DNA from: an uncultured bacterium
GTDB taxonomy: Bacteria; Muiribacteriota; Ozemobacteria; Ozemobacterales; Ozemobacteraceae
Length of the DNA stretch: 64,000 bases
NCBI GenBank assembly: GCA_964483805.1
Contig: CAZADH010000002.1
Location: 1,163-65,162 of the forward strand
Reading direction: 5' to 3'
Shown here: in pieces, positions 1 to 64,000 of the stretch
How positions within the stretch are numbered: the first letter of the stretch is position 1
Layout of the letters: each line of letters begins with the position of its first letter
Made by a program: the position numbers and the translations under genes
The notes under the pieces: model-generated
What the model was told of the DNA's origin: nothing
Database searches by the model: none
The model's input: the letters and a program-made list of their open reading frames with translations, nothing else

Positions 1-5
1 GACCG

Positions 6-365
6 TCAATCCACGCCTCCGGCAGCTCCACACCTCCCCTTAGACCCAGCCGAAAGGCCGGCGCCGGGGATAATGCCCTGTTCCACCAGCCTACTCAGCG
101 TTTCGTGATGCTCGGCAATCAACATCTCGAGCCCTTCGAGGACCCGCTCTTGGTGACCAGGGTCGACACGGGAATCCTGCAGTTGCCGACGTAGCGCCTC
201 CCGCAACCGCGCAACGCCACCTATTCGCAACGAGCCGCGCAGATCATCGCCCGAGGTGGCGAGCTGGGCAAAAGGGTCTTCGCCGAGGACACGCAACACG
301 ACTTCGAACGTACGGCGGAGCACCGGTTCCCAACCAGCGCCAAGAAGGTGTTCAATCAACGACAT
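6..365 (-). CDS. hypothetical protein (119 aa)
   Basis: Complete ORF with stop at 6-8. ATG at 365 is preceded by GAGGTGA (SD) 4-5 nt upstream. No recognisable domain. Confidence 0.45.
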   Translation of the reverse strand: MSLIEHLLGAGWEPVLRRTFEVVLRVLGEDPFAQLATSGDDLRGSLRIGGVARLREALRRQLQDSRVDPGHQERVLEGLEMLIAEHHETLSRLVEQGIIPGAGLSAGSKGRCGAAGGVD

Positions 366-594
366 TATTCACCTCGGAAATCGAAAATCCGTGCTGTTGG
401 CATAGATGCCGCTAACACAGGGCGCTACCAACCAAGCCCATGTGACCAGCGACGTAGCTCTTGGCTCGAGTATCCATGACCACTCCAGATTCGCAGATTT
501 CAGCGAAGCGAAGTCATGTTAACAACGTCCGGTTCGTTTGATCAACGAGTTTCGATGGCCGCATGTTCCGGGCAAGCGGACCAAAGCCACCCTG

Positions 595-1233
595 TCAGCG
601 GACCCGATACTCCCGCGGCGACTCGCGCACGATTTTTGGGGGGCGCGGCAGAATTTTGTTGAACTCGATCGCCAGGCCCGGCAGACACTGCACGTCGAGA
701 ACCAGATCGTTACCGTCGAGGATCTCCGCTGGCCCGAACGTGGCACCACCCGCGTCACGGCGGTAGACCGTGACCATGCGGTCGGTCGGATGGATGGTCC
801 AGAACTCTTTGACGCCGTGAATCTCGTAGAGGCGACGCTTCCGGATCAGGTCTTTCGAGGCTGTCGAGGGCGACAGGATCTCGATGACGAAATCGGGCGC
901 GCCGCGAATGCCGCGGGGAGTGACCTTGGCGGGGTCGCAGACAACCAGCACGTCGGGCTGCAGGACGGTGGTCACCTGCTCGTCGGCCTCGTCGCTCTTC
1001 GGAAACAGTACGTCGACCGGCGCATCGAACATCTCGCACGTTTTTCCGACAAGAAACGCGTGAATAACGGCGCACAGTTCTCGTGAAATCCGCTGGTGGT
1101 CGGTAGTTGGCGCCGGCGTCATGTCGAAGGCCTCGCCGTCGAGAATCTCCCAACGCTCGTCATCGGGCCAGGTTAGATAGTCACCGTAGGTGTATTTCTT
1201 CTTGCCCTGTGATTTCTGCTTCGTGCCGACCAT
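595..1233 (-). CDS. Uma2 family endonuclease (DUF820, PD-(D/E)XK fold)
   Basis: N-terminal YTYGDYLTWPDDERWEILDGE and the PDFVIEILSPST..D nuclease core are typical of the Uma2 family. GGGAGG SD lies 6 nt before ATG 1233. Confidence 0.85.
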   Translation of the reverse strand: MVGTKQKSQGKKKYTYGDYLTWPDDERWEILDGEAFDMTPAPTTDHQRISRELCAVIHAFLVGKTCEMFDAPVDVLFPKSDEADEQVTTVLQPDVLVVCDPAKVTPRGIRGAPDFVIEILSPSTASKDLIRKRRLYEIHGVKEFWTIHPTDRMVTVYRRDAGGATFGPAEILDGNDLVLDVQCLPGLAIEFNKILPRPPKIVRESPREYRVR

Positions 1234-1402
1234 CGCCAGTACCTCCCAGGCAATTAGGCTGTCACGTTGTCATGGTAGCATTCCGCGCGACGACATTCAA
1301 AACACGATGGATAGGGCAAAATGTAACCGCCGCATCAACCCGGACATCGGCCGCATGGATGAGGGCACCCGCCACGACCGCGGCCTCGACAACACGATTG
1401 GC

Positions 1403-3043
1403 TCAGCGCTGCTCCTTCACCCGCCACAGATCGAGGTTGCGGGTTTCGGGGTCGAAGACGACGCCGACCAAACGGACGGGCAGTGAAAGCGGGTTGCCGG
1501 GCGCGCCCGGTTTGTACTTCTCGGCGTAGCCCTTGGCCTCGAGCTGGTCGAGCGGGTCTTCGTCGGGCTTTTTCGAGCGGTCGAGGCCCTTCACCTTGAA
1601 TTCGAAGACCCAGATGCCCCAGGGTGTTTTCACGGTCAGGTCAATGCGGCCTTTGTTGGTCGTTTCCTCGCCGATCACGTCGAGACCAAGCGAAGCGAAG
1701 TAGCCGTAGACGACGCTGCAGTAGAATCCTTCGTATTTACATATCGGGTTGTTGCGATACCAGTCGTTGGGGATCGATGAAAAGAAGCCGTGGAAGACGT
1801 CGCGCAGAGCGTCGGGGTCGCTTTTCTCGAGGGCATTCCACAGGACGTTTCCCTGGGCTGAAACCAGCTTTTTCTCGCCCACGGTGTTCTCGAGAACCAG
1901 CCGCGAAAAGGAAGAGCGCACCTCGAGGTTGGGAAAACCCAGCCGGAACCGGCTGCCACGAATCGCGTCGTTTGATGTCTCTTTTACCGTCAGATATCCG
2001 GTCTGAAACAATACGGTCTCGAATCGCATCGACCCTGGTTCGACACTGTCGCTCAATTCGGCGCCGAGCCACAGGCTGTCGAGATCGGGTAACGCGCGCG
2101 GTTGCTCGTGCAGAAGCTTCATCAAGAACGACGGCGTGCCGGTCTCGAACCACCAGGGGTTAAATTGCCGCTTCTGCAGCAACAGCAGCAAATCGACGGG
2201 GTTGTAGACGCTCTCGCCACCCCACGAATAGCCGTTGTACCAGCGCCGAATCATGTCGCGGTCGAGGCCTTCGCAATGCGCTGCAAACACGGTGTCGAGA
2301 TCGTCTTCGGTGTATCCGCAAATCGAGCTGAATGCGGGGTCGAGCGTCAGGTCGTTGAGGTTGTTCAGCCCGCTGAAGATCCCGGCCTTGCTGAACTTGC
2401 TCACGCCGGTCAGCAGGACAAGCCGCAGGTGCTCGTCGAGAGGTTTCAGCGCCCCATAGAAATCACGGAGAATGCGCCGCGCGGCGGCGGCCTCATCTTG
2501 ATTCCCGAGCGTGTCGAGAATCGGCTTGTCATACTCGTCGGCAAGAAACACGACCTGCCTGCCCGTCGAACCAGAAATGGCTCGAACCAAGTCGACAAGC
2601 CGCATTCCGGGGTTCCCTTGCGTTAACTTCACGGCCCATCGTTCAGTCCAGCGATCGATGAGCGAGTGTAGCCGGGCATCGAGTTCGGCCGCATCGCGGA
2701 TTCCGCCTTCGGCAAAGTCGAGGCGGATCACCGGGTTGGTCTGCGACCAGTCCCATTCGGAATCGGGCGAATCGAGGAACAGCCCTTCGAACAGCTCCCG
2801 TCGCCCCGAGAAAGCGCAGTCGATCGTGTCGACCAGCAGGCTCTTGCCGAACCGGCGCGGGCGCGAGAGAAACCAGAATTTGCCTTGGTCGGCAAGTTCC
2901 GCGACGAACGGGGTCTTGTCGACATAGGTGTAACCGCCGGTCCGCATTTCTTTGAAGCTTTGAATGCCGATCGGCAGCCGGGGTTTCTTCGTGACAGATC
3001 GTTTCGTCACCGGTATTTTCGCGCTTTTTGGAGATCGGTTCAT
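1403..3043 (-). CDS. AAA-ATPase-like N-domain + PD-(D/E)XK C-domain protein (DUF1703 / PDDEXK_9 family)
   Basis: N-terminal LPIGIQSFKEMRTGGYTYVDKT..FLSRPRRFGKSLL is the hallmark of the predicted-AAA-ATPase family. C-terminal GRIDLTVKTPWGIWVFEFKV matches the PDDEXK_9 nuclease domain. Start taken as ATG 3043 (MNRSP); the track start at 3049 is a TTG. Confidence 0.85.
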   Translation of the reverse strand: MNRSPKSAKIPVTKRSVTKKPRLPIGIQSFKEMRTGGYTYVDKTPFVAELADQGKFWFLSRPRRFGKSLLVDTIDCAFSGRRELFEGLFLDSPDSEWDWSQTNPVIRLDFAEGGIRDAAELDARLHSLIDRWTERWAVKLTQGNPGMRLVDLVRAISGSTGRQVVFLADEYDKPILDTLGNQDEAAAARRILRDFYGALKPLDEHLRLVLLTGVSKFSKAGIFSGLNNLNDLTLDPAFSSICGYTEDDLDTVFAAHCEGLDRDMIRRWYNGYSWGGESVYNPVDLLLLLQKRQFNPWWFETGTPSFLMKLLHEQPRALPDLDSLWLGAELSDSVEPGSMRFETVLFQTGYLTVKETSNDAIRGSRFRLGFPNLEVRSSFSRLVLENTVGEKKLVSAQGNVLWNALEKSDPDALRDVFHGFFSSIPNDWYRNNPICKYEGFYCSVVYGYFASLGLDVIGEETTNKGRIDLTVKTPWGIWVFEFKVKGLDRSKKPDEDPLDQLEAKGYAEKYKPGAPGNPLSLPVRLVGVVFDPETRNLDLWRVKEQR

Positions 3044-3314
3044 TGCCAACGATCATACCGTCAACGGGGCTGACGGGGCAAATCGCATGGGCGCTTCAGT
3101 ACGCCGGAAAAGGTCGCCAACCTCACGATTGAACATCCTTGATGCGGCCGATCTGCTGCCGTGATTTGCGCACCAGAGAGGCAACTCGGTGAGCCAACAC
3201 TGTCGCCGCACACCAGAACCAACGCACGGGCACCAGCACTGATGCAGCCTGGTGCGGCCGCTCGTCTCTTGGCTCTCCGCGCGTTTCGGCCCCGAGGGCT
3301 CCTGCCTCGCGCCG

Positions 3315-6300
3315 TCACACGACAACAGCAACCTCGTGTATTGCTTCACCCGCAAACTCGCCAGGAAGGCGCAATTCGGGGCGCGGCTCGCACGAGACCG
3401 AGGGGGCGACGACTGCCGTCGTCGGTCCATCGAGCATGATGCCGGTCGCGGTCGCCTGTTTGCTCGCGGCCTCGAGCAAAGCCGCGCGTTCGAGGGGCGG
3501 GCCGAGAACGGCGCGCGCCAGCCGGCCGGACTGACTGCCGACGAGGCCGACGACGGCGGCGCCGGATGCGATGCCGATGCCGGTCTTGATGGTGAACTGG
3601 CCGGCGCGACGGCGGCGACCGTTGAAAACGGTGAGGGCCGCGCGCATGGTGCGCGCGGCCTGCACGGCGCGCTGTTCGCGCCGGGCGTCGTCACGCCGGG
3701 CGTCGTCGCCTTCGACCCGGTCGACAGAGGAACAAGCGGTGGCCGTGGCGTGTGGCGATGGGGCATCCCCGGGGCGGTCCAGGAAAACGGCGAGTATGGC
3801 ATCGCCGATGAACTTGTCGATGGTGCCGCCCTGCTCGCGAATGCACCACTCCATGGCGGTGAAGTAGTCGTTGAGCATGGCGACGATCTCTTCGGGCGGG
3901 TACTGTTCGGACAGCGTGGTGAAGCCGCGAATGTCGGACGTCAGCACGGTGACATCGGCCAACTCGCCACCGGGCGCCAGGGCGGCATCTTCGTCGCGGC
4001 CGACGACCTGCAATACATCGTCGGACACGAAGCGGCTCAACTGCTCGCGTTCGCGCAATCCCTGGGCCATGCCGTTGAACACTTCGGCCAGGTGGCCGAA
4101 CTCGTCGTTCTGGGCGAGCACGAGGCGCCAGCGGTAGTCGCCACGTGCCGTCGCCCGCATCGCAGCGAGAAACGTCGGCAGCGGCCAGGTAAGCAGACTG
4201 GCGACACCGCCGATGACGGTCAGGGTGATGCAGGACAAGACGGCGAGCAGGCCAAAACCGAGCGACATCGCTCCACCCCAGCGTGCCGTTGCAGCGACCG
4301 GCGCCGACCAGGCGACACCCCGGTAGTTGGCTTCGACGAAGAAACGGGGGGCCAGGACATCGGGCCGGGGCGCGGTCGGGTCGGCCAGCAACGCGCCGAT
4401 GCGTTGTTCGAGGCGCCGCCGCGACAGGTGACGCGGCTCGGTGCCGTGCAGGGCCTCGATGAAATACCGTGTATGCCAACCCAGATGCACCTCGTCGAAA
4501 GCGAGCGGCCGGCTCATCGTCGAGAGAGTTTCGGGAAATCGCTCACACAGCTCGGGGATCTGCTTCAACGCACGCGCGCGCAACGCCCTGGTGAGGGCGC
4601 TAAGGTAACGCTGGTTGCATGCATCATTGCCGCCGATGAGAAAGGCCAGTCCGACCACGGGGCCCGCCCGCACACGATGTGCGTAGTGGGCGTTTGCCGC
4701 CATGGACGGCGGCCCGGAACGCAGTTTCGGGCAGTGCAAACGACCCGCCCGCGCGGAGCTACCGCAGTGCAAGGCGGCGTTGTTTTGGGGGCCTCGAAGG
4801 GTGCCGTTGCTCCGCGGTGCATCGGCGCCGTGTGCCGTCAAGAACCCGCGCTGAAGCCCTGCATCGGCTGTCGAGGGTCCTGGCCGAGGCTCCTGGAGAA
4901 TCGCGATGCCTTCCCACTGGTCGGTGTTTCCCAGCAGGCTGCGGTGCATGCGATTCGGCGCCGCCAGCATCTGGCCGTAGTAACTCATGTCGAGAAACTG
5001 CTCGGCAATGCTGCGCGCGAGAATCGTCTGCGTCTCGAGGCCCGTGGTTCCCGAGCGCGGCCGAAACACGCCGAGTTGGGTCATGGTTTCCTGGGCCATG
5101 GTGCGGGTGATCGTCGACATTTTCACGGCTTCGCTGCGCCCTTCTTCGCCATAGTCAGACCAGAACCACTCGCGACCATCGGCCGCGTAGAGGAACATCG
5201 AGCGGCACAACTCCTCGCGCTCGATGATCCGCCGCATGGCTGATTTGACCGCGGCGGTCGACGAGGCCATCGACCCGGTCGAGATCAGGACCGCAAGCCG
5301 TTCGTTCCACCGGCGCAACCGGGCGGCCCACTGGTGATTGGCAATGCTGAGCCCGCGGTCGATGCGTTCGAAAGTGCGCTGCGCCCGATCGCGCACCTGT
5401 TGCGGCACCACGGCCTGGCGGGCCTGCTCCCAGGCCACCGACATGGCGACGAGGCCGAGCACCGGCAACGCCAGGCCCAAACCGAAGGCCACACCCATCT
5501 TGGTGCGCAGGTTGAGCCCTGCGGGCAGGCCGAACCACACGAGACGCACCGAGATCACCGTAGCGAAGGCGAAATACAGCCATCCCAGGCACGACAGACC
5601 GGGCAACCAGTCATGCCAGGGATGACGCCAGAGGGCCCGGGGGGCGAACACCGCCAGAGCAAGCCGGGACGCAGCCGTGCGGGGCGAGCCATACGTTGTA
5701 TGACGATCGACGCGGCGAATGTCGCTGCGGAAGCGGGTCGGCAACCGCGAGTAGTAGACCATACCGGCCTTGGTATCGAAAAAACCGCAGTGCGTTCCCG
5801 CCGGTGCCCGCACCAGACCGCGGCGAAGCGGCGGGTTCGACGACCGCGCCGCCAGATTTGCCATTTGCCGGCTCCGATCGACGCGACCGCCATCGAGAAT
5901 CGCCACATACATGGCATCGAACTCCGCGTGGATGCGCCGACCTTTGGGAATCGAGGAAACCCACCCGGCAATGCCGTGCAGAACCCGCATCGGCCGGAAC
6001 GCACTCAGGAGCATCTGGTTCTCGGGGCGCATGCCGGTGATGCCGGCGCCGCGCCCGACCAGTTCCTCGAACAGGCGTTGGCCGTGAGCAAAGTAATGGT
6101 CCTCGGGATTGGCACCGGCCTTGTGCACGATGCTGCGTACATGCCACGGAACGGCAATCTCGCGCATGCGGCGAAGCACCGCTGCCGTGGCAACTCCCCT
6201 GGGCGCCACCTCCGGATTCCACCATGTCCAGGTCGTCTGTGGTTCGGCCGCCAAAAACCACAGCGCCACCACGGGCATGCCGGTATGACGCTCACACGCC

Positions 6301-6668
6301 TCGCGAACGCGGGTCAGGTCGGCCGCCGAGCAGGAGCGCCAGCGGGCGACCTCAGTGGCGGTGGCGTCCTCGTGCATCCCCAGCTCGCGATTGAGCCGCC
6401 GAACGAACGGATTCGCGCCGGCACCGACAGCCGTTTCGGCCTCGAACTCGACCATCTCACCGGTAAGGTTCTGCCGACACAACACCCGCAACGCGTTCTC
6501 TTCATCGACGACCAGTTTGTTGATCCAGAAGCGCAGGGCCACCAACGGGATGAACACGAGCAGGAGCCAAACGACGACGAGACCGCCCGCGGCGATCGGC
6601 ACGATGCGAGTTACCGCGGGAGCCGCAGCATCGAGCAATACATCGTCTGTATTCTCGAGGCGGGTCAC
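3315..6668 (-). CDS. membrane sensor class III nucleotidyl cyclase (cyc2): multi-TM sensor, HAMP, CHD cyclase
   Basis: C-terminal SDIRGFTTLSE ... IDKFIGDAILAVF cyclase motifs follow a HAMP-like helix (FNGMAQGLREREQLSRF). Start reassigned to GTG 6668, with AGGAG SD 7 nt upstream and a GTGA overlap with the stop of the upstream gene. The track start at 6764 would overlap the upstream gene by 100 nt. Asn/Arg catalytic residues are replaced (VLGPPLERAALLEA). Confidence 0.8.
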   Translation of the reverse strand: MTRLENTDDVLLDAAAPAVTRIVPIAAGGLVVVWLLLVFIPLVALRFWINKLVVDEENALRVLCRQNLTGEMVEFEAETAVGAGANPFVRRLNRELGMHEDATATEVARWRSCSAADLTRVREACERHTGMPVVALWFLAAEPQTTWTWWNPEVAPRGVATAAVLRRMREIAVPWHVRSIVHKAGANPEDHYFAHGQRLFEELVGRGAGITGMRPENQMLLSAFRPMRVLHGIAGWVSSIPKGRRIHAEFDAMYVAILDGGRVDRSRQMANLAARSSNPPLRRGLVRAPAGTHCGFFDTKAGMVYYSRLPTRFRSDIRRVDRHTTYGSPRTAASRLALAVFAPRALWRHPWHDWLPGLSCLGWLYFAFATVISVRLVWFGLPAGLNLRTKMGVAFGLGLALPVLGLVAMSVAWEQARQAVVPQQVRDRAQRTFERIDRGLSIANHQWAARLRRWNERLAVLISTGSMASSTAAVKSAMRRIIEREELCRSMFLYAADGREWFWSDYGEEGRSEAVKMSTITRTMAQETMTQLGVFRPRSGTTGLETQTILARSIAEQFLDMSYYGQMLAAPNRMHRSLLGNTDQWEGIAILQEPRPGPSTADAGLQRGFLTAHGADAPRSNGTLRGPQNNAALHCGSSARAGRLHCPKLRSGPPSMAANAHYAHRVRAGPVVGLAFLIGGNDACNQRYLSALTRALRARALKQIPELCERFPETLSTMSRPLAFDEVHLGWHTRYFIEALHGTEPRHLSRRRLEQRIGALLADPTAPRPDVLAPRFFVEANYRGVAWSAPVAATARWGGAMSLGFGLLAVLSCITLTVIGGVASLLTWPLPTFLAAMRATARGDYRWRLVLAQNDEFGHLAEVFNGMAQGLREREQLSRFVSDDVLQVVGRDEDAALAPGGELADVTVLTSDIRGFTTLSEQYPPEEIVAMLNDYFTAMEWCIREQGGTIDKFIGDAILAVFLDRPGDAPSPHATATACSSVDRVEGDDARRDDARREQRAVQAARTMRAALTVFNGRRRRAGQFTIKTGIGIASGAAVVGLVGSQSGRLARAVLGPPLERAALLEAASKQATATGIMLDGPTTAVVAPSVSCEPRPELRLPGEFAGEAIHEVAVVV

Positions 6669-9600
6669 GACGGCACTCCTGCCAGTTCGAACACCGAGAT
6701 GGCCTGGGCCTTGCCCTTCACCGCAATGGCCCCGAGTCCGGCGAGAGTGAAGCCCTCGTTGCAACCGGCCGCGGTCGCGGCATCGAGGACGATCCCGGTG
6801 GCAACCGCCCGACGGCTCTCGCTCTCGAGGCGGGCCGCGAGGTTCACGGTATCGCCGATGACGGTGTGATCGATGCGACGCAGGCGCGAACCGATGCGTC
6901 CCGAGATCACCACGCCGGTCGCCATGCCGATTCCCAGAGACAAGGGCGGATCATCGGGCGTCACGGCCCGACGGCGACGGTCGAGATCGGCCAATGCAGC
7001 CCGCATCGCCCACGCGGCCCGGGCCGCCCGCACGGCGCTATCGTCTTGCGGACCGGGGGAAAACACGGCCATCACCGCATCACCGATGTATTTGTCGATA
7101 CTGCCACCATTGCGGGTCACCGCCGCCTCGGCCAGCGGAAACCAAGCGTTGAGCAGGTCGATGATCCAGCCCGGCGACCGCCTGGCCAACAGACCCGAAA
7201 AATCACGCAGGTGGGCGAACAACACGGTGGCGGCGCACCGCTCGCCGCCGGGGGCCAGATCGGCCCCGGTGCCGGCCTGCACCGTCGAGAGAACCTCAGC
7301 GGAGACGAAACGGGTCAGGCGCAAACGTTCGCGCAATCCCCGGCACATGTTGTTGAACTCGCCGGCGAGCTGGGCGAACTCGTCACGCGTGTCGCAACGC
7401 AGCTCGACGTCGAGCAATCCCTCGGTCACCCGGGTTCCGCCCTGCGACAGAACCCCGATCGGCCCCACGAAAACCCGCTCGAGATAACGCACCAACACAT
7501 AAAGCAATACAACACAGTACAGCGCGAGAGCGAGCAGCAACAGACGCTGGTTCCACACCTGCACCGGGCTGTCGGGTTCGACCAGAGCGACCGCGACCCA
7601 GGGAACGCCGTCGAACGACTGGACCACACCTACACCGCCATCGGCCGCCGGCAGGACGACGGCGGCCCCGGCCCGCGCCTCGAGAAGGCCCTCACGCGCC
7701 ACCTCGGCCAAAGCCCCGTCGTGCCGGGCCGAGATCGGCCAACACTGCTGGGGCTCGAGCTGCGGGTGATCGGCATCGGTGATGCGAAAGAAAGCGATGC
7801 GATCACCCTGGCGACACTCGAGTTGCTCGGCAAACGGCGCGGCGCGACGCCGACGCGCGAAATAGTCGTCGGCCGATCGTTCGGTGCGCTGCAACGTGAA
7901 CAACTCGGCCACGGGCAACCGGTCGCGCCGCGAGTCGGGGAAAACAAGAAACTGCAAGACGCGGCAGTTCTTCAGGCCACTGAAGCCGGAATCGGCCGGC
8001 GCGCCGTCGTCCATCACCAGGGCGCGAACATCGCCCACCCCGATGTTCTCGGCAATCGCCCATCGCGACCGGGTCAGATACGACGGCGCCCCGGGGCGCC
8101 CAAGGAGTTGCGGCGTAAATATGCCGTATTCGGCCAGGCTGCGAATGGCAAACAACCGGCCGAACTCCCGCAACTGGTCGGCCGCCACCGGATCGAGCTG
8201 CACAGGGTCGGAAGCAGGCGCACGGACTGTCCATTCCTCGCCCGAGGCCGCGATCAGGTGCACGGCATCGAGACAAGCGGTCTGCTGCAGGCGCGCCAGT
8301 CGGGCCGCCACCCGCGACCGATCGCGCACGAGATCGGCCCCGAGCCGCTCACGCACACGCGAAATCGCGGCGGCATGAAAGTCGGCGTGCGCGGCCAGAT
8401 CGGTGCCGACCACACCGATCTTCTCGCGAACCTCGTTGAGTCGTCGATCGACGTCGAGTTGGCGCGCAAAGCCGTGCCACGCCACAGCCACCAACCAGAA
8501 GCCCACGATGGGAACGACGACGGCGAGGCCCGTCGCCACCGCGAGCTTGCCCCAGATCGACAACGGCAGACGCACATCGTGCCGGGCCAACCGCCACAGC
8601 AGCACCGCGATCGCCAGGGCACCCAGGCCGAGCGCAATTCTGACCCACGGCAGCAGCGGCCGCAGCGGATGCACGAGACTCGCCAACGGCCGCCACACCA
8701 GCATGACGGGCGGTCGCGATCGGGGCCCCGGTCGACCACCCGAAGTATCGGCCCAACGGGCGGTGGTGTCGCGGTGCAACGGCCAGGCAAGTGCGTAGAT
8801 GTGCCGCGAACGGACGAACCGGGGCGACATGGCGGCCACTCTGCGGGTCAGGCGCCAGTTGGCGCCGCGCCGGTGCCGGCCCAGCCACAATCCGGCCGGC
8901 AAATCGGCATCGCGCAGAATCGCCAGGTAGCCACCGACGATCGGCGCGTGCGGATGATCGGAGGCCGGCAGGAAGCGGGTGTAGATCCAGAGCGGTCCGC
9001 CCCCGAACTTGGGCGAATACATGCCGACCACGGCCCCCCGGGGACTGCGTGCCGACGCATACTCGCCCAGCATGCTGCGCAACAGGCGATCGGCCATGGC
9101 CGGCGTCACGCGCTGCGCCGCCGCGACCGCACCCGGATCGGCCCAGGCCTGTCGGGTGCCCAATCCACCCATGAACTGCAGGATCTGCCGCGCAGCTTTC
9201 TGCGACGGCCGATTCAGGGCGGTAAAATACTTTGTATTGCCATGCACGATGACGTCGGCACCATCGGAACCGGCGACAAACACCGCCAGAGGCTCGGTTC
9301 CGAGCCGTCTCGACAACGCCGGCACCAATCGCCGCGCCCAGTGTTGAGCCGGGATCGGTCCGGACTCCGACGCCGCGAAGTGCCAACTGCGCACCCGCTC
9401 CGGATCGGGCCAACCGACGTCCTGTTCGGCGCTGTGCAGCAGACCGCGCAAACCGGTGGCCGGCTCGAGGGCGGCTGCTTCACGACGGGCCTGCGCGACC
9501 ATCTCGCTCTGCACGGTCGCGAGCAGATCCTGTTCGACCCGACCGATGATCGAGACCACCGCACGTTCACCGACCACCAGCGGAACCACGAGGCCCAAGA

Positions 9601-9701
9601 GCCACGCACACACCAGGACCCACGCGCGCGGACGCGCCGGCGACAGGGGGGTGCTCGCCGCGGTCGATCCGACATCATCAGGACGATGCATCGATGGCGT
9701 G
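6665..9701 (-). CDS. membrane sensor class III nucleotidyl cyclase (cyc1), paralog of cyc2-4
   Basis: HAMP (FNNMCRGLRERLRLTRF) plus cyclase motifs IDKYIGDAVMAVF and TVIGDTVNLAARLES are present. The first metal-binding Asp is replaced by His (VLFAHLRDFSG). Start taken at ATG 9701 (MHRPDD..., signal/TM follows); the track ORF extends to 10303 without support. Confidence 0.8.
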
Positions 9702-10002
9702 TTTCCTTCGAACGCGCTGGGGATACGCGTAGGGTTCAGAGACAGACGGCTGGTTCCGGGACGATCGATCGGGTCGTTTGCACTGCGCGAACCTGTCGTT
9801 TCGCGCCGCCTCGCCAGGGTCTGCGCGCCCTCCTGGCGCACCCTGGCACGCCCCTCCTGGGGCAGTCCGTGGCAGCAAACGCCCACTTCGCGCATCGGGG
9901 CAGCGGCACCGTCCAGGTGCCGCCCCGAAACGCGGCCATCCGTGGCCCCGGTCCGTGCGCTCGGGTCGGCACAGCAGGTGCGCTGGTGATTTTCGCCGAT
10001 TT

Positions 10003-10031
10003 TTGCGTCGCCGTCCATCCCCTGGTACAAT
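10003..10031 (+). promoter_or_regulatory. sigma70-like promoter TTGCGT-17-TACAAT upstream of the CHAD/HD genes
   Basis: Hexamers at 10003-10008 and 10026-10031 with a 17-nt spacer. About 85 nt upstream of the CHAD gene start codon. Confidence 0.4.
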
Positions 10032-10117
10032 CGCACGAAGACTTGTTGCGACCCGCCGGTCATGTGGCCGACTATACATACCGCGTGCATACGGCGAGGC
10101 AGAAACGGAACCGCCGG

Positions 10118-11270
10118 CATGACGACGAAACGCCCGCCCGCTCCTCGACGAACCGCATCGACTCCGGCCCGGAGCACGCCCCGCCGCGCCACCCAACCCC
10201 GGCCGGCGCCGGCCGCCCTCGACCGCCCCGGCTCGGTGGCCGCCCAGGCCCACGAAATGCTGATGCGACGCCGCGACGCGGTGGCCGCCGAACTGCAGCG
10301 CATCCTGGCGCAATGGGATGCCGAGGCCGTTCACGATCTGCGGGTGGCCTGCCGCCGCATGCGGTCGGCCTTGCGTGTTTTCGGCCCCCTGTATGAGCCT
10401 GGGGCCACCCGGCAGCTCGATCGTGGTCTGCGCCGCTTCATGCGCAAGTTCAACGGCCTGCGCGACCTCGATGTGCAGCTCGAGAACTGGGTCGAGTTGG
10501 CCGATGGGGCGCCGCGCGGGCTGCACGCCGATCTGCACCGCATCCACCGGGCGATGACGGCCGAGAAGGCCCAACTCGATCGGGAACTGCGGCAGGTCAT
10601 CACCGCCGAACCGCCACCGCTCGAGCTCCCGCCACGGGTGGGACCAAGGGGATCGGCCGCAGGTGCTTTGGCGCGGCTCCCGTTTGCCAGCGCGGCCGGG
10701 CGATTGCTCGACGGCGAGGTGCGCGAGTGCGCGGCGCGGGCCCGGGCGATCGACTGGCGCGACCCGGTGGCATCGATCGCGCCGTTGCATGCGTGGCGCA
10801 TCCAGGTGAAGCGGCTGCGGTACGGCATCGAGCATTGCAGCGAGCAACTGGGAAAGCTGGCGAAACCGCTGCTGACCTCGCTCAAGAGCCTGCAGGATGC
10901 CCTGGGCCACACCCACGATGACGACGTTTTTGCCGAACAGGTCATCGGTCGGTTGAAAGCACAAGAGAAGGCACGGTACCGCGGGGTGCGCGACGCCATC
11001 GCCGGCCTGCGCTGGCCCGACCCCGATGCCCGCGCCGTCTATGCTCTGGCCCATCGCGACGAGGTCGACGACACGGCCGCGTTGCTGTTTTTGCTGCAGC
11101 GACTGACCGAGCGACGCGCCATTCATGCCGCCCGCGTTCGCGTATTGCAGATGACCTGGCTGTCGACCGCGAACCTGACCGGCCTGCGACAGTGGTTCGC
11201 GAGCGGCAACTGCCCGGTGGTGTGGCGGCGGCTTCTTGCCGATGAATTAACCGGGTCGTCGTCGCGGTGA
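10118..11270 (+). CDS. CHAD domain protein
   Basis: Conserved-histidine alpha-helical repeats (HDLRVACRRMRSALRVF, LRDLDVQLE, WRIQVKRLRYGIE) are typical of CHAD. Start taken at ATG 10118 (MTTKRPP). Confidence 0.7.
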
Positions 11271-11354
11271 ACCACCGCCTGATCGTGCCGGTCATGCGAA
11301 CCACGCGCCGAGACCCGAGGTCCAACGACGCTGCGCTTTTCGGGAGAGAATGCG

Positions 11355-12065
11355 ATGCCGGAACCGGTCCTGATCGAAATGGCACGACATCCCCACGCTG
11401 ATCTGCCTCTTGCCGACGTCTCGCTGCGCACCGCCGGGCGCAGCGGCAACGGCGCCGTACGTGCGGCCGGCACCGACGGTCTGGCCTTGCATGCCGCCCA
11501 ACGACTGCTCGTCGATCTGGGCCCCGATGTCGCCGAGCACTGTCAGCACGTGGCCCGGCTGTCACTGGCCCTGTTCGACGGTCTGCAGCCCTTGCACCGG
11601 CTCGATGAAGAAACCCGCGTCGAACTGGCGTGCGCCGCGTTGCTGCACGACATCGGCGTGGCGGTTGCTGCCAACCGCCATCACAAACACCGCCGCGACC
11701 TGATCATGCAGCGGTTCTGGGTCGTTCCCGAGGAGCGCCGCCGCCGCATCGCGTTGATCGCCCGGTATCATCGCAAGGCACTGCCGGACAAAAGACATAC
11801 ATTGTATGACATTCTCAGCAAAACCGAGCGGCACGCGGTCTGGACCGCTCTGGGCTGCCTGCGCATCGCCGACGGACTCGACCGCACCCACCGCGCCCTG
11901 GCGCGCGGAGTTCACGTGGCAATTCTGCCCAAGAGCCTCGAGATTCGGGTCGATCTGCCGCTGGCCGGCCGCGAAGAACTGGCCGTTGCCAGAATGAAGG
12001 CCGACGGCCTGGCCACGCATTTCAAGCGCAGCGTGACGATCACGCACGCCGACCGCAACACGTAG
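11355..12065 (+). CDS. HD domain protein (Ppx/GppA C-terminal-like HD)
   Basis: LLHDIGVAV HD motif and RYHRK. GGGAGAGAA SD before the ATG. Directly downstream of the CHAD gene. Confidence 0.7.
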   Translation: MPEPVLIEMARHPHADLPLADVSLRTAGRSGNGAVRAAGTDGLALHAAQRLLVDLGPDVAEHCQHVARLSLALFDGLQPLHRLDEETRVELACAALLHDIGVAVAANRHHKHRRDLIMQRFWVVPEERRRRIALIARYHRKALPDKRHTLYDILSKTERHAVWTALGCLRIADGLDRTHRALARGVHVAILPKSLEIRVDLPLAGREELAVARMKADGLATHFKRSVTITHADRNT

Positions 12066-12103
12066 GGGCCGTTCGCGAACGGCCCTTACGTGTTGCGGTC
12101 GGC
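12048..12103. terminator. 56-bp near-perfect palindrome (27/28-bp arms around GTTCGCGAAC) between convergent genes; bidirectional terminator candidate
   Basis: gccgaccgcaacacgtaggggccgttcgc | gcgaacggcccttacgtgttgcggtcggc, one mismatch. It overlaps the HD gene stop (12063-12065) and lies 9 nt from the DUF2089 stop. No clear U-tract. Confidence 0.4.
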
Positions 12104-12111
12104 CCCGACGA

Positions 12112-12573
12112 TTATTCGCGATCGGCGGGGCGGTTGTCGCCGCGCAACAGGCGGGCGGCCTCATCGACGGTGATTTCGCGGTTGCGCACGCGTTGCAGGA
12201 CCGCCAGCGGGTCGGGCCGTGGTGCCGGCGCGGCGAGCGCTTGAAACATCGATTCGATGCGCTGTCGCACCGTCGGATATGACAACCCCAGCGACCGCTG
12301 CACATCTTTGAGATTGCCGCGTGCTTCGAGAAACAGGTTGAACAACCGACGCATCTCACCCTCGAGACGACACCCCGGGCACAAGGAATAGCGCCCCTGC
12401 ACCGCGGTGCCGCACGCGGCACATTCGAGCTTCACGACAACGAGACCGGCATTGCACGACGGGCAGCGCGACGGCACATCGGCCGAGGTCTCAGCGTGCG
12501 CTGGGTGGTCGTGATGAAAGTGCTCGTCGTGGGGCGATCGGCGCTCACCCCCGCGTTCGCCCGGGCTGCTCAT
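12112..12573 (-). CDS. DUF2089 protein (C4 zinc ribbon + HTH)
   Basis: CPSCNAGL..CAACG zinc ribbon followed by an HTH-like region (NLKDVQRSLGLSYPTVRQRIE). ATGA start/stop overlap with the upstream gene. Confidence 0.75.
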   Translation of the reverse strand: MSSPGERGGERRSPHDEHFHHDHPAHAETSADVPSRCPSCNAGLVVVKLECAACGTAVQGRYSLCPGCRLEGEMRRLFNLFLEARGNLKDVQRSLGLSYPTVRQRIESMFQALAAPAPRPDPLAVLQRVRNREITVDEAARLLRGDNRPADRE

Positions 12574-13622
12574 ACCGCTTCACCACCACCGGGGTTCTGA
12601 CTGTCCGCGCTTCCAGCGGGGTTGGCGGTGCTTTGGGCGGCCGTGGCCGTTTCGCGATCGATGCGCACGAACCCGCCCATCGTCTTCAACTGCAGGGTGG
12701 TGGCCGGGTTGCCGTCGCCCACGAGCACCGTCGCCTTGCGGGGCATCAGCCCGCGATGGTAGGTGATGCGCCCGACCTCGGGCCCGGCCTCGATGGCGCC
12801 GCCCATGGTCACCGCGCGAATCTCACCATTGGCCCCCGGCGCCACGGCCACGCGAATGTTGCCGCCCATGGTGTGGGCGCGACACTCCCCTTGCCAATCT
12901 GGCGCCAGGCCGATCTCGAGGTTGCCGCCCATCGTCTTGGCCTCGAAGGTCTTGCTCATGTTGCGCAGATGCAGGTTCCCGCCCATCGTGCGGAGTTTGA
13001 CCGCCGTCGGCACGCCGACGACATAGATCGAACCGGCCTGCATGGTTGCCCGCACGCGGGCCACCGAGGGCGGCACTTTAACGGTCAGGCTCTCATCGTC
13101 GGTGACGATGTGAATGCGGCGCCGGCCTTTGAATACTTTGTATGCACGCGGATGTCCGGCCACGATCTCGCATTGGTCACCGACGGCACCCAGCAACTCG
13201 AGCCGGCCGGCGTCGGTGATGCCGGGGCGACGCCGCACGCGGATGGTCAGGTCGAACCCGTTCTCGATGGTGAGTCGGCCCTCGGTCAGTCGCAACTCTT
13301 CGAGGTCGTTCTCGTCTTCGCGGTCGCCATCGGCATCGCCGTCTTCATTGAACCCGATCGTCGTCGGAATGTTGGCCAGCGAGTCGTGAATGATGTCACT
13401 GACCATCGGGCCGATCCCCGAGAGCATATCGTTGAGCGCCGAGAACGGCCCGAACCCGGGCCGACCGCCGCGATTCGGGTCGGCGCCCGGCAGCGGACCA
13501 CCGGTGTCGGCGGTGCGCTTCTGTTCGCCCTCGTTGAGGGCCTTGAGCAGGCGTTCGGCCTCATCGACGGTAATGACCTTGTCGGCCAGCATCTTCAGGA
13601 TCTCACGGCGTTCGTCACTCAT
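12570..13622 (-). CDS. DUF4097-like beta-repeat protein (LiaG-like putative adhesin fold) with SHOCT-like N-terminus
   Basis: Internal repeats TMGGNLHL / TMGGNLEI / TMGGNIRV / TMGGAIEA / TMGGFVRI. N-terminal ILKMLADKVITVDEAERLLKAL motif. AAGGGAG SD 6 nt before ATG 13622. Confidence 0.65.
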   Translation of the reverse strand: MSDERREILKMLADKVITVDEAERLLKALNEGEQKRTADTGGPLPGADPNRGGRPGFGPFSALNDMLSGIGPMVSDIIHDSLANIPTTIGFNEDGDADGDREDENDLEELRLTEGRLTIENGFDLTIRVRRRPGITDAGRLELLGAVGDQCEIVAGHPRAYKVFKGRRRIHIVTDDESLTVKVPPSVARVRATMQAGSIYVVGVPTAVKLRTMGGNLHLRNMSKTFEAKTMGGNLEIGLAPDWQGECRAHTMGGNIRVAVAPGANGEIRAVTMGGAIEAGPEVGRITYHRGLMPRKATVLVGDGNPATTLQLKTMGGFVRIDRETATAAQSTANPAGSADSQNPGGGEAV

Positions 13623-13690
13623 GATCGGCTCCCTTCGACATTTCGGTTGGGCAGCGAAGATGTCTCGCTGCTCGATCGCGTCACAATCAT

Positions 13691-13719
13691 TTTATAATCC
13701 TTTCTTTCGCTTTTGTCAA
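13691..13719 (-). promoter_or_regulatory. sigma70-like promoter TTGACA-17-TATAAA for the DUF4097-DUF2089 operon
   Basis: On the minus strand, the -35 is the rc of 13714-13719 and the -10 is the rc of 13691-13696, with an exact 17-nt spacer. It lies in an AT-rich divergent intergenic region (13680-13760) and gives a ~60-nt leader. Confidence 0.5.
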
Positions 13720-13869
13720 CACTGCTTTCTATTTTAGAAACGTCGCAAACATTATTGTCGTGCGGCAGGCATGACGGGCGGGGCGCGGGCAACTCGTGTC
13801 TCCACGGGCGAGAGGGCAGGTTTCTGCCCGGGTCACACGGCCACCCGGTGTGATATCTTCGAAACTGTC

Positions 13870-14580
13870 ATGTCGACGATGCCGCTCAAAACAGACCACG
13901 ACCACCGACGTCGTGGCGCCACGGTCGTACAATGCACGATCGCGCTCCTGGTGTTGCTGTTGCTGGGCGTCGCCGGCTTGATTGCCTTCGGTGGTGACAC
14001 CCGCGCGGGCCGTTTTCTCGGGCAAGAACTGGCGAGTTTCTGCTCCGGCAAAGGGAAGGCGCGCGCCGAGCGCCATTACCGCGAGCGACTCGAGTCGTTT
14101 GGCGTGACCCCGGCCGGGGCGCTTCCGGAGGTGCTGGTCAAGAAACGCGAGCATCTTTGCCTGCTGCTCGACCGGGGTCGCGTGCTGGCGACGTTTCCGA
14201 TCGCACTCGGGGCCAACCCGGTCGGTCAGAAAGAAACGATCGATGACAGCCGCACGCCCGAGGGCAGCTACCAGATCTGCTACAAGAAAGAGAACAGCCG
14301 GTATCACCTGTTCATCGGACTCTCGTATCCCTCACCGACAGACGCGGCACGCGCCTTTTCTGCCGGCCGGATCACCGCTTCCGAGAGCGAGGCGATTCTC
14401 GACGCGGCGCTCAACCACCAACGGCCACCCTGGAACACCGCGCTGGGCGGCCCGTTTGGCCTGCACGGTTTTGGCGCCGGCAACGACTGGACCGAAGGAA
14501 CGATCGCCATGGCCAACGGCCACATCGAGGAGCTTTACTGGAACCTGCCAATGGGTACCCGGGTGACGGTGGTGCCGTAG
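13870..14580 (+). CDS. L,D-transpeptidase (YkuD)-fold protein with catalytic Cys replaced by Thr
   Basis: FGLHGFGAGNDWTEGTIAMANGHIEELYWNLPMGTRVTV aligns to the YkuD core YGIHGT..SKGCIRM..IEL..GTRVTI, with Cys->Thr and Arg->Ala. N-terminal TM/signal. Start taken at ATG 13870. Confidence 0.6.
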   Translation: MSTMPLKTDHDHRRRGATVVQCTIALLVLLLLGVAGLIAFGGDTRAGRFLGQELASFCSGKGKARAERHYRERLESFGVTPAGALPEVLVKKREHLCLLLDRGRVLATFPIALGANPVGQKETIDDSRTPEGSYQICYKKENSRYHLFIGLSYPSPTDAARAFSAGRITASESEAILDAALNHQRPPWNTALGGPFGLHGFGAGNDWTEGTIAMANGHIEELYWNLPMGTRVTVVP

Positions 14581-14702
14581 CCTCCGATGGAGATTCGACG
14601 GGCGCCCGCCGGTCGCCTGTGCTAGACTGTTCTTCGAGCCTGACGCCACGCAGTGGCGAGCGGCGCCAAAATGTATTTATGAAGTGTTACGGAGACACCG
14701 CC

Positions 14703-15764
14703 ATGTTCTATCCTCGTACCCGACTGTTCATGCTGGCTCTTTCGGTCGCAGCTCTCGTCGCATCGTGTCTGACGACGGGTTGCGCGCAGCGTCCTGACGC
14801 CAACCCGGCCGGCGCCGACGCGATTGCCGCGACGCCCGCCCCGACCGCAACGGTCAATTTCAGCGTCCAGATCGACCCGCCATCGGCAAACCCTGGGGCC
14901 ACGATTCGGGCGGCCACCGGGGTTCAGGTCACATTCACGCTCGTCACCATCAACACCAGCGATCCCAACCGCAGCACCACCACGCAGGTGCAGACGGTCA
15001 ACACCACGACGGGGGGAAGCGCCACCGCAGCGTTCACCAATGTTCCCATTCAGCCGTGTCTGGCCTATATCTGGGTCGAGGGTGGCACCATCAGCACGTT
15101 CTCGCGGTTCCACGGCGCCGCGGATCTCGTCGCAGGTAATAATACCGTAATAGTGCAGCCGGTCGGCTCGAAGTTCAGCCGCGATGTCGAGGCACAAGCG
15201 TTGATCGACGTTCTCAACAACGCAACCACCCGGACCCACATCAACCAGGGCGTGGTCGCCACCACACGCGCCCTGGTCGCCGGGCTCAGCCGCCAGTCGA
15301 CGACCGTTTACAGCACTGCCGCCGCCCAATTGGCCCAGCAACTGGGCGCTGCCGGCACGACGCCGACGGCGGGCACCAGCCTGTTGGCCGTGTCGCAGGT
15401 GAAGGCCCAGATCAACGGAGTGGCGACGTTGCTCAACAGCACCGACTACACGCCGGGCGTGCCGTATTCGGCAGCAACCTTCACGGTCACGTTCAATTCG
15501 CCGCTGGCCGCTGTGCCCACGAACTTCACGGTCAAGGTGCGCAACGAAGATGCCGGCAGTACCACCACCCTGACCGCGACCAGCGGCATTAGCCACATGA
15601 GCATCGATGGCCCCGGCACGACGCTGACGATCATGGTCGGGTCGGGGCGCCTCGCCATCAACAAGCGCTACACCATCACGCTGCAAGGCGGCGTCATTCA
15701 ACCACAGACGGGGCCGACCACGGCAATGTCGGCGGCATACCGGTTCCAGACGGGTTTGAACTGA
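14703..15764 (+). CDS. Thr/Ala-rich lipoprotein
   Basis: Signal peptide with lipobox (LVASCLTTGC). GGAG SD 8 nt before ATG 14703. No recognisable domain. Confidence 0.6.
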   Translation: MFYPRTRLFMLALSVAALVASCLTTGCAQRPDANPAGADAIAATPAPTATVNFSVQIDPPSANPGATIRAATGVQVTFTLVTINTSDPNRSTTTQVQTVNTTTGGSATAAFTNVPIQPCLAYIWVEGGTISTFSRFHGAADLVAGNNTVIVQPVGSKFSRDVEAQALIDVLNNATTRTHINQGVVATTRALVAGLSRQSTTVYSTAAAQLAQQLGAAGTTPTAGTSLLAVSQVKAQINGVATLLNSTDYTPGVPYSAATFTVTFNSPLAAVPTNFTVKVRNEDAGSTTTLTATSGISHMSIDGPGTTLTIMVGSGRLAINKRYTITLQGGVIQPQTGPTTAMSAAYRFQTGLN

Positions 15765-15800
15765 CCGAAGCGCCTTGACATCGGCCGCCTACCGACGACC

Positions 15801-18662
15801 ATGACCCCATGGTCCGCCACGCGGTTTGCAGCGATGTGCCTGGTGTTTTTCGGGGTGCCGGTGGTGCTCATCTGCCTCGCGTCGAACCAGGTCTGGCGCG
15901 AAATCGAGCAACAGCGACTCGATCGGTTGTTTGCCCGTTTCGACCATGCTTTCGGCGAAATCGTTCCACACGCCGACACGGTCCGGTTTATGAACACGTT
16001 CTTCCGCGAGCTCACCGTGCGTGTGCCGCACAGCGACAATCCGCGTGCGAAGTTGCAGCGCCTGCTCGCGCACGCGAAGCGGCGGTTCCCCGGCATGTTC
16101 ACCATGACCTTCGTCGACTGGCGGGGCAACGTCGATGGCGAACTGAGCGATGGCCAACCTCCCCGCACGGTGTTGAAGCGACTTGCCGCGTTCTTTCGCG
16201 ACTGGACAGACAACAAGAAACCCAGTCGCCAGGACGAGGTCCTGTTTCGCGGATTCTATGGGCCAATGGTCGACATCGCCAAGATCAACCCCGACCGGTT
16301 CGAGTCGGTCAACTACAAACTCGATCGCGCCTACGCGTTCACCCACTCATTCGCCAACCTTGGCCTGCTCATCGTCCACCTGAACCACACCCCCGATTTT
16401 GAACGACGCGGCATGGTCGACCGGGTTGCCGCGTTCAATCGTCGATCCAAGTCGCTCGCGATTGCTCTCTTCGATGCCGAAGAGCCGATCGCCTCGGTGA
16501 GCCAACGCCTCAATTTGCCGGGTGTCGACTTCGGCCAGATCTATCCGCGCCTGGACTCGACGACCTCTGGCAGTTATTGCCACGAGGGGCGCTGGTTTGC
16601 GGCGCGCATGGCGCTGCCAACGGTCCTGGTCATTGCCACAGCCATGGGCCCCAGCAATCGGGATGTCGAGCGCGAGCGCCTCGCAGTGGTGGCGGTCCTG
16701 CTGTTGTCTTTCACCGTGCTCACGATCATGTCGTGGCTCATTGCCACCGGTCGCTGGACCATCTACATCTCGATTCGCGCCAAACTGGTGCTGCTGTTTC
16801 TCTACGCCGCTTTTTTACCGCTGGCCTTCATGAGCACCACCGCGTACAACTACCTGCGCGAGCGACGGGTCACGCTCGAGCGTCAGACCTCACTCGATGT
16901 CGAACAGGGCCTGAAGCTATTCGACGCCAAGTTCCCTCAGTTGATCGGCCATCATCAACGCACCTTACGCGACACGCTCGGTCGGCCGTACGACTCGCGA
17001 CGCCCGCTGCTCGAGGCCGCCAGCGATCGGGTGTCACGTCTCTGTCGTCTGCTGAAGACGCGTCACGCCACGATCTACGATCCAAAGGGTGACGTGCGCT
17101 GGTCACTCAAAGCGCCCGGCCCCAAAGCACGCGTGAACGACAAGATGATGCGCCAGGTGGCCGTCAATACAATCCGCACGATGAACAACGATGACGCCGA
17201 TCCGACCGCAGTGACCCAGCATCCGGTGTCGCAATTCTACGGCGCGGTGGCCGGTCTCGATCTCGACGTTTTGTATTCACAACTCACACGCAACCTGGGG
17301 CGGATCACCGAGTTTCGCCTTCCGGGCGACGCCACGTTCCAGTTCCTTTTCCCGATTCTCGGGCCGGACGGACGGGCCGAGTATCTGCTCGTCCTGGGCT
17401 GGCGACGCACCGACCTGGCGCGCATCTATATCAAACGTTGTCTGTTGGCCGCCGGCCGACGCATACCGCATACCGAGATGTGCGCGGTCGACCAGTTCAG
17501 CCGACAGTATGATTTTCCACCCAACTACCGCTACAGCGGCTGGATCGAACCACTGCTCATGCGCTTGCGTGACAATGCTCCGGCCGTTCGTGCCACGCTC
17601 CGACGCGACGGCCGTTCGTGGCTGCTGACCGGCATGCGCGGCCAGGAACTGCCAGACCACTCGCTCGTCGCCGTCACCGGCGATCATGAAATCCGCGCCG
17701 AAATCGGCGTCCTGCGCTGGCAGTTCGGCTTTGGGGCGGTGCTTCTGGTGCTGGTCAGCGCCACGGTCGGCAGTCTGCTCGCCCAGAGTTTTCTCGAACC
17801 GGTCCGCCACCTGACTCTTGGCATTTCGGCTTTGCACGACCGCCGCTTTTCAGACCGGGTGCCGGTTCTCGACCGCGACGAACTGGGCGACCTGGCGGCC
17901 ACCTTCAACACGATGATGGAAGGTCTCGAAGATCTCGAGGTGGCCCGCATCGTTCAAGAAAGCCTGTTCCCGACCGAACCGCTCACCTTTGGCACCGGCG
18001 CGATCTATGGTTCGTGCCTGCCCGCCAGTGAGGTCGGTGGTGATTACTACGACTATTTCATGGCCGACAACAGCAACCTGGTCATCCTCATCGGCGACGT
18101 CAGCGGCCACGGTGTCGGCGCCGCGATGGTCATGGCCATGGCCAAAGCGCTCGTGGCGCACCTCACCGCCGAAGGAACCGACCCCTCACGCATCCTGAAC
18201 GAACTCAACCGACTCTTCTTGACCCTGCTCAAACGCAAGAAGATGATGAGCTGCTTCTTCGCTTTCCTCGATCTGCGCACGCTCGCATTGCACTCGAGCA
18301 ACGCCGGTCACAATTTCCCCTACCTGTTGCGCAAGGGCCACATCGAGTCGTTGTCGACGGCCGGCTTCCCGTTGGGAACCCGCGCCAAGGCCGCGTATCC
18401 GACGACCACCGTGGCCCTGCAACCCGGCGACACGATTCTGTTCTACACCGACGGACTGGTCGAAGCGATTGCCCGTCATGGCGGTCAGATCGGCTACGAG
18501 GCGCTGGAAAGCGCGCTGCCGGCAATGATCGGCGCCACCCCCGGCGCGACCGAACGCAGCATTCGCACCTGGCACCGCGATCTGGCGGCAGCCGGCCCCC
18601 AGGCCGACGACATTTCGGTGGTCATCCTGCAACTGCACGCGGCGCCGACACCGGCCGCATAG
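15801..18662 (+). CDS. membrane sensor PP2C (SpoIIE/RsbU-type) serine phosphatase with HAMP; same sensor module as the cyclases
   Basis: C-terminal GGDYYDYF..LIGDVSGHGVGAAMVMA and FYTDGLVEA PP2C motifs. HAMP-like FNTMMEGLEDLE. Multi-TM N-terminal architecture parallels cyc1-4. Confidence 0.85.
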   Translation: MTPWSATRFAAMCLVFFGVPVVLICLASNQVWREIEQQRLDRLFARFDHAFGEIVPHADTVRFMNTFFRELTVRVPHSDNPRAKLQRLLAHAKRRFPGMFTMTFVDWRGNVDGELSDGQPPRTVLKRLAAFFRDWTDNKKPSRQDEVLFRGFYGPMVDIAKINPDRFESVNYKLDRAYAFTHSFANLGLLIVHLNHTPDFERRGMVDRVAAFNRRSKSLAIALFDAEEPIASVSQRLNLPGVDFGQIYPRLDSTTSGSYCHEGRWFAARMALPTVLVIATAMGPSNRDVERERLAVVAVLLLSFTVLTIMSWLIATGRWTIYISIRAKLVLLFLYAAFLPLAFMSTTAYNYLRERRVTLERQTSLDVEQGLKLFDAKFPQLIGHHQRTLRDTLGRPYDSRRPLLEAASDRVSRLCRLLKTRHATIYDPKGDVRWSLKAPGPKARVNDKMMRQVAVNTIRTMNNDDADPTAVTQHPVSQFYGAVAGLDLDVLYSQLTRNLGRITEFRLPGDATFQFLFPILGPDGRAEYLLVLGWRRTDLARIYIKRCLLAAGRRIPHTEMCAVDQFSRQYDFPPNYRYSGWIEPLLMRLRDNAPAVRATLRRDGRSWLLTGMRGQELPDHSLVAVTGDHEIRAEIGVLRWQFGFGAVLLVLVSATVGSLLAQSFLEPVRHLTLGISALHDRRFSDRVPVLDRDELGDLAATFNTMMEGLEDLEVARIVQESLFPTEPLTFGTGAIYGSCLPASEVGGDYYDYFMADNSNLVILIGDVSGHGVGAAMVMAMAKALVAHLTAEGTDPSRILNELNRLFLTLLKRKKMMSCFFAFLDLRTLALHSSNAGHNFPYLLRKGHIESLSTAGFPLGTRAKAAYPTTTVALQPGDTILFYTDGLVEAIARHGGQIGYEALESALPAMIGATPGATERSIRTWHRDLAAAGPQADDISVVILQLHAAPTPAA

Positions 18663-18671
18663 CAAACCATT

Positions 18672-20573
18672 TTATTGCAGCCACGGGCCATCATTGCCGA
18701 TCTTGCCCGGGCCGTCGAGAACCCAGGCGCCAATTGAATTCGCCCTCACCGTGAAGGTCAGTCGTAACGACGCTGTGGCCACCGTCTGGGTGGCCCCGGT
18801 GACGGCATCGACGTAGTTGCCGCTGCGCACATTGGTCACGGTCATGGTCTGATCGGCGCCGACACCGAGCCCCACCACCACATAGCTGTCGGAGATGTTC
18901 TCCGGCGTGCGCATCTGACGCACGAACGACATGCCGTTCGACCAGACGCGCCCGTTGACCAGTTGGCCGCGTTGCAGGGCCGGCACAGCCCGGCGGATCT
19001 GATTGAGCCGTTGGATATGGCGATACAACGGGTGGCTCTGCGTGGTCGGCAGCGACGCGGGCGTCAGATTGCCCCCGAAGTAGGCGCGCCCCGTGACCGC
19101 CAATACTTCGGCACCGGTGCCGATCGTTACCGGCGCCCCTTTCATGAAGGCGATCTCTTCGCCCTGGAACAGGCACGGGATGCCGCGCACCGTCCACATC
19201 AGGTTGTAGGCCAGCGCGGCGTTGGCGTCGGGGCCGTTGAAGCGATGAAATACATCGTATGTCGGTCCGACGCGGGCATTCTGAAAGAAGGTGATCAGCG
19301 TGGTCGGGTTGCCGTAGATCCAGTCGGCGCTCAGAATCGGGGCCAACCCGGTGAACGTGGCCACGGCGAGCGTGTCGCGCAACCCGACGAACAGCGGATA
19401 ATCGAAGACCGCCATGCGTGAATCCGGGCCCGAGTCGGGCTCGGCCGGGTCGGCGGCGACGCGGGTGTAATACCACGGCCGCACCCGGGCCAACGACTGC
19501 GGACTGCCCGCATCCCCCCACCCGGAGCCCAGATTGGCGACCTCGGCACAGAAGAACAGGTGCGGCGAATCACCGCGCCAATCATCGACCATGCGATGCA
19601 GATCGGTGCGATCGACATGGCGGGCGTGTTCGACGCAGATCCCGTCGACACCCCAGTGTGCATAGGTCCGCACCGCTTCACGGAAGTAGGCCCGCACCGT
19701 CATGTTCTCGGTGGCCAGATCGATCGAGTCGGCATCCTGGTGTTTACCTTGTATTGCATCGGGGTCGCTCCAGTCGGCGTCGGTCATCCAACCGTTGCGG
19801 TGATACCAGTTGCGGTCGAGATCGGCCTCGTCGGTGCCGAAGAACCGATCGGCGCGATAATCCATTTTCGGTACGGTGGTGCCGGTCTTGGGGTCGAGCA
19901 GCGGTTCGCCGCCGAAGGGGTCGCGCCGCACCCGTTCCCAGAACCAGTCGGGCGCCTTCGGGTTGTCGTTGTCGTCACGAAACGCCGATTTGTAGTTGCC
20001 GAGCACGATCTCGTACGGCCACGGCACGACCATCGCTTTCGCCCGGTAGTACTTGTGCGGCAGGCGGTTGATCCAGAACTGGTGCCGGATCCCGTAGTTG
20101 CTGGTGTGATTGACCACCACCGACTGGATCACCTTCATGCCCCGCTCATGGGCCGCGCGGATGAAATCGAGGTAGGTGCCACCCAGCGACTCGAGCCGCG
20201 GATCGACCTTCAGCCAGTCGTAGCCGAAGGTACCGTGGTAATCGAGCGCACCGCGGTTCTCGATGGGTGGCGAGATGAGAATCGCCGAGAACCCCAGGTC
20301 GCGAACGTAGTCGAGCGCCGCGATCAGCCCGGCGAAATCGCCCCGCCAATGAGGATCTCCGCGATCGATGCGTTCGCGCCCGTAAAAATTGTTCGTGGCG
20401 TCGCCGTCGTTGAAGCGCGTCAGCAATACGCGGTAAATCGTCTCACCGCGGAAGTCAGGGTCGACGGGAATCTCGGCCGCCGCAACAAACGCGTTGCCCC
20501 ATGCCGCCGCGAGAACGACCGAGAGCAATAGCGCCCGGATGGCACGCAGACACGCAGCCCGGCAGTTCGTCAT
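18672..20573 (-). CDS. alpha-amylase family glycoside hydrolase (GH13), secreted
   Basis: GH13 regions (FGYDWLKVDP, GMKVIQSVVVNHTS, catalytic-region context). Signal peptide MTNCRAACLRAIRALLLSVVLAAAWG. Start taken at ATG 20573 with AAAGGA SD 7 nt upstream. Confidence 0.85.
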   Translation of the reverse strand: MTNCRAACLRAIRALLLSVVLAAAWGNAFVAAAEIPVDPDFRGETIYRVLLTRFNDGDATNNFYGRERIDRGDPHWRGDFAGLIAALDYVRDLGFSAILISPPIENRGALDYHGTFGYDWLKVDPRLESLGGTYLDFIRAAHERGMKVIQSVVVNHTSNYGIRHQFWINRLPHKYYRAKAMVVPWPYEIVLGNYKSAFRDDNDNPKAPDWFWERVRRDPFGGEPLLDPKTGTTVPKMDYRADRFFGTDEADLDRNWYHRNGWMTDADWSDPDAIQGKHQDADSIDLATENMTVRAYFREAVRTYAHWGVDGICVEHARHVDRTDLHRMVDDWRGDSPHLFFCAEVANLGSGWGDAGSPQSLARVRPWYYTRVAADPAEPDSGPDSRMAVFDYPLFVGLRDTLAVATFTGLAPILSADWIYGNPTTLITFFQNARVGPTYDVFHRFNGPDANAALAYNLMWTVRGIPCLFQGEEIAFMKGAPVTIGTGAEVLAVTGRAYFGGNLTPASLPTTQSHPLYRHIQRLNQIRRAVPALQRGQLVNGRVWSNGMSFVRQMRTPENISDSYVVVGLGVGADQTMTVTNVRSGNYVDAVTGATQTVATASLRLTFTVRANSIGAWVLDGPGKIGNDGPWLQ

Positions 20574-20720
20574 CGTCACGTCCTTTCGCCGCCAATGGGC
20601 AACCCCGCGGGTCGAACCGGCCCGCAAGGCAGAAATATGTACGGGCAGATGACAAAACGCCAGGAAAAACGTCAACCGACACGACGAATGGAGTCGAACG
20701 ACGCCGCGATCGTCGGGGGT

Positions 20721-21554
20721 TTACCGACCCCAGCGCGGGGTTCTGGGCGGGGCCTTCTTGGCCGGCGGTTTCGGGGGCTCCGCTGGTTCGCTCGCCCGAT
20801 TCCAGCGTTCGAGGATCAAACGACGCGCCAACGTGATGTACTCACGCTCGTGGCTGAACACCTCGAGGGTGATCGTGCCGTCATAGACCGATTTCAATTC
20901 CGGGATGAGCCGGTTCCAGTCGATCTTGCCGGCGCCGGGCGGCAGGTGCAGATCGGACCGCCCATCGTTGTCGTGCAGATGCACGTGCTCGAGCCGGTCG
21001 GCGAACGCTTTGGCGAAATCTCCGGGCCAACGCCCATTGAGGTTGAAGTGACCGATATCGAGATGAAATCCCATTTCGGGATTCAGGCGCAGGATCCGGG
21101 TCAGGTTTTCGACACTCTCCTGATGCATGCCCACCGGCTCGTAAATGATGCCGATGCCCAGGTTGCTGGCCAGACCGATGATGTGGCGGAGCGACTCGGT
21201 TTGAAAGGCGATGCCCTCTTCGTCGGTGAACAGTGACGGCGGCCAGTGCGCATGGATCGTCACCTTCTTGCACTCGATCGCCGCGAATACCTCGAGGTAG
21301 CGCTGGGCCACCTGAACCGCGGCACTGCGCAACTGTTCGAGAGGCGATCCGATCGGCAGATACCAGGCGGTGTGCCCGACCACTCCCAGCTTGCGCTCGG
21401 CCAGCAGAGCCTTGATGGCCGCCGCATCAACGATGCACAGATCGCCGCGATCGGGTTCGAGAAACAGGTCGACAAAATCGAAGCCCTGATCGGCGATCCA
21501 GCGGATTTCGTCGAGAACGTCACGACGCGGGTGTGTGGGATATCCGAGCTTCAT
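20721..21554 (-). CDS. sugar phosphate isomerase/epimerase (xylose isomerase-like TIM barrel)
   Basis: HLHDNDG, ITLEVFSHE and other TIM-barrel AP-endonuclease-2-family motifs. Start taken at ATG 21554 (MKLGYPTHP). Confidence 0.7.
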   Translation of the reverse strand: MKLGYPTHPRRDVLDEIRWIADQGFDFVDLFLEPDRGDLCIVDAAAIKALLAERKLGVVGHTAWYLPIGSPLEQLRSAAVQVAQRYLEVFAAIECKKVTIHAHWPPSLFTDEEGIAFQTESLRHIIGLASNLGIGIIYEPVGMHQESVENLTRILRLNPEMGFHLDIGHFNLNGRWPGDFAKAFADRLEHVHLHDNDGRSDLHLPPGAGKIDWNRLIPELKSVYDGTITLEVFSHEREYITLARRLILERWNRASEPAEPPKPPAKKAPPRTPRWGR

Positions 21555-21696
21555 CGATGTTGCCCCCCTGCAAACGACGGTTCGAAGTGGGGCGTTTGCC
21601 ACCACGCAACGCGGACGAGCCGCTTCACCCCGTGCGATTCTACCGCGACCGATTGCCGCCGTCTATCGAGAACGGTTATGATCTCGATCGTCGGCC

Positions 21697-22632
21697 ATGT
21701 CCACGCGCATCCTGCACATCAGTGACCTGCATTTTCTGCCATCCCCGGCCGACCTGACCGGGGCCGACCTGTTGTGGTCGAAACGCTGGATCGGCGGTCT
21801 CAACATGGTGCTGCGCCGGTTCGGTGCATTTCGCGAAGCACCAAGCAAGGTCGCTACCCTGGCGGGTTTCATCGCCGACCACCGCATCGACTTCGTTGCC
21901 TGCTCGGGCGACCTCACCTGCCTGGGCACCCGGGGCGAATTGCAGAGCGCACGCAAAACCCTGGGGCCGGTGGTCGATGCCGTCGGGGCCCCGCGTTTTG
22001 TTGTCGTTCCTGGCAACCACGACCTCTACGTCGGGTCCGCGGCCATGCAAGACTTTGTATTGACGTTTTCCGAGCTGATGCACACCGACCGCCCCGATCT
22101 GGCGGCCCCGGGCAGTCACTGGCCGGTGGTGAAGAAGATCGGCAGCGATGCTGCCGTGGTCGCCGTGTGCAGTGCCGAGCCACACCGGGCGTTCTGGCGG
22201 GCCGACGGCACGGTGCCGCCGAGCGACATCGAGGCGGTGCGACGCACCTTGGCCGACCCACAACTGCGCGACCGCACCGTCGTGTTGCTGGTGCACCATG
22301 CGCCGGTGGCACCGGCGTGGTATCTGAACATCGGCGTCTCGACGCACGGGCTCGCCAATGGGGCCGACCTGGTGGCGGCAACCCGGGTCCCGGGGCGATC
22401 GCGGCCGGTTGTGGTCGCGCATGGGCATATCCATCGGCGCAGCGTGGTCACGGCGACCAGCGATCATCCCGCGGTATTCTGCTGCGGCAGCACGACCTAC
22501 GCCGGGCGCGAAGGACTGTGGGTCTACGAGATTGCCGACGCCACCGCCCGCGCCATCCCCGGGCATTGGGCCGGCACCCGGTACGAACTCGACGAAGCGT
22601 CGGCCGTCACCATCGCCTCCCCCGTTAAATAA
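21697..22632 (+). CDS. calcineurin-like metallophosphoesterase
   Basis: ILHISDLH, GDLT, VVPGNHD, LVHHAP and GHIH motifs. Confidence 0.8.
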   Translation: MSTRILHISDLHFLPSPADLTGADLLWSKRWIGGLNMVLRRFGAFREAPSKVATLAGFIADHRIDFVACSGDLTCLGTRGELQSARKTLGPVVDAVGAPRFVVVPGNHDLYVGSAAMQDFVLTFSELMHTDRPDLAAPGSHWPVVKKIGSDAAVVAVCSAEPHRAFWRADGTVPPSDIEAVRRTLADPQLRDRTVVLLVHHAPVAPAWYLNIGVSTHGLANGADLVAATRVPGRSRPVVVAHGHIHRRSVVTATSDHPAVFCCGSTTYAGREGLWVYEIADATARAIPGHWAGTRYELDEASAVTIASPVK

Positions 22633-22637
22633 AAAGA

Positions 22638-22663
22638 GGCCTGTCCACGAATAGGGACCGGCC
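22638..22663 (-). terminator. imperfect hairpin followed on the minus strand by CTCTTTTTATTT; weak intrinsic terminator candidate
   Basis: Stem GGCC-GTCC / GGAC-GGCC (one mismatch) with loop acgaatag. A T-tract follows only in the minus orientation. Confidence 0.25.
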
Positions 22664-22688
22664 TGAAACATAAGGAGGCAAACAAATC

Positions 22689-22712
22689 CATGAACCTTTT
22701 CGGCAGCGAATG
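22689..22712 (+). CDS. mini-ORF MNLFGSE with perfect SD (AAGGAGG, 10 nt spacer) in a convergent intergenic region
   Basis: AAGGAGG at 22672-22678. ATG 22689 ... TGA 22710-22712. No downstream + strand gene. Confidence 0.2.
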
Positions 22713-22888
22713 ATGTTTCGTGAATGATTTCGCGCGCGACAACGACAAACATCGCCGCACACCGACGCACACCGGCAAAACCGGTACAGACGCAGCGGGC
22801 GACGACGGATGTAAACTTTTTTTTGAAAGTTGCTGTTGCCCGCCATCGACGTGGCGGAAACGCCGTCTCGGGCCGGGAAAATGCTCAG

Positions 22889-23790
22889 TCAGCGCAGCCC
22901 GCGCAGGAAGTTGTTCACATTGCCCACGGCACGGTTGACGTCGCTGGCGGTCAGTTTTCGCTTCTTCTCGGGTTTGGGGGCAACAACGGGCTTAGCCGGC
23001 GGTTCGGCGGCGGTTTCGCCGGGAGCAGCCGCGACCGTCGTGGTTTCGTTGGCCGGTGCCAGACTGGTGATCGTCAATGATTTCGCTTCGCCATTTTTGA
23101 TCAGGTAACCCTTGACGCAGACCTTCTGCCCGACGCTCTTGCGCAGCTCGAGCGTCCGCCCCTGCAAAGGCACGACCTGACCTTTGTCGGTCACCAACAT
23201 GAACTTCTCGACGCCCTTGGCATCACGGTCACACGCAACCTGACCGACCCGACCCACGTGCACGGGTTTGCCCGCCGCCAGTGCCGCATCTTCTTCTTCG
23301 GGGGTCGGACCTTCGGGTTGCGCCGGTTCGATCGGCGTCGCGGAGCCGCTGGCCACGGCATTCTTGTCGGACTTCTTGTTCTTGCCGTTCAGAGTATCGG
23401 CCAGCTTCTTCTTGGCGGCTTTGATCGCCGCATCTTTCGCCATGCCGGTCAGCTTGCCGAGCAGCTTGTTCTGAAGCGAGCCCTTCTGGTCGTCTTTGTG
23501 CTCATCGGCGGCGGGAGCCGCGGCATTGCCACCGTCGGCGGCCGCGTCGACCGAACCCTTTGCCTCGTCACCATCGACGGCATGCCCCTTGTCGGTCAGC
23601 GATGACACGGTGCCTTTGGTGTCGTCGTCGCTCACGGGGGCAGGCTTCGTTTTGCCGGACCGCGACAGAGAATTGACCACACTCTTACTGTCGCCGAGAA
23701 GATTGCCGAACCCGGCCGCAACCACGACAGGAGAAACAAGCAGCGCCGCGCCGACAACCGCCGGCACAACGATGGCGAACGACTTGCGCA
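22889..23790 (-). CDS. secreted low-complexity (Ala/Lys/Asp-rich) protein
   Basis: Start reassigned to GTG 23790 (VRKSFAIVVPAVVGAALLVSPVVVAAG signal peptide) with GGAGG SD 7 nt upstream. The track start at 23869 lies in an AT-rich leader. Confidence 0.5.
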
Positions 23791-23981
23791 CGAGGAGACC
23801 TCCGACCGAGAATGAAATACATCGTATTGCCTCATCAAGGCAACCGCGGGAAAACGCAATGAGACGCACTCGAGGTCTCAGACAATATCACAACCGGGGG
23901 CACGGTACAAGACCGGCGCACCGCATGCGGCGGGTCCGGCGGGCTGGGCGCCCTGTACTGTTGTGGTGTCTGCGACCGGCC

Positions 23982-25055
23982 TCAAACCTGCAGGCTGAGC
24001 ATGCGCTCCATGGCTGTTCGCGCGGGGTCACGCACATCGGGCGGCACCCGGACCACGTTGACGTTGGGCCACTGGTCGAGCACATAGAGAATGTCATTGA
24101 TTGTATTGCGGTGCATGTTCGGGCAGGGCGACGGGGCCAGCGGCAGCACCATCTTCAGCGATGACTGCTTGGCCAGACGATTGACGAGGTTGACCTCGGT
24201 GCCGACGAAGATCGTCGCACCTGGCGGGGCCTTGTTGACGTAATCGACGATCGTGCGGGTCGAGCCGTGGGCATCGGCGAGCTCGAGCACCTCGCGCGGG
24301 GTCTCGGAGTGCACGATCACGACGCAATACGGGAACAGCGCGCGCGCTTCGAACACCATTTCGGGCTTGAAGCGGGTGTGCACGTGGCAGTTGCCCTTCC
24401 AGAGGATGACCTGCGCATCACGCACGGCCTTGACCGTAAGCCCGCCGAGGCCGACATGGGGATCCCAGACGACGATCTTGTCTTCAGGAATGCCGCGATC
24501 GATGGCGGTGTTGCGACCGAGGTGCTGGTCAGGGAAGAAGAACAGCTTGGATCGACGCTCGAGGGCCCAATCGACAGCGGCCCGCGCGCTCGACGAGGTG
24601 CAGATGATGCCGCCATGACGCCCACAGAAGGCTTTCACCGTGGCGTGCGAGTTGATGTAGGTCACCGGCATCAGGTCTTTCTCGACATCGATGATACTGG
24701 CCAGTTGTCGCCACGCGGCCTCGACCTCGTCGATCGGAGCCATGTCGGCCATCGGACAACCCGCGTCACCGTGCGGCAAGACCACAGTCTGGTCGTCGCG
24801 GGTCATGATGTCGGCGGCCTCGGCCATGAAGTGCACGCCGGCAAAGATGATGCGGGTGGCCTTCGCGGCCGCTGCAAAACGCGACAACTCGAACGAGTCG
24901 CCCGATTTGTCGGCCAGCGCCATCACCGCATCGGATTGATAGTGATGCGCCAGGATGAGCAGGTCGTCACCGAGCTTCTCACGGTGTTTCTGAATACGCA
25001 GGAGCACTTCCTTCGCCGGCAGTGAGAAATACTCGTGAGGCAGGTAATAACGCAT
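23982..25055 (-). CDS. nadA: quinolinate synthase NadA
   Basis: MRYYLPHEYF... with Fe-S ligand contexts GCPMADMA, CHVHTRF and CPNMHRNT. AAGGAG SD 8 nt before ATG 25055. Confidence 0.9.
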   Translation of the reverse strand: MRYYLPHEYFSLPAKEVLLRIQKHREKLGDDLLILAHHYQSDAVMALADKSGDSFELSRFAAAAKATRIIFAGVHFMAEAADIMTRDDQTVVLPHGDAGCPMADMAPIDEVEAAWRQLASIIDVEKDLMPVTYINSHATVKAFCGRHGGIICTSSSARAAVDWALERRSKLFFFPDQHLGRNTAIDRGIPEDKIVVWDPHVGLGGLTVKAVRDAQVILWKGNCHVHTRFKPEMVFEARALFPYCVVIVHSETPREVLELADAHGSTRTIVDYVNKAPPGATIFVGTEVNLVNRLAKQSSLKMVLPLAPSPCPNMHRNTINDILYVLDQWPNVNVVRVPPDVRDPARTAMERMLSLQV

Positions 25056-25272
25056 GTTTGGCTCTCCTTGCGGGCGCACCCTGCGCCCCATCCTCGCGTC
25101 TGGGGGCGTGTCTCCGCACTTCAGGGGTCGTCCCCCCAACCCCGATTATACGACGGCGCGCCGTGCCGAGCGAACAGAACCCACAGACCCTTCTCCGATC
25201 GGCACCCCACACCGCACTTTCGCGGTGCTCCGTTGCCCACCCATGCCCAACGAACGCAGGGTAACCGGGCCG

Positions 25273-27207
25273 TCACTTCGTCTCGGCAGCCCGCCCCTGT
25301 TCGCGCACCAGTTCCTGGTAGATCGCACACGAACGCAACAACTCCTGATGCGTACCGGTGGCCGCCAGGCGACCGTCGGCCAGTACGAGGATGCGGTCGG
25401 CATTCTGGGCCGACGACAGGCGGTGTGTGGCGATCAGACAGGTGATATTGCTGCCGTATTTACTGAGGTCCTGCCACAAGCGCTGCTCGTTGGCTGCATC
25501 GAGCGCCGAGGTGACGTCGTCCATGAGCAGCAACTCGGGCTCGCCCACCAGCGCCCGGGCGATCGACAGACGTTGTCGCTGCCCCCCCGACAGGGTGATG
25601 CCACGCTGCCCGACCTTCTCGTCGTATTTCTTCGGCAGCGCCTCGATCTCGGCGGCGAACTGGGCCGTGCGCGCGCAGGCTTCGAGCCGCTCACGCGGGG
25701 CACCGCGGTAGAAATCGATGTTGACCGCGACGGTCTCAGAAAAGACGACCGGTTCCTGTTGGATGTAACCGATGCGTTTGCGCACTTCGGTGGGGTCCAG
25801 TGCGCCGAGCGGTCGACCGTTGACGGCGATCTCACCCGAAGACGGCTGCAGAACACCGGCGACGAGATTGAGCAGGGTCGTCTTGCCCGACCCGATCTTG
25901 CCGACGATGGCGACCTTCTCGCCGCGCCGCATCGAGAAACTGATGCCCGACATGGCAAACGGTTTCGGCGGTTCAGGAACCGCGGTGCAACCGACCAGGG
26001 GGCCGACGGTCGCGGGCGATTGGCCGGAAGAGGGCAGCGCACCGCTCGGTCCCGGCGCCTGACCGGTCTTATCGGCCGCCACTTTGGCCTTCGGAAAGAC
26101 AAACGCCAGATCGCGGCAGTCGACGGTTTCGAGCGCGGCAATCTTCTCGGTACCCGCCGGCGGCCGCGCCGACGCCGGGTCGACCTCGACCATTTCTTCG
26201 AGACGATCGATCGCCACGCAGGACTGCGCGAGATTGACGAGCAGCACCGGAATATCGACCAGCGGCCCGACGATCATGCCCAGATAGGTGAAGAAGGCGT
26301 AATACACGCCGATCGAGATCTCGCCGCGAATGACCATGATGCCGCCAAAGAGCAATACAAGAAGTTGCCCCAGATAGTTGATGAACTCGAAATAGACCGA
26401 GAACAGGCCCTCGACCATGACCATGTCGATCTCGAGCCCGATGCGCTTCTGCATCAGTTTCTCGAACAGGCCGATCTGGGGCTTTTCGGCATTGAACGAC
26501 TTGACGATCTTGATGCCCGACCACGCCGACTCGAGGAAGTCATTGGTCTGCGACACGCCCTTCTGCAGGTCGCGATAGCGCGATTCGACGGTCTTCTCGA
26601 GCTTCATGAACAGCAACAACATGGCCGGCAACGGCAGGATGGCGATGATCGTCAGTTTCACGTTGAGCAGCAGCATCGACAGCAGGCAGAAGAAGATGAT
26701 GCAACTCGAGTTGAGCGCACGGAAGATGCCCGAGCAGCAGACCCACGACAGGCCGGGCGGAAAATTCTTTACGTCCTCGGTCAGACGCGTGACCAGGTCG
26801 CCGGTGCGAAAGTGCAGGAAGAACCGGTGGCTCTTGGTCAGAATCTCGCCGAAGAACTTCTCGCGGAACGACATCTCGAACAGCAGGTTGAGCCGGCCGC
26901 GCAGAAACGGATACAACCCGGTGAAGATGCCCGCGACACCGAGGGCCAGCAACGCGAGCAGCAGGCGGTTGCGTTCGGCGAACACCACCTCGAGCGACAG
27001 TTTGCCGTCGTTGAACAGCTTGAGATTGCCGACCAGCGCGTCGATGATCTGCCGAAACAGCAGCGGGAACGACACCGACACCACCACCGACAACACGGTG
27101 AGCAGGATGAGCAGGCCGATCATCGGCAGGCGTTCGCGGTATTGCCCAAACACCCACTTCAGGTAATACCACCTGTTATGACGGAGTTCTTCGGTCTTTT
27201 CGCTCAT
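25273..27207 (-). CDS. ABC exporter, fused permease/ATP-binding subunit
   Basis: Six-TM exporter domain plus Walker A GSGKTT, LSGGQRQRLSIARAL and Walker B LLLMDDVTSALD. A low-complexity insertion lies in the NBD. Confidence 0.85.
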   Translation of the reverse strand: MSEKTEELRHNRWYYLKWVFGQYRERLPMIGLLILLTVLSVVVSVSFPLLFRQIIDALVGNLKLFNDGKLSLEVVFAERNRLLLALLALGVAGIFTGLYPFLRGRLNLLFEMSFREKFFGEILTKSHRFFLHFRTGDLVTRLTEDVKNFPPGLSWVCCSGIFRALNSSCIIFFCLLSMLLLNVKLTIIAILPLPAMLLLFMKLEKTVESRYRDLQKGVSQTNDFLESAWSGIKIVKSFNAEKPQIGLFEKLMQKRIGLEIDMVMVEGLFSVYFEFINYLGQLLVLLFGGIMVIRGEISIGVYYAFFTYLGMIVGPLVDIPVLLVNLAQSCVAIDRLEEMVEVDPASARPPAGTEKIAALETVDCRDLAFVFPKAKVAADKTGQAPGPSGALPSSGQSPATVGPLVGCTAVPEPPKPFAMSGISFSMRRGEKVAIVGKIGSGKTTLLNLVAGVLQPSSGEIAVNGRPLGALDPTEVRKRIGYIQQEPVVFSETVAVNIDFYRGAPRERLEACARTAQFAAEIEALPKKYDEKVGQRGITLSGGQRQRLSIARALVGEPELLLMDDVTSALDAANEQRLWQDLSKYGSNITCLIATHRLSSAQNADRILVLADGRLAATGTHQELLRSCAIYQELVREQGRAAETK

Positions 27208-29057
27208 TACCGCGACCCCGTCGGCGCAACACCGGCCCCAAGAACCGCCGAGACATCGGCCGCCGCCCGTTCTTCACTGATCGCCTGGATGGCCGACAAC
27301 TTCTGATAGACACCCTCGGGCCGATCGATCAACTCGGCGTGCGTGCCCGACTCGACGATGCGCCCGTCGGCAAAAACCAGGATCAGATCGGCGTTGCGGA
27401 TCGTCGACAACCGATGGGCGATGATGATCGCGGTGCGACCGCGCATCAGCAACTGCATCGACTGCTGCAGCGCCCGTTCGGTGATGACATCGACCGCCGA
27501 CGTGGCCTCGTCGAGAATGAGCAGATCGGGATTGCGCACCATCGCCCGCGTGTACGACAACAACTGCCGCTCGCCCTGCGACAGATTGGCGCCGCGCTCG
27601 GCCAGTTCGGTCTGGTAACCCTGCGGCCGCGCCATGATGAACTCGTGCGCGCCGATCGCCTCCGCCGCGGCGATCACGGTGGCATCGCTGATTTCCGGCG
27701 AGAAGGCCTTGAGGTTGTCCATGATCGTGCCGGGAAACAGATAGACCTCTTGCAATACAAGAGCAAGACGACTGCGCCAGTCTTCGAGGCGATAACTGCG
27801 GATATCCTCGCCATCGAGGCGCACAGCGCCGCTGGTCGGGTCATAAAAACGCAGCAACAGGTTGACGCAGGTGGTCTTGCCCGACCCGGACGCACCGACG
27901 ATCGCCACGTGCTGACCACGCTTCGCGGCAAAACTCACATCATGTAATACAACGTCTTTATTGTATGAAAAGCTGACATTGTCGAAGGTCAACTCTCTCT
28001 GCAATCGGGGCTCGCGGGCTTCGGCGACGCTGTCGATCACGTCGGTGGGAGTGTCGAGAATCTCGAAAATGCGCCCCGATGCCGCCAGACTGGTCTGGAT
28101 CTGGGCGATGACCATCATCAACTCGCGGATCGGCCCGAAGAACTGGCGCAACAACTCGATGAACATGACCAGCGTGCCCACGCTCATTTTGCCGGCGGCG
28201 ATCTGGTTGCTGCCGTACCAGAAAACGCCAATGACCACCAGTGTTTCAGTGATGAAGTTGAACGTCGGCCAGAAGAGCACGTAGTCGATGATCATCGTCT
28301 TGCGTTCGAACGCATACTTGGCGCGGTTGTATTCAACCAGCCGGTCGCGCACCGCCGCCTCGCGGTTGTAGAGCTGGATCAACGGCACACCCTGGATGTA
28401 TTCGGCGATGTAACCCGTGATCTCGCTGTTCTTCTCGCGGATCTGCCGGTACAGGCCGCGGATGTAGCCCATGTAGTAATAGAGCGCCACGCTGGCCGGC
28501 GGCACCGCAAAGGCCACCCAGATGCCGAACCAGGGCTGTTCGTAGACGACGATACCCACGACCCCGAAGAGCATGATCAGGCTCGAGAAGACCTGGGCCG
28601 TCGAGTTGGTGAACAGCGCCTTGAGCTGATCGACGTCAGACTCGGATCGCGTCAGCAACGTGCCAACCTTGTGCCGGTCGAAGAAACGCATGCCGTGCCG
28701 CACGATGTGGGTGAACAGTTCGGTCTTGATGCCGGCAATGATGCGGGCTCCCATGCGCGCGAGGACCAACACCTGCCCGTACCGCACCGCCGCGCCGATC
28801 GCCAGGCAGCCGACGAACAGCAACGCCGCGCGGATCGCATAACCCATGTCGGACTGGGGAATCGCCACATCGATGATCGCCCGCAGAATGAGCGGCCGCG
28901 ACAGGTGCACGGCGGTAACGATGATGACGGCCAGCGCTGCCGCCGCCAACGACGCGGTGTGCGGACGAAAATACGGCAACAACCGCCGCAGCAGTGACCC
29001 GGTCGGGGGACGGGTGGTGGTGCCGTTGTTTTCGTCGGCGCTCATCAGGTGCGACAT
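27207..29057 (-). CDS. ABC exporter, fused permease/ATP-binding subunit (heterodimer partner)
   Basis: GASGSGKTT and LSQGERQLLSYTRAM (degenerate signature, typical of asymmetric heterodimeric exporters). 1-nt overlap with the downstream ABC gene. Confidence 0.85.
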   Translation of the reverse strand: MSHLMSADENNGTTTRPPTGSLLRRLLPYFRPHTASLAAAALAVIIVTAVHLSRPLILRAIIDVAIPQSDMGYAIRAALLFVGCLAIGAAVRYGQVLVLARMGARIIAGIKTELFTHIVRHGMRFFDRHKVGTLLTRSESDVDQLKALFTNSTAQVFSSLIMLFGVVGIVVYEQPWFGIWVAFAVPPASVALYYYMGYIRGLYRQIREKNSEITGYIAEYIQGVPLIQLYNREAAVRDRLVEYNRAKYAFERKTMIIDYVLFWPTFNFITETLVVIGVFWYGSNQIAAGKMSVGTLVMFIELLRQFFGPIRELMMVIAQIQTSLAASGRIFEILDTPTDVIDSVAEAREPRLQRELTFDNVSFSYNKDVVLHDVSFAAKRGQHVAIVGASGSGKTTCVNLLLRFYDPTSGAVRLDGEDIRSYRLEDWRSRLALVLQEVYLFPGTIMDNLKAFSPEISDATVIAAAEAIGAHEFIMARPQGYQTELAERGANLSQGERQLLSYTRAMVRNPDLLILDEATSAVDVITERALQQSMQLLMRGRTAIIIAHRLSTIRNADLILVFADGRIVESGTHAELIDRPEGVYQKLSAIQAISEERAAADVSAVLGAGVAPTGSR

Positions 29058-29138
29058 GGTGCGAGCATCATATCACCGGAATGGCGCCGGCGAAACGAAC
29101 ACGAGAGCGTGCGGCCAACCCAATGCCGCAGGAATGGC

Positions 29139-29513
29139 TCACCCTTCGGAGCCGCGGTCCTCCCAGGGTTGGCGGACAGCGCACACGGCCCCGCTCACGT
29201 CGGTGGTGAGATCGGCCAATCCGGCCAGACCAACGAGTTTGAACACCCGGGTCTTGGTGGGATCGAGGCCGCAGAACGCCATGCGCCCGCGAAAATCGTG
29301 GTGAACGCGCAAAGCCAGCGAGACCAGGCCGGTCACGCCTGGCGAGTTGATCACCTTGCAGCCGGCCAGATCGATGACGACGCCAGTCTTGCCCTGAGCG
29401 AAAAACTGCTCGACCTCGCGCGCCACATCGGCATGCGCCAGGTCGTCGTAATACCCGCTGACCAACAGGACCGGCGTGCCGCCCATGTCCTGCACCTGCA
29501 GGTTGAAAGCCAT
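29139..29513 (-). CDS. STAS domain protein (anti-sigma factor antagonist, SpoIIAA-like)
   Basis: VIDLAGCKVINSPGVTGL with a conserved phosphorylatable Ser context. GGGAG SD 8 nt before ATG 29513. Confidence 0.8.
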   Translation of the reverse strand: MAFNLQVQDMGGTPVLLVSGYYDDLAHADVAREVEQFFAQGKTGVVIDLAGCKVINSPGVTGLVSLALRVHHDFRGRMAFCGLDPTKTRVFKLVGLAGLADLTTDVSGAVCAVRQPWEDRGSEG

Positions 29514-29525
29514 CGGTCTCGCTCC

Positions 29526-32207
29526 CTAGTCACGTTTGCGAATCATCACCACGCGGGCCACCGTGGCGCCGTCTTTGTCGATCATGATCGGCAAGACCCA
29601 GCCGGCCACATGATTCCCGGTCGCGTACCCGCGCGTCCAGTTCTTCTCGCCCTGGATATGCATCAAGTTACCCTCAGACGTGCGAACCGTCAACATGTCC
29701 GGAGTCACGGCCTCGATACGCCCTTCGACTTTCGTTTCGGAGGCACCGGCAACCGGCCCGGGTCGCGGGCCCTCGGGCGCCTCTTCATCGGCAACGAAGC
29801 TCGTGCACAAGAGTCCGAGACCAACCAGGGCGATCAACAACACGGCCGACCGAATCGGCGCGGTGACGAAAGCATGGTGAATCCCGGCAATGATCCAGGC
29901 CGGCCACGACAGGGTCTCCGCCGAGTCCGATGCGCCCTGCCCGCGCCCGGCCTGCATGGCGCGGCGACTGTAGGCCGGTGGCGGCGCCTGGCGTCGAGTC
30001 TGCTCTTCGCCCCACCGCCGCGCCCACTCCTGTTCGAGCGTTCCCATCTGATTGGCGGCGATCATGCCCAGTTCGAGCAACTGGTCGCGACAGCGGTCCA
30101 ATGTCGCCTTCGCCGCATCACGGGCCTCGCCCTCGAGCAGGCGTGACAGCCGATACAGTGGATACATGTTGGCCACGTCAGGGTTCAGCTCGAACAGACC
30201 GAGCGCCTCGTCACGCAGAGCAGCCGAGGGGCGTGACGCCAGAAAATCGCACAGCGTGTCGCGAACCAGCACCCAATCGAACTGAACGATGCTCGCCAGG
30301 GCCGAACGCCGGTGATCTTCGCTCTGGCTCTGCAACAGGGCCCGCACGGTTGACAGTGCCTGTCCGCCGTCGAAGTGCCGCAACACCTGCAAGGCCGTGG
30401 CCCGCACCCATGGATCGGGCGCATTGAGGAACTTGCCCAACACCGGCACGATAACATCGGTGCCGTGGCGGGCGAGATACTCGTGGGGGGCGTTAACGTG
30501 GTGGGGACTCGCGTTGTGCAGCCCCGTTTCGCCACCCCGGGCCACCCCCGGCCCCTCGCGGCGCCGGGCGGGGCGCAACGCCGCCGCCCGCAATGCCGCC
30601 GGCGACTGGCGGTCGCGCAGAATCTCGGTCAGTTGCGGTTTGATCGCCGGCAGATCGGCACTGCGCCATGAAGCAATACGTTGTATTTTACCGGTCAGCG
30701 ACAACTCGGCCCACGGCTCGGTTGCGACCGCGCTTGGCGCGTGGCCGGGGTCTGCCGGCGTCGCGGCCACCGGCGCATGATGGGTGTCCACCGGCGCAGG
30801 CACGGTCGTCTCCGGTTTTCGTTCCGGGGGTGGGGGTGGGGCTGCAGTTTTGCGCGCAACCACAACGGGGGAAGCTGGTTCGACGGGCACGGCGGAAGCG
30901 GGCGCCGCGTCGTCAGACGGTGCTCCCACCGTGGGCGCAACCGTCCCCGACTGCGAATCGACCTTCACCGCGGCCACAGGTGCCGACACGGGAACGGCAT
31001 CGATCACGGGCCCCGCGGCGAGCACCCGATCGAGGATCTGCCGCGCCTTGGGCGTCAGGTTCCACAGACGGGCTTCACGCAACGCGAGGCGCACCGGTTC
31101 ACCACCGATGCAGACCCGCATCAACGCGACGAGTTCGATCTCGACGTCGGCATCGGCAGCATCGAGACGCGTCAACCAGTCCTGCACGAACAACATCGCC
31201 GAGCGCCGCTCGCGGAAGGACGCCAGGCGCGCCAGGTACCCGGCGTGGTCGGTTCCCGACAGGCCGGCGGCTTCGACCGCCTCGGCCGCCGCATCGACCA
31301 GACGCTCGAGCAGCGCCGTCTTCTGCGGCCACGATTGCTCAGCCATCGTCGCCAACGTGAACGGCATGTCGAGATCCGGATTCATCGCCACCAGGGCCCC
31401 GGCTTCTTCGAGCAGTTCCAGATCCTGTTCTGCGGCCAAAAACTGGAGCAACACCGGCTTGACCGACTCGAACGGCAATAGGAAAAGGTTGCCGATCGCC
31501 GCCATTTTGGTGCGGGTTTCGGAGCCGAGCAGCATGCCTTGCAGGTGCTGCAGCGCCTCGTCGGGATCGACGGCCACCAGGCCCCACACCGCCAGCGCAC
31601 GCAATCGCGGTTCGGGCGAACTGAGAAACAGCGGCAACTGCTTGACGAGGTGTTGTGGCGCCAACGTGACCAGGCTCTCGAGCACCGCCATCTGCAAACC
31701 CAGATGCGGTGCGAGCAATCGGCTGGTCAAGACGTCGAGCCGCTCTTGCGGCCAGTGTTTGGCGAACGTGCGCACCAGAGCCGCCCCCACGACCGGATCG
31801 GTCTCGCCGACGAGCAAATCGGGAGCATGCACGGCAAGGGCGGCCCGTCGCTTCTCGTCACACCCCAGAATCAACTCGAGCCGTTGCGCCGGGTCGACGC
31901 GCTTCAGTTCGGTCACGAACTCATGGTCCGTCGCCGGCACGCGCGGCGTCCCGTCTTTGCCAACGATGACTCCTGCCGACTGCGGGGCGACACGGCGCGC
32001 GACGGCGGCGATAGCGTATTCGAGCAGCATGCGACACTCGGGGTCGTCCTCGACCAACAGTCGCTCGTGGAGCTCGCGCAACAGATCGTCGGTGTGGCCG
32101 TGCCGCAACGCTTCTTCGTACGCCATGAGGCGGAACGAACGGAACGGCGCTGCCAGATCGGCGCGCCACGGCTCCCGAACGTTCGGCCTGGTCTGATTGT
32201 CGCTCAC
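29526..32207 (-). CDS. HEAT (PBS-lyase-like) repeat protein with Pro/Ala-rich linker, C-terminal TM segment and small C-terminal domain
   Basis: Repeated Leu-rich HEAT-like units. A TM segment near the C-terminus (AVLLIALVGLGLLCTSF). Same operon as the STAS gene. GTG start at 32207 has a weak RBS, so the start is uncertain. Confidence 0.65.
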   Translation of the reverse strand: MSDNQTRPNVREPWRADLAAPFRSFRLMAYEEALRHGHTDDLLRELHERLLVEDDPECRMLLEYAIAAVARRVAPQSAGVIVGKDGTPRVPATDHEFVTELKRVDPAQRLELILGCDEKRRAALAVHAPDLLVGETDPVVGAALVRTFAKHWPQERLDVLTSRLLAPHLGLQMAVLESLVTLAPQHLVKQLPLFLSSPEPRLRALAVWGLVAVDPDEALQHLQGMLLGSETRTKMAAIGNLFLLPFESVKPVLLQFLAAEQDLELLEEAGALVAMNPDLDMPFTLATMAEQSWPQKTALLERLVDAAAEAVEAAGLSGTDHAGYLARLASFRERRSAMLFVQDWLTRLDAADADVEIELVALMRVCIGGEPVRLALREARLWNLTPKARQILDRVLAAGPVIDAVPVSAPVAAVKVDSQSGTVAPTVGAPSDDAAPASAVPVEPASPVVVARKTAAPPPPPERKPETTVPAPVDTHHAPVAATPADPGHAPSAVATEPWAELSLTGKIQRIASWRSADLPAIKPQLTEILRDRQSPAALRAAALRPARRREGPGVARGGETGLHNASPHHVNAPHEYLARHGTDVIVPVLGKFLNAPDPWVRATALQVLRHFDGGQALSTVRALLQSQSEDHRRSALASIVQFDWVLVRDTLCDFLASRPSAALRDEALGLFELNPDVANMYPLYRLSRLLEGEARDAAKATLDRCRDQLLELGMIAANQMGTLEQEWARRWGEEQTRRQAPPPAYSRRAMQAGRGQGASDSAETLSWPAWIIAGIHHAFVTAPIRSAVLLIALVGLGLLCTSFVADEEAPEGPRPGPVAGASETKVEGRIEAVTPDMLTVRTSEGNLMHIQGEKNWTRGYATGNHVAGWVLPIMIDKDGATVARVVMIRKRD

Positions 32208-32270
32208 GGCCAGCGACCCATTACAGTTTCAACGGCCACCCGCTGTCGACACCTCCAGAAAAAACACGCA

Positions 32271-32299
32271 GAGTTCCGAATCCCGAGTTCCGAGTTCCT
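32271..32299. repeat. three direct (C)GAGTTCC repeats in the divergent promoter region
   Basis: Copies at 32271-32277, 32286-32292 and 32293-32299, flanked by A-tracts. Lies between the HEAT-STAS operon and the channel gene. Confidence 0.5.
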
Positions 32300-32420
32300 C
32301 AGGATCATCGGCATATCTCTGAAAAAAGCCCAGCCGACCACCACCATCGCCGCACCGACCATCGCCGTCCCCGTGTGAATTCGATTCCAGACCGGCATTG
32401 TGACACAGAACCGGTGGCGG

Positions 32421-32450
32421 TTGCATCGGTGGGGTGCCGACCACTACAAT
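32421..32450 (+). promoter_or_regulatory. sigma70-like promoter TTGCAT-18-TACAAT abutting the channel ATG (leaderless mRNA predicted)
   Basis: -35 at 32421-32426 and -10 at 32445-32450. The ATG lies at 32457, only 6 nt after the -10. Confidence 0.5.
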
Positions 32451-32456
32451 CCCGGC

Positions 32457-33893
32457 ATGAAGCCGGAACCACCGATCCTGCAAAAAAACGTCGAGCGCCG
32501 ACGACACCCCAGAATTCGCGCAATCGTCGATCATCCGCTGTCAGGACTGATCGTGGTCATCCTCATCTTCCTGTCTGTTGCACTCCTCGTGGTCGAAACG
32601 ACATGCAGCATCTCACCGGAAATGATGGGTGGACTGCAGTTGTTGACCGATGCGCTCACCATCTTCTTCGTCATCGAACTGATCCTCCGCTGGATCGTAA
32701 GTCCGTCCAATGCACGGTTTCTGCGCAACCACTGGATCGATATCCTCGCCGTGCTCCCGTTGTTGCGGGTGTTTCGCCTCGGCCGCATTTTTCAACTCGT
32801 GCGCTTGTTGCGCGTCTTCTCGCTTGCTACCGTCTTTCAGCGCCGTGTCGCCCAGTTTGGCGGCGTGTTCGAAGGGCGGGCCGTCGAATACTCGATCTTG
32901 ACCGGGTTCCTGCTGTTTGCGCTGTTGTTCGGCACCATCGGCTTCACCGAGTTCGAAGTCGGGCGGAATCCGACCCTGAACACCCCCGAGGACGCGTTCT
33001 GGAAGGCCTTGTTCTCACTGCTCTCGAATCAGTATGCCGACTATCCTGCGACCCTTGGCGGTCGCCTCGTTTTCGCACTGTTGTCGTTGTTCGGCATGAG
33101 TGTCTTCGCGATGTTGACCGGCACGATATCTGCCGTCATGATCGACAAACTCAAGGAGAGAGCGATGCAACGCCCGGTAAACCCCGACGATCTCGAGCAC
33201 CATATTGTCATTTGCGGCTTCAGCGCCAAAGTTGCCATTATCGTTCGCGAGTTTCTTGCCGAACCTCGTTACGCCGACCGCGACATCATTCTCGTCTCAG
33301 CACAGGCCGATCTTGACGAGTTACGCACCGGGGGCATCCGCACCGAACGCATCGGCGTCGTGCGCGAGGATTTCACGCGCATCGACGCGCTCCAAAGGGC
33401 TGGAATCACCCGTGCCGACGTGGCCATCGTCCTCTCTGAAGCCGGAGAAAACCGCGCGAACCACGACATCGATGCCAGGACCCTGCTGGCTGCATTGTCC
33501 ATTGCTCGTTTGCGCCCGGGCATTCACCTCTGCGCTGAACTCTACCACCGCGAATACAGTGCCCATCTGAAGATGGGCGGCATCACCAATATCGTCATCC
33601 AGGGTGAGGTCTCGGGCAGTCTTCTGGCACGAATCGCCATGAACGAGGGTTTGCTCCCGTTCTTTGAAGATTTGCTTACGCCGGGAGAAGGCAACGCACT
33701 CTTGTTTGTGAAACCCCCGGCGAATCTCGTCGGCCGCTCCGTTCGCGATGCCGTTCCGCTCCTGCACGCCACCGAAAATTCACTGCTCGTCGCAGTGAAA
33801 TCACCCAACAGCGAACTGCGCATCAATGCAGGCGATCATGTCATCCGCAGTGATGACGAACTGCTGGTGATCACCCCGGCCCGCGGCGGTTGA
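32457..33893 (+). CDS. voltage-gated ion channel (S1-S4 voltage sensor + pore) fused to an RCK/TrkA-N domain; non-canonical filter
   Basis: S4 LRVFRLGRIFQLVRLLRVF. Pore helix FWKALFSLLS followed by NQYAD instead of T[VI]GYGD. RCK Rossmann HIVICGFSAKVAIIVREF. Confidence 0.8.
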   Translation: MKPEPPILQKNVERRRHPRIRAIVDHPLSGLIVVILIFLSVALLVVETTCSISPEMMGGLQLLTDALTIFFVIELILRWIVSPSNARFLRNHWIDILAVLPLLRVFRLGRIFQLVRLLRVFSLATVFQRRVAQFGGVFEGRAVEYSILTGFLLFALLFGTIGFTEFEVGRNPTLNTPEDAFWKALFSLLSNQYADYPATLGGRLVFALLSLFGMSVFAMLTGTISAVMIDKLKERAMQRPVNPDDLEHHIVICGFSAKVAIIVREFLAEPRYADRDIILVSAQADLDELRTGGIRTERIGVVREDFTRIDALQRAGITRADVAIVLSEAGENRANHDIDARTLLAALSIARLRPGIHLCAELYHREYSAHLKMGGITNIVIQGEVSGSLLARIAMNEGLLPFFEDLLTPGEGNALLFVKPPANLVGRSVRDAVPLLHATENSLLVAVKSPNSELRINAGDHVIRSDDELLVITPARGG

Positions 33894-34037
33894 TGCCAGA
33901 CGGCGGCACCACGCGTACGCGGCTTCGGTGCACCGTGGCCAGGTCAGCAAAATTTGACGGTTCCGACCACAATCTGCAAGAATTGATGTACTGAACCGAT
34001 GGCCCCGTTCGTGTCTGCCATCGAGAAGGGGTTGATC

Positions 34038-34937
34038 ATGCGCAAACTGATGCTCGTGCTGTTGATCGCAATCGGGTTCTGCAGCGTCTCGTTGCCCGCC
34101 GACTGCCAGGAATTGACGGTCTTTGCCATGTGCCCACCGCGAACCATGAGCTGGGCCAATCCGCGCGCGCTGCTGTTCTCGACCGCCGGCAACAAACTGA
34201 CTTTCCACCACATGCAGTACAAGCACTCGATCGGCCACGTCTTCATCGAACTGAAGAACGGTGACGAGCGCATGATGGCCGGCAGCATTCCGGTCGGTGA
34301 TTCGAACGCCCTCAACAAACAAATGTTGATGAAAGAAGGCGTCGGCCTCGGCATCCTGTTCGCCAACATGCCCGGCACGCTCGAAACCGCGGCCGACCTC
34401 GATCCGCAACTGCCCGACCGCTACACCTCGGGTCGCATCGCTTTCATCACGTTCAGACTGAGCCAGTCGACCTACGACCGTCTGGTCAAATTCATCAAGG
34501 AATACAAAGAGCGCGGTTACGACAAGATCTACAACGGGCTCAACGAACCGCGCCGCGGATTGGGCGCCGGGTGCGGCACCTTCGGCATGGCCTGCCTCGA
34601 TGTCGCCGGCTTGTTGCATCCGGTCTGGCGCAACGTCTGGTACCGGCATGTCGACATCGCGCAACGCCTGATCGGCGGCCGTTTCGGCGGCGGCAAGAAG
34701 GTCTCGGTCGCCCAGATCCTCATGGCTGGCTGCTGGGCCCGCGACGGCGAACCGACCCGCCGCCTCGACCTGTGCGATCCCGACCTCGTCTACAAGTGGG
34801 TCAACGCCACCTACGATCGCCAACTCGAAAACGGCGACCGCCGCATTGGCCTGGTCAAGCGCAAGAACGCCAAGGGGCTCGTTTACGACTGTTCGCATGT
34901 GCCGACCCCGACCGAGCCGATCTTCATCGACGACTGA
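34038..34937 (+). CDS. secreted hypothetical protein
   Basis: Signal peptide MRKLMLVLLIAIGFCSVSLPA. No recognisable domain. Followed by a strong intrinsic terminator. Confidence 0.55.
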   Translation: MRKLMLVLLIAIGFCSVSLPADCQELTVFAMCPPRTMSWANPRALLFSTAGNKLTFHHMQYKHSIGHVFIELKNGDERMMAGSIPVGDSNALNKQMLMKEGVGLGILFANMPGTLETAADLDPQLPDRYTSGRIAFITFRLSQSTYDRLVKFIKEYKERGYDKIYNGLNEPRRGLGAGCGTFGMACLDVAGLLHPVWRNVWYRHVDIAQRLIGGRFGGGKKVSVAQILMAGCWARDGEPTRRLDLCDPDLVYKWVNATYDRQLENGDRRIGLVKRKNAKGLVYDCSHVPTPTEPIFIDD

Positions 34938-34958
34938 CCGTTCTCGTCACGACGGCAA

Positions 34959-35001
34959 CACCCCCGGCGACCTCGCGGACGCCGGGGGTGCTTGTTTTGT
35001 T
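34959..35001 (+). terminator. rho-independent terminator (11-bp perfect GC stem, 10-nt loop, CTTGTTTTGTT tail)
   Basis: CACCCCCGGCG (34959-34969) / CGCCGGGGGTG (34980-34990) followed by a T-rich tract. Confidence 0.55.
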
Positions 35002-35025
35002 CAATACAATATATTACAAATCAGG
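35002..35025. repeat. conserved AT-rich element CAATACAATATATTACAAATCAGG overlapping the HAD gene stop codon
   Basis: 22/24 identical (one indel) to 59529-59552 and related to 58144-58162. In all three cases the TCA of AATCAG is the stop codon (TGA) of a minus-strand gene. Confidence 0.45.
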
Positions 35026-35671
35026 ACCAGAGCGCGCGCACCCGGGCCGCAATCTTGTCGTGGTCGGTGACCTGCCAGGCCCAGAGGTGCTGCCGACGGC
35101 CCTCGGCAACATAATCGGGAATGTCGTCGAGGTAGAGAATGTGCTCGGGGGCCATGCCTGCCTGGGCGATGGCGTCGTGATAGATGGCCGGGTCTGGTTT
35201 CATCGCGCCCACACGGTGCGACATCGTCAGTTGGTTGAACCAGCGCAACGCCGGGTTGGTGCGGATCTCGAGACGTTCGTGCAGGGCATTGGTGTTCGAC
35301 AGCAAGCCGATGCGGCAACGGGGTGCCAGCCACTCGACCAACGCCGTCATGACCTCGGAACGCACGAAGATGCCGGCAAAGGCCTCGTCAAAGAGAGCAC
35401 AATCGAGCGGAATGCCGAGAATGTCGCACACCCGTTGGCGGAAAACGGCCTCGTCGAGTTCGCCCCGCTCAAACTCGGAGGCCAACGCCGTATGCGCGTA
35501 GAGTTGCCGCCACGCGACCTCCGGATCGCGCGGGGAGCCGGCGAGCAGGCGGCGGATGAAGCGACGGTTGTCGAACCAGGCCATGACGTTGCCGTAATCG
35601 AACAACACCAGGCGGGGTCGCCACCCCGCCGGCGCAACCGGACCGTTCTGTGCAAAAGCAACCGTGTTCAT
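35021..35671 (-). CDS. HAD family hydrolase (HAD-IA-like)
   Basis: LVLFDYGNVM (motif I DxG/N), LLSNTN and YLDDIPDYV motifs. Start taken at ATG 35671. Confidence 0.7.
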   Translation of the reverse strand: MNTVAFAQNGPVAPAGWRPRLVLFDYGNVMAWFDNRRFIRRLLAGSPRDPEVAWRQLYAHTALASEFERGELDEAVFRQRVCDILGIPLDCALFDEAFAGIFVRSEVMTALVEWLAPRCRIGLLSNTNALHERLEIRTNPALRWFNQLTMSHRVGAMKPDPAIYHDAIAQAGMAPEHILYLDDIPDYVAEGRRQHLWAWQVTDHDKIAARVRALWS

Positions 35672-35704
35672 GCGGCGGCATGATACCATGACCCGGGATC
35701 AACC

Positions 35705-36172
35705 ATGGCCAACTTCTCAGTATTCAAAGCGATCGTGCGCGAACAACTGCGCAAGATTCCGCGCCGGTTTCGGCGCGGCGTGCATGGCTTTCGCGTCGAA
35801 CGACGCGCCAAGCGGCAGCCCGGCTCGTTGTCGGGGCTCTACATTCTCGGCACGTATCACACCGACGCCGACCATCTCGGGCCCGTAGTTACATTGTATT
35901 ACGGTTCGTTTCGCCGCGTTTTCCCCGAGGCGACGCTGCGCCTGGTGCGCCGCGAGGTGGCCAAGACCATTGCCCACGAACTGCTGCACCACTGGGAACT
36001 GCAAGCCGGACGCGACCTGCTCGGTGACGAAGACCGCCTGCAGTTAGCGCGCTGGCGCCGCCGCATGGGTCTGGCCGGCGATACGATCACCGGGCGCAGC
36101 GTCCTCGAGGCGCTCACCTTCATCTATTGCCTGCTGTTGATCCTGGCTTTCGTCGCCGCACTCGCCAATTGA
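35705..36172 (+). CDS. minimal zincin-like metallopeptidase family protein (HExxH, COG3824-like)
   Basis: AHELLHHWEL HExxH motif in a ~150-aa protein with a C-terminal hydrophobic tail. Confidence 0.65.
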   Translation: MANFSVFKAIVREQLRKIPRRFRRGVHGFRVERRAKRQPGSLSGLYILGTYHTDADHLGPVVTLYYGSFRRVFPEATLRLVRREVAKTIAHELLHHWELQAGRDLLGDEDRLQLARWRRRMGLAGDTITGRSVLEALTFIYCLLLILAFVAALAN

Positions 36173-36174
36173 CA

Positions 36175-36202
36175 ACGCCGCGGCCTGACTGCGCCGCGGC
36201 GT
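36175..36202. terminator. 10-bp perfect GC hairpin (ACGCCGCGGC / GCCGCGGCGT, 8-nt loop) between convergent genes
   Basis: Immediately after the TGA at 36170-36172 and 24 nt from the GH1 stop. No strong U-tract. Confidence 0.4.
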
Positions 36203-36225
36203 GATCGACGACGAGCGAAGAACGA

Positions 36226-37653
36226 TCAGGGCAACCCGTTGGCGGCGGCACATTTGCCGAGCATATCGGCGCCCGGAGCGAGTTTGCGTTCTTGAACCGC
36301 AGTGTTGACCGTCAACAACCCACGTTTCGGCGCAAACCCATGTTCGTATTCGAAGCCCGACAACAGCGGTTCGACGAAGAACCCACGCAGATCGACACCT
36401 TGCGCAACCGCGGCCACGGCGTGACGCACATGCTCGAGAATGAAGGCCTCACGACGCGTGCCGGCGCGATCGTCGACACCGACCATCGCGTAAACCGGCA
36501 CCTGGACCGACTTGAGCGAAACCAGCAGTTTCGCCAGATCGGCCGGATCGATGACTTGCCCCAGGTCGTCGGCCGCCATGCCCTGCGGCACGACCCGCTC
36601 GACGAACAGGGGCTTGAGCAGGTTGAACTTGATCTCGGCCAGGCCGCGGTAGTTCACGATCAGGAAATCGGCCGCCTTCGGGAACAACGGGCCACCGGCA
36701 TTGATCGGGGCGCCACCGGGAACCGACCCGCCTTTGCCAAAGGTGTCGCTCTTGCCGAACGCCTCGCCCTTGCCGCTGGAACCCGATTGACCGGCCGGGA
36801 GCGCTCGCGGCAGCACACCGTCGAGGAAGGTCCAGTTCATCAACCCGTCTTGGGCACGGGCCAACGCCACGTCGGTCGGGTTGTCGATGCGCGCCGGGCG
36901 AACCCAGGTCATGCCGTGCAGGAGACCGACGGCGCAGTTGACGCCATCGTTGTCGGCATCGGCCAGATCGTGCCGCTTGAGCATATCGTAGGCACCGCGT
37001 TGCATGCCCATCAGCACGGCAACCGCTTTGCCGTAGGGCGTCACGTCACACATGCCCGGCGGACACCGCGCGTCTTTGAAAGCCCGGGTGGCATAGGAAA
37101 CCGGCTCCCGCAGCGGCAACCACTCGTCGACTTTGTCGCCGAGTCGCTTGGCCACAACCTCAGCGTACTTGTCGAAATCGAGGATGGTCGCGGGCACCAT
37201 CAACCCACCTTTGGCAGCAACCCACTGCGGCAAGGTATGATCGAACAGCACGACCATCGGGCGCAACCCCGCCTTGCGCGCGGCACCAAGCACTTCGGCA
37301 TAGTGGGCCAACGACGCCTCGTCGAACTGACCCTGCATCGGCTCGATGCGGCTCCATTCGAGCGAGATGATCAAGGCGTTGAGATGGAGCTTCTTTGCCC
37401 AGTCGATGTCTTCGGGATACAACTGCCAATGGTTGCAGGCCTGCCCCGACACTGAACCATCGGAGATCTTGCCGGGCATCTGTTCCCACATTGTCCAGTC
37501 GTTGGCGTGGTTGCCCTCGTTGGCGTGGGCAGAAATCAGGCTGCCCCACAAAAACCCCGGACCAAACCCGTTACCACCGGCCCAGACCGTCGTGCCGACC
37601 AGCAGGGCCATTCCGAGGATGCATGCGATGGCGCCGATTGACTGTCGTTTCAT
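36226..37653 (-). CDS. GH1 family beta-glucosidase-like glycoside hydrolase, secreted
   Basis: GH1-like LEWSRIEP and NEGNHANDW regions. Signal peptide MKRQSIGAIACILGMALLVGTTVWA. GGAG SD 7 nt before ATG 37653. Confidence 0.7.
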   Translation of the reverse strand: MKRQSIGAIACILGMALLVGTTVWAGGNGFGPGFLWGSLISAHANEGNHANDWTMWEQMPGKISDGSVSGQACNHWQLYPEDIDWAKKLHLNALIISLEWSRIEPMQGQFDEASLAHYAEVLGAARKAGLRPMVVLFDHTLPQWVAAKGGLMVPATILDFDKYAEVVAKRLGDKVDEWLPLREPVSYATRAFKDARCPPGMCDVTPYGKAVAVLMGMQRGAYDMLKRHDLADADNDGVNCAVGLLHGMTWVRPARIDNPTDVALARAQDGLMNWTFLDGVLPRALPAGQSGSSGKGEAFGKSDTFGKGGSVPGGAPINAGGPLFPKAADFLIVNYRGLAEIKFNLLKPLFVERVVPQGMAADDLGQVIDPADLAKLLVSLKSVQVPVYAMVGVDDRAGTRREAFILEHVRHAVAAVAQGVDLRGFFVEPLLSGFEYEHGFAPKRGLLTVNTAVQERKLAPGADMLGKCAAANGLP

Positions 37654-37838
37654 GGCTGTTCTCCAGAATCGTGCTGTTCTTCGCGGGGTCGACACACCAA
37701 TACTTAATGTGGCCGTGTCGAACCGCACCGATGGGATTATACCCGACAGACCGGTACCCCCTGCAAGAGTGAGAGAACGAGTTACCGTTCCGAACCCCTT
37801 GTACTGCGACCAGCGAGGTCGTAAAATGAACCCGAACC

Positions 37839-38789
37839 ATGAAACCGCACGATGACATGAGCCCAGACCCAACCGAAACCGAGCCCGTCCCAACGGACCG
37901 GCCGCCCGAGCCCGTGCGGCATCCGCGCACCGGCGACTCCACACCCGACCCCACAACCGAAGCGCTGTTGGGTGCGGTCGATCGCGGTGGTCTCGGACGG
38001 CACGGCGCCCGTCTGATCGTCGGGCTCGCCGCTTCCGGCCGAACGCTGTTCACCCTCGACGAGATCCACCGCCGCAGCGGGTTGCACCCGCGGCACTGCG
38101 AGTCATTGTTGCGTGGGCTCGTTGAGCGCGGGTGGCTGCGCCGGGTACGCAAGGGCCTGTATGCGCTCATCCCCATCGACATCGTCGATGCCCGACAGTG
38201 GTCGCCGGACCCCGTGTTGGTTGCCGCCCATCTGTTCAGCCATGCCACCTTGTCGCACGGCACGGCGCTGCTCATTCATGGCCTGACACTTCAGGGCCGG
38301 CCAATGTTCCCCTACACGGTCGTCAGCCCGATGCGCCAGGCCGATGTGATGATCGACCAGAACCAATACCATGCCGTCTACCGCCCGGCGGAAGCCGCGT
38401 TCGGCGCGATGGACCTCTTTCACAGCGGCACCCTCGTGCGGGTCACCGACCTCGAACGCACGTTCTGCGACGTTCTCCTCGAACCCGATCACTGTGGCGG
38501 CATCTGGGAAGCCATGCGTGCTTTTGGACAACTGCACGACCGGCTCGACTTCGAACGCCTCGATGAATATGTACAACGTATTGATCGCCGGGTGTTGTGC
38601 AAGCGCCTTGGTTACACCTGCGAACTGTTCGGGGTGTTCGGGCCCTGGCTAGACCGCTGGCATGCGCGTGTCGATGCCAACTACAACCTGCTCGATCCGA
38701 CCGGGCAGGTGCGGGGCCTCACCCATCCGCGCTGGCGTTTGCGCATCAACATCAACCCGCGCTACCTCGAAACCCTGGCGCGGCGATGA
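37839..38789 (+). CDS. AbiEi-like wHTH domain protein (type IV TA antitoxin / transcriptional regulator-like)
   Basis: LFTLDEIHRRSGLHPRHCESLLRGLVERGWLRRVRKGLYALIP matches the AbiEi_4 N-terminal wHTH. Acidic/Pro-rich N-terminal extension; the start is uncertain. Confidence 0.6.
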   Translation: MKPHDDMSPDPTETEPVPTDRPPEPVRHPRTGDSTPDPTTEALLGAVDRGGLGRHGARLIVGLAASGRTLFTLDEIHRRSGLHPRHCESLLRGLVERGWLRRVRKGLYALIPIDIVDARQWSPDPVLVAAHLFSHATLSHGTALLIHGLTLQGRPMFPYTVVSPMRQADVMIDQNQYHAVYRPAEAAFGAMDLFHSGTLVRVTDLERTFCDVLLEPDHCGGIWEAMRAFGQLHDRLDFERLDEYVQRIDRRVLCKRLGYTCELFGVFGPWLDRWHARVDANYNLLDPTGQVRGLTHPRWRLRININPRYLETLARR

Positions 38790-39769
38790 GGCCGGCCCGC
38801 ACCCACACATTTCATCGTCTTTGGGCCGAGCACAAGTATCGGGTCATGGCCCAGAGCTACAAACGGTATCTGCATTGCGGCCAACTCGTGTCGGCGCAAC
38901 CTCCGCGGGCCCGCGCCTTTCTGCGCCAGCTCGCCGAGCATCTCGATGACCCGATGGTCGAGCGCAACAACGCGCTCCTGCATGCGTACGGGCACCTGAA
39001 GCGCAAACTGCCCGAGGACGAGAAAGAGACGCTGATTGCGGCCATCGCCGACAATGTGCCCGAGGCCCTCGACCAACTGTACGCCGGGGTCGTGGCCCTC
39101 GACGACCAGTATCTGCTCGGATCGCGCCTGTTTCGCGACCGGCATGGGTTCTACAAGTGGCTCGAGCCGGCCGGCACGCTGGTGATCGCGTTCGGACCCA
39201 GCGAAGTCGTCCTGTCGAGCGATCGGCTGGTCGAACGTGTCGCTGCCGTAGTCCGCACCGAGAACTTCGACCTCGGTGCGTTGCGCGAACTGGCGTCTCT
39301 CGACACCCACGCTGGTCCGGGCATTGATCTGGCTACCTGGCAGAGTTGGCCGACATCGCTACGCATGGTTCTCTTGCATCATCTGGCCGTGGTCGTACTG
39401 TCGCGCCGGGTGATCGGTCATCCGCGGTGGCCCTGGGCACATTTGTTCGAGGTCCTCGCCGGCACCCACCACCCCGAGCCAACTGTCGTCGCTCCCGGCG
39501 AAGCCGTTCTGCTGGCGGTCGAACGCTTCTGGGACGACAATCCGGCGACCGTCGGCGAACTGCCGTCACCGGCCCAGTTGGCCGGGGTCTGGGGCGAGTC
39601 GATCGGCGGGCATCATTTCGCAACACCGAGCATCGATCTGGCCATCAGAACCATCGGCGAGCTGTTTGCTCTCGGTGACAAGGCCCTGGTCGCCGACATC
39701 GACGCCGAACCGCTCGAGCCCGAGCCAGAAGAGGCCGCCGCTGATCCGTATGCCGACCCAGATGAGTAA
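38786..39769 (+). CDS. hypothetical protein translationally coupled (ATGA) to the AbiEi-like gene; no AbiEii NTase motifs
   Basis: ATG 38786 overlaps the TGA at 38787-38789. No GS..D.D nucleotidyltransferase signature. Acidic C-terminal tail. Confidence 0.5.
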   Translation: MRPARTHTFHRLWAEHKYRVMAQSYKRYLHCGQLVSAQPPRARAFLRQLAEHLDDPMVERNNALLHAYGHLKRKLPEDEKETLIAAIADNVPEALDQLYAGVVALDDQYLLGSRLFRDRHGFYKWLEPAGTLVIAFGPSEVVLSSDRLVERVAAVVRTENFDLGALRELASLDTHAGPGIDLATWQSWPTSLRMVLLHHLAVVVLSRRVIGHPRWPWAHLFEVLAGTHHPEPTVVAPGEAVLLAVERFWDDNPATVGELPSPAQLAGVWGESIGGHHFATPSIDLAIRTIGELFALGDKALVADIDAEPLEPEPEEAAADPYADPDE

Positions 39770-39894
39770 ATGAAGCAATACATTTTCCATACAATGGCAA
39801 CACGTCTTCGGTCATTGATTCGTCAGGTCGAAGCAATCCTCCCCGTTCAATAAACACGAAATCGCCGACAACATTCCTCGTCCCCCTTGGCAGC

Positions 39895-42800
39895 ATGAGG
39901 TGCTTTTGGTACACTGACCCGGCCGCGGTTGCGTGCCGCCGCGTTGTCCGTCGCTTCCCGTGCGGCAAACCCTATGACAACTGCGGTCGATTGTTCGGGA
40001 AAGGCTCTGGTCATCCGCCATTGACTAAGTTCTCCGCCACGACGCACGACACGACCTTGCCGCTCTCGCGCGACTGCCGTCTGAGAAAACAGCAGTTCGG
40101 GGCGACGCGAGATGGGGCTTCTTGCGCGGCTGCCGGGCCGCACTCTGCGGGTTTCGCGAGACTCTGCCGCGGTTGGTTGCTGCCGGTTCTTGTCGCCCTT
40201 GTCTTGGTCCCTGTCGGCTGGGCACAGAGCGCCTCACCGGCGGCCAACGTTGTCGCCGGCACCCCGGCCGGGGCCTCCGCCCCCACGGTTTCGCCAGTGA
40301 CAGCCATGGCCTCGACCACGCCCCTCGCGACGCCGGCAGCCGTTGTTTCAGCCACCGCCACGGCGATCAGTGCTGCATCCACGGTGGCGGTTTCCAGCGA
40401 AACCGCCGAGACCGACCCCGAATTTGCGACGGCCTCGGCCTCGGTCCGCGGTGCGACGCGCAACGACGAAGACGACGACGCATCGGCATCGGCAACGATC
40501 GCCTCGCCGACCCGCACGCAACCAACGATCCTGCCCGACGGACGCAAAGTCTGGCCGGGTGATCCGGGGCCGCTGCCCGAAGACGGAGCCGTGGGCGGAA
40601 TCCCGGGTGATGCCCCACCAAGCACATCGCCGCTGCCTGTCCCCGAACCGGCGCCAGTCGCCACCGGGTCAGCCCGACCGTTTGACCCGGGCACCGCCCG
40701 CTGGGTCAAACCGCTTGGGAAACCGGGTTCCGAACCGGGATTGCCGGCCTCGGGGTCCGCAATGCCGCGCCTGGGGTCCGATGCCGAAGTGCTGTTGCCC
40801 CTGCCCGAGGTGCCTCTGGCCACGGGCAGTGCCGGTTACGAAGTCCCGCTCGCCACCGGCCTGCCCCGCCCCCCGCAGGCCCCGATGGCAACGGTGGCGT
40901 CGCTGACCACCGAGCCGCCGGTCGACGACGAGACCGATGCAGCATCAGGAACGGCCAATGCGAGCGGTACCCGTTCGGCGAGAGGCCGAGGCAAGAAGGG
41001 CGGTAAAGAGACCGACGTCGAAGACCCGGCACTGATCAAGGCGCAGCACGAGCGCAACAAAAGCGAGATCATGGCCTTCCTGCGCGAAACGCCAACGCGC
41101 GAGCCGGGAGAACGCTGGTTGTTCCTGGCGAAATACTGCGCCGACCTGGATGATCCCGATGGAGCCCGTGAACTGCTGCGACGCGTCGTGCGGGCGGTGC
41201 CGGTCGCCGCCGAGCGCAAATGGGAAGCGCAGTTGTTGCTGGCCGAGATTCTCGAGAAACAGAAGATGTATGCCGAGGCGCTCAAAGAGCTCGAGCGCCT
41301 GCTGTCATGGCAACCCCAACGTCAATACAAAGTGCGCGCTGAACTGGCTCGCGCCCGTCTGTTCTCACGCGATCTTACCCATTTTTCTGATCTGCTCAAA
41401 GCCTACCGGCGGTATCACGCGTGGTTCCCCGACGCCAACGAACCCGAAGAACTCGTCTATTTCAGCGGCTTCGAGAAGGGATACAACCTCGAGATCGCCA
41501 TCCACGCCATCGAGGCCTGGGAGAAGATCGCATCGTTTCCCGAGCTGCCGGCCGCCAACGAAGCCCGGCTGCAACTGGCGATCATCGAGGGTTACGACCT
41601 GGGGCGGGCCCGCCAGGCCCTGACCCTGTTGTCGCGCATCGGTCCCCCGTATAAAGACGCCGCCGAAATCCGCTCACTGCTGGTGCGCGGAGCAATACAA
41701 CATCTGCACATTCAGCCACCGGCCGATCCCAAGGTGGCGCTCGCGGCATATCGCGAGTATCTCGCCCGCGAAACCGACATCGACGGTTGGCGCACCGGTC
41801 AGATGCTGCTGGGCGACCTGTTGCGCGACCGGTTGAACGACCCGCGCGAAGCGGTCGATGTGTTTCTGGGTCTGACACAGATCCCGCCGCACCTGGCGAC
41901 CGAATCGTTGCGGTCACTCAAGCGCGCCCGCGAACGGGCCGACGACGATCGGGCCTGGGCGCTTCTGGGCTACAAGATGGCCGGGCACTGTGCGGAGTTC
42001 AACGCCCACGATCTCGACCGCGCGTTGATGACCTACCGTCAGGGGATCGAACTGGCGCGGGCGACCGTGGCATCCGGCACCAAAGATGACGGCACGGTGT
42101 TCTGGTTCGAAACGGCGATCGCCCGCACCGAGCCCAAGACCAGCAAGGCGCAGGCCCTGTTCGATCAAGCCGTCGAGCGGTATCGGTCACGCGATCTCGA
42201 AGGCGGGGTCCGGTTGTTCGACCAGTTCGTCGCCAGTCACCCCGACCATTTGCTGCGCCGCGAGGCGATGTTCCGCGCCGTGCAGATCGTCGACGACGAC
42301 CTGCATCGGTTCGACGACGCTCTGGCGCGCTACCAGCGCTACCTGATCGAGGTCAGTCCGCGCAAGTCGAAGTGGCAGCTCGACGCCATCTACGACTGGG
42401 GTCGCGCCGATGAAGCCCGCTACCGCATCGGCAACCTGTTGGCCCGCCACCGTTCCGAATTCGTGAAGGCGCTCAAGACCTTCGCCGACCTCTCGGCCGC
42501 GTATCCCGACAGTTTCTGGGCCAAGCAGGGCGTCGTCGACTCGATCGAAATCTACCAGAAGCGGCTCGATGACGAGAACCGTGCCCGTGAATTCATGCGC
42601 CAGTACATCGATCGGTGGCCGAACGACAAGAAGTCGCAGGATTACCGACGCTACCTGGCCAAGGCGCTGATCGCTCAGGGGTTGGCCGGCCAGGCGATGG
42701 GGCTGCTGCAAGATCTCATCGACCACGGCTCGCCGACCGACAAGGAGTCGGTGGCAACGCGGCAGTTGTTGCGTGACCTGTCGTTCTCGCAGCAGAAAGA

Positions 42801-45800
42801 CCGGCTCCAGGCGATGCTCGGGGCGGCCGGCAATCGCGATCGTCCGTTGTTGTATGCGAATCTCATCGATATCCTCACGTTGGCCACCTCGACCGCGGCG
42901 CTCGACGAACTCGGGCGCCAGATCCGCCAGGCCGACAACCTGAACGACGCCACCCGCTGGGGCCTGATGTATCGCCTGGGCACCCGCCTGTACGCCATGG
43001 ACCCGAGCAAATCCCGCGAGGTGTTCGCCGAACTGGCCGCCAGCGCCTCGGGAACGACCCGGCTCAAGTGCCTGTTGACGCTGGGCAACATCGCCTACCG
43101 CGTCGAGAAGAACCAGGCCGAAGCCATCAAGGCCTACGAGGCTGCGTTGGCCATGGCCCCGCTCGATCCGCTGCTCGAAACGCCGACGTACCGCCTGGGT
43201 CGTCTCTACGCATGCCGGGGCGAAGGCGTGTTGGCCATCACCACGCTGAATCAGTTCATCCAGCGATTCCCGCTCAGTCGCCACCTGGCGAAGGCCTACC
43301 TCGCGCGCGGCCAGATCGAACTGGCGTTGCACCGGCCCGACCTGGCCGAACGCTCGGTGCGGCGGGCCCTCACCCTCGACCCGCCACTGGCCGAAAAGGC
43401 CAAAGACCTGGTCACACAAATCGAAAAGGCCATGCCGGTCGATCGCTGGCTCGCGGCACGGCGACGGACCCTCGAGGCGCGCCAACTCGAGCAACACGAT
43501 GTATTTATGGCCAGTCTGACCCTGGCCATGACCGCAACCGGAACCTCCCGTGTTCCCGTCCCCGGATGGCGCGAACCCGAGCAATTGCGGGCCCGGGCCG
43601 CTCTGTTGTCGGGGCATGTCGGTTCCGAGACCGGTTCGGCGGCCGGTGACGAACGGTCAGGAGCCACCGCGAGCGGCGCCGAACTGCTCGATGTCGAAAC
43701 GCTGTCGCCGACCGAGATTTATCAGCGTTTTCAGGCCGAGGCGATCAAGGCCAAGCCCGCTCCACAGGTCGGCGCCGAACTGTTGTTGACCCTCCTGCGC
43801 CGCTCACCACGCGAACAACCGCAACTGTGGCAAAAGGCCCTGCGGCAATACATCAGTTGGCGACTCTGGCGGCGGCCCGATCAAGCCGCCTTCGTTAAAG
43901 AGGTCGCGGCGCTGCTCGAACGCCACAACTACAGCGAAGATGTTGCCGAACTGGCCTACCGGCACGGCGCCGTACTCGATCGCGTCTTGCAGCGCTTCGA
44001 GCAGGCGAACAAGTCGTATTTCCAGTATCTCTCCTTCTATCCGAAAGGAGCGCGGGTGAAGCTCGTGCGTGCCCGCATTCCGCAGGTCTACGAGGAACTG
44101 AACGACACCAAATCGGCGAAGCGTTTCTACCAGAAGGTCGTCGACGATCCGCAGATGGGCGACGAACTGCGCGTCGATGCCTCGGTCCGCCTGGGCCGCA
44201 TGATGGCCAAGAGCGACGGCGAGTCGGGGCGCGCCGATATCCAGAAGCTGCTCGAATCCGCGCTGGCACTCGACACACCACGACGGCCCGAACTGTATCT
44301 GCGGCTCGAGAAGCTCACCTCAAACCAGGAGTACGTCGAGCGTGCGCTCGAAGCGAAAGGCGCCGAGCCCTTCCGGCTGCTGGCGTTGAAGCGACTGGTC
44401 AAAAAAGCCGAAGAGAAAGATTTCGACAAAGCGCTCGAACTGGTCGAGAAATACAAATCATCATTCAGCGAAGACGATTCCGTCATCTGGCTCGACAAGA
44501 AACTGAGCGATCTGGCCAAGCGCGGGCAGATCAGCAAGATCGAGGACCAGATCGAACAGTTCCCCGAAGAGGCCCAGACCCCGCAGCGGATCTTCCAGTT
44601 GGCCAACCTCATCGAAGGCCTCGAAAACACCCGCTATCGCTCGCAAGACCTGTTCTACGAAATCACCCTGGTCTACCCACACTCGCAGTATTACCGCGAG
44701 AGCAAGATCCGCGCCGAGAACACCCGGGCCATCGAGGCGGTGCATGCCTTGAGTGCGGCGTTGAAGAAGGGTGTGCAGGGAGCGGACGGCGACTCGTTGT
44801 TGCTCGAGCGCGCGCGCATCTATGCGACCAAGCTGCAAGACGACAGCAAGGCCCAGGAAGACTGCGAAGCCGTGTTGACGCTGTTCCCGAACTCACCGCG
44901 GCGCTGGGAAGCAATGCGGGGCCTGGGCGACGCCATTCTGCGTGCGGAGCGCAACGCGGAGCGCGCGCTGCGGTATTACGAGCAGGCGCTGGCCGCATGT
45001 CCGGATGCCGAGGAACGCGGCAAGCTGACGGCCAAGGTCGACGCGCTCGTCGAGTTTCGCGACAAGGTGCTCGTTGCCGATGGTGATGTGAAGGCCCAAC
45101 AGACGGGCCTCGACCACATCCTCGCGGTCTGGCGCCTCGACCTCGAACCGGAACGGGCGCTCGCGCTGATCCAACAGGCGCGCACGGTGCTCGAGAACAA
45201 GCCGCTCGCCGCCCGCCTGTGGTATCTCGAAGGCCGCCTGCTCGAACAGTCGGGCAAAAAGGCCGCTGCGTTGCTCGCCTATCGCAATGTGGTCGACAGC
45301 ATCGCCAACCCTGGAGCCCGCAAGGATGTCGCCTGGTATCGCATGATGCGCCTGCATCTCGAAGCCGGCGATCGCAGCGCCGCCGAGAAAGACGCCATTG
45401 CGCTGACCACGCGGTATCCGCGCTCGCTGATGGCCCGCAGCGCCTGGTATCGCCTGGCCTGTTGGCGTGAGGAAGCCAAGGATCTGAGCGGGGCGCACGC
45501 GGCACTCGACCGGTTGTTGTCGTACCGGGCGCTGATCCCGACCCACCGCACGCACCTGACCAAGAAACAAGCCGACATCGAGGCGCGCATGAACCTCGAA
45601 GACCTCGATCGGTTGCGTGCCGCCAGCAAGGTGCAGAACAATTTCCGCTATCTGGCCGCCCGCCTGCTCGAGAACGACCAACGCGATTCCGAGCGGGCCA
45701 TGGCGGAGTATCAGGCCTATCTCGCCACCCGCCCGGGCGTCGCCCGTTCGCGCGAAATCCTGATGAAACTGGCCACGATGGCCGAACGCAAGGGCGATTA

Positions 45801-46812
45801 CGCGGCGGCCATCGGCTACCTCGATCAGTTGATGGGCACGCGCGAACCGTGTGCCGAGAACCTCGATCTGGTCACGCGCATCGGTGGCCTCCTCGAAGAC
45901 AAGGTCAACAACCCCGAACTGACGACCCTGTTCTTCCAGACCGTCGCCGACGTGCATCGGCAGGTGCCGCAGGTGCGGCGGTTCGCCCTCTCGAAGATCA
46001 AGCGCATGGAAGAGAAAGCCCGCGTCAAGGTGGCCGGCCCGGTGCGCCGCAAGGTCAAGCGCGAGTACACCGAAGAAGACAAGGAACTGCTCACCGAGAT
46101 CGACGACATACTTGGTAAATACGTCGACGATCAGGCCGATTTTGTCAGGGCCGAGCGCGAACTGCTCGACATGTGGGATGCGAACCCGAAATCGGAGGCG
46201 GTTGTCGACATCATGAAGGAACTGGTGGCGCTCAACGAAGAGCGGCTGCTCGACCCGGGCAAGGCCACCGAGTACTACGAGCGCTTCCTGAAAGAACGCC
46301 CCGACGATCCCGAGGTCGAGGCCCTGACCTTGAAACTCTACGAATTGTACTCGACGAAACTGCAGAACGGCGAGAAGGCGCTGCAGGTCTTGAGCGACTT
46401 CGAACGCAAGTTCCCCAATTCGACCATGCTGCTCGAGATCCAGTTGAAACTGGGCAAGGCCAACGAGACGTTGACCCGCAACTACTCCGAAGCCCGGCGC
46501 ATCTACCAGCGCATCATCGACACCCAGAAGAACGACCCGATCGTCCACGAAACGTATTTCCGCATGGGCACACTGTTGCGTGACGGTTTCGCCGACTACA
46601 ACGGGGCCATCGCCATGTGGCAGTCGATGAATACGAAGTTCTATCAGAATGCCTTTGCCGCCGAAGCCGTCTACGAGATCGGTTTGACCTACGAGGTCTA
46701 CTTGCGCGACTTCACCAAGGCGAAGGACGCCTTCAACTCGATCCTGCGGCAATGGCCGAACACACCGCTGCAGAACAAGGTCCGCGAAGCGATTCTCCGC
46801 GTCGGCGGTTGA
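39895..46812 (+). CDS. giant (~2300 aa) TPR-repeat protein, probably secreted or membrane-anchored
   Basis: Continuous ORF with many TPR-like helical repeats. A hydrophobic signal-like segment LLPVLVALVLVPVGWAQS lies ~95 aa in, so the true start may be an internal TTG/GTG near 40177. Low-complexity Ala/Thr/Pro-rich region follows. Confidence 0.7.
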   Translation: MRCFWYTDPAAVACRRVVRRFPCGKPYDNCGRLFGKGSGHPPLTKFSATTHDTTLPLSRDCRLRKQQFGATRDGASCAAAGPHSAGFARLCRGWLLPVLVALVLVPVGWAQSASPAANVVAGTPAGASAPTVSPVTAMASTTPLATPAAVVSATATAISAASTVAVSSETAETDPEFATASASVRGATRNDEDDDASASATIASPTRTQPTILPDGRKVWPGDPGPLPEDGAVGGIPGDAPPSTSPLPVPEPAPVATGSARPFDPGTARWVKPLGKPGSEPGLPASGSAMPRLGSDAEVLLPLPEVPLATGSAGYEVPLATGLPRPPQAPMATVASLTTEPPVDDETDAASGTANASGTRSARGRGKKGGKETDVEDPALIKAQHERNKSEIMAFLRETPTREPGERWLFLAKYCADLDDPDGARELLRRVVRAVPVAAERKWEAQLLLAEILEKQKMYAEALKELERLLSWQPQRQYKVRAELARARLFSRDLTHFSDLLKAYRRYHAWFPDANEPEELVYFSGFEKGYNLEIAIHAIEAWEKIASFPELPAANEARLQLAIIEGYDLGRARQALTLLSRIGPPYKDAAEIRSLLVRGAIQHLHIQPPADPKVALAAYREYLARETDIDGWRTGQMLLGDLLRDRLNDPREAVDVFLGLTQIPPHLATESLRSLKRARERADDDRAWALLGYKMAGHCAEFNAHDLDRALMTYRQGIELARATVASGTKDDGTVFWFETAIARTEPKTSKAQALFDQAVERYRSRDLEGGVRLFDQFVASHPDHLLRREAMFRAVQIVDDDLHRFDDALARYQRYLIEVSPRKSKWQLDAIYDWGRADEARYRIGNLLARHRSEFVKALKTFADLSAAYPDSFWAKQGVVDSIEIYQKRLDDENRAREFMRQYIDRWPNDKKSQDYRRYLAKALIAQGLAGQAMGLLQDLIDHGSPTDKESVATRQLLRDLSFSQQKDRLQAMLGAAGNRDRPLLYANLIDILTLATSTAALDELGRQIRQADNLNDATRWGLMYRLGTRLYAMDPSKSREVFAELAASASGTTRLKCLLTLGNIAYRVEKNQAEAIKAYEAALAMAPLDPLLETPTYRLGRLYACRGEGVLAITTLNQFIQRFPLSRHLAKAYLARGQIELALHRPDLAERSVRRALTLDPPLAEKAKDLVTQIEKAMPVDRWLAARRRTLEARQLEQHDVFMASLTLAMTATGTSRVPVPGWREPEQLRARAALLSGHVGSETGSAAGDERSGATASGAELLDVETLSPTEIYQRFQAEAIKAKPAPQVGAELLLTLLRRSPREQPQLWQKALRQYISWRLWRRPDQAAFVKEVAALLERHNYSEDVAELAYRHGAVLDRVLQRFEQANKSYFQYLSFYPKGARVKLVRARIPQVYEELNDTKSAKRFYQKVVDDPQMGDELRVDASVRLGRMMAKSDGESGRADIQKLLESALALDTPRRPELYLRLEKLTSNQEYVERALEAKGAEPFRLLALKRLVKKAEEKDFDKALELVEKYKSSFSEDDSVIWLDKKLSDLAKRGQISKIEDQIEQFPEEAQTPQRIFQLANLIEGLENTRYRSQDLFYEITLVYPHSQYYRESKIRAENTRAIEAVHALSAALKKGVQGADGDSLLLERARIYATKLQDDSKAQEDCEAVLTLFPNSPRRWEAMRGLGDAILRAERNAERALRYYEQALAACPDAEERGKLTAKVDALVEFRDKVLVADGDVKAQQTGLDHILAVWRLDLEPERALALIQQARTVLENKPLAARLWYLEGRLLEQSGKKAAALLAYRNVVDSIANPGARKDVAWYRMMRLHLEAGDRSAAEKDAIALTTRYPRSLMARSAWYRLACWREEAKDLSGAHAALDRLLSYRALIPTHRTHLTKKQADIEARMNLEDLDRLRAASKVQNNFRYLAARLLENDQRDSERAMAEYQAYLATRPGVARSREILMKLATMAERKGDYAAAIGYLDQLMGTREPCAENLDLVTRIGGLLEDKVNNPELTTLFFQTVADVHRQVPQVRRFALSKIKRMEEKARVKVAGPVRRKVKREYTEEDKELLTEIDDILGKYVDDQADFVRAERELLDMWDANPKSEAVVDIMKELVALNEERLLDPGKATEYYERFLKERPDDPEVEALTLKLYELYSTKLQNGEKALQVLSDFERKFPNSTMLLEIQLKLGKANETLTRNYSEARRIYQRIIDTQKNDPIVHETYFRMGTLLRDGFADYNGAIAMWQSMNTKFYQNAFAAEAVYEIGLTYEVYLRDFTKAKDAFNSILRQWPNTPLQNKVREAILRVGG

Positions 46813-46902
46813 TTCAACGATTCTGCCCGACTGTCGCGCCATTGCGTTCGGGCGACAGATCTGCTTGAATGAAGGTTCACTTTTCGGAGGCAGGGAGGCC
46901 AG

Positions 46903-48279
46903 GTGCTGCGCGGCAACGACATGATCCAGTTGTTGGAACGCAAAGACCGCTTCGTCATTGACTGGGCGGTGGCTGTGTTGCGCGAAATCGGGCCGGAGCC
47001 GCATCCGCTCGAATCGGAACTGGTCGAGGTCATCAAAGGCACGGCCCTGCCTCTGACCCTCGCCGCCCTGTTGCCGGTCTTGCGTGACGAGAAGAACCCG
47101 CAATCGTTGCGTGACAAAGTGATGGCCAATTTGGTCGAGCGTGACCGGTTGATGCTGCGCTTGATCAACGCGTGCACGCGGGCCAGCCAACGTGAGCGAC
47201 TTCTCAATCCGCTCGCCGCCATGATGGTCGACGCGACCAGCGACATTGCCTGCTTCTCGGCGCTGATCCGGTTGCTCCTCGGGCATCGTGAATCGCGCGA
47301 ACGCCTGCTCGCCGGCTTCGACAGCCTGTCGCGCATCCAGCGTTGGAACGTCGTGGTCAGTCTGGAAGCGACCGGCGATCTGCAGTATCTGTCGTTGTTC
47401 ATTTCGGCCCTCGAAGACAGCGAACCCACGGTCGTGCAGGTGGCGGTGAAAGCCCTGGGGCGTCTGGGCGCCCACGCGGCAATCGACGAGATCATCGGCA
47501 AGCTCACCCATCCGCGCGAAGAGGTTGTGCTCAGCGCCGTGCGCACGCTCAGCGAGTTTCGTGACTCGCGCGCCACGCTGCCGCTCATGAAGCTGATGGC
47601 CGGCACGCGCAGCCATCGCGTCCGCGCCACGGTCATCGCCGCTCTGGGCGGCTTCGCAGAAACACGGACTATTCCGGTAATAACCCGGTATCTCGCCCAC
47701 GGTGACGAGCGGGTGCGTGCGAACGCCGTCTCGGCAATCAGCCAGAAGATGCTGGCCACGGGCAAGCAAGATCCAGAGATCATCAACCGCATTCGCGAAA
47801 TGCTCGGCGATCCCAACCATCGGGTGCGCGCCGATGTCATCAGCAGTCTGTGGCAACTGGGCCAGATCGACAGTCTGACCGAAATCACCAAGATGGCGGC
47901 CTCGACCAACGACGAAGAACGGGCGGCCGGCGCCTATCTGGTCGGGCGCCTCAAGCTTCTGCAGTTCAAAGAGATGCTGATCGGTCTGACCGGCGATCCG
48001 GTGTGGTCGGTGCGCAAACTGGCAGCATTGTCATTGTTGTCGCTTGGCGATGCGGGCAAAGCGGTGTTGAAGGGGTTGTTGTCGCAGGGCGATGAACGCC
48101 AGCGCCTGGTCGCCGCCTTCGCGCTGTCGATGGGCGGTTATCCCGACGCGCACGGCCTGTTGCTGTGGGCCTCGCGCCAGGGCGGCAGCGACGGCGCCCT
48201 CGCCACCCAGTTGTTGAGCCAGTTGTCAGGCACGCCCGTGGGTGCGGTCGCGGCGGGTGACATCGAATCCGACGGTTGA
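46903..48279 (+). CDS. HEAT (PBS-lyase-type) repeat protein
   Basis: Repeats ..VRANAVSAISQ.., ..VRADVISSLWQLG.., ..VRKLAALSLLSLGD... GTG start with GGGAGG SD 4 nt upstream. Confidence 0.75.
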   Translation: MLRGNDMIQLLERKDRFVIDWAVAVLREIGPEPHPLESELVEVIKGTALPLTLAALLPVLRDEKNPQSLRDKVMANLVERDRLMLRLINACTRASQRERLLNPLAAMMVDATSDIACFSALIRLLLGHRESRERLLAGFDSLSRIQRWNVVVSLEATGDLQYLSLFISALEDSEPTVVQVAVKALGRLGAHAAIDEIIGKLTHPREEVVLSAVRTLSEFRDSRATLPLMKLMAGTRSHRVRATVIAALGGFAETRTIPVITRYLAHGDERVRANAVSAISQKMLATGKQDPEIINRIREMLGDPNHRVRADVISSLWQLGQIDSLTEITKMAASTNDEERAAGAYLVGRLKLLQFKEMLIGLTGDPVWSVRKLAALSLLSLGDAGKAVLKGLLSQGDERQRLVAAFALSMGGYPDAHGLLLWASRQGGSDGALATQLLSQLSGTPVGAVAAGDIESDG

Positions 48280-51211
48280 CCCCACCCCGTTGACCGGCGA
48301 CGCCCACAGTTCTGCAGCCCCCCCCAAGGCGTTGCCCCCGTCTGTTCCAGACGACGGCGCGGGACACCGGTCACGCTGGCTGACCGTGCTCATCGGCTGG
48401 ACCATCGTCTACTGCTCGCTCGTGATCACGCCGGCGGTGATGTGCTATATTGTATTTACATCTGCCGCCGCCACTCGCTTCAATAGCCGGCTTGACGACG
48501 TGCGGCGCGACCTGGCGGTGCGCGGCGATCGTCTCGTGGCGCGCTGTGAGCGCGAGAAGGTCGTGGTGGGTCTCGTCGAGGGCCTGAACCGTCGCGGCAT
48601 CGCCGGTTTCCTGGCCAGGGCCCAGACCTGGCAGCGCCATCACCCGGGAGCGATGCGTTGGATCGCCTGGGATCGCACGGGAACGCTGCTCAAGATGCCC
48701 GACGAGTTGTCGGTGAACGGCAAACGTGCCTGGCAGGAGGTCGTACGCAAGATCTGGCATCCCGATGCCGGCAGCCGCACGACGGTGGCCGAGCGCGCCC
48801 AAGTCGTCGCGGGTTTGCAGCGGTTCCTTGGTCGGCGTCCGGTGGCCGGCACGCTGGTCGAGTCACCCCGGCGCCTGATCTCGACGGTCATCCTCGATCG
48901 GCCCTGTTGGTTCGTCTGGGCGCACCACCGGCCAGCACCCCACACGCAACCCGCACCAGTCGGCGATCCGCTCGGGGGGATTCTGCTGCAGGTCTTTCCT
49001 GAGAAACTGCCGGCCCAGTTCTGGATCGATCCGGTCTTGCGCCTGGCCGCGCGCGACCATGCCGACCGCCAGCCTCCGTTCGTCATGTTCGATCTGTGCG
49101 AACCGTGGCGCAATGTGGTGTCACCGTCGTTGGCCCGTCTTTCGCAGGGTTTCGTGCCCACGTTGCGCCGACGTTTTCTCGAGCGCAGCAGCGAACTGAT
49201 CCAGGTCGGTTCCTACATTGCTGTCCCGGTTTCGCTCGACGCGGCGGGCGACACCCCGCAGCGGCTGCTGGTGCTCGCCGACATCGCCGACCTGTACCTG
49301 GAGCGAGCCACCGCCGAGCGCCGATCCGGCCACCTCTTGCTGCTCTTCCTCGTCGCCACAGCAGCCGGTGGAGCATACTGGGGGCGAAGCGGCGGTCACG
49401 GGGTGTCGCTGCGGTTGCGGGTGGTGCTGTTGTTTGGCGCCGCCGTGTTGTTGCCCACGCTCGGCCTGGTCGTCGGCGGCGCCCAGCTCGTCCGGTGGGA
49501 GGACCACAGCGAACGGGCCGTCGCCATCGACATGCTGCAACAGTCGGCGCTGCGGCTGAACGCTCGCGGCTACATGTATTTCGAAGAATACGGCGAACGG
49601 GTCCGGGAGCGCCTGGTCGCCCGCATTACCGGGCTCACCCGGGAACAGGATCTGCTCGCCGCCCTGCGCACGGCCATGCGCCAGGGCCTGGGGTCGAGTT
49701 TCTTCGTTTCCAGACTCGATGGGGGATTGTGGACATCGGGAGGCCGCCGCCTTGCCTCGGGCCCTCTCGAAATGCTGCGTTTCGCCATGCGTCGCGAACA
49801 CAACGAGGACGTCAATCTGCTCGCCCAGAGCGTCGTTTCGCCGCCGGGGCAGAAAGCCGACGTGCCATGGGTGCCCCTGACCGCAACCGCGGGAGCGGTG
49901 GTGTCTCGCATCAACGCCGTGCGCATGCTGCGCCTGGGCGATGCGGAATACGCGGTATTGAAGATGGCCGTCACCATCAACTTCCGCACCCGCCTGGTCA
50001 TCGTGGTATTCGATCCCCACGACCTCGAACTCGATCTGGCGGCCCGTGCCAGTCTGAGTATGCGCCGGCGCGAACTGCGCTCGCCAACCGCGCTCGCGCC
50101 GCGGGTCCATTTCGTGGCGGCAACACCGATCGGCGGCTGTTCCTGGCTCAACGCCTCGCTCGGTCGCCAACCGGCGGTCGCCCGGGCCGTTGCCCTCGAA
50201 AACGAGACGGTGGGCCTCATCGACTGGGCCGGTGAGACTCAACTGTTCTTCGTGCCGGCCCGCGAGACGCGGGCGGTGTTGCGCCCCATCTGGTTGTTGC
50301 CCGACCGCGGCATCCGCGCACGCATGGAGCGGCGGTGGCAGTTGATCGTGCGCACCGCAGCGTTGACTTCGGTGGGCGCGATTGCGCTGGCGTTGGCGCT
50401 CGCGGCCGGCGTTCTCGGGCCGGTTCGCCGCCTCGACCAGGCCGTCGCCGCCGTCCGCGCCGGCGATCTGCACTCCCGGGTCGACGGCGTCACCCGCGAC
50501 GAGATGGGGATCCTGGCCATGGCCTTCAACGACATGGTCGGCCGGTTGCGCGAACGGGAGCGGATGAAGGCCTACGTCTCGGCCACGGTCCTGGCAGCCG
50601 TCCGCGACGACACCGTGTCGCGCGGCGCGAGTGCACGTTCGGCACGCGTCACCGTGCTGTTCTCGCACATCGCCGCTTTTTCCCAGATCGCCCGCACCTG
50701 GACCCCGGAGGCTGTGTTTTCCATGCTCAACAGCTACTTCGCCGGCGTCGAACCGGTCGTGCGTGAGCAGGGCGGCGACATCGACAAGTTCATCGGTGAC
50801 GCGGTCATGGCCAGGTTTTTTGGTGACGGTCAGGAACGGCAGGCGGTCAATGCCGCACTGGCAATGCGCCGGCACTTGAATACATACAACGTAAGTCGCC
50901 AACAGGCCGGGTTGCCCGCAATCAACATCGGGATCGGGATCAACACAGGGGAGGTCATGCTCGGCGATGTCGGCAGCCGCAACCGCAAAGACCTGACCGT
51001 CATCGGCGACGCCGTCAACCTTGCCGCCCGCCTCGAGGTAGTGGCGCATCAGGGCACGCACACGCGCATCGTCGTCTCGGCAGAAACGGCCGGACAGCTC
51101 GAACCGTCGCTGCGACTGGTCGAGTTGGCGGTCACCACGGTCAAGGGCAAAGACCGCCCCGTGCAGGTATTCGAAGTGGTCGGGCCGACCGACGCGCAGG
51201 TGCCCCAGTGA
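48242..51211 (+). CDS. membrane sensor class III nucleotidyl cyclase (cyc3); His replaces first metal-binding Asp
   Basis: HAMP (FNDMVGRLRERERMKAY) followed by VLFSHIAAFSQ ... IDKFIGDAVMA ... TVIGDAVNLAARLE. Start uncertain: the track GTG at 48242 overlaps the HEAT gene by 38 nt, and alternative TTG starts lie at 48290 and 48332. Confidence 0.8.
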   Translation: MRSRRVTSNPTVDPTPLTGDAHSSAAPPKALPPSVPDDGAGHRSRWLTVLIGWTIVYCSLVITPAVMCYIVFTSAAATRFNSRLDDVRRDLAVRGDRLVARCEREKVVVGLVEGLNRRGIAGFLARAQTWQRHHPGAMRWIAWDRTGTLLKMPDELSVNGKRAWQEVVRKIWHPDAGSRTTVAERAQVVAGLQRFLGRRPVAGTLVESPRRLISTVILDRPCWFVWAHHRPAPHTQPAPVGDPLGGILLQVFPEKLPAQFWIDPVLRLAARDHADRQPPFVMFDLCEPWRNVVSPSLARLSQGFVPTLRRRFLERSSELIQVGSYIAVPVSLDAAGDTPQRLLVLADIADLYLERATAERRSGHLLLLFLVATAAGGAYWGRSGGHGVSLRLRVVLLFGAAVLLPTLGLVVGGAQLVRWEDHSERAVAIDMLQQSALRLNARGYMYFEEYGERVRERLVARITGLTREQDLLAALRTAMRQGLGSSFFVSRLDGGLWTSGGRRLASGPLEMLRFAMRREHNEDVNLLAQSVVSPPGQKADVPWVPLTATAGAVVSRINAVRMLRLGDAEYAVLKMAVTINFRTRLVIVVFDPHDLELDLAARASLSMRRRELRSPTALAPRVHFVAATPIGGCSWLNASLGRQPAVARAVALENETVGLIDWAGETQLFFVPARETRAVLRPIWLLPDRGIRARMERRWQLIVRTAALTSVGAIALALALAAGVLGPVRRLDQAVAAVRAGDLHSRVDGVTRDEMGILAMAFNDMVGRLRERERMKAYVSATVLAAVRDDTVSRGASARSARVTVLFSHIAAFSQIARTWTPEAVFSMLNSYFAGVEPVVREQGGDIDKFIGDAVMARFFGDGQERQAVNAALAMRRHLNTYNVSRQQAGLPAINIGIGINTGEVMLGDVGSRNRKDLTVIGDAVNLAARLEVVAHQGTHTRIVVSAETAGQLEPSLRLVELAVTTVKGKDRPVQVFEVVGPTDAQVPQ

Positions 51212-54051
51212 CCCGCAACGACAAGACCGAACCGGCAAGAGTGCCGCTCTGGCAATGGTTTGTCTTGTATCTGCTCGTTGTTGCCCTGCCGTCGTGGATG
51301 GTCGCCGACTATTTCCGGGCGTTGTTTGCCGAACAGGCTGAGACCCGCAGCCAGATGGCCGCAGCCAAGCTTTCGGTCGATGCGGCGGCCGCCGCGCACT
51401 TCTTCCGCTCGTCGTTTCTGCTCGAGTCGCTCCTGACCCGCTCTGCCTGGCCCGAGGCGCGTTGGCCGCAGTTTGTCGAGGCGCTCGAACGTCGCTACCC
51501 AGGTGCCTTTCGCTGGATTCTCTACGACCGATCGCAGCAGATTATCCCCATCGTCCCGACGGCACGCCTGCCCGGCGGCCCGGGGTTGTGGCATCGGGTC
51601 GTGTCGAGTTACGCCATCGCTTCCATGTCGTTCTACCGGTTGCTCGACGCCCGCCTTGGCACCGATCCGCTTCTGGGCGAAGTGCAGCGCGCGCTCGGCC
51701 CCGGTTTTCGGTTCGAGAACCTTCTCTCGACTTCCAGGGGCGTGCTGTACGGCCCCTGGGAAGGCGAACCTGCCGTCATGGCCTGGTGGCAGGATGGTCG
51801 CGATGCGGCTGACAACATCGTGGATCGCGGCCGCTTGCGCGGGTTTTTCGCGGTCATGCGCCCCGGGCGCCTGCCGCCGTTGCTGCCGATGCGCCTCATC
51901 GTCAGGGGCCACGCCGCGGGCATGCGGCGATCGACCTCATCGTTGGTGGCGATCGACCCCGCCGACCCCCGCCGCTTCTACACCCATCCCACTGTTCCGC
52001 GCGAACCGGCCCTGGGCGAACGGCTCTGGACCGCCCATCGCCACCGCACCGCCGACGTTTTCCGCGTCGATCATTGGCTCGCCACCGCCGTGCCCATCCG
52101 CGAGGCCATGGCCGGCAGGGTTTTTCTCCTGCACGACCTGGCCCCCGGGGAACGGCAGTATCAATGGCAATACAACATATTGATGGTCATCCTGTTCGCC
52201 GTGCAAGCCATCGGCGTGCTGTTGCTGCTCTCCTGCTGGCGCCGCGGGGGGCTCGAACTCGGCCTGCGTTGGCGCATCATGAGTGCCCTCTCGCTGGCCA
52301 TGTTGCTGCCGCTCGGCGGCCTGTATCAACTGGGCGAGCGGATGGTGGCGCGCGAGTATCAGGTCCGCCGCGAACAACTGGCGGCCGGTTTGAGCCGGGA
52401 CCTGGCCTTGGTCATGCCACGGTATCGGGACTTCAGCAGTCGGTATGGCGCCGCTCTGCTGGCCTCACTGACACGCGCTGTGGCCGGCCCGTTGTCGGAG
52501 CGGGAGATCAGCACCCGTTTGCAGCGGTTCGTCAGCCGACCGGCCCACCAGGTTTCCGATTTTTACCTGAGCGACGCCCGAGGACGACTGGCCCGCAGCG
52601 GCCGCGAACAGTCAGACCGGCGGTTCAAGACCATTGCCCAGATCATGTTGTCGGGCGTCTTGCGCGACAATGGCGGCCCCACCGAGTCTTCGGCTTTCAA
52701 CGAGAGCATGCTCGAAACCGTGGCCGAGGTCGCCGAGAAAGACCGCCGCATGGACCAGTCGCTGCTGCGGGTAAACGAGTGGGGCCTGCACATGTTCATG
52801 CGCGACTCGCGCTACATCATTGCCCTGCTGCCCCGGGTCGACGGCACCATGCGATCGTTGCTCGTGCCGGTGAATCCGGCACTGGTGAAGGTTCGCTTTG
52901 CCAATCGCGAGTTCGTGCGCGGACTGACGCCGGAGTTGCAGGCCGTCGGGCTGAGCCGGGCGAACTTCACCTCGGACCAGTGGGGGCACATTCCCGCCGT
53001 GCCGGCCTTCTGGCAGAACGGCGAGATTCGCCAGGCCCTCGAAGATCGGCGGACGCAGCGCGCCGGCGAGTTCACGCTCAACAACGGCCGCTTCCTCTAC
53101 CAGACCGGCGCGCGGACCGCGTTGTTTCCTTACATTTTCGTGGGCGTGGCCCCCCTCGACCCGGTCGCGGCCGAGGTCAATCGACACGCATGGGCGTTTC
53201 GGGGTGCGGCCCTCTTTGTCACCGGCCTGGTGGGCGTTCTCGGCTGGTTATTGGCCGCCGGCCTGCTCGCGCCGATCCGTCGCCTCGAAGTAGCGGTGCG
53301 CCAGGTCGCCGCGGGCAACCTCGACGTCGAGGTGGCCGTGGTGGGCCGTGACGAGATTGGTCGCCTGGCCGAGAATTTCAACGACATGTTCCGCGGTCTG
53401 CGCGAGCGCGAGCGCATGCAGGCCTATGTGTCTCCGGCTGTCCTCGAGGCGGTGCGCGACGACGCCACCGCGGCGGGCCAGCAGGCGCGAACCTGCGAGG
53501 CGACGGTGTTCGTTGCCGATATCCGCTCGTTTACGACCCTGTCGGAGAAACATGGACCGCAAGCGATGTTCGCGATGCTCAACGAGTACATGACGGGGGT
53601 CGAGGCGTTGCTTCGCGAGCATGGCGGACGCATCGACAAGTTCATCGGGGACGCCGTCCTGGCGGTGTTTCTCGACCCAGGTCGTGCGGGCGCCCTCGAG
53701 GCGGTGCGGGCAGCATGGGCCGTCACCCGGTTCGTCGCCGAGTTCAGCACCCGCCGGCAACGGGCCGGGTTGTTCGGGGTGGGCGTCGGGGTCGGCATCA
53801 CCACCGGCCGCGTCCTGGTGGGCACGGTCGGCAGCGCAACCCGCAAAGATCTGGCCGTGATTGGTGACGAGGTCGAGCGGGCCGCGCAACTCGAAGCCGC
53901 CTCGAAACAGGGGCGTCACTCGCGCATCATTCTCTCGCCGGCCACCCACGACCTGGTCAAGGATGTAACTCGTTGTATTTCTCTTGCTCCCTCTCACGCC
54001 CGCGATGCCGACCTCGTCGCTTTCGAAGTGGTCGAAGCGCCAAGCGCTTGA
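51208..54051 (+). CDS. membrane sensor class III nucleotidyl cyclase (cyc4); Asps intact, Asn/Arg replaced
   Basis: GTG 51208 overlaps the TGA of cyc3 (GTGA). HAMP (FNDMFRGLRERERMQAY), then VFVADIRSFTTLSE ... IDKFIGDAVLAVF ... VIGDEVERAAQLEAA. Confidence 0.8.
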   Translation: MTRNDKTEPARVPLWQWFVLYLLVVALPSWMVADYFRALFAEQAETRSQMAAAKLSVDAAAAAHFFRSSFLLESLLTRSAWPEARWPQFVEALERRYPGAFRWILYDRSQQIIPIVPTARLPGGPGLWHRVVSSYAIASMSFYRLLDARLGTDPLLGEVQRALGPGFRFENLLSTSRGVLYGPWEGEPAVMAWWQDGRDAADNIVDRGRLRGFFAVMRPGRLPPLLPMRLIVRGHAAGMRRSTSSLVAIDPADPRRFYTHPTVPREPALGERLWTAHRHRTADVFRVDHWLATAVPIREAMAGRVFLLHDLAPGERQYQWQYNILMVILFAVQAIGVLLLLSCWRRGGLELGLRWRIMSALSLAMLLPLGGLYQLGERMVAREYQVRREQLAAGLSRDLALVMPRYRDFSSRYGAALLASLTRAVAGPLSEREISTRLQRFVSRPAHQVSDFYLSDARGRLARSGREQSDRRFKTIAQIMLSGVLRDNGGPTESSAFNESMLETVAEVAEKDRRMDQSLLRVNEWGLHMFMRDSRYIIALLPRVDGTMRSLLVPVNPALVKVRFANREFVRGLTPELQAVGLSRANFTSDQWGHIPAVPAFWQNGEIRQALEDRRTQRAGEFTLNNGRFLYQTGARTALFPYIFVGVAPLDPVAAEVNRHAWAFRGAALFVTGLVGVLGWLLAAGLLAPIRRLEVAVRQVAAGNLDVEVAVVGRDEIGRLAENFNDMFRGLRERERMQAYVSPAVLEAVRDDATAAGQQARTCEATVFVADIRSFTTLSEKHGPQAMFAMLNEYMTGVEALLREHGGRIDKFIGDAVLAVFLDPGRAGALEAVRAAWAVTRFVAEFSTRRQRAGLFGVGVGVGITTGRVLVGTVGSATRKDLAVIGDEVERAAQLEAASKQGRHSRIILSPATHDLVKDVTRCISLAPSHARDADLVAFEVVEAPSA

Positions 54052-54175
54052 TGCATGCGCGACTGCCGTAGAGTCATCCGCCCGCACACAACAGGCCCCA
54101 ACGCCTGCGCAGCTCCTTGATATTGCTTCTGTATTTATCGTATCCTGGCCATCATCCACACCCGGGGAGGCTCTT

Positions 54176-55135
54176 ATGACATCAACCGGCATTCGCGTAG
54201 GGGTCAGTAGTTGCCTATTGGGCAACGAGGTTCGTTTCGACGGCGGTCACAAACACGATCGTTACATCACCGGCACGCTGGGTCAGTTCTTTACCTGGGT
54301 CCCGGTGTGTCCGGAGGTCGAGTGCGGGCTGCCCGTGCCGCGCGAAGCGATGCGGTTGCTCGGCCGCAAGGAGTCGCCGCGCCTGGTCACGGTCAACACC
54401 GGTGTCGATCTCACCGACAAGATGCTGACGTATGCCCGGCGACGGGTCGCCGAGCTGGCCCACGAGGATCTGTGCGGCTACATTTTCAAGAGCGGGTCAC
54501 CCAGCTCGGGCATGCAGGGCGTTCGGCTCTACGACGCCAATGGTGTGCCGGCCAAAGTGGCCGTCGGCCTGTTCGCCCGCGAGTTCATGACCGCCTTTCC
54601 GCTCATCCCCTGCGAAGACGAGGGACGCTTGCACGACATGGGGCTGCGCGAGAATTTCATCGAGCGGGTGTTTGCCTGGCGGCGTTGGCGCGACTTTCTC
54701 GCCGGTGGACGGCGCCCGCGCGACCTCGTGGCGTTCCATGCCCGCGAAAAAATGCTCTTGATGGCCCACAGTGTCAAGCATCTGCGCGAACTTGGCCGGT
54801 TGGTCGCTGAAGCCGGCTCGATCAAGGGACGCGGAACCGACCTTTTTGACCGCTACGGCGAGACCTTCATGACCGCCTTGAAAACTCACGCCACGCCCAA
54901 GAAGCACGCCAACGTGCTTTCACACCTGCAGGGCTTTCTGAAAGACCAGTTGACCACGCCCGACAAGCAGGAACTCGTCGAGGTGATCGAGTCGTATCGC
55001 ACCGGCCAGGTGCCGCTCATCGTGCCGCTGACCCTGCTCAATCACCATTTCCGCCATCACCCGGTCGACTGGGTCGCCGACCAGACCTATCTGCACCCAT
55101 ATCCCGGGGAACTGCTGCTGCGCAACCATGTGTGA
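54176..55135 (+). CDS. DUF523 + DUF1722 domain protein
   Basis: N-terminal GVSSCLLGNEVRFDGGHK (DUF523) and C-terminal DUF1722-like helical region. GGGGAGG SD 6 nt before the ATG. Confidence 0.7.
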   Translation: MTSTGIRVGVSSCLLGNEVRFDGGHKHDRYITGTLGQFFTWVPVCPEVECGLPVPREAMRLLGRKESPRLVTVNTGVDLTDKMLTYARRRVAELAHEDLCGYIFKSGSPSSGMQGVRLYDANGVPAKVAVGLFAREFMTAFPLIPCEDEGRLHDMGLRENFIERVFAWRRWRDFLAGGRRPRDLVAFHAREKMLLMAHSVKHLRELGRLVAEAGSIKGRGTDLFDRYGETFMTALKTHATPKKHANVLSHLQGFLKDQLTTPDKQELVEVIESYRTGQVPLIVPLTLLNHHFRHHPVDWVADQTYLHPYPGELLLRNHV

Positions 55136-55179
55136 CCTCAGCCGCGCCCGGCACCGGCACACTATATTTCCGTGGTAGG

Positions 55180-55200
55180 ACGCGACTCCGAGGTCGCGTT
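55180..55200. terminator. 7-bp GC hairpin (ACGCGAC / GTCGCGT) between convergent DUF523 and MCP genes
   Basis: Stem 55180-55186 / 55193-55199, 6-nt loop. Weak T-stretch. Confidence 0.3.
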
Positions 55201-55232
55201 CGCTGGCCGCTGCCGGCCCGGCGGTATGTCGC

Positions 55233-56966
55233 TTACTCGCGAATGGTGAAGCGCGACACCAGCGCGTGCAGTTCGTCGGCCAGCCGCGCGAGTTCCTCGG
55301 CCGAACCGGAGATCTGCGAAACCGTTGCGGTCTGCTGCTCGATGGCGGTCGAGACCACGCCGGTGCGCTCGGAGGTGATGCGGGTGAGCTTGGTGATATC
55401 TTCGATCGTGCGCGACATGACTTCGGCATTGCGCGACTGTTCGCCCGACACCTTCGATATTTCTTTGATCTTGCGGTTCACATCACCGGTGTTGGTGATG
55501 ATGTTGTCGAGGTTTGCTGACACGGCCCGGGTTACGGCGATGCCGTCGTCGACGCGCTGGCGGCCGATCTGCATCGAGTCGACGGCACTCTGCGTTTTCA
55601 ATTGCACGTTGTCGATCAGCGACGAGATCTCTTCGGCAGCCTCCGCCGATTCTTCGGCCAGTTTGCGCACCTCCTCGGCGACGACCGAGAAACCCTTGCC
55701 CTGATCGCCGGCACGCGCCGCTTCGATGGCGGCGTTCAACGCCAGCAGGTTGGTCTGCGAAGCGATGGTACTGATCGTGGTGACGATATCGGAGATCTGT
55801 TTCGACGCGGCGTTCAGATCGAGAATGACCTGTGTGGCCATGTCGACCGACTCTTTGATCTTACCGATCATGTCGACTGCCTTCTTGACCGTCTGACCGC
55901 CGGTGGCGGCGACCTCGTTGGTGCTGTTCGACGCATCGACGGCCGTGGCCGCCAGTTGCGCCACCTGATGGGCCGAAGTCGAAAAGTTCTCGATCTGCCG
56001 GGAGGTCTTCTCGAGATTCGACGCGATTTCGACCGCCGAAGTGTTGATCTCGACCACGTTGCGCGAGATGTCTTGCAGAGTGGCCGCCGATTCGACCGAA
56101 GCCGACGACAGCTCCTGCGAACTGCTGGCCACATCGTTCGAGGTTTCGAGCACCTTCGAGATCATCTGACAGATGCCGTGCAGCATCAGGTTGAAGCTCT
56201 CGGCCAGGGTCTGGAACTCGTCTTGCGAGGCAATCTTCAGACGTGTCTCGAGCCGCCCCTGCTCGGCCCGCGCCATGCTCTCGATGATCATCTGGAACGG
56301 CCCCGAGATGCCGCGGGCGATGAAGACCGAGAAGAACACACCGAACACGATGACCGCGACCGGCAACACCTTCATGGCCATTTTGATCGAGCCGAAAAAC
56401 TCGAGCATCCCGGTCTTGAGTCGTTTTTCGGCGCTGTCGAACTGCGCCCCTGACAATTGCTCCATTTGCTTGCCCAGGTGGTCTTCGCGTTTCTCCATGA
56501 TCGTCGTGATTGCCAGGGAGAGCGGAATCGGGGCCGTTGCCGCCAGATAGTCGTCGATCACCGCAACCAGCTCGGTCGTTGCCGCTTCACATGAGTCAGC
56601 AATGCCCTGGTGCTGTTTGCCCAACTCGGGCGGCGCCTTCAGATCGAGCGCAGCCACCACGGTCTTGATCGACGGGGATTCCTCACTGACAATCGACTTG
56701 GCATCTTTCTCGGCATCGCGCACCAAATCGGCCGACCTCTCGGTCGGGCTGGCCAGATGGCGCACGGCTTCGAGGCAGAGCCGGTTCACGCGCTGCGACC
56801 ACCGCGCTGTCACTTTCAGCAACGGCAACTCGATTTCGGTGATGAACTTCACGTCGGTCTCGAGCCGCGACAGCTTCATGCTCGTCCAGACCGTCATTGC
56901 CAATCCGGCCACGACGAGAACGGCAAACCCCAAGAGGATCTTCTTGCCGATCGAAAGTTTCAGCAT
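55233..56966 (-). CDS. methyl-accepting chemotaxis protein (TM - sensor - TM - HAMP - MCP signalling domain)
   Basis: Highly conserved MCP signalling region (QTNLLALNAAIEAARAGDQGKGFSVVAEEVRKLAEES) and a HAMP segment. Confidence 0.85.
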   Translation of the reverse strand: MLKLSIGKKILLGFAVLVVAGLAMTVWTSMKLSRLETDVKFITEIELPLLKVTARWSQRVNRLCLEAVRHLASPTERSADLVRDAEKDAKSIVSEESPSIKTVVAALDLKAPPELGKQHQGIADSCEAATTELVAVIDDYLAATAPIPLSLAITTIMEKREDHLGKQMEQLSGAQFDSAEKRLKTGMLEFFGSIKMAMKVLPVAVIVFGVFFSVFIARGISGPFQMIIESMARAEQGRLETRLKIASQDEFQTLAESFNLMLHGICQMISKVLETSNDVASSSQELSSASVESAATLQDISRNVVEINTSAVEIASNLEKTSRQIENFSTSAHQVAQLAATAVDASNSTNEVAATGGQTVKKAVDMIGKIKESVDMATQVILDLNAASKQISDIVTTISTIASQTNLLALNAAIEAARAGDQGKGFSVVAEEVRKLAEESAEAAEEISSLIDNVQLKTQSAVDSMQIGRQRVDDGIAVTRAVSANLDNIITNTGDVNRKIKEISKVSGEQSRNAEVMSRTIEDITKLTRITSERTGVVSTAIEQQTATVSQISGSAEELARLADELHALVSRFTIRE

Positions 56967-57004
56967 GTTCGTCTACCGTGTTGCACGCGATACGCAGAAG
57001 CTGT

Positions 57005-58102
57005 TCACAACCGCCCCCGCTGCATGTTGAATGAATCGAGGCGGTAGTGAGGGACAAACAGCTCTTTGAAGGTCGCCATGGCAAACCCATCGGTCATGCT
57101 GGCCAGATGATCGACGACCGTTCGCCAGACCGGGGTGTCCGGCGCCACCGGGTGATGCAACCGGGTCAGCAGGCGTTCGGGTTTGCTCATAAAATACTGG
57201 GCCATCTGCCGCAACAACACCCGGCTCTTTTCGATCTCGTCTTCGATTTCGTGGCGGGTGTAGACCTTCTCGTAGAGAAATGCCCGCAACTCCTCGGCGG
57301 CATCGGCCACCGGCTTGCTCAAGGCAATTGCCGGCTTGCCCCAGCTTTCGAGAATGATGTCTTTGACCATGCCGTGAATACGTTGTGAGTTGCGCTCGCC
57401 CAGAAGCGTCACCGGGCCTGCCGGCAAGTCGCTCAGACTGATCAAACCCGCCCGCACCGCATCGTCGATATCGTGATTGATATAGGCCACGAGGTCGGCC
57501 AGGCGGACCACCTGGGCCTCGAGCGTCAACGGGGCTTCGGCAGCGCCGCTGAGCAGCAACGGCCCGGACCGCCCCTTGCTGTGCTTCAGAATGCCGTCGA
57601 CCACCTCGGCGGTCAGGTTGAGGCCCGCACCGTTCTTTTCGAGGTGCCGCACCACGCGCACGCTGTGGACGGCGTGGTGAAACCCTTCGGGCGAAAGCTC
57701 ACCCAGCACCTGCTCACCAGCATGCCCGAACGGGGTGTGCCCCAGATCGTGCCCGAAGGCGATGGCCTCGGTGAGATCTTCGTTGAGCCGCAGCCCACGG
57801 GCAATCGTGCGCGCGATCTGGGCCACCTCGAGGGTGTGCGTCAGGCGGGTGCGAAAGTGATCGTTGCGTGGAGCCAGGAACACCTGGGTCTTGTGCTTCA
57901 ACCGCCGAAACGCCTCGCTGTGCAGGATCCGATCGCGATCGCGTTGAAAACAGGTGCGATAGAAGCAATCGCGCTCCGGCCGGTCGCGCCCGCGCGACGC
58001 CTGGCTCTTGCAGGCGAACGGCGACAGAAACGCCGTTTCCTGGTCCTCGAGCATACGTCGTATGACGTCGCCTTCGGGTCGCTTCACTTCGTGTTCGCTC
58101 AT
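57005..58102 (-). CDS. dGTP triphosphohydrolase-like HD domain protein
   Basis: HD motifs RLTHTLEVAQIAR, FGHDLGHTPFGH and ADLVAYINHDIDD. Confidence 0.8.
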   Translation of the reverse strand: MSEHEVKRPEGDVIRRMLEDQETAFLSPFACKSQASRGRDRPERDCFYRTCFQRDRDRILHSEAFRRLKHKTQVFLAPRNDHFRTRLTHTLEVAQIARTIARGLRLNEDLTEAIAFGHDLGHTPFGHAGEQVLGELSPEGFHHAVHSVRVVRHLEKNGAGLNLTAEVVDGILKHSKGRSGPLLLSGAAEAPLTLEAQVVRLADLVAYINHDIDDAVRAGLISLSDLPAGPVTLLGERNSQRIHGMVKDIILESWGKPAIALSKPVADAAEELRAFLYEKVYTRHEIEDEIEKSRVLLRQMAQYFMSKPERLLTRLHHPVAPDTPVWRTVVDHLASMTDGFAMATFKELFVPHYRLDSFNMQRGRL

Positions 58103-58143
58103 TAACCTGGTCTCCGGCTGCTGCGCCGGTCACACCCACATGT

Positions 58144-58162
58144 CAATACAACAGCAATCAGG
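58144..58162. repeat. CAATACAACAGCAATCAGG element overlapping the thymidine phosphorylase stop codon
   Basis: Shares CAATACAA and AATCAGG with the 35002 and 59529 elements. Its reverse complement with flank shares ATCGTATCCTG plus ATTGCTnnTGTATT with 54122-54147. Confidence 0.4.
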
Positions 58163-59465
58163 ATACGATATCGAGCACCAGCGGCAGCGGTTTGCTCTCG
58201 CGGTCTTCGATGACGAACGATGCCGTCAGCGCCTCGATGGCGCGGCGGTTGTCACGCTTCGGGTCCAGGTGCAACTCGGCGAGGGGTTCACCCTGGGCCA
58301 CCTTATGGCCAACGTGGCGCACGAGCTTCATGCCCACCGCCGGATCAATGATGCTGTCTTTGGTTTCGCGCCCGGCCCCGAGCATCATCGCCGCAATGCC
58401 GACCTGCTCGCACTCGATGCGGGTGATGTAACCGCTGCGGGGCGACGGCAGCGGTTCGACCTTCGTCGCCGCCGGCAGGCGCTCGGGGTGGCGGATCAAT
58501 TCGGGGTCACCGCCCTGCGCTTCGACCATTTCACACAACTTTTGGAACGCCGAACCATCGCTGATGGTTTTCTCGACGCGGGCTTTGGCCTCGGCTGCCG
58601 AGATCTTGCCCCCCGCCGACAACCGCAGTGCTTCGCCGGCCAGCGTGCTCACGAGATCGACGAGATCGCGCGGCCCCTTGCCCTGAAGGGTGGCGATCGC
58701 CTCTTTTACCTCGAGGGCGTTGCCGATCATTTCGCCCAGCGGTTCGTCCATGTTTGACAGCACCGCGACGCACTGGCGCCCCGACTGCTTGCCGATGGCA
58801 ACCATCGCCTGCGCCAGTGCCTTCGCGTCGGCCTGGGTCTTCATGAATGCCCCACTGCCCACCTTCACATCGAGAACGAGACCGTTGTTGGGAACCGTGA
58901 GCTTCTTCGACATGATCGAAGCCGCAATGAGCGGAATCGAGTCGACGGTCGCCGTGACATCACGCAAGGCGTAGATCTTTTTGTCGGCCGGCACGAGATT
59001 GCCGGTCTGACCGACGATGGCCACGCCAATGCGGTTGACCACGGCGATGAACTTGTCGACCGGCAACTCGCAGGTGAACCCTTTGATCGACTCGAGCTTG
59101 TCGATGGTTCCGCCGGTATGCCCAAGCCCGCGGCCCGACATCTTCGCCACTTTCAAACCGAGTGCGGCAAGAATCGGCCCCAACACGAGACTGGTCTTGT
59201 CACCGACACCCCCGGTCGAATGCTTGTCGACCGTGAACCCCTCGATGCCCTTCAACTCCACCTGATCGCCCGACCGGCGCATGGCGTCGGTCAACCAGAA
59301 GGTTTCCTCGGCATCCATGCCTTTGAAGTAGATGGCCATGAGCATCGCCGCCATCTGATAATCAGGCAGCGTCCCTTTGACGTAACCCTCGACCAGAGCG
59401 TCGATTTCGGCCGCCGTCAGTTTGACACCATCGCGCTTCTTTTTGATCAGATCGTACGGACGCAT
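58158..59465 (-). CDS. thymidine / pyrimidine-nucleoside phosphorylase
   Basis: Full-length match to family features (MRPYDLIKKKRDG..., HSTGGVGDKTSLVLGPILAALG, GRGLGHTGGTIDKLE). AAGGAG SD 8 nt before ATG 59465. Confidence 0.9.
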   Translation of the reverse strand: MRPYDLIKKKRDGVKLTAAEIDALVEGYVKGTLPDYQMAAMLMAIYFKGMDAEETFWLTDAMRRSGDQVELKGIEGFTVDKHSTGGVGDKTSLVLGPILAALGLKVAKMSGRGLGHTGGTIDKLESIKGFTCELPVDKFIAVVNRIGVAIVGQTGNLVPADKKIYALRDVTATVDSIPLIAASIMSKKLTVPNNGLVLDVKVGSGAFMKTQADAKALAQAMVAIGKQSGRQCVAVLSNMDEPLGEMIGNALEVKEAIATLQGKGPRDLVDLVSTLAGEALRLSAGGKISAAEAKARVEKTISDGSAFQKLCEMVEAQGGDPELIRHPERLPAATKVEPLPSPRSGYITRIECEQVGIAAMMLGAGRETKDSIIDPAVGMKLVRHVGHKVAQGEPLAELHLDPKRDNRRAIEALTASFVIEDRESKPLPLVLDIVS

Positions 59466-59528
59466 GCTTCGGCTCCTTGCTTCGCAGTCGACATGGTCAG
59501 CCCACAGGGAGGGCGGCGGGAACAAGAG

Positions 59529-59552
59529 CAATACAGAATATTACAGAATCAG
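59529..59552. repeat. CAATACAGAATATTACAGAATCAG element overlapping the small-ORF stop codon
   Basis: Near-identical to 35002-35025. Lies in the 83-bp gap between the small ORF and thymidine phosphorylase. Confidence 0.45.
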
Positions 59553-59740
59553 CGCTTGATCCGGGCCAGGCGGATGTTGTTGGCCTGGTAACAACGGTCG
59601 TAGGCTTCGCAATCGTAGCACGCCTGCTGGCGGTCAGGCGCATCGATCTTCATGTCCTCGACACGCATGCCGGTCATATTCCATTTGGCGAAGAGATCGG
59701 TTCCAAAACACTTGGGCATCTTGGCTTGCGGAACGGCCAT
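59549..59740 (-). CDS. small Cys-containing hypothetical protein (63 aa; C-x29-C-x2-C-x5-C)
   Basis: GC3-rich codon usage. Co-oriented with thymidine phosphorylase. No known domain recognised. Confidence 0.35.
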   Translation of the reverse strand: MAVPQAKMPKCFGTDLFAKWNMTGMRVEDMKIDAPDRQQACYDCEAYDRCYQANNIRLARIKR

Positions 59741-59883
59741 GGTCTTTGTTTACCTCGTATTCTTGATCTTGATGGCTGAGTGGCCGTAACGGAACACGTG
59801 CCGACCGACAACCGGCAGGCATCATAGCACAGCCGGCAGGGATCGACCAACCGTTGCGTGCACGTCGACGTAATATCTCAGTA

Positions 59884-60005
59884 AGCGGGGGCACGCGCCC
59901 CCGCTCGGCTCGCGGCACAGGTCCGCGAGCCTCACACCCCGCGGTCGGCCGCGTTGCGGCCTTCGTATTTCGCCGGCAAACGCCACCGGTAACGGAGAGG
60001 TTACC
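59884..60005 (+). other. array of four consecutive GC-rich stem-loops in the leader of the YmdB-like/CHASE2-cyclase operon
   Basis: AGCGGGGGC-acgc-GCCCCCGCT (59884-59905), GGCTCGCGG-cacaggt-CCGCGAGCC (59907-59931), GGCCGC-gtt-GCGGCC (59947-59961, followed by TTCGTATTT), GGTAAC-ggagag-GTTACC (59988-60005). Confidence 0.4.
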
Positions 60006-60206
60006 ACCGCGACCCGACGCCCCGGTTTCTGTGGCAAACCTGCAACAGCAGCGGATCCTTCGCTTGTCTGGACCTCACCCCCGTGTTACCATGCTGGCAC
60101 GGACTGAAACGGTGCTGGCGTGCTCGTTCTGCCGACAGCGAGAGCAACGCCCGCTCACGACCGCAACAGAATCCAGGCACTCTGGCACAGGAAGGCGGCA
60201 GATTAC

Positions 60207-61007
60207 GTGTTGTCGTTGTTGCTCCTGGGTGAAATCTCGGGCCGCGTCGGCATTCGCGCCATCGAGACGGCCGCACCGACCTGGCGACGGGCCAACCCCA
60301 GGCCACTGGTGATCGCCAATGCCGGCGGGCTGCTCGGCACCGCCGGGCTCACCCGCGACGTGGTGACCGGGCTTGCCGATGCCGGCATCGACGTGCTGAC
60401 CGTAACCCCACGGGCGGCGGCCACACCCCGCGCCCGCGCACTTCTTGCCGATGGTCACGGGATGGTCCGCCCGTTGAACGCACCCGCCGGGTTTCCCGGA
60501 TGCGGCACCCGACTGCTCGAAACCGCCCAGGGACGGCTGCAGTTCGCGGTGGTGCACACGTGGTCCGATTTCGACGGTCTCGATGATCCGTTCGCGGCGC
60601 TCGCACGCTGGAGCCAGAATCTGGCCGGCAACGATGCGATCCTGCTCGAGATCCAGGGCCAGGATGTGCGCGAGAAGATCGGCCTTGCCCGCTGGTTTCG
60701 CCGCACCCGAACGGCTCCCGTCCACTGGTTCGGCACCGGACTGGGCATCGTGGCCGGCGGGCGTGAGTTGACGCCGACAGGCATCGAACTGATCGATGTG
60801 GGCCGCTGCGGCGCGCAGGCCGGCGTGCTCGGCGAAGACCTCGATTCCTGGCTGGCACGCACCCGCGACCGCCGCCACGCCGGGCCAGTCGAGACACCCA
60901 ATGACGTGCGCCTCGATGGCGTCCGCCTCGCCCTCGATCGCCAGGGCTCACCGCTCGAGGTCGCACCATGGGCCTTTATCCCACCGAGCAAAGCGGTCGC
61001 CTCGTGA
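60207..61007 (+). CDS. YmdB-like (TIGR00282/calcineurin-fold) pseudo-phosphoesterase: all His/Asn metal ligands substituted
   Basis: Collinear with B. subtilis YmdB (LLLGEISGRVG ~ LFIGDVVGSPG; LVIANAGGLLGTAGLT ~ FTIINGENAAHGKGLT; DVLTVTPRAA ~ DAITMGNHTW; GMVRPLNAPAGFPGCG ~ NLVRPANFPEGTPGKG; DDPF conserved; WFGTGLGI ~ VVGTHTHV). The track ORF starts at 60120; the likely start is GTG 60207, with AGGAAGG 11 nt upstream. Confidence 0.6.
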   Translation: MLSLLLLGEISGRVGIRAIETAAPTWRRANPRPLVIANAGGLLGTAGLTRDVVTGLADAGIDVLTVTPRAAATPRARALLADGHGMVRPLNAPAGFPGCGTRLLETAQGRLQFAVVHTWSDFDGLDDPFAALARWSQNLAGNDAILLEIQGQDVREKIGLARWFRRTRTAPVHWFGTGLGIVAGGRELTPTGIELIDVGRCGAQAGVLGEDLDSWLARTRDRRHAGPVETPNDVRLDGVRLALDRQGSPLEVAPWAFIPPSKAVAS

Positions 61008-62998
61008 TCACGCGCGGACGCATCATTCTTATTGCTTTTGTATTGCTGTGGTGGCTGGCCTCGACCTGGACCGCCCACCAGGGCTGGCTGAACCGCACCG
61101 ACGAGATGCTCGAAGACATGCAGTGGCGCCTGCGCTGGGCGTTGGTGCCCGATCGAACGCCAAGCCAGGTGGTCACGCTGCTGATCACCCGCAACGATGT
61201 CGTGCAGTTGTCGTCGGCACACAGTTTCGAGTGGCCGCTCAACCGACGGTGGTTCGGGCGCGTCGTCGAGGTCCTGCAGCGGTGCCGGGCCCGGGCCGTC
61301 GGCTTCGACATGGCTTTTCTGCCCTCCACAAAGACCGATGGCGACCCGTTGTTCGCGGCTGCACTCGCATCGTGGCCCCGCCGGGTGGTGCTCGGCACCG
61401 AACTGCAGGGAACCCTGGCCGGTTCAGCGAATGATGAAGATGACGACGAGGAAGGCTACGGGCAGGGCCTGCGACCCACCCCGGTCAAGACCGAGTTCGC
61501 CTCGCCGGCCTGGGGGTTGGGCGCGTTCAATTTCCTCGAGAACCGCGAGGGCACCGAGATTCCGCGGGTGATGCCCCTCCACTTCCCGGTGAACGGCCGG
61601 TGCTTCCCCGGCCTGGCGCTGGCGACCTGGATGGCAGGCCAAGACCGATCGGTGGCATTGACTGCCGCATCCGGCGCTGTCCAGTTGGGGCCGACCCTCC
61701 GTTTTCCGGCCGAGGAGCTCATCCCCGACGGGCGAACGTTCTTCGTCGACCGTGTGCTGAGTCCGATTTTCCCGGAGAATCCGCATTTGCGCTTCCATGC
61801 CCTGTTCGCCTTTCACGATGAACGGGTCACCTTCGCTGCCTACAAAGACGCGGTCTCGTTTGCCCAGCTCGCGCTGTGCAACCCGAACGATGGCCCGGCA
61901 GTTGCTTCGCTGGCCCGCATTCTTGCCGACAAATATGTCTTGATCGGGGTCGGCGAGAACACCCTGGGCGACGTGATCCAGATGCCCAACCAGCCGCGCC
62001 GGGTTGCGGGGGTGATGCTGCACGCCGCCATGCTCGACGGCCTGACCCGCCACGAGGGCTTCCTGTCTCGTTGTCGATCGGCGGGGTGGCGCACCACCGT
62101 CGCCGGCATCGCCCTGGCCCTGTCGCTGTTCGTCCTGTTCACCCAGGCCCGTTTCTCACCGCTCCGCGGCCTCCTCACCGCGCTGGGCGGTTTCATCACC
62201 GTCGTCGTCACACTGTTCGCCCTGTTCTGTGGCGGGGTGCTGCTGCCGTGGTCGGTCATTCCGGTGACGTTCATCGGCGTGCTCCCCGCATGCTATTTCT
62301 ACGGGTACCTGGTCGAAGGTCGCGAGAAAGCGCAGATCAAAGACATCTTCAAGAAACAGGTGTCGCCCGAGATCGTCGATGAGCTGCTGACGCGTGCCGA
62401 CGAGATCATGGCCGCCCGTCGCCAGGAGATCTCGGTAGGTTTCATCGATGTTTGCGGCTTTACCAGTTTCTCTGAATCCCATTCACCCGAACGCGTACTC
62501 GTGCAACTTAATCACTACTTCAGTCGTATCATTCCGGACCTCATGCAACGACGGGTAACGCTCGACAAACTGATTGGCGACGCGCTCATGATCACGACCG
62601 GCGTTCCGTTGCCCGACCCGGCGCATGCGGTACGGTTGGTCGAGGCGGCCGCGGCGATTCGCAAGATGGTCGCGCAGATCAACACGAATCTTCCGCCTGG
62701 CTTCGAACCGTTTACCGTCAGTTGTGGTATTAACTCTGGCGACGCCATTGTCGGCAATGTGGGTTCGCGGGAACGCATGGAGTACACCGTCATCGGCGAT
62801 GTGGTGAATCTGGCTGCCCGCCTGCAAGGGGTGGCAAAGAGTCAGGAGATCGTCGTGGGGCCAAGAACCTACGAGATGACGCGTGATCGGTTCCAGTATC
62901 GCCCGTTACCCCCTCTCACGGTGAAGGGCAAATCCGAACCGGTGCAGGCCTACATGCTCCTCGAACCCGCAGACATCCAGCATTCGCAAACCCTGTGA
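60968..62998 (+). CDS. CHASE2 sensor domain class III nucleotidyl cyclase (canonical catalytic residues)
   Basis: N-terminal TM then CHASE2 region (VTLLITRNDVVQLSS..WPLNRRWFGRVVEVL..AVGFDMAFL). TM cluster. Cyclase GFIDVCGFT ... LIGDALMI ... YTVIGDVVNLAARLQG. ATG 60968 has a GAGGT SD; an alternative GTG at 61004 overlaps the upstream stop (GTGA). Confidence 0.85.
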   Translation: MGLYPTEQSGRLVITRGRIILIAFVLLWWLASTWTAHQGWLNRTDEMLEDMQWRLRWALVPDRTPSQVVTLLITRNDVVQLSSAHSFEWPLNRRWFGRVVEVLQRCRARAVGFDMAFLPSTKTDGDPLFAAALASWPRRVVLGTELQGTLAGSANDEDDDEEGYGQGLRPTPVKTEFASPAWGLGAFNFLENREGTEIPRVMPLHFPVNGRCFPGLALATWMAGQDRSVALTAASGAVQLGPTLRFPAEELIPDGRTFFVDRVLSPIFPENPHLRFHALFAFHDERVTFAAYKDAVSFAQLALCNPNDGPAVASLARILADKYVLIGVGENTLGDVIQMPNQPRRVAGVMLHAAMLDGLTRHEGFLSRCRSAGWRTTVAGIALALSLFVLFTQARFSPLRGLLTALGGFITVVVTLFALFCGGVLLPWSVIPVTFIGVLPACYFYGYLVEGREKAQIKDIFKKQVSPEIVDELLTRADEIMAARRQEISVGFIDVCGFTSFSESHSPERVLVQLNHYFSRIIPDLMQRRVTLDKLIGDALMITTGVPLPDPAHAVRLVEAAAAIRKMVAQINTNLPPGFEPFTVSCGINSGDAIVGNVGSRERMEYTVIGDVVNLAARLQGVAKSQEIVVGPRTYEMTRDRFQYRPLPPLTVKGKSEPVQAYMLLEPADIQHSQTL

Positions 62999-63148
62999 AC
63001 AAACATGGAAAAAATTACGGGAAAAACTTGCCGCGACGTATTATCATAGCGGATGCGCGAGCGCTGTCTCGCGGCCGATGCTGCCCATTGAACTGCGGGC
63101 CGGCCGGTCGTGTTTGCGTATTGGTGCTGAGTTGTGGCGATCTCCGGG

Positions 63149-64000
63149 ATGGTTGTCCCGAGAATTTGGAGCATTGAGAACTTGGTGGACAAGCTCGACA
63201 AGGAACTGATCTTCGCGCTTTATGAAGCGCAGAAACAGGCCTTGGCGCATCAGGGCGACCTCGACTCGCTCCTGACCACGTTTGTTCGTACCGCCGACAT
63301 TCTCACCGGGCGTGCCGACTTCGCCCTGCTCCTCTATGAGCATGGCACCGATTCGGTCCGCGTTCGCTTTCAAAATGGCAACGAACCCGGCAATCTCGAT
63401 GGCCTGAAGCAACAGGTCAAGGTATTGGCGACCGGCGGTGAGAAACCGGCCCTGCCAAGGGTCGCCGAGGCGAATGCCGAGTCTTTGCTGCTGCCGCTCG
63501 GTTCCGAGAAAGTGTTCGGCGCGGTCGTGGTCGGCAAGGGCAAGATCGCCGATCCGGCCAGACACTTTGAACTGCTCGAGTTCCAGGCGCTGATCACCAC
63601 GGCCGTCGAGCGTCTGCGCCGCGGCCAACACCTGCAGCTCCAAATGGACGAACTCGGTACGCTTTACGAGGTCGGCAAGGTCATCAGCTCAACCCTCGAC
63701 CTGACCGACCTGCTCAAGAAGATCATGGCCATGGCTACCAAGGTCATGCAATGCGAGACCAGCACGGTTTATTTGATCGACAGAGAGACCAACGAGATCT
63801 ACTTCCATATCGTGCAGGGCGAGGGCAACGTGGCCGCGAAGCTACGCGAAATGCGCTTGCCGATGGGCACCGGTCTCGCCGGATGGTGCGCCCAGCACAA
63901 CGAGCCGGTCATCGTTCCCGATACCTCGAAAGACCCACGGTTCTTCAAGGGTGGCGACAAGAAGTCCGGGTTTGTCACCCGCTCGATGATCTGTGTGCCG
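63149..64000 (+). CDS. GAF domain protein (at least two GAF domains), 3' end beyond window; absent from the ORF track because no stop
   Basis: VMQCETSTVYLIDRETNEIYFHIVQGEG ... LPMGTGLAGWCAQHNEPVIVPDTSKDPRFFKGGDKKSGFVTRSMICVP is a classical GAF. Start between ATG 63149 and TTG/GTG 63182-63185 (GGAG at 63166-63169). Confidence 0.65.
   Translation, partial: MVVPRIWSIENLVDKLDKELIFALYEAQKQALAHQGDLDSLLTTFVRTADILTGRADFALLLYEHGTDSVRVRFQNGNEPGNLDGLKQQVKVLATGGEKPALPRVAEANAESLLLPLGSEKVFGAVVVGKGKIADPARHFELLEFQALITTAVERLRRGQHLQLQMDELGTLYEVGKVISSTLDLTDLLKKIMAMATKVMQCETSTVYLIDRETNEIYFHIVQGEGNVAAKLREMRLPMGTGLAGWCAQHNEPVIVPDTSKDPRFFKGGDKKSGFVTRSMICVP

Follow-up and report, generated by a model that had tools for sequence, protein, structure and literature searches.

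In Bacillus, biofilm formation and the development of colonies are under the control of YmdB, whose substrate and mode of action are debated. In B. subtilis the RNase Y gene (rny) lies immediately upstream of ymdB. Signalling folds that have lost catalysis are known from LapD, FimX and PelD, in which degenerate GGDEF/EAL/HD-GYP-type domains serve as receptors or adaptors. Calcineurin-like folds with degenerate metal sites are found in retromer Vps29 and in the B subunits of eukaryotic DNA polymerases, where they act as protein-protein interaction subunits.

The D8A exchange in B. subtilis YmdB, described as a mutation of the catalytic site, raises cAMP (PMC4785774). Among the HD-GYP proteins, Tlr0485 is a cAMP-dependent GAF-HD-GYP enzyme, ECA3548 contains a degenerate second-messenger domain serving as receptor or adaptor, and HD-GYPs with a Tyr at the position of E185 in PmGH did not convert pGpG to GMP; the rule that links this position to pGpG hydrolysis has exceptions (bioRxiv 10.1101/2021.11.05.467447).

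Here we describe a locus in a 64,000-nucleotide stretch of DNA from an uncultured bacterium of the Ozemobacteraceae (the window), which encodes a degenerate YmdB, termed pYmdB (pseudo-YmdB), next to a CHASE2 cyclase and a GAF-HD-GYP protein. pYmdB probably takes part in cAMP/c-di-GMP signalling as a partner without catalytic activity.

pYmdB is a YmdB-family protein without the metal ligands

The gene and its upstream region are:

60207..61007, forward strand: pYmdB coding sequence, 266 aa with a GTG start, assigned by homology, AF2 model and GC3

59532..60206, no strand: region 5' of pYmdB, between pYmdB and a divergent pyrimidine-nucleoside phosphorylase gene

The maximal open reading frame around pYmdB (60120..61007, forward strand) opens at GTG 60120. 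However, GTG 60207 is the likely start, because the N-termini of homologues (MLSLLxLGE) and the database entry P0001 agree with it. The GC3 of 0.79 is the same as in the neighbouring genes. In the region upstream the sole ORF is one of 63 aa on the minus strand (59549..59740), which matches no family, and no RNase Y gene was found next to pYmdB in the window, the upstream neighbour being the divergent phosphorylase gene. At a canonical Bacillota locus (L013), the N-terminus encoded by the upstream ORF looked RNase Y-like by eye.

pYmdB belongs to the YmdB family, with homology far above chance. It matches Pfam PF13277 with E 1.1e-26 and 94 bits (cut-off 27) over profile positions 1-245 of 253, and the PDB sequences of TTHA0625 (2cv9) and B. 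subtilis YmdB (4b2o) with E 2e-18 and E 3e-11, respectively. In a profile-profile alignment with hhalign the pYmdB clade and the canonical YmdBs align over 258 collinear columns (probability 100%, E 1e-45). The AF2 model of pYmdB (pLDDT 91, pTM 0.90) was used in Foldseek and gave TM 0.80-0.85 to 2cv9, 1t70, 4b2o and 1t71, whereas the next matches drop to TM 0.56; Vps29 is among these weak matches. The collinearity with YmdB claimed in the original prediction is thus borne out, and the scaffold motifs that it listed as retained, DDPF (as LDDPF) and VRPLNAPAGFPGCG, were both found. R88, P89, N91, P97 and G98 are conserved in the pYmdB clade and in canonical YmdBs alike.

The five metallophosphoesterase motifs are replaced at the following positions:

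60231..60233, forward strand: codon of E9, at the position of metal ligand D8 (motif I, GD to GE)

60318..60329, forward strand: codons of N38-A39-G40-G41, in place of motif II NGEN (E39 to G, N40 to G)

60405..60413, forward strand: codons of T67-P68-R69, in place of motif III GNH (N67 to P, H68 to R)

60651..60662, forward strand: codons of I149-Q150-G151-Q152, in place of motif IV FHAE (H150 to Q); G151 is clade-conserved

60732..60746, forward strand: codons of G176-T177-G178-L179-G180, in place of motif V GTHTH (H175 to G, H177 to G)

All eight ligand positions of the five motifs are substituted in register, in the alignments to PDB sequences as well as in the hhalign alignment, as had been predicted for every YmdB metal ligand. 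In ~110-125 canonical cluster representatives the same eight columns read D-E-N-N/D-H-H-H-H and are nearly invariant. For motif IV the predicted loss of the His holds, but the pairing of FHAE with LEIQ is shifted by two residues, since the alignments pair FHAE with IQGQ. Profile alignment therefore places none of the ligands in register in pYmdB, and every syntenic orthologue is likewise degenerate, with no intact YmdB among them; this supports the description of pYmdB as a YmdB-fold pseudo-phosphoesterase. Consistently, no match to PF00149 (Metallophos) was found on members of the pYmdB clade, while it is present on canonical YmdB matches, and in TIGR00282 (a hypothetical equivalog) pYmdB scores 55.5 bits, below the cut-off of 254.15. 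With the dinuclear metal site gone but the fold and the scaffold loops outside it kept, pYmdB is a dead paralogue of YmdB that cannot work as a metal-dependent phosphodiesterase. This corrects the NCBI annotation 'YmdB family metallophosphoesterase', which is given to pYmdB proteins predicted to be unable to bind metals. As the exchange of D8 for E is conservative, residual binding of one metal may formally occur.

Conservation and selection in the pYmdB clade

A neighbour-joining tree from which the ligand columns had been left out unites the ~40 degenerate sequences in one monophyletic clade, whose named members are all Candidatus Riflebacteria/Ozemobacteraceae. The literature searched gave no description of this clade or of the YmdB-GAF-HD-GYP fusion treated below. 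At motif I the clade has E, D, V, T, S, P, A or K, and at three other former ligand sites Gly is conserved (G41 80%, G178 93%, G180 75%). Clade-specific conserved residues are G41, R73, R77, G151, W162, H173, G178, G180, P212, W215 and W216, and H173 (PVHW) lies in a clade-specific 2-residue insertion just before motif V.

These residues could belong to a re-tooled enzyme, metal-independent or differently liganded, which would act on a nucleotide or another phosphoester via His173, Arg73, Arg77 and the Trp residues. H173, R73 and R77 are indeed polar, (near-)invariant and found only in the pYmdB clade, and R88, N91, K157 and D197, common to active YmdBs, are retained. However, no enzyme with a metallophosphoesterase fold is known to us to act in the absence of its dinuclear site, the Gly at three ligand positions means that side chains were removed and not replaced, and R73 is a Thr in the window copy. 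We consider a new enzymatic activity improbable.

pYmdB shows a dN/dS of 0.14-0.32 in seven pairs versus 0.05-0.17 for the neighbouring HD-GYP gene, and thus evolves ~2-5x faster than its HD-GYP partner. The faster evolution and the loss of all catalytic residues would suit a decaying relic without function, kept only through its position in the operon. The window copy in particular has a high content of Ala, Arg and Gly and differs from the consensus of the clade at 5 of 12 clade-specific positions (R73T, R122F, W162R, P212L and W216L), and constraint on pYmdB may be weaker in this lineage. Against decay, the reading frame has stayed open at 16 loci and in ~40 cluster representatives whose identity has fallen to 21-43%, the dN/dS values are low, the fold is confidently predicted by AF2, and clade-specific residues are conserved, including the three Gly at former ligand positions, H173 and W215. 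The clade is under purifying selection and has a single origin; it is not a case of one-off decay, and a functionless relic, already disfavoured, is the least probable explanation.

Neighbouring genes and the Wallbacteria fusion

Downstream of pYmdB two signalling genes follow:

60968..61007, forward strand: pYmdB/cyclase overlap, with candidate cyclase starts inside the 3' end of pYmdB

60968..62998, forward strand: CHASE2 class IIIb adenylate cyclase, 676 aa (CHASE2 aa 31-378, cyclase domain aa 482-664)

63182..64000, forward strand: 5' part of a PmGH-family GAF-HD-GYP c-di-GMP phosphodiesterase, 273 codons, running off the window

Both candidate cyclase starts that the original prediction had named lie at the 3' end of pYmdB, whose stop codon is TGA (61005-61007). 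ATG 60968 is in frame, lies 37 nt upstream of the stop and is preceded by GAGG at 60957-60960 (7 nt before), and the alternative GTG 61004, also in frame, would give a GTGA overlap with the stop. Orthologous junctions are likewise tight, with an ATGA overlap at two loci (L005, L085) and a 2-nt gap (TGAacATG) at a third (L007). pYmdB is thus probably translationally coupled to the cyclase.

The cyclase consists of an N-terminal TM helix, CHASE2, three TM helices (judged by eye from the translation) and the cyclase domain. Both family scores are over threshold (CHASE2 95 bits, Guanylate_cyc 93 bits), and the best PDB match is CyaB of P. aeruginosa (3r5g, E 1e-27). Both metal-binding Asp, the adenine-specifying Lys/Thr, and the Asn and Arg are present, the alignment with CyaB keeps FxDxxGFT, DKxxGD, YTxxG and VNxAxR, and the guanylate cyclase Cya2 (2w01) differs from the window protein at the specificity positions. 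By these residues it is apparently an active CHASE2 class IIIb adenylate cyclase. A cyclase-based anti-phage system (Pycsar/CBASS) was considered and rejected, as PADLOC found no defence cyclase with a matching effector: pYmdB and the barrel protein described below gave no match, the cyclase resembled PycC only at the domain level, in its catalytic domain (E 1e-16), and for the HD-GYP protein there were only weak Cas3 HD matches.

The full GAF-HD-GYP product (653 aa) extends beyond the window, which contains its first 273 aa, and was read on the identical contig L001. It matches PF13487 (E 1e-38), GAF (E 1e-22) and PmGH (4mcw, E 5e-66), LLHDVGK, HHExxDGxGYP and the downstream Asp are intact, HHHEYYDGRGYP is present, and the GAF domain resembles cNMP-binding GAFs. 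The Glu/Asp that marks the trinuclear, pGpG-hydrolysing subgroup at the position of PmGH E185 is absent from the window HD-GYP; where PmGH has KDPETQNH, this family has KDPYTHGH and thus a Tyr. With this replacement the enzyme probably cuts c-di-GMP only to pGpG. The gap between the cyclase and HD-GYP genes is 183 nt in the window, so both may be transcribed separately. A similar association recurs outside Riflebacteria and Wallbacteria, where the nearest HD-GYP homologue looked up is flanked by genes for a protein that binds cNMPs and for a class II cNMP phosphodiesterase.

When distinct loci were compared, the GAF-HD-GYP gene was found downstream of pYmdB in 16 of 16, a count that takes in four loci retrieved from the HD-GYP side (4/4 with a pYmdB neighbour). 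Between pYmdB and the GAF-HD-GYP gene, a CHASE2 cyclase gene is present in 5 of the 16 loci and absent in the other 11. In 12 of 16 loci the gene immediately before pYmdB encodes a ~500-aa outer-membrane-barrel-like protein with signal peptide and C-terminal Phe. This position and these features would fit an envelope system in which pYmdB works mainly with the barrel-like protein, the nucleotide-signalling genes being a regulatory neighbourhood only. However, the barrel-like gene is missing from the window and from two further loci (L084, L090) while pYmdB persists, pYmdB has no signal peptide, and the fusion in Wallbacteria joins YmdB to HD-GYP. Such an envelope role is very unlikely.

This fusion is found in six Candidatus Wallbacteria cluster representatives (P0271, P0273, P0274, P0277, P0287 and P0288; e.g. 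OGM02492.1) of 833-870 aa, in which a YmdB domain with intact ligands is followed by a GAF-like middle domain, GAF and HD-GYP. Residues 14-541 of the Riflebacteria HD-GYP protein and 294-823 of the fusion are collinear, with 46% identity, and pYmdB aa 5-209 align to aa 1-212 of the fusion. By this alignment the pYmdB and GAF-HD-GYP gene pair is the split equivalent of one Wallbacteria polypeptide. In the neighbour-joining tree the fusion YmdB domains are not sister to the degenerate clade, so YmdB may have been recruited independently beside HD-GYP. The AF2 model of the natural fusion has confident domains, but with a pTM of 0.48 and a disordered linker (267-286) it gave no defined YmdB/HD-GYP interface.

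The gene order also bears on the partner of pYmdB. The original prediction suggested that it serves the coupled CHASE2 cyclase as a nucleotide-binding sensor or regulatory subunit and is no hydrolase; on this model it could, for example, bind cAMP and feed back on the cyclase. The tight junctions at the window and at L005, L085 and L007 agree with this, as does a cyclase that looks catalytically competent. The cyclase as partner fares less well: pYmdB is intact and under selection in the 11 loci with no cyclase between it and HD-GYP, the close relatives L005 and L006 are with and without the cyclase, respectively, and the natural fusion partner of YmdB is HD-GYP and not a cyclase. We therefore regard a cyclase subunit as unlikely; the constant HD-GYP neighbour, the cyclase in only 5/16 loci and the Wallbacteria fusion better support a subunit of the HD-GYP module.

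Proposed role and comparison with known systems

Taken together, the data favour, with moderate confidence, a role of pYmdB as regulator or subunit, without catalysis of its own, in an HD-GYP module that responds to cAMP. The gene set points to a circuit that would lead from an extracytoplasmic CHASE2 sensor via cAMP to c-di-GMP breakdown. The cyclase would sense an extracytoplasmic signal and make cAMP, which would bind the cNMP-type GAF and turn on the HD-GYP enzyme, as for Tlr0485; with Tyr at the PmGH E185 position, this enzyme would take c-di-GMP only to pGpG. pYmdB would no longer remove the nucleotide (cAMP or pGpG) and would tune or scaffold the HD-GYP enzyme as a non-catalytic subunit, possibly holding the nucleotide that its ancestor hydrolysed. 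Here we infer a physical interaction of pYmdB with HD-GYP, ligand binding by pYmdB and the direction of regulation.

Nucleotide binding by pYmdB is plausible. In a more specific and rather doubtful version, pYmdB would be a second-messenger receptor of a new kind, a metallophosphoesterase fold without metals that controls HD-GYP allosterically on binding cAMP, pGpG or c-di-GMP. If this were true, the intact YmdB of Wallbacteria would show that one physiological task of YmdB-type enzymes is to finish or reset cyclic-nucleotide signalling (pGpG or cNMP turnover), a testable answer on the in vivo substrate of YmdB.

Compared to the YmdB family (4B2O, 2CV9 and D. radiodurans DR1281, 1T70; PF13277, TIGR00282), pYmdB shares the fold and full-length collinearity, with RPxNxPxGxPG, DDPF, K157 (the Lys of the canonical SEK motif) and DxGxxG in common. 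It differs in the loss of all five metallophosphoesterase motifs, the 2-residue insertion with a new conserved His, and the absence of an adjoining RNase Y gene, its neighbours being cNMP and c-di-GMP signalling genes.

The window HD-GYP protein resembles PmGH and Tlr0485 in its intact HD and HHExxDGxGYP motifs, and the Tlr0485 precedent, in which cAMP on the GAF activates HD-GYP, would suit an operon that also encodes an adenylate cyclase. In difference to both, it has an additional domain (~160 aa) at the N-terminus and a tail of Pro-rich repeats, and for neither has a YmdB-like partner been described.

LapD, FimX, PelD and ECA3548 offer an analogy, as catalysis is lost and the fold kept as a binding or regulatory module in the same pathway. 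The fold of pYmdB is another one, however, and its ligand binding is putative; pYmdB would add a metallophosphoesterase-fold pseudoenzyme to the dead signalling enzymes kept as regulators. Vps29 and the DNA polymerase B subunits are more distant, from another family, domain of life and pathway, and may serve as analogy only.

A further counterpart is the Wallbacteria fusion. Its HD-GYP halves are 46-61% identical to those of Riflebacteria, and both have Tyr at the PmGH E185 position. However, its YmdB has all metal ligands and is covalently joined to HD-GYP, whereas in the window the genes are separate, YmdB is dead and the CHASE2 cyclase gene lies in between. A dead YmdB beside GAF-HD-GYP and an intact one fused to the same enzyme tie the YmdB family to cAMP/c-di-GMP signalling and provide a natural inactive/active pair for experiments.

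The metal-ligand-less YmdB protein and its clade

The open reading frame 60120..61007 (+), which had been flagged in the original prediction, is present in the sequence. Both the N-termini of homologues (MLSLLxLGE) and database entry P0001 put its start at GTG 60207, which gives a protein of 266 aa, here called pYmdB. The GC3 of the gene (0.79) is the same as that of the neighbouring genes, and its raised overall G+C is caused by a composition rich in Ala, Gly, Arg and Pro and not by non-coding sequence. The genes of the locus are:

60207-61007 (+), pYmdB, YmdB-family protein lacking the metal ligands
60968-62998, CHASE2 class III cyclase
63182 to beyond the window end, protein with N-terminal domain, GAF and HD-GYP

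The proposed YmdB fold is borne out by profile and structure comparisons. Pfam PF13277 matches pYmdB over almost the full length (94 bits, threshold 27 bits, E 1.1e-26), and a phmmer comparison with the PDB gave TTHA0625 (2cv9, E 2e-18), B. subtilis YmdB (4b2o, E 3e-11) and DR1281 (1t70, E 2e-8). When a profile of the pYmdB-type sequences was compared with 16 canonical YmdBs, i.e., those keeping the metal ligands, 258 columns were collinear (probability 100%, E 1e-45). The AlphaFold2 model of pYmdB, built from a 26-sequence alignment (pLDDT 91, pTM 0.90), has the four solved YmdB-family structures as its top structural matches with TM 0.80-0.85, and the next matches, 5'-nucleotidases, reach only TM 0.56.

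YmdB ligands were named with the help of the family census described below, of motifs common to metallophosphoesterases and of a D8A mutant that PMC4785774 cites. All alignments have other residues in register with the five metallophosphoesterase motifs, so that every metal ligand is substituted, as had been claimed. For the fourth motif the earlier reading (FHAE to LEIQ) was off by two residues in register, but the His is gone regardless.

Motif changes in pYmdB, from the alignments
GD to GE (D8 to E9)
NGEN to NAGG
GNH to TPR
(F)HAE to (I)QGQ
GTHTH to GTGLG

For the census 1.84 billion proteins were searched exhaustively with HMMER, and 163 cluster representatives were compared. In the roughly 125 canonical representatives the eight ligand columns read D-E-N-N/D-H-H-H-H, and in pYmdB of the window they read E-G-G-P-R-Q-G-G. 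The Metallophos Pfam PF00149 matches canonical YmdBs but not the degenerate ones, and the NCBIfam equivalog TIGR00282 scores 55 bits on pYmdB against a cut-off of 254. Residues of the non-metal scaffold are kept in both groups, again in agreement with the original prediction (G8, N38, G60, R88-P89-x-N91, P97-G98, P128, K157, G176, D197-x-G199 and G209). We are highly confident that pYmdB is not a metallophosphoesterase. Four further YmdB-family representatives (P0057, P0070, P0084 and P0133) keep part of the ligands (e.g., EESNRHHR, EEGEKHAS), and may be intermediates or independent partial degenerations.

A word-indexed protein search detected no close orthologues of pYmdB, returning only the protein itself and canonical YmdBs of at most 31% identity, and a genome scan with the single pYmdB protein found nothing. 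Its clade of about 40 degenerate sequences was uncovered only through the exhaustive HMMER search, in which the nearest relative is 38% identical. The degenerate pattern is common to about 30 representatives and to copies recovered from genomes and metagenomes. A midpoint-rooted tree was misleading and was replaced by one with a canonical outgroup and the ligand columns removed. In this neighbour-joining tree the 40 degenerate sequences all group in one clade, from which canonical YmdBs are absent.

The clade has specific Gly residues at three former ligand positions (G41, G178, G180), conserves G151, R73, R77, W162, P212 and W215-W216, and carries a two-residue insertion with a conserved His (PVH, H173). 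The window pYmdB departs from the consensus at five clade-specific positions and is among the more divergent members. All named members belong to Candidatus Riflebacteria/Ozemobacteraceae and are labelled 'YmdB family metallophosphoesterase' by NCBI; NCBIfam holds no model for the clade. The best homologues of the window genes are likewise from Riflebacteria and, together with the gene order, suggest that the window belongs to a divergent lineage of this phylum.

Within the clade dN/dS is 0.14-0.32 (seven pairs), compared to 0.05-0.17 for the adjacent HD-GYP gene. The pYmdB gene is under clear purifying selection, about 2-5 times weaker than that on its HD-GYP neighbour, and is very probably functional. 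pYmdB is a catalytically dead YmdB fold that has been retained by selection.

The CHASE2 cyclase, the HD-GYP gene and conserved gene order

The catalytic domain of the CHASE2 cyclase aligns best with the P. aeruginosa adenylate cyclase CyaB (3r5g, E 1e-27). Both metal Asp, the ATP-specifying Lys/Thr pair and the transition-state Asn and Arg are retained; at the specificity positions other residues are found in the guanylate cyclase Cya2 (2w01). With these intact CyaB-like motifs the protein is apparently an active adenylate cyclase of class IIIb. The predicted overlap of the two genes holds: the cyclase may start at ATG 60968, with GAGG 7 nt upstream, or at GTG 61004, which forms GTGA, and in either case there is an overlap with the pYmdB stop (61005-61007). 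The orthologous loci L005 and L085 have ATGA at this junction and L007 has TGAacATG, so that close coupling is kept in loci that have the cyclase.

The third gene, possibly under a promoter of its own, begins 183 nt downstream of the cyclase gene. Its remainder was taken from the identical public contig L001. The 653-aa product, in which LLHD and HHHEYYDGRGYP are both retained, aligns with the c-di-GMP phosphodiesterase PmGH (4mcw, E 5e-66). Its GAF domain is similar to GAFs that bind cNMPs. The C-terminus (L001:4540-4978, past the window end) is a low-complexity tail with four copies of QPFPPIHP(N)E.

Gene order was compared in 16 distinct loci, 12 found via pYmdB and four by starting from HD-GYP, the direction that is free of bias. 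As the whole-clade alignment was too divergent, loci were searched with a 10-sequence subset; most of those returned were canonical and were excluded by the ligand check.

Genes around pYmdB in the 16 loci
GAF-HD-GYP gene after pYmdB: 16/16
CHASE2 cyclase between pYmdB and HD-GYP: 5/16 (window, L002, L005, L007, L085)
Gene of about 500 aa upstream of pYmdB: 12/16, absent from the window

The presence of the cyclase varies even among close relatives: it occurs in L005 but not in L006. The upstream gene lies directly before pYmdB and encodes a Tyr/Asp/Asn-rich protein of about 500-566 aa without a Pfam match. Its signal peptide and C-terminal Phe are suggestive of an outer-membrane beta-barrel.

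Barrel-like genes
L002:6227-7927
L003:6462-7973
L005:1868-3421
L168:4422-5978
L169:4356-5936
L172:4348-5880

Several Riflebacteria loci carry a CHASE2-GAF-GGDEF diguanylate cyclase and a divergent sigma-54 activator 3-6 kb upstream of pYmdB. These loci are without the CHASE2 adenylate cyclase, and such a locus looks like a c-di-GMP signalling island.

Loci with CHASE2-GAF-GGDEF and sigma-54 activator
L003:1456-3792
L168:507-2900
L169:104-2374
L170:525-2873

The window holds further genes upstream of pYmdB:

3315-6764 (-), large class III cyclase, HAMP and cyclase domain
6665-10303 (-), large class III cyclase, HAMP and cyclase domain
39895-46812 (+), 2305-aa protein, nearly all TPR repeats, with a YfiO/BamD-like segment
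46903-48279 (+), HEAT-repeat protein
48242-51211 (+), large class III cyclase, HAMP and cyclase domain
51208-54051 (+), large class III cyclase, HAMP and cyclase domain
57005-58102 (-), dGTPase-like HD phosphohydrolase (HD and HD_assoc)
58158-59531 (-), pyrimidine-nucleoside phosphorylase
59549-59740 (-), putative 63-aa Cys-rich ORF (CFGTD...CYDCEAYDRCYQ), no Pfam match

Together with the CHASE2 cyclase this makes five cyclases, two of the four HAMP-cyclases being tandem and overlapping. The dGTPase-like and phosphorylase genes, on the strand opposite to pYmdB, belong to nucleotide salvage and have no evident tie to its operon; the 63-aa ORF lies just upstream of the phosphorylase gene. No Rfam elements were found in the whole window, and a promoter/terminator scan performed no better than on shuffled sequence.

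The Wallbacteria fusion and related HD-GYP proteins

A search with the HD-GYP protein returned about 90 Riflebacteria orthologues, followed by six cluster representatives of 833-870 aa in which YmdB, GAF and HD-GYP are joined in one polypeptide (P0271, P0273, P0274, P0277, P0287 and P0288; loci L164:8001-10613 and L165:8001-10505). The named members of these clusters are Candidatus Wallbacteria. The fusion consists of an intact YmdB, a GAF-like middle domain, GAF and HD-GYP, and its YmdB domain keeps all ligands (GD, NGEN, GNH, FHAE, GTHxH). Residues 1-212 align with pYmdB, and residues 294-823 are collinear with aa 14-541 of the Riflebacteria HD-GYP protein at 46% identity. Therefore, the pYmdB and HD-GYP genes are the split counterpart of one Wallbacteria polypeptide and, by the gene-fusion ('Rosetta stone') argument, YmdB and this HD-GYP enzyme would work together. 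For pYmdB itself, cooperation with the HD-GYP module is likely.

The AlphaFold2 model of the natural fusion, made in search of contacts between YmdB and HD-GYP, shows good domains joined by a disordered linker (267-286), with pTM 0.48 and no defined interface. In the neighbour-joining analysis the YmdB domains of the fusion either did not come out as the sister group of the degenerate clade or had no resolved position.

The pair of HEAT-repeat protein and HAMP-cyclase, which in the window lies 9-13 kb upstream of pYmdB, is also found 2-4 kb upstream of the fusion gene (L164:1307-5868); the similarity may reflect conservation of the neighbourhood or chance. The nearest homologue examined outside Riflebacteria and Wallbacteria is a GAF-GAF-HD-GYP protein in Deltaproteobacteria CP070770.1 (L171:6283-9557), and the genes on its two sides encode a cNMP-binding protein and a class II/metallo-beta-lactamase cNMP phosphodiesterase (PF02112, Apyc1-like). 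It is a second case of a cNMP phosphodiesterase beside a GAF-HD-GYP enzyme.

Proposed mechanism and relation to known systems

In the GAF-HD-GYP protein Tlr0485 c-di-GMP hydrolysis requires cAMP on the GAF domain, and HD-GYPs with Tyr in place of PmGH E185 did not convert pGpG to GMP, though this rule has exceptions (bioRxiv 10.1101/2021.11.05.467447). HD-GYPs of the window family and of the fusion are of the Tyr type, with the sequences KDPYTHGH and KDSYTHGH in this region. In B. subtilis cAMP accumulates in ymdB and D8A mutants (PMC4785774).

In the mechanism we propose, the CHASE2 sensor would drive cAMP production, and cAMP would switch on the HD-GYP enzyme via its GAF domain. The enzyme would then break down c-di-GMP, probably only to pGpG. 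The active YmdB attached to it in Wallbacteria could reset the signal by removing cAMP, or complete the degradation by removing pGpG. In Riflebacteria the YmdB activity would have been lost, and the protein would persist without catalysis as a scaffolding or tuning subunit of the HD-GYP enzyme. It might perhaps still bind the nucleotide, but we consider this prediction rather unlikely to hold. A reading as a defence system was discarded, as PADLOC was negative.

In the literature search no paper was found linking YmdB with a pseudoenzyme role or with HD-GYP. Judged by its title, the sole YmdB 'pseudoenzyme' paper deals with a macrodomain protein of E. coli that shares the name but is unrelated, and the sole paper with both YmdB and HD-GYP is irrelevant by title and abstract. 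A survey of HD-GYP architectures makes no mention of YmdB or metallophosphoesterase fusions. Rather than a new kind of system, the pYmdB clade represents pseudoenzymes that branched off within a known family and stand in a new signalling context.
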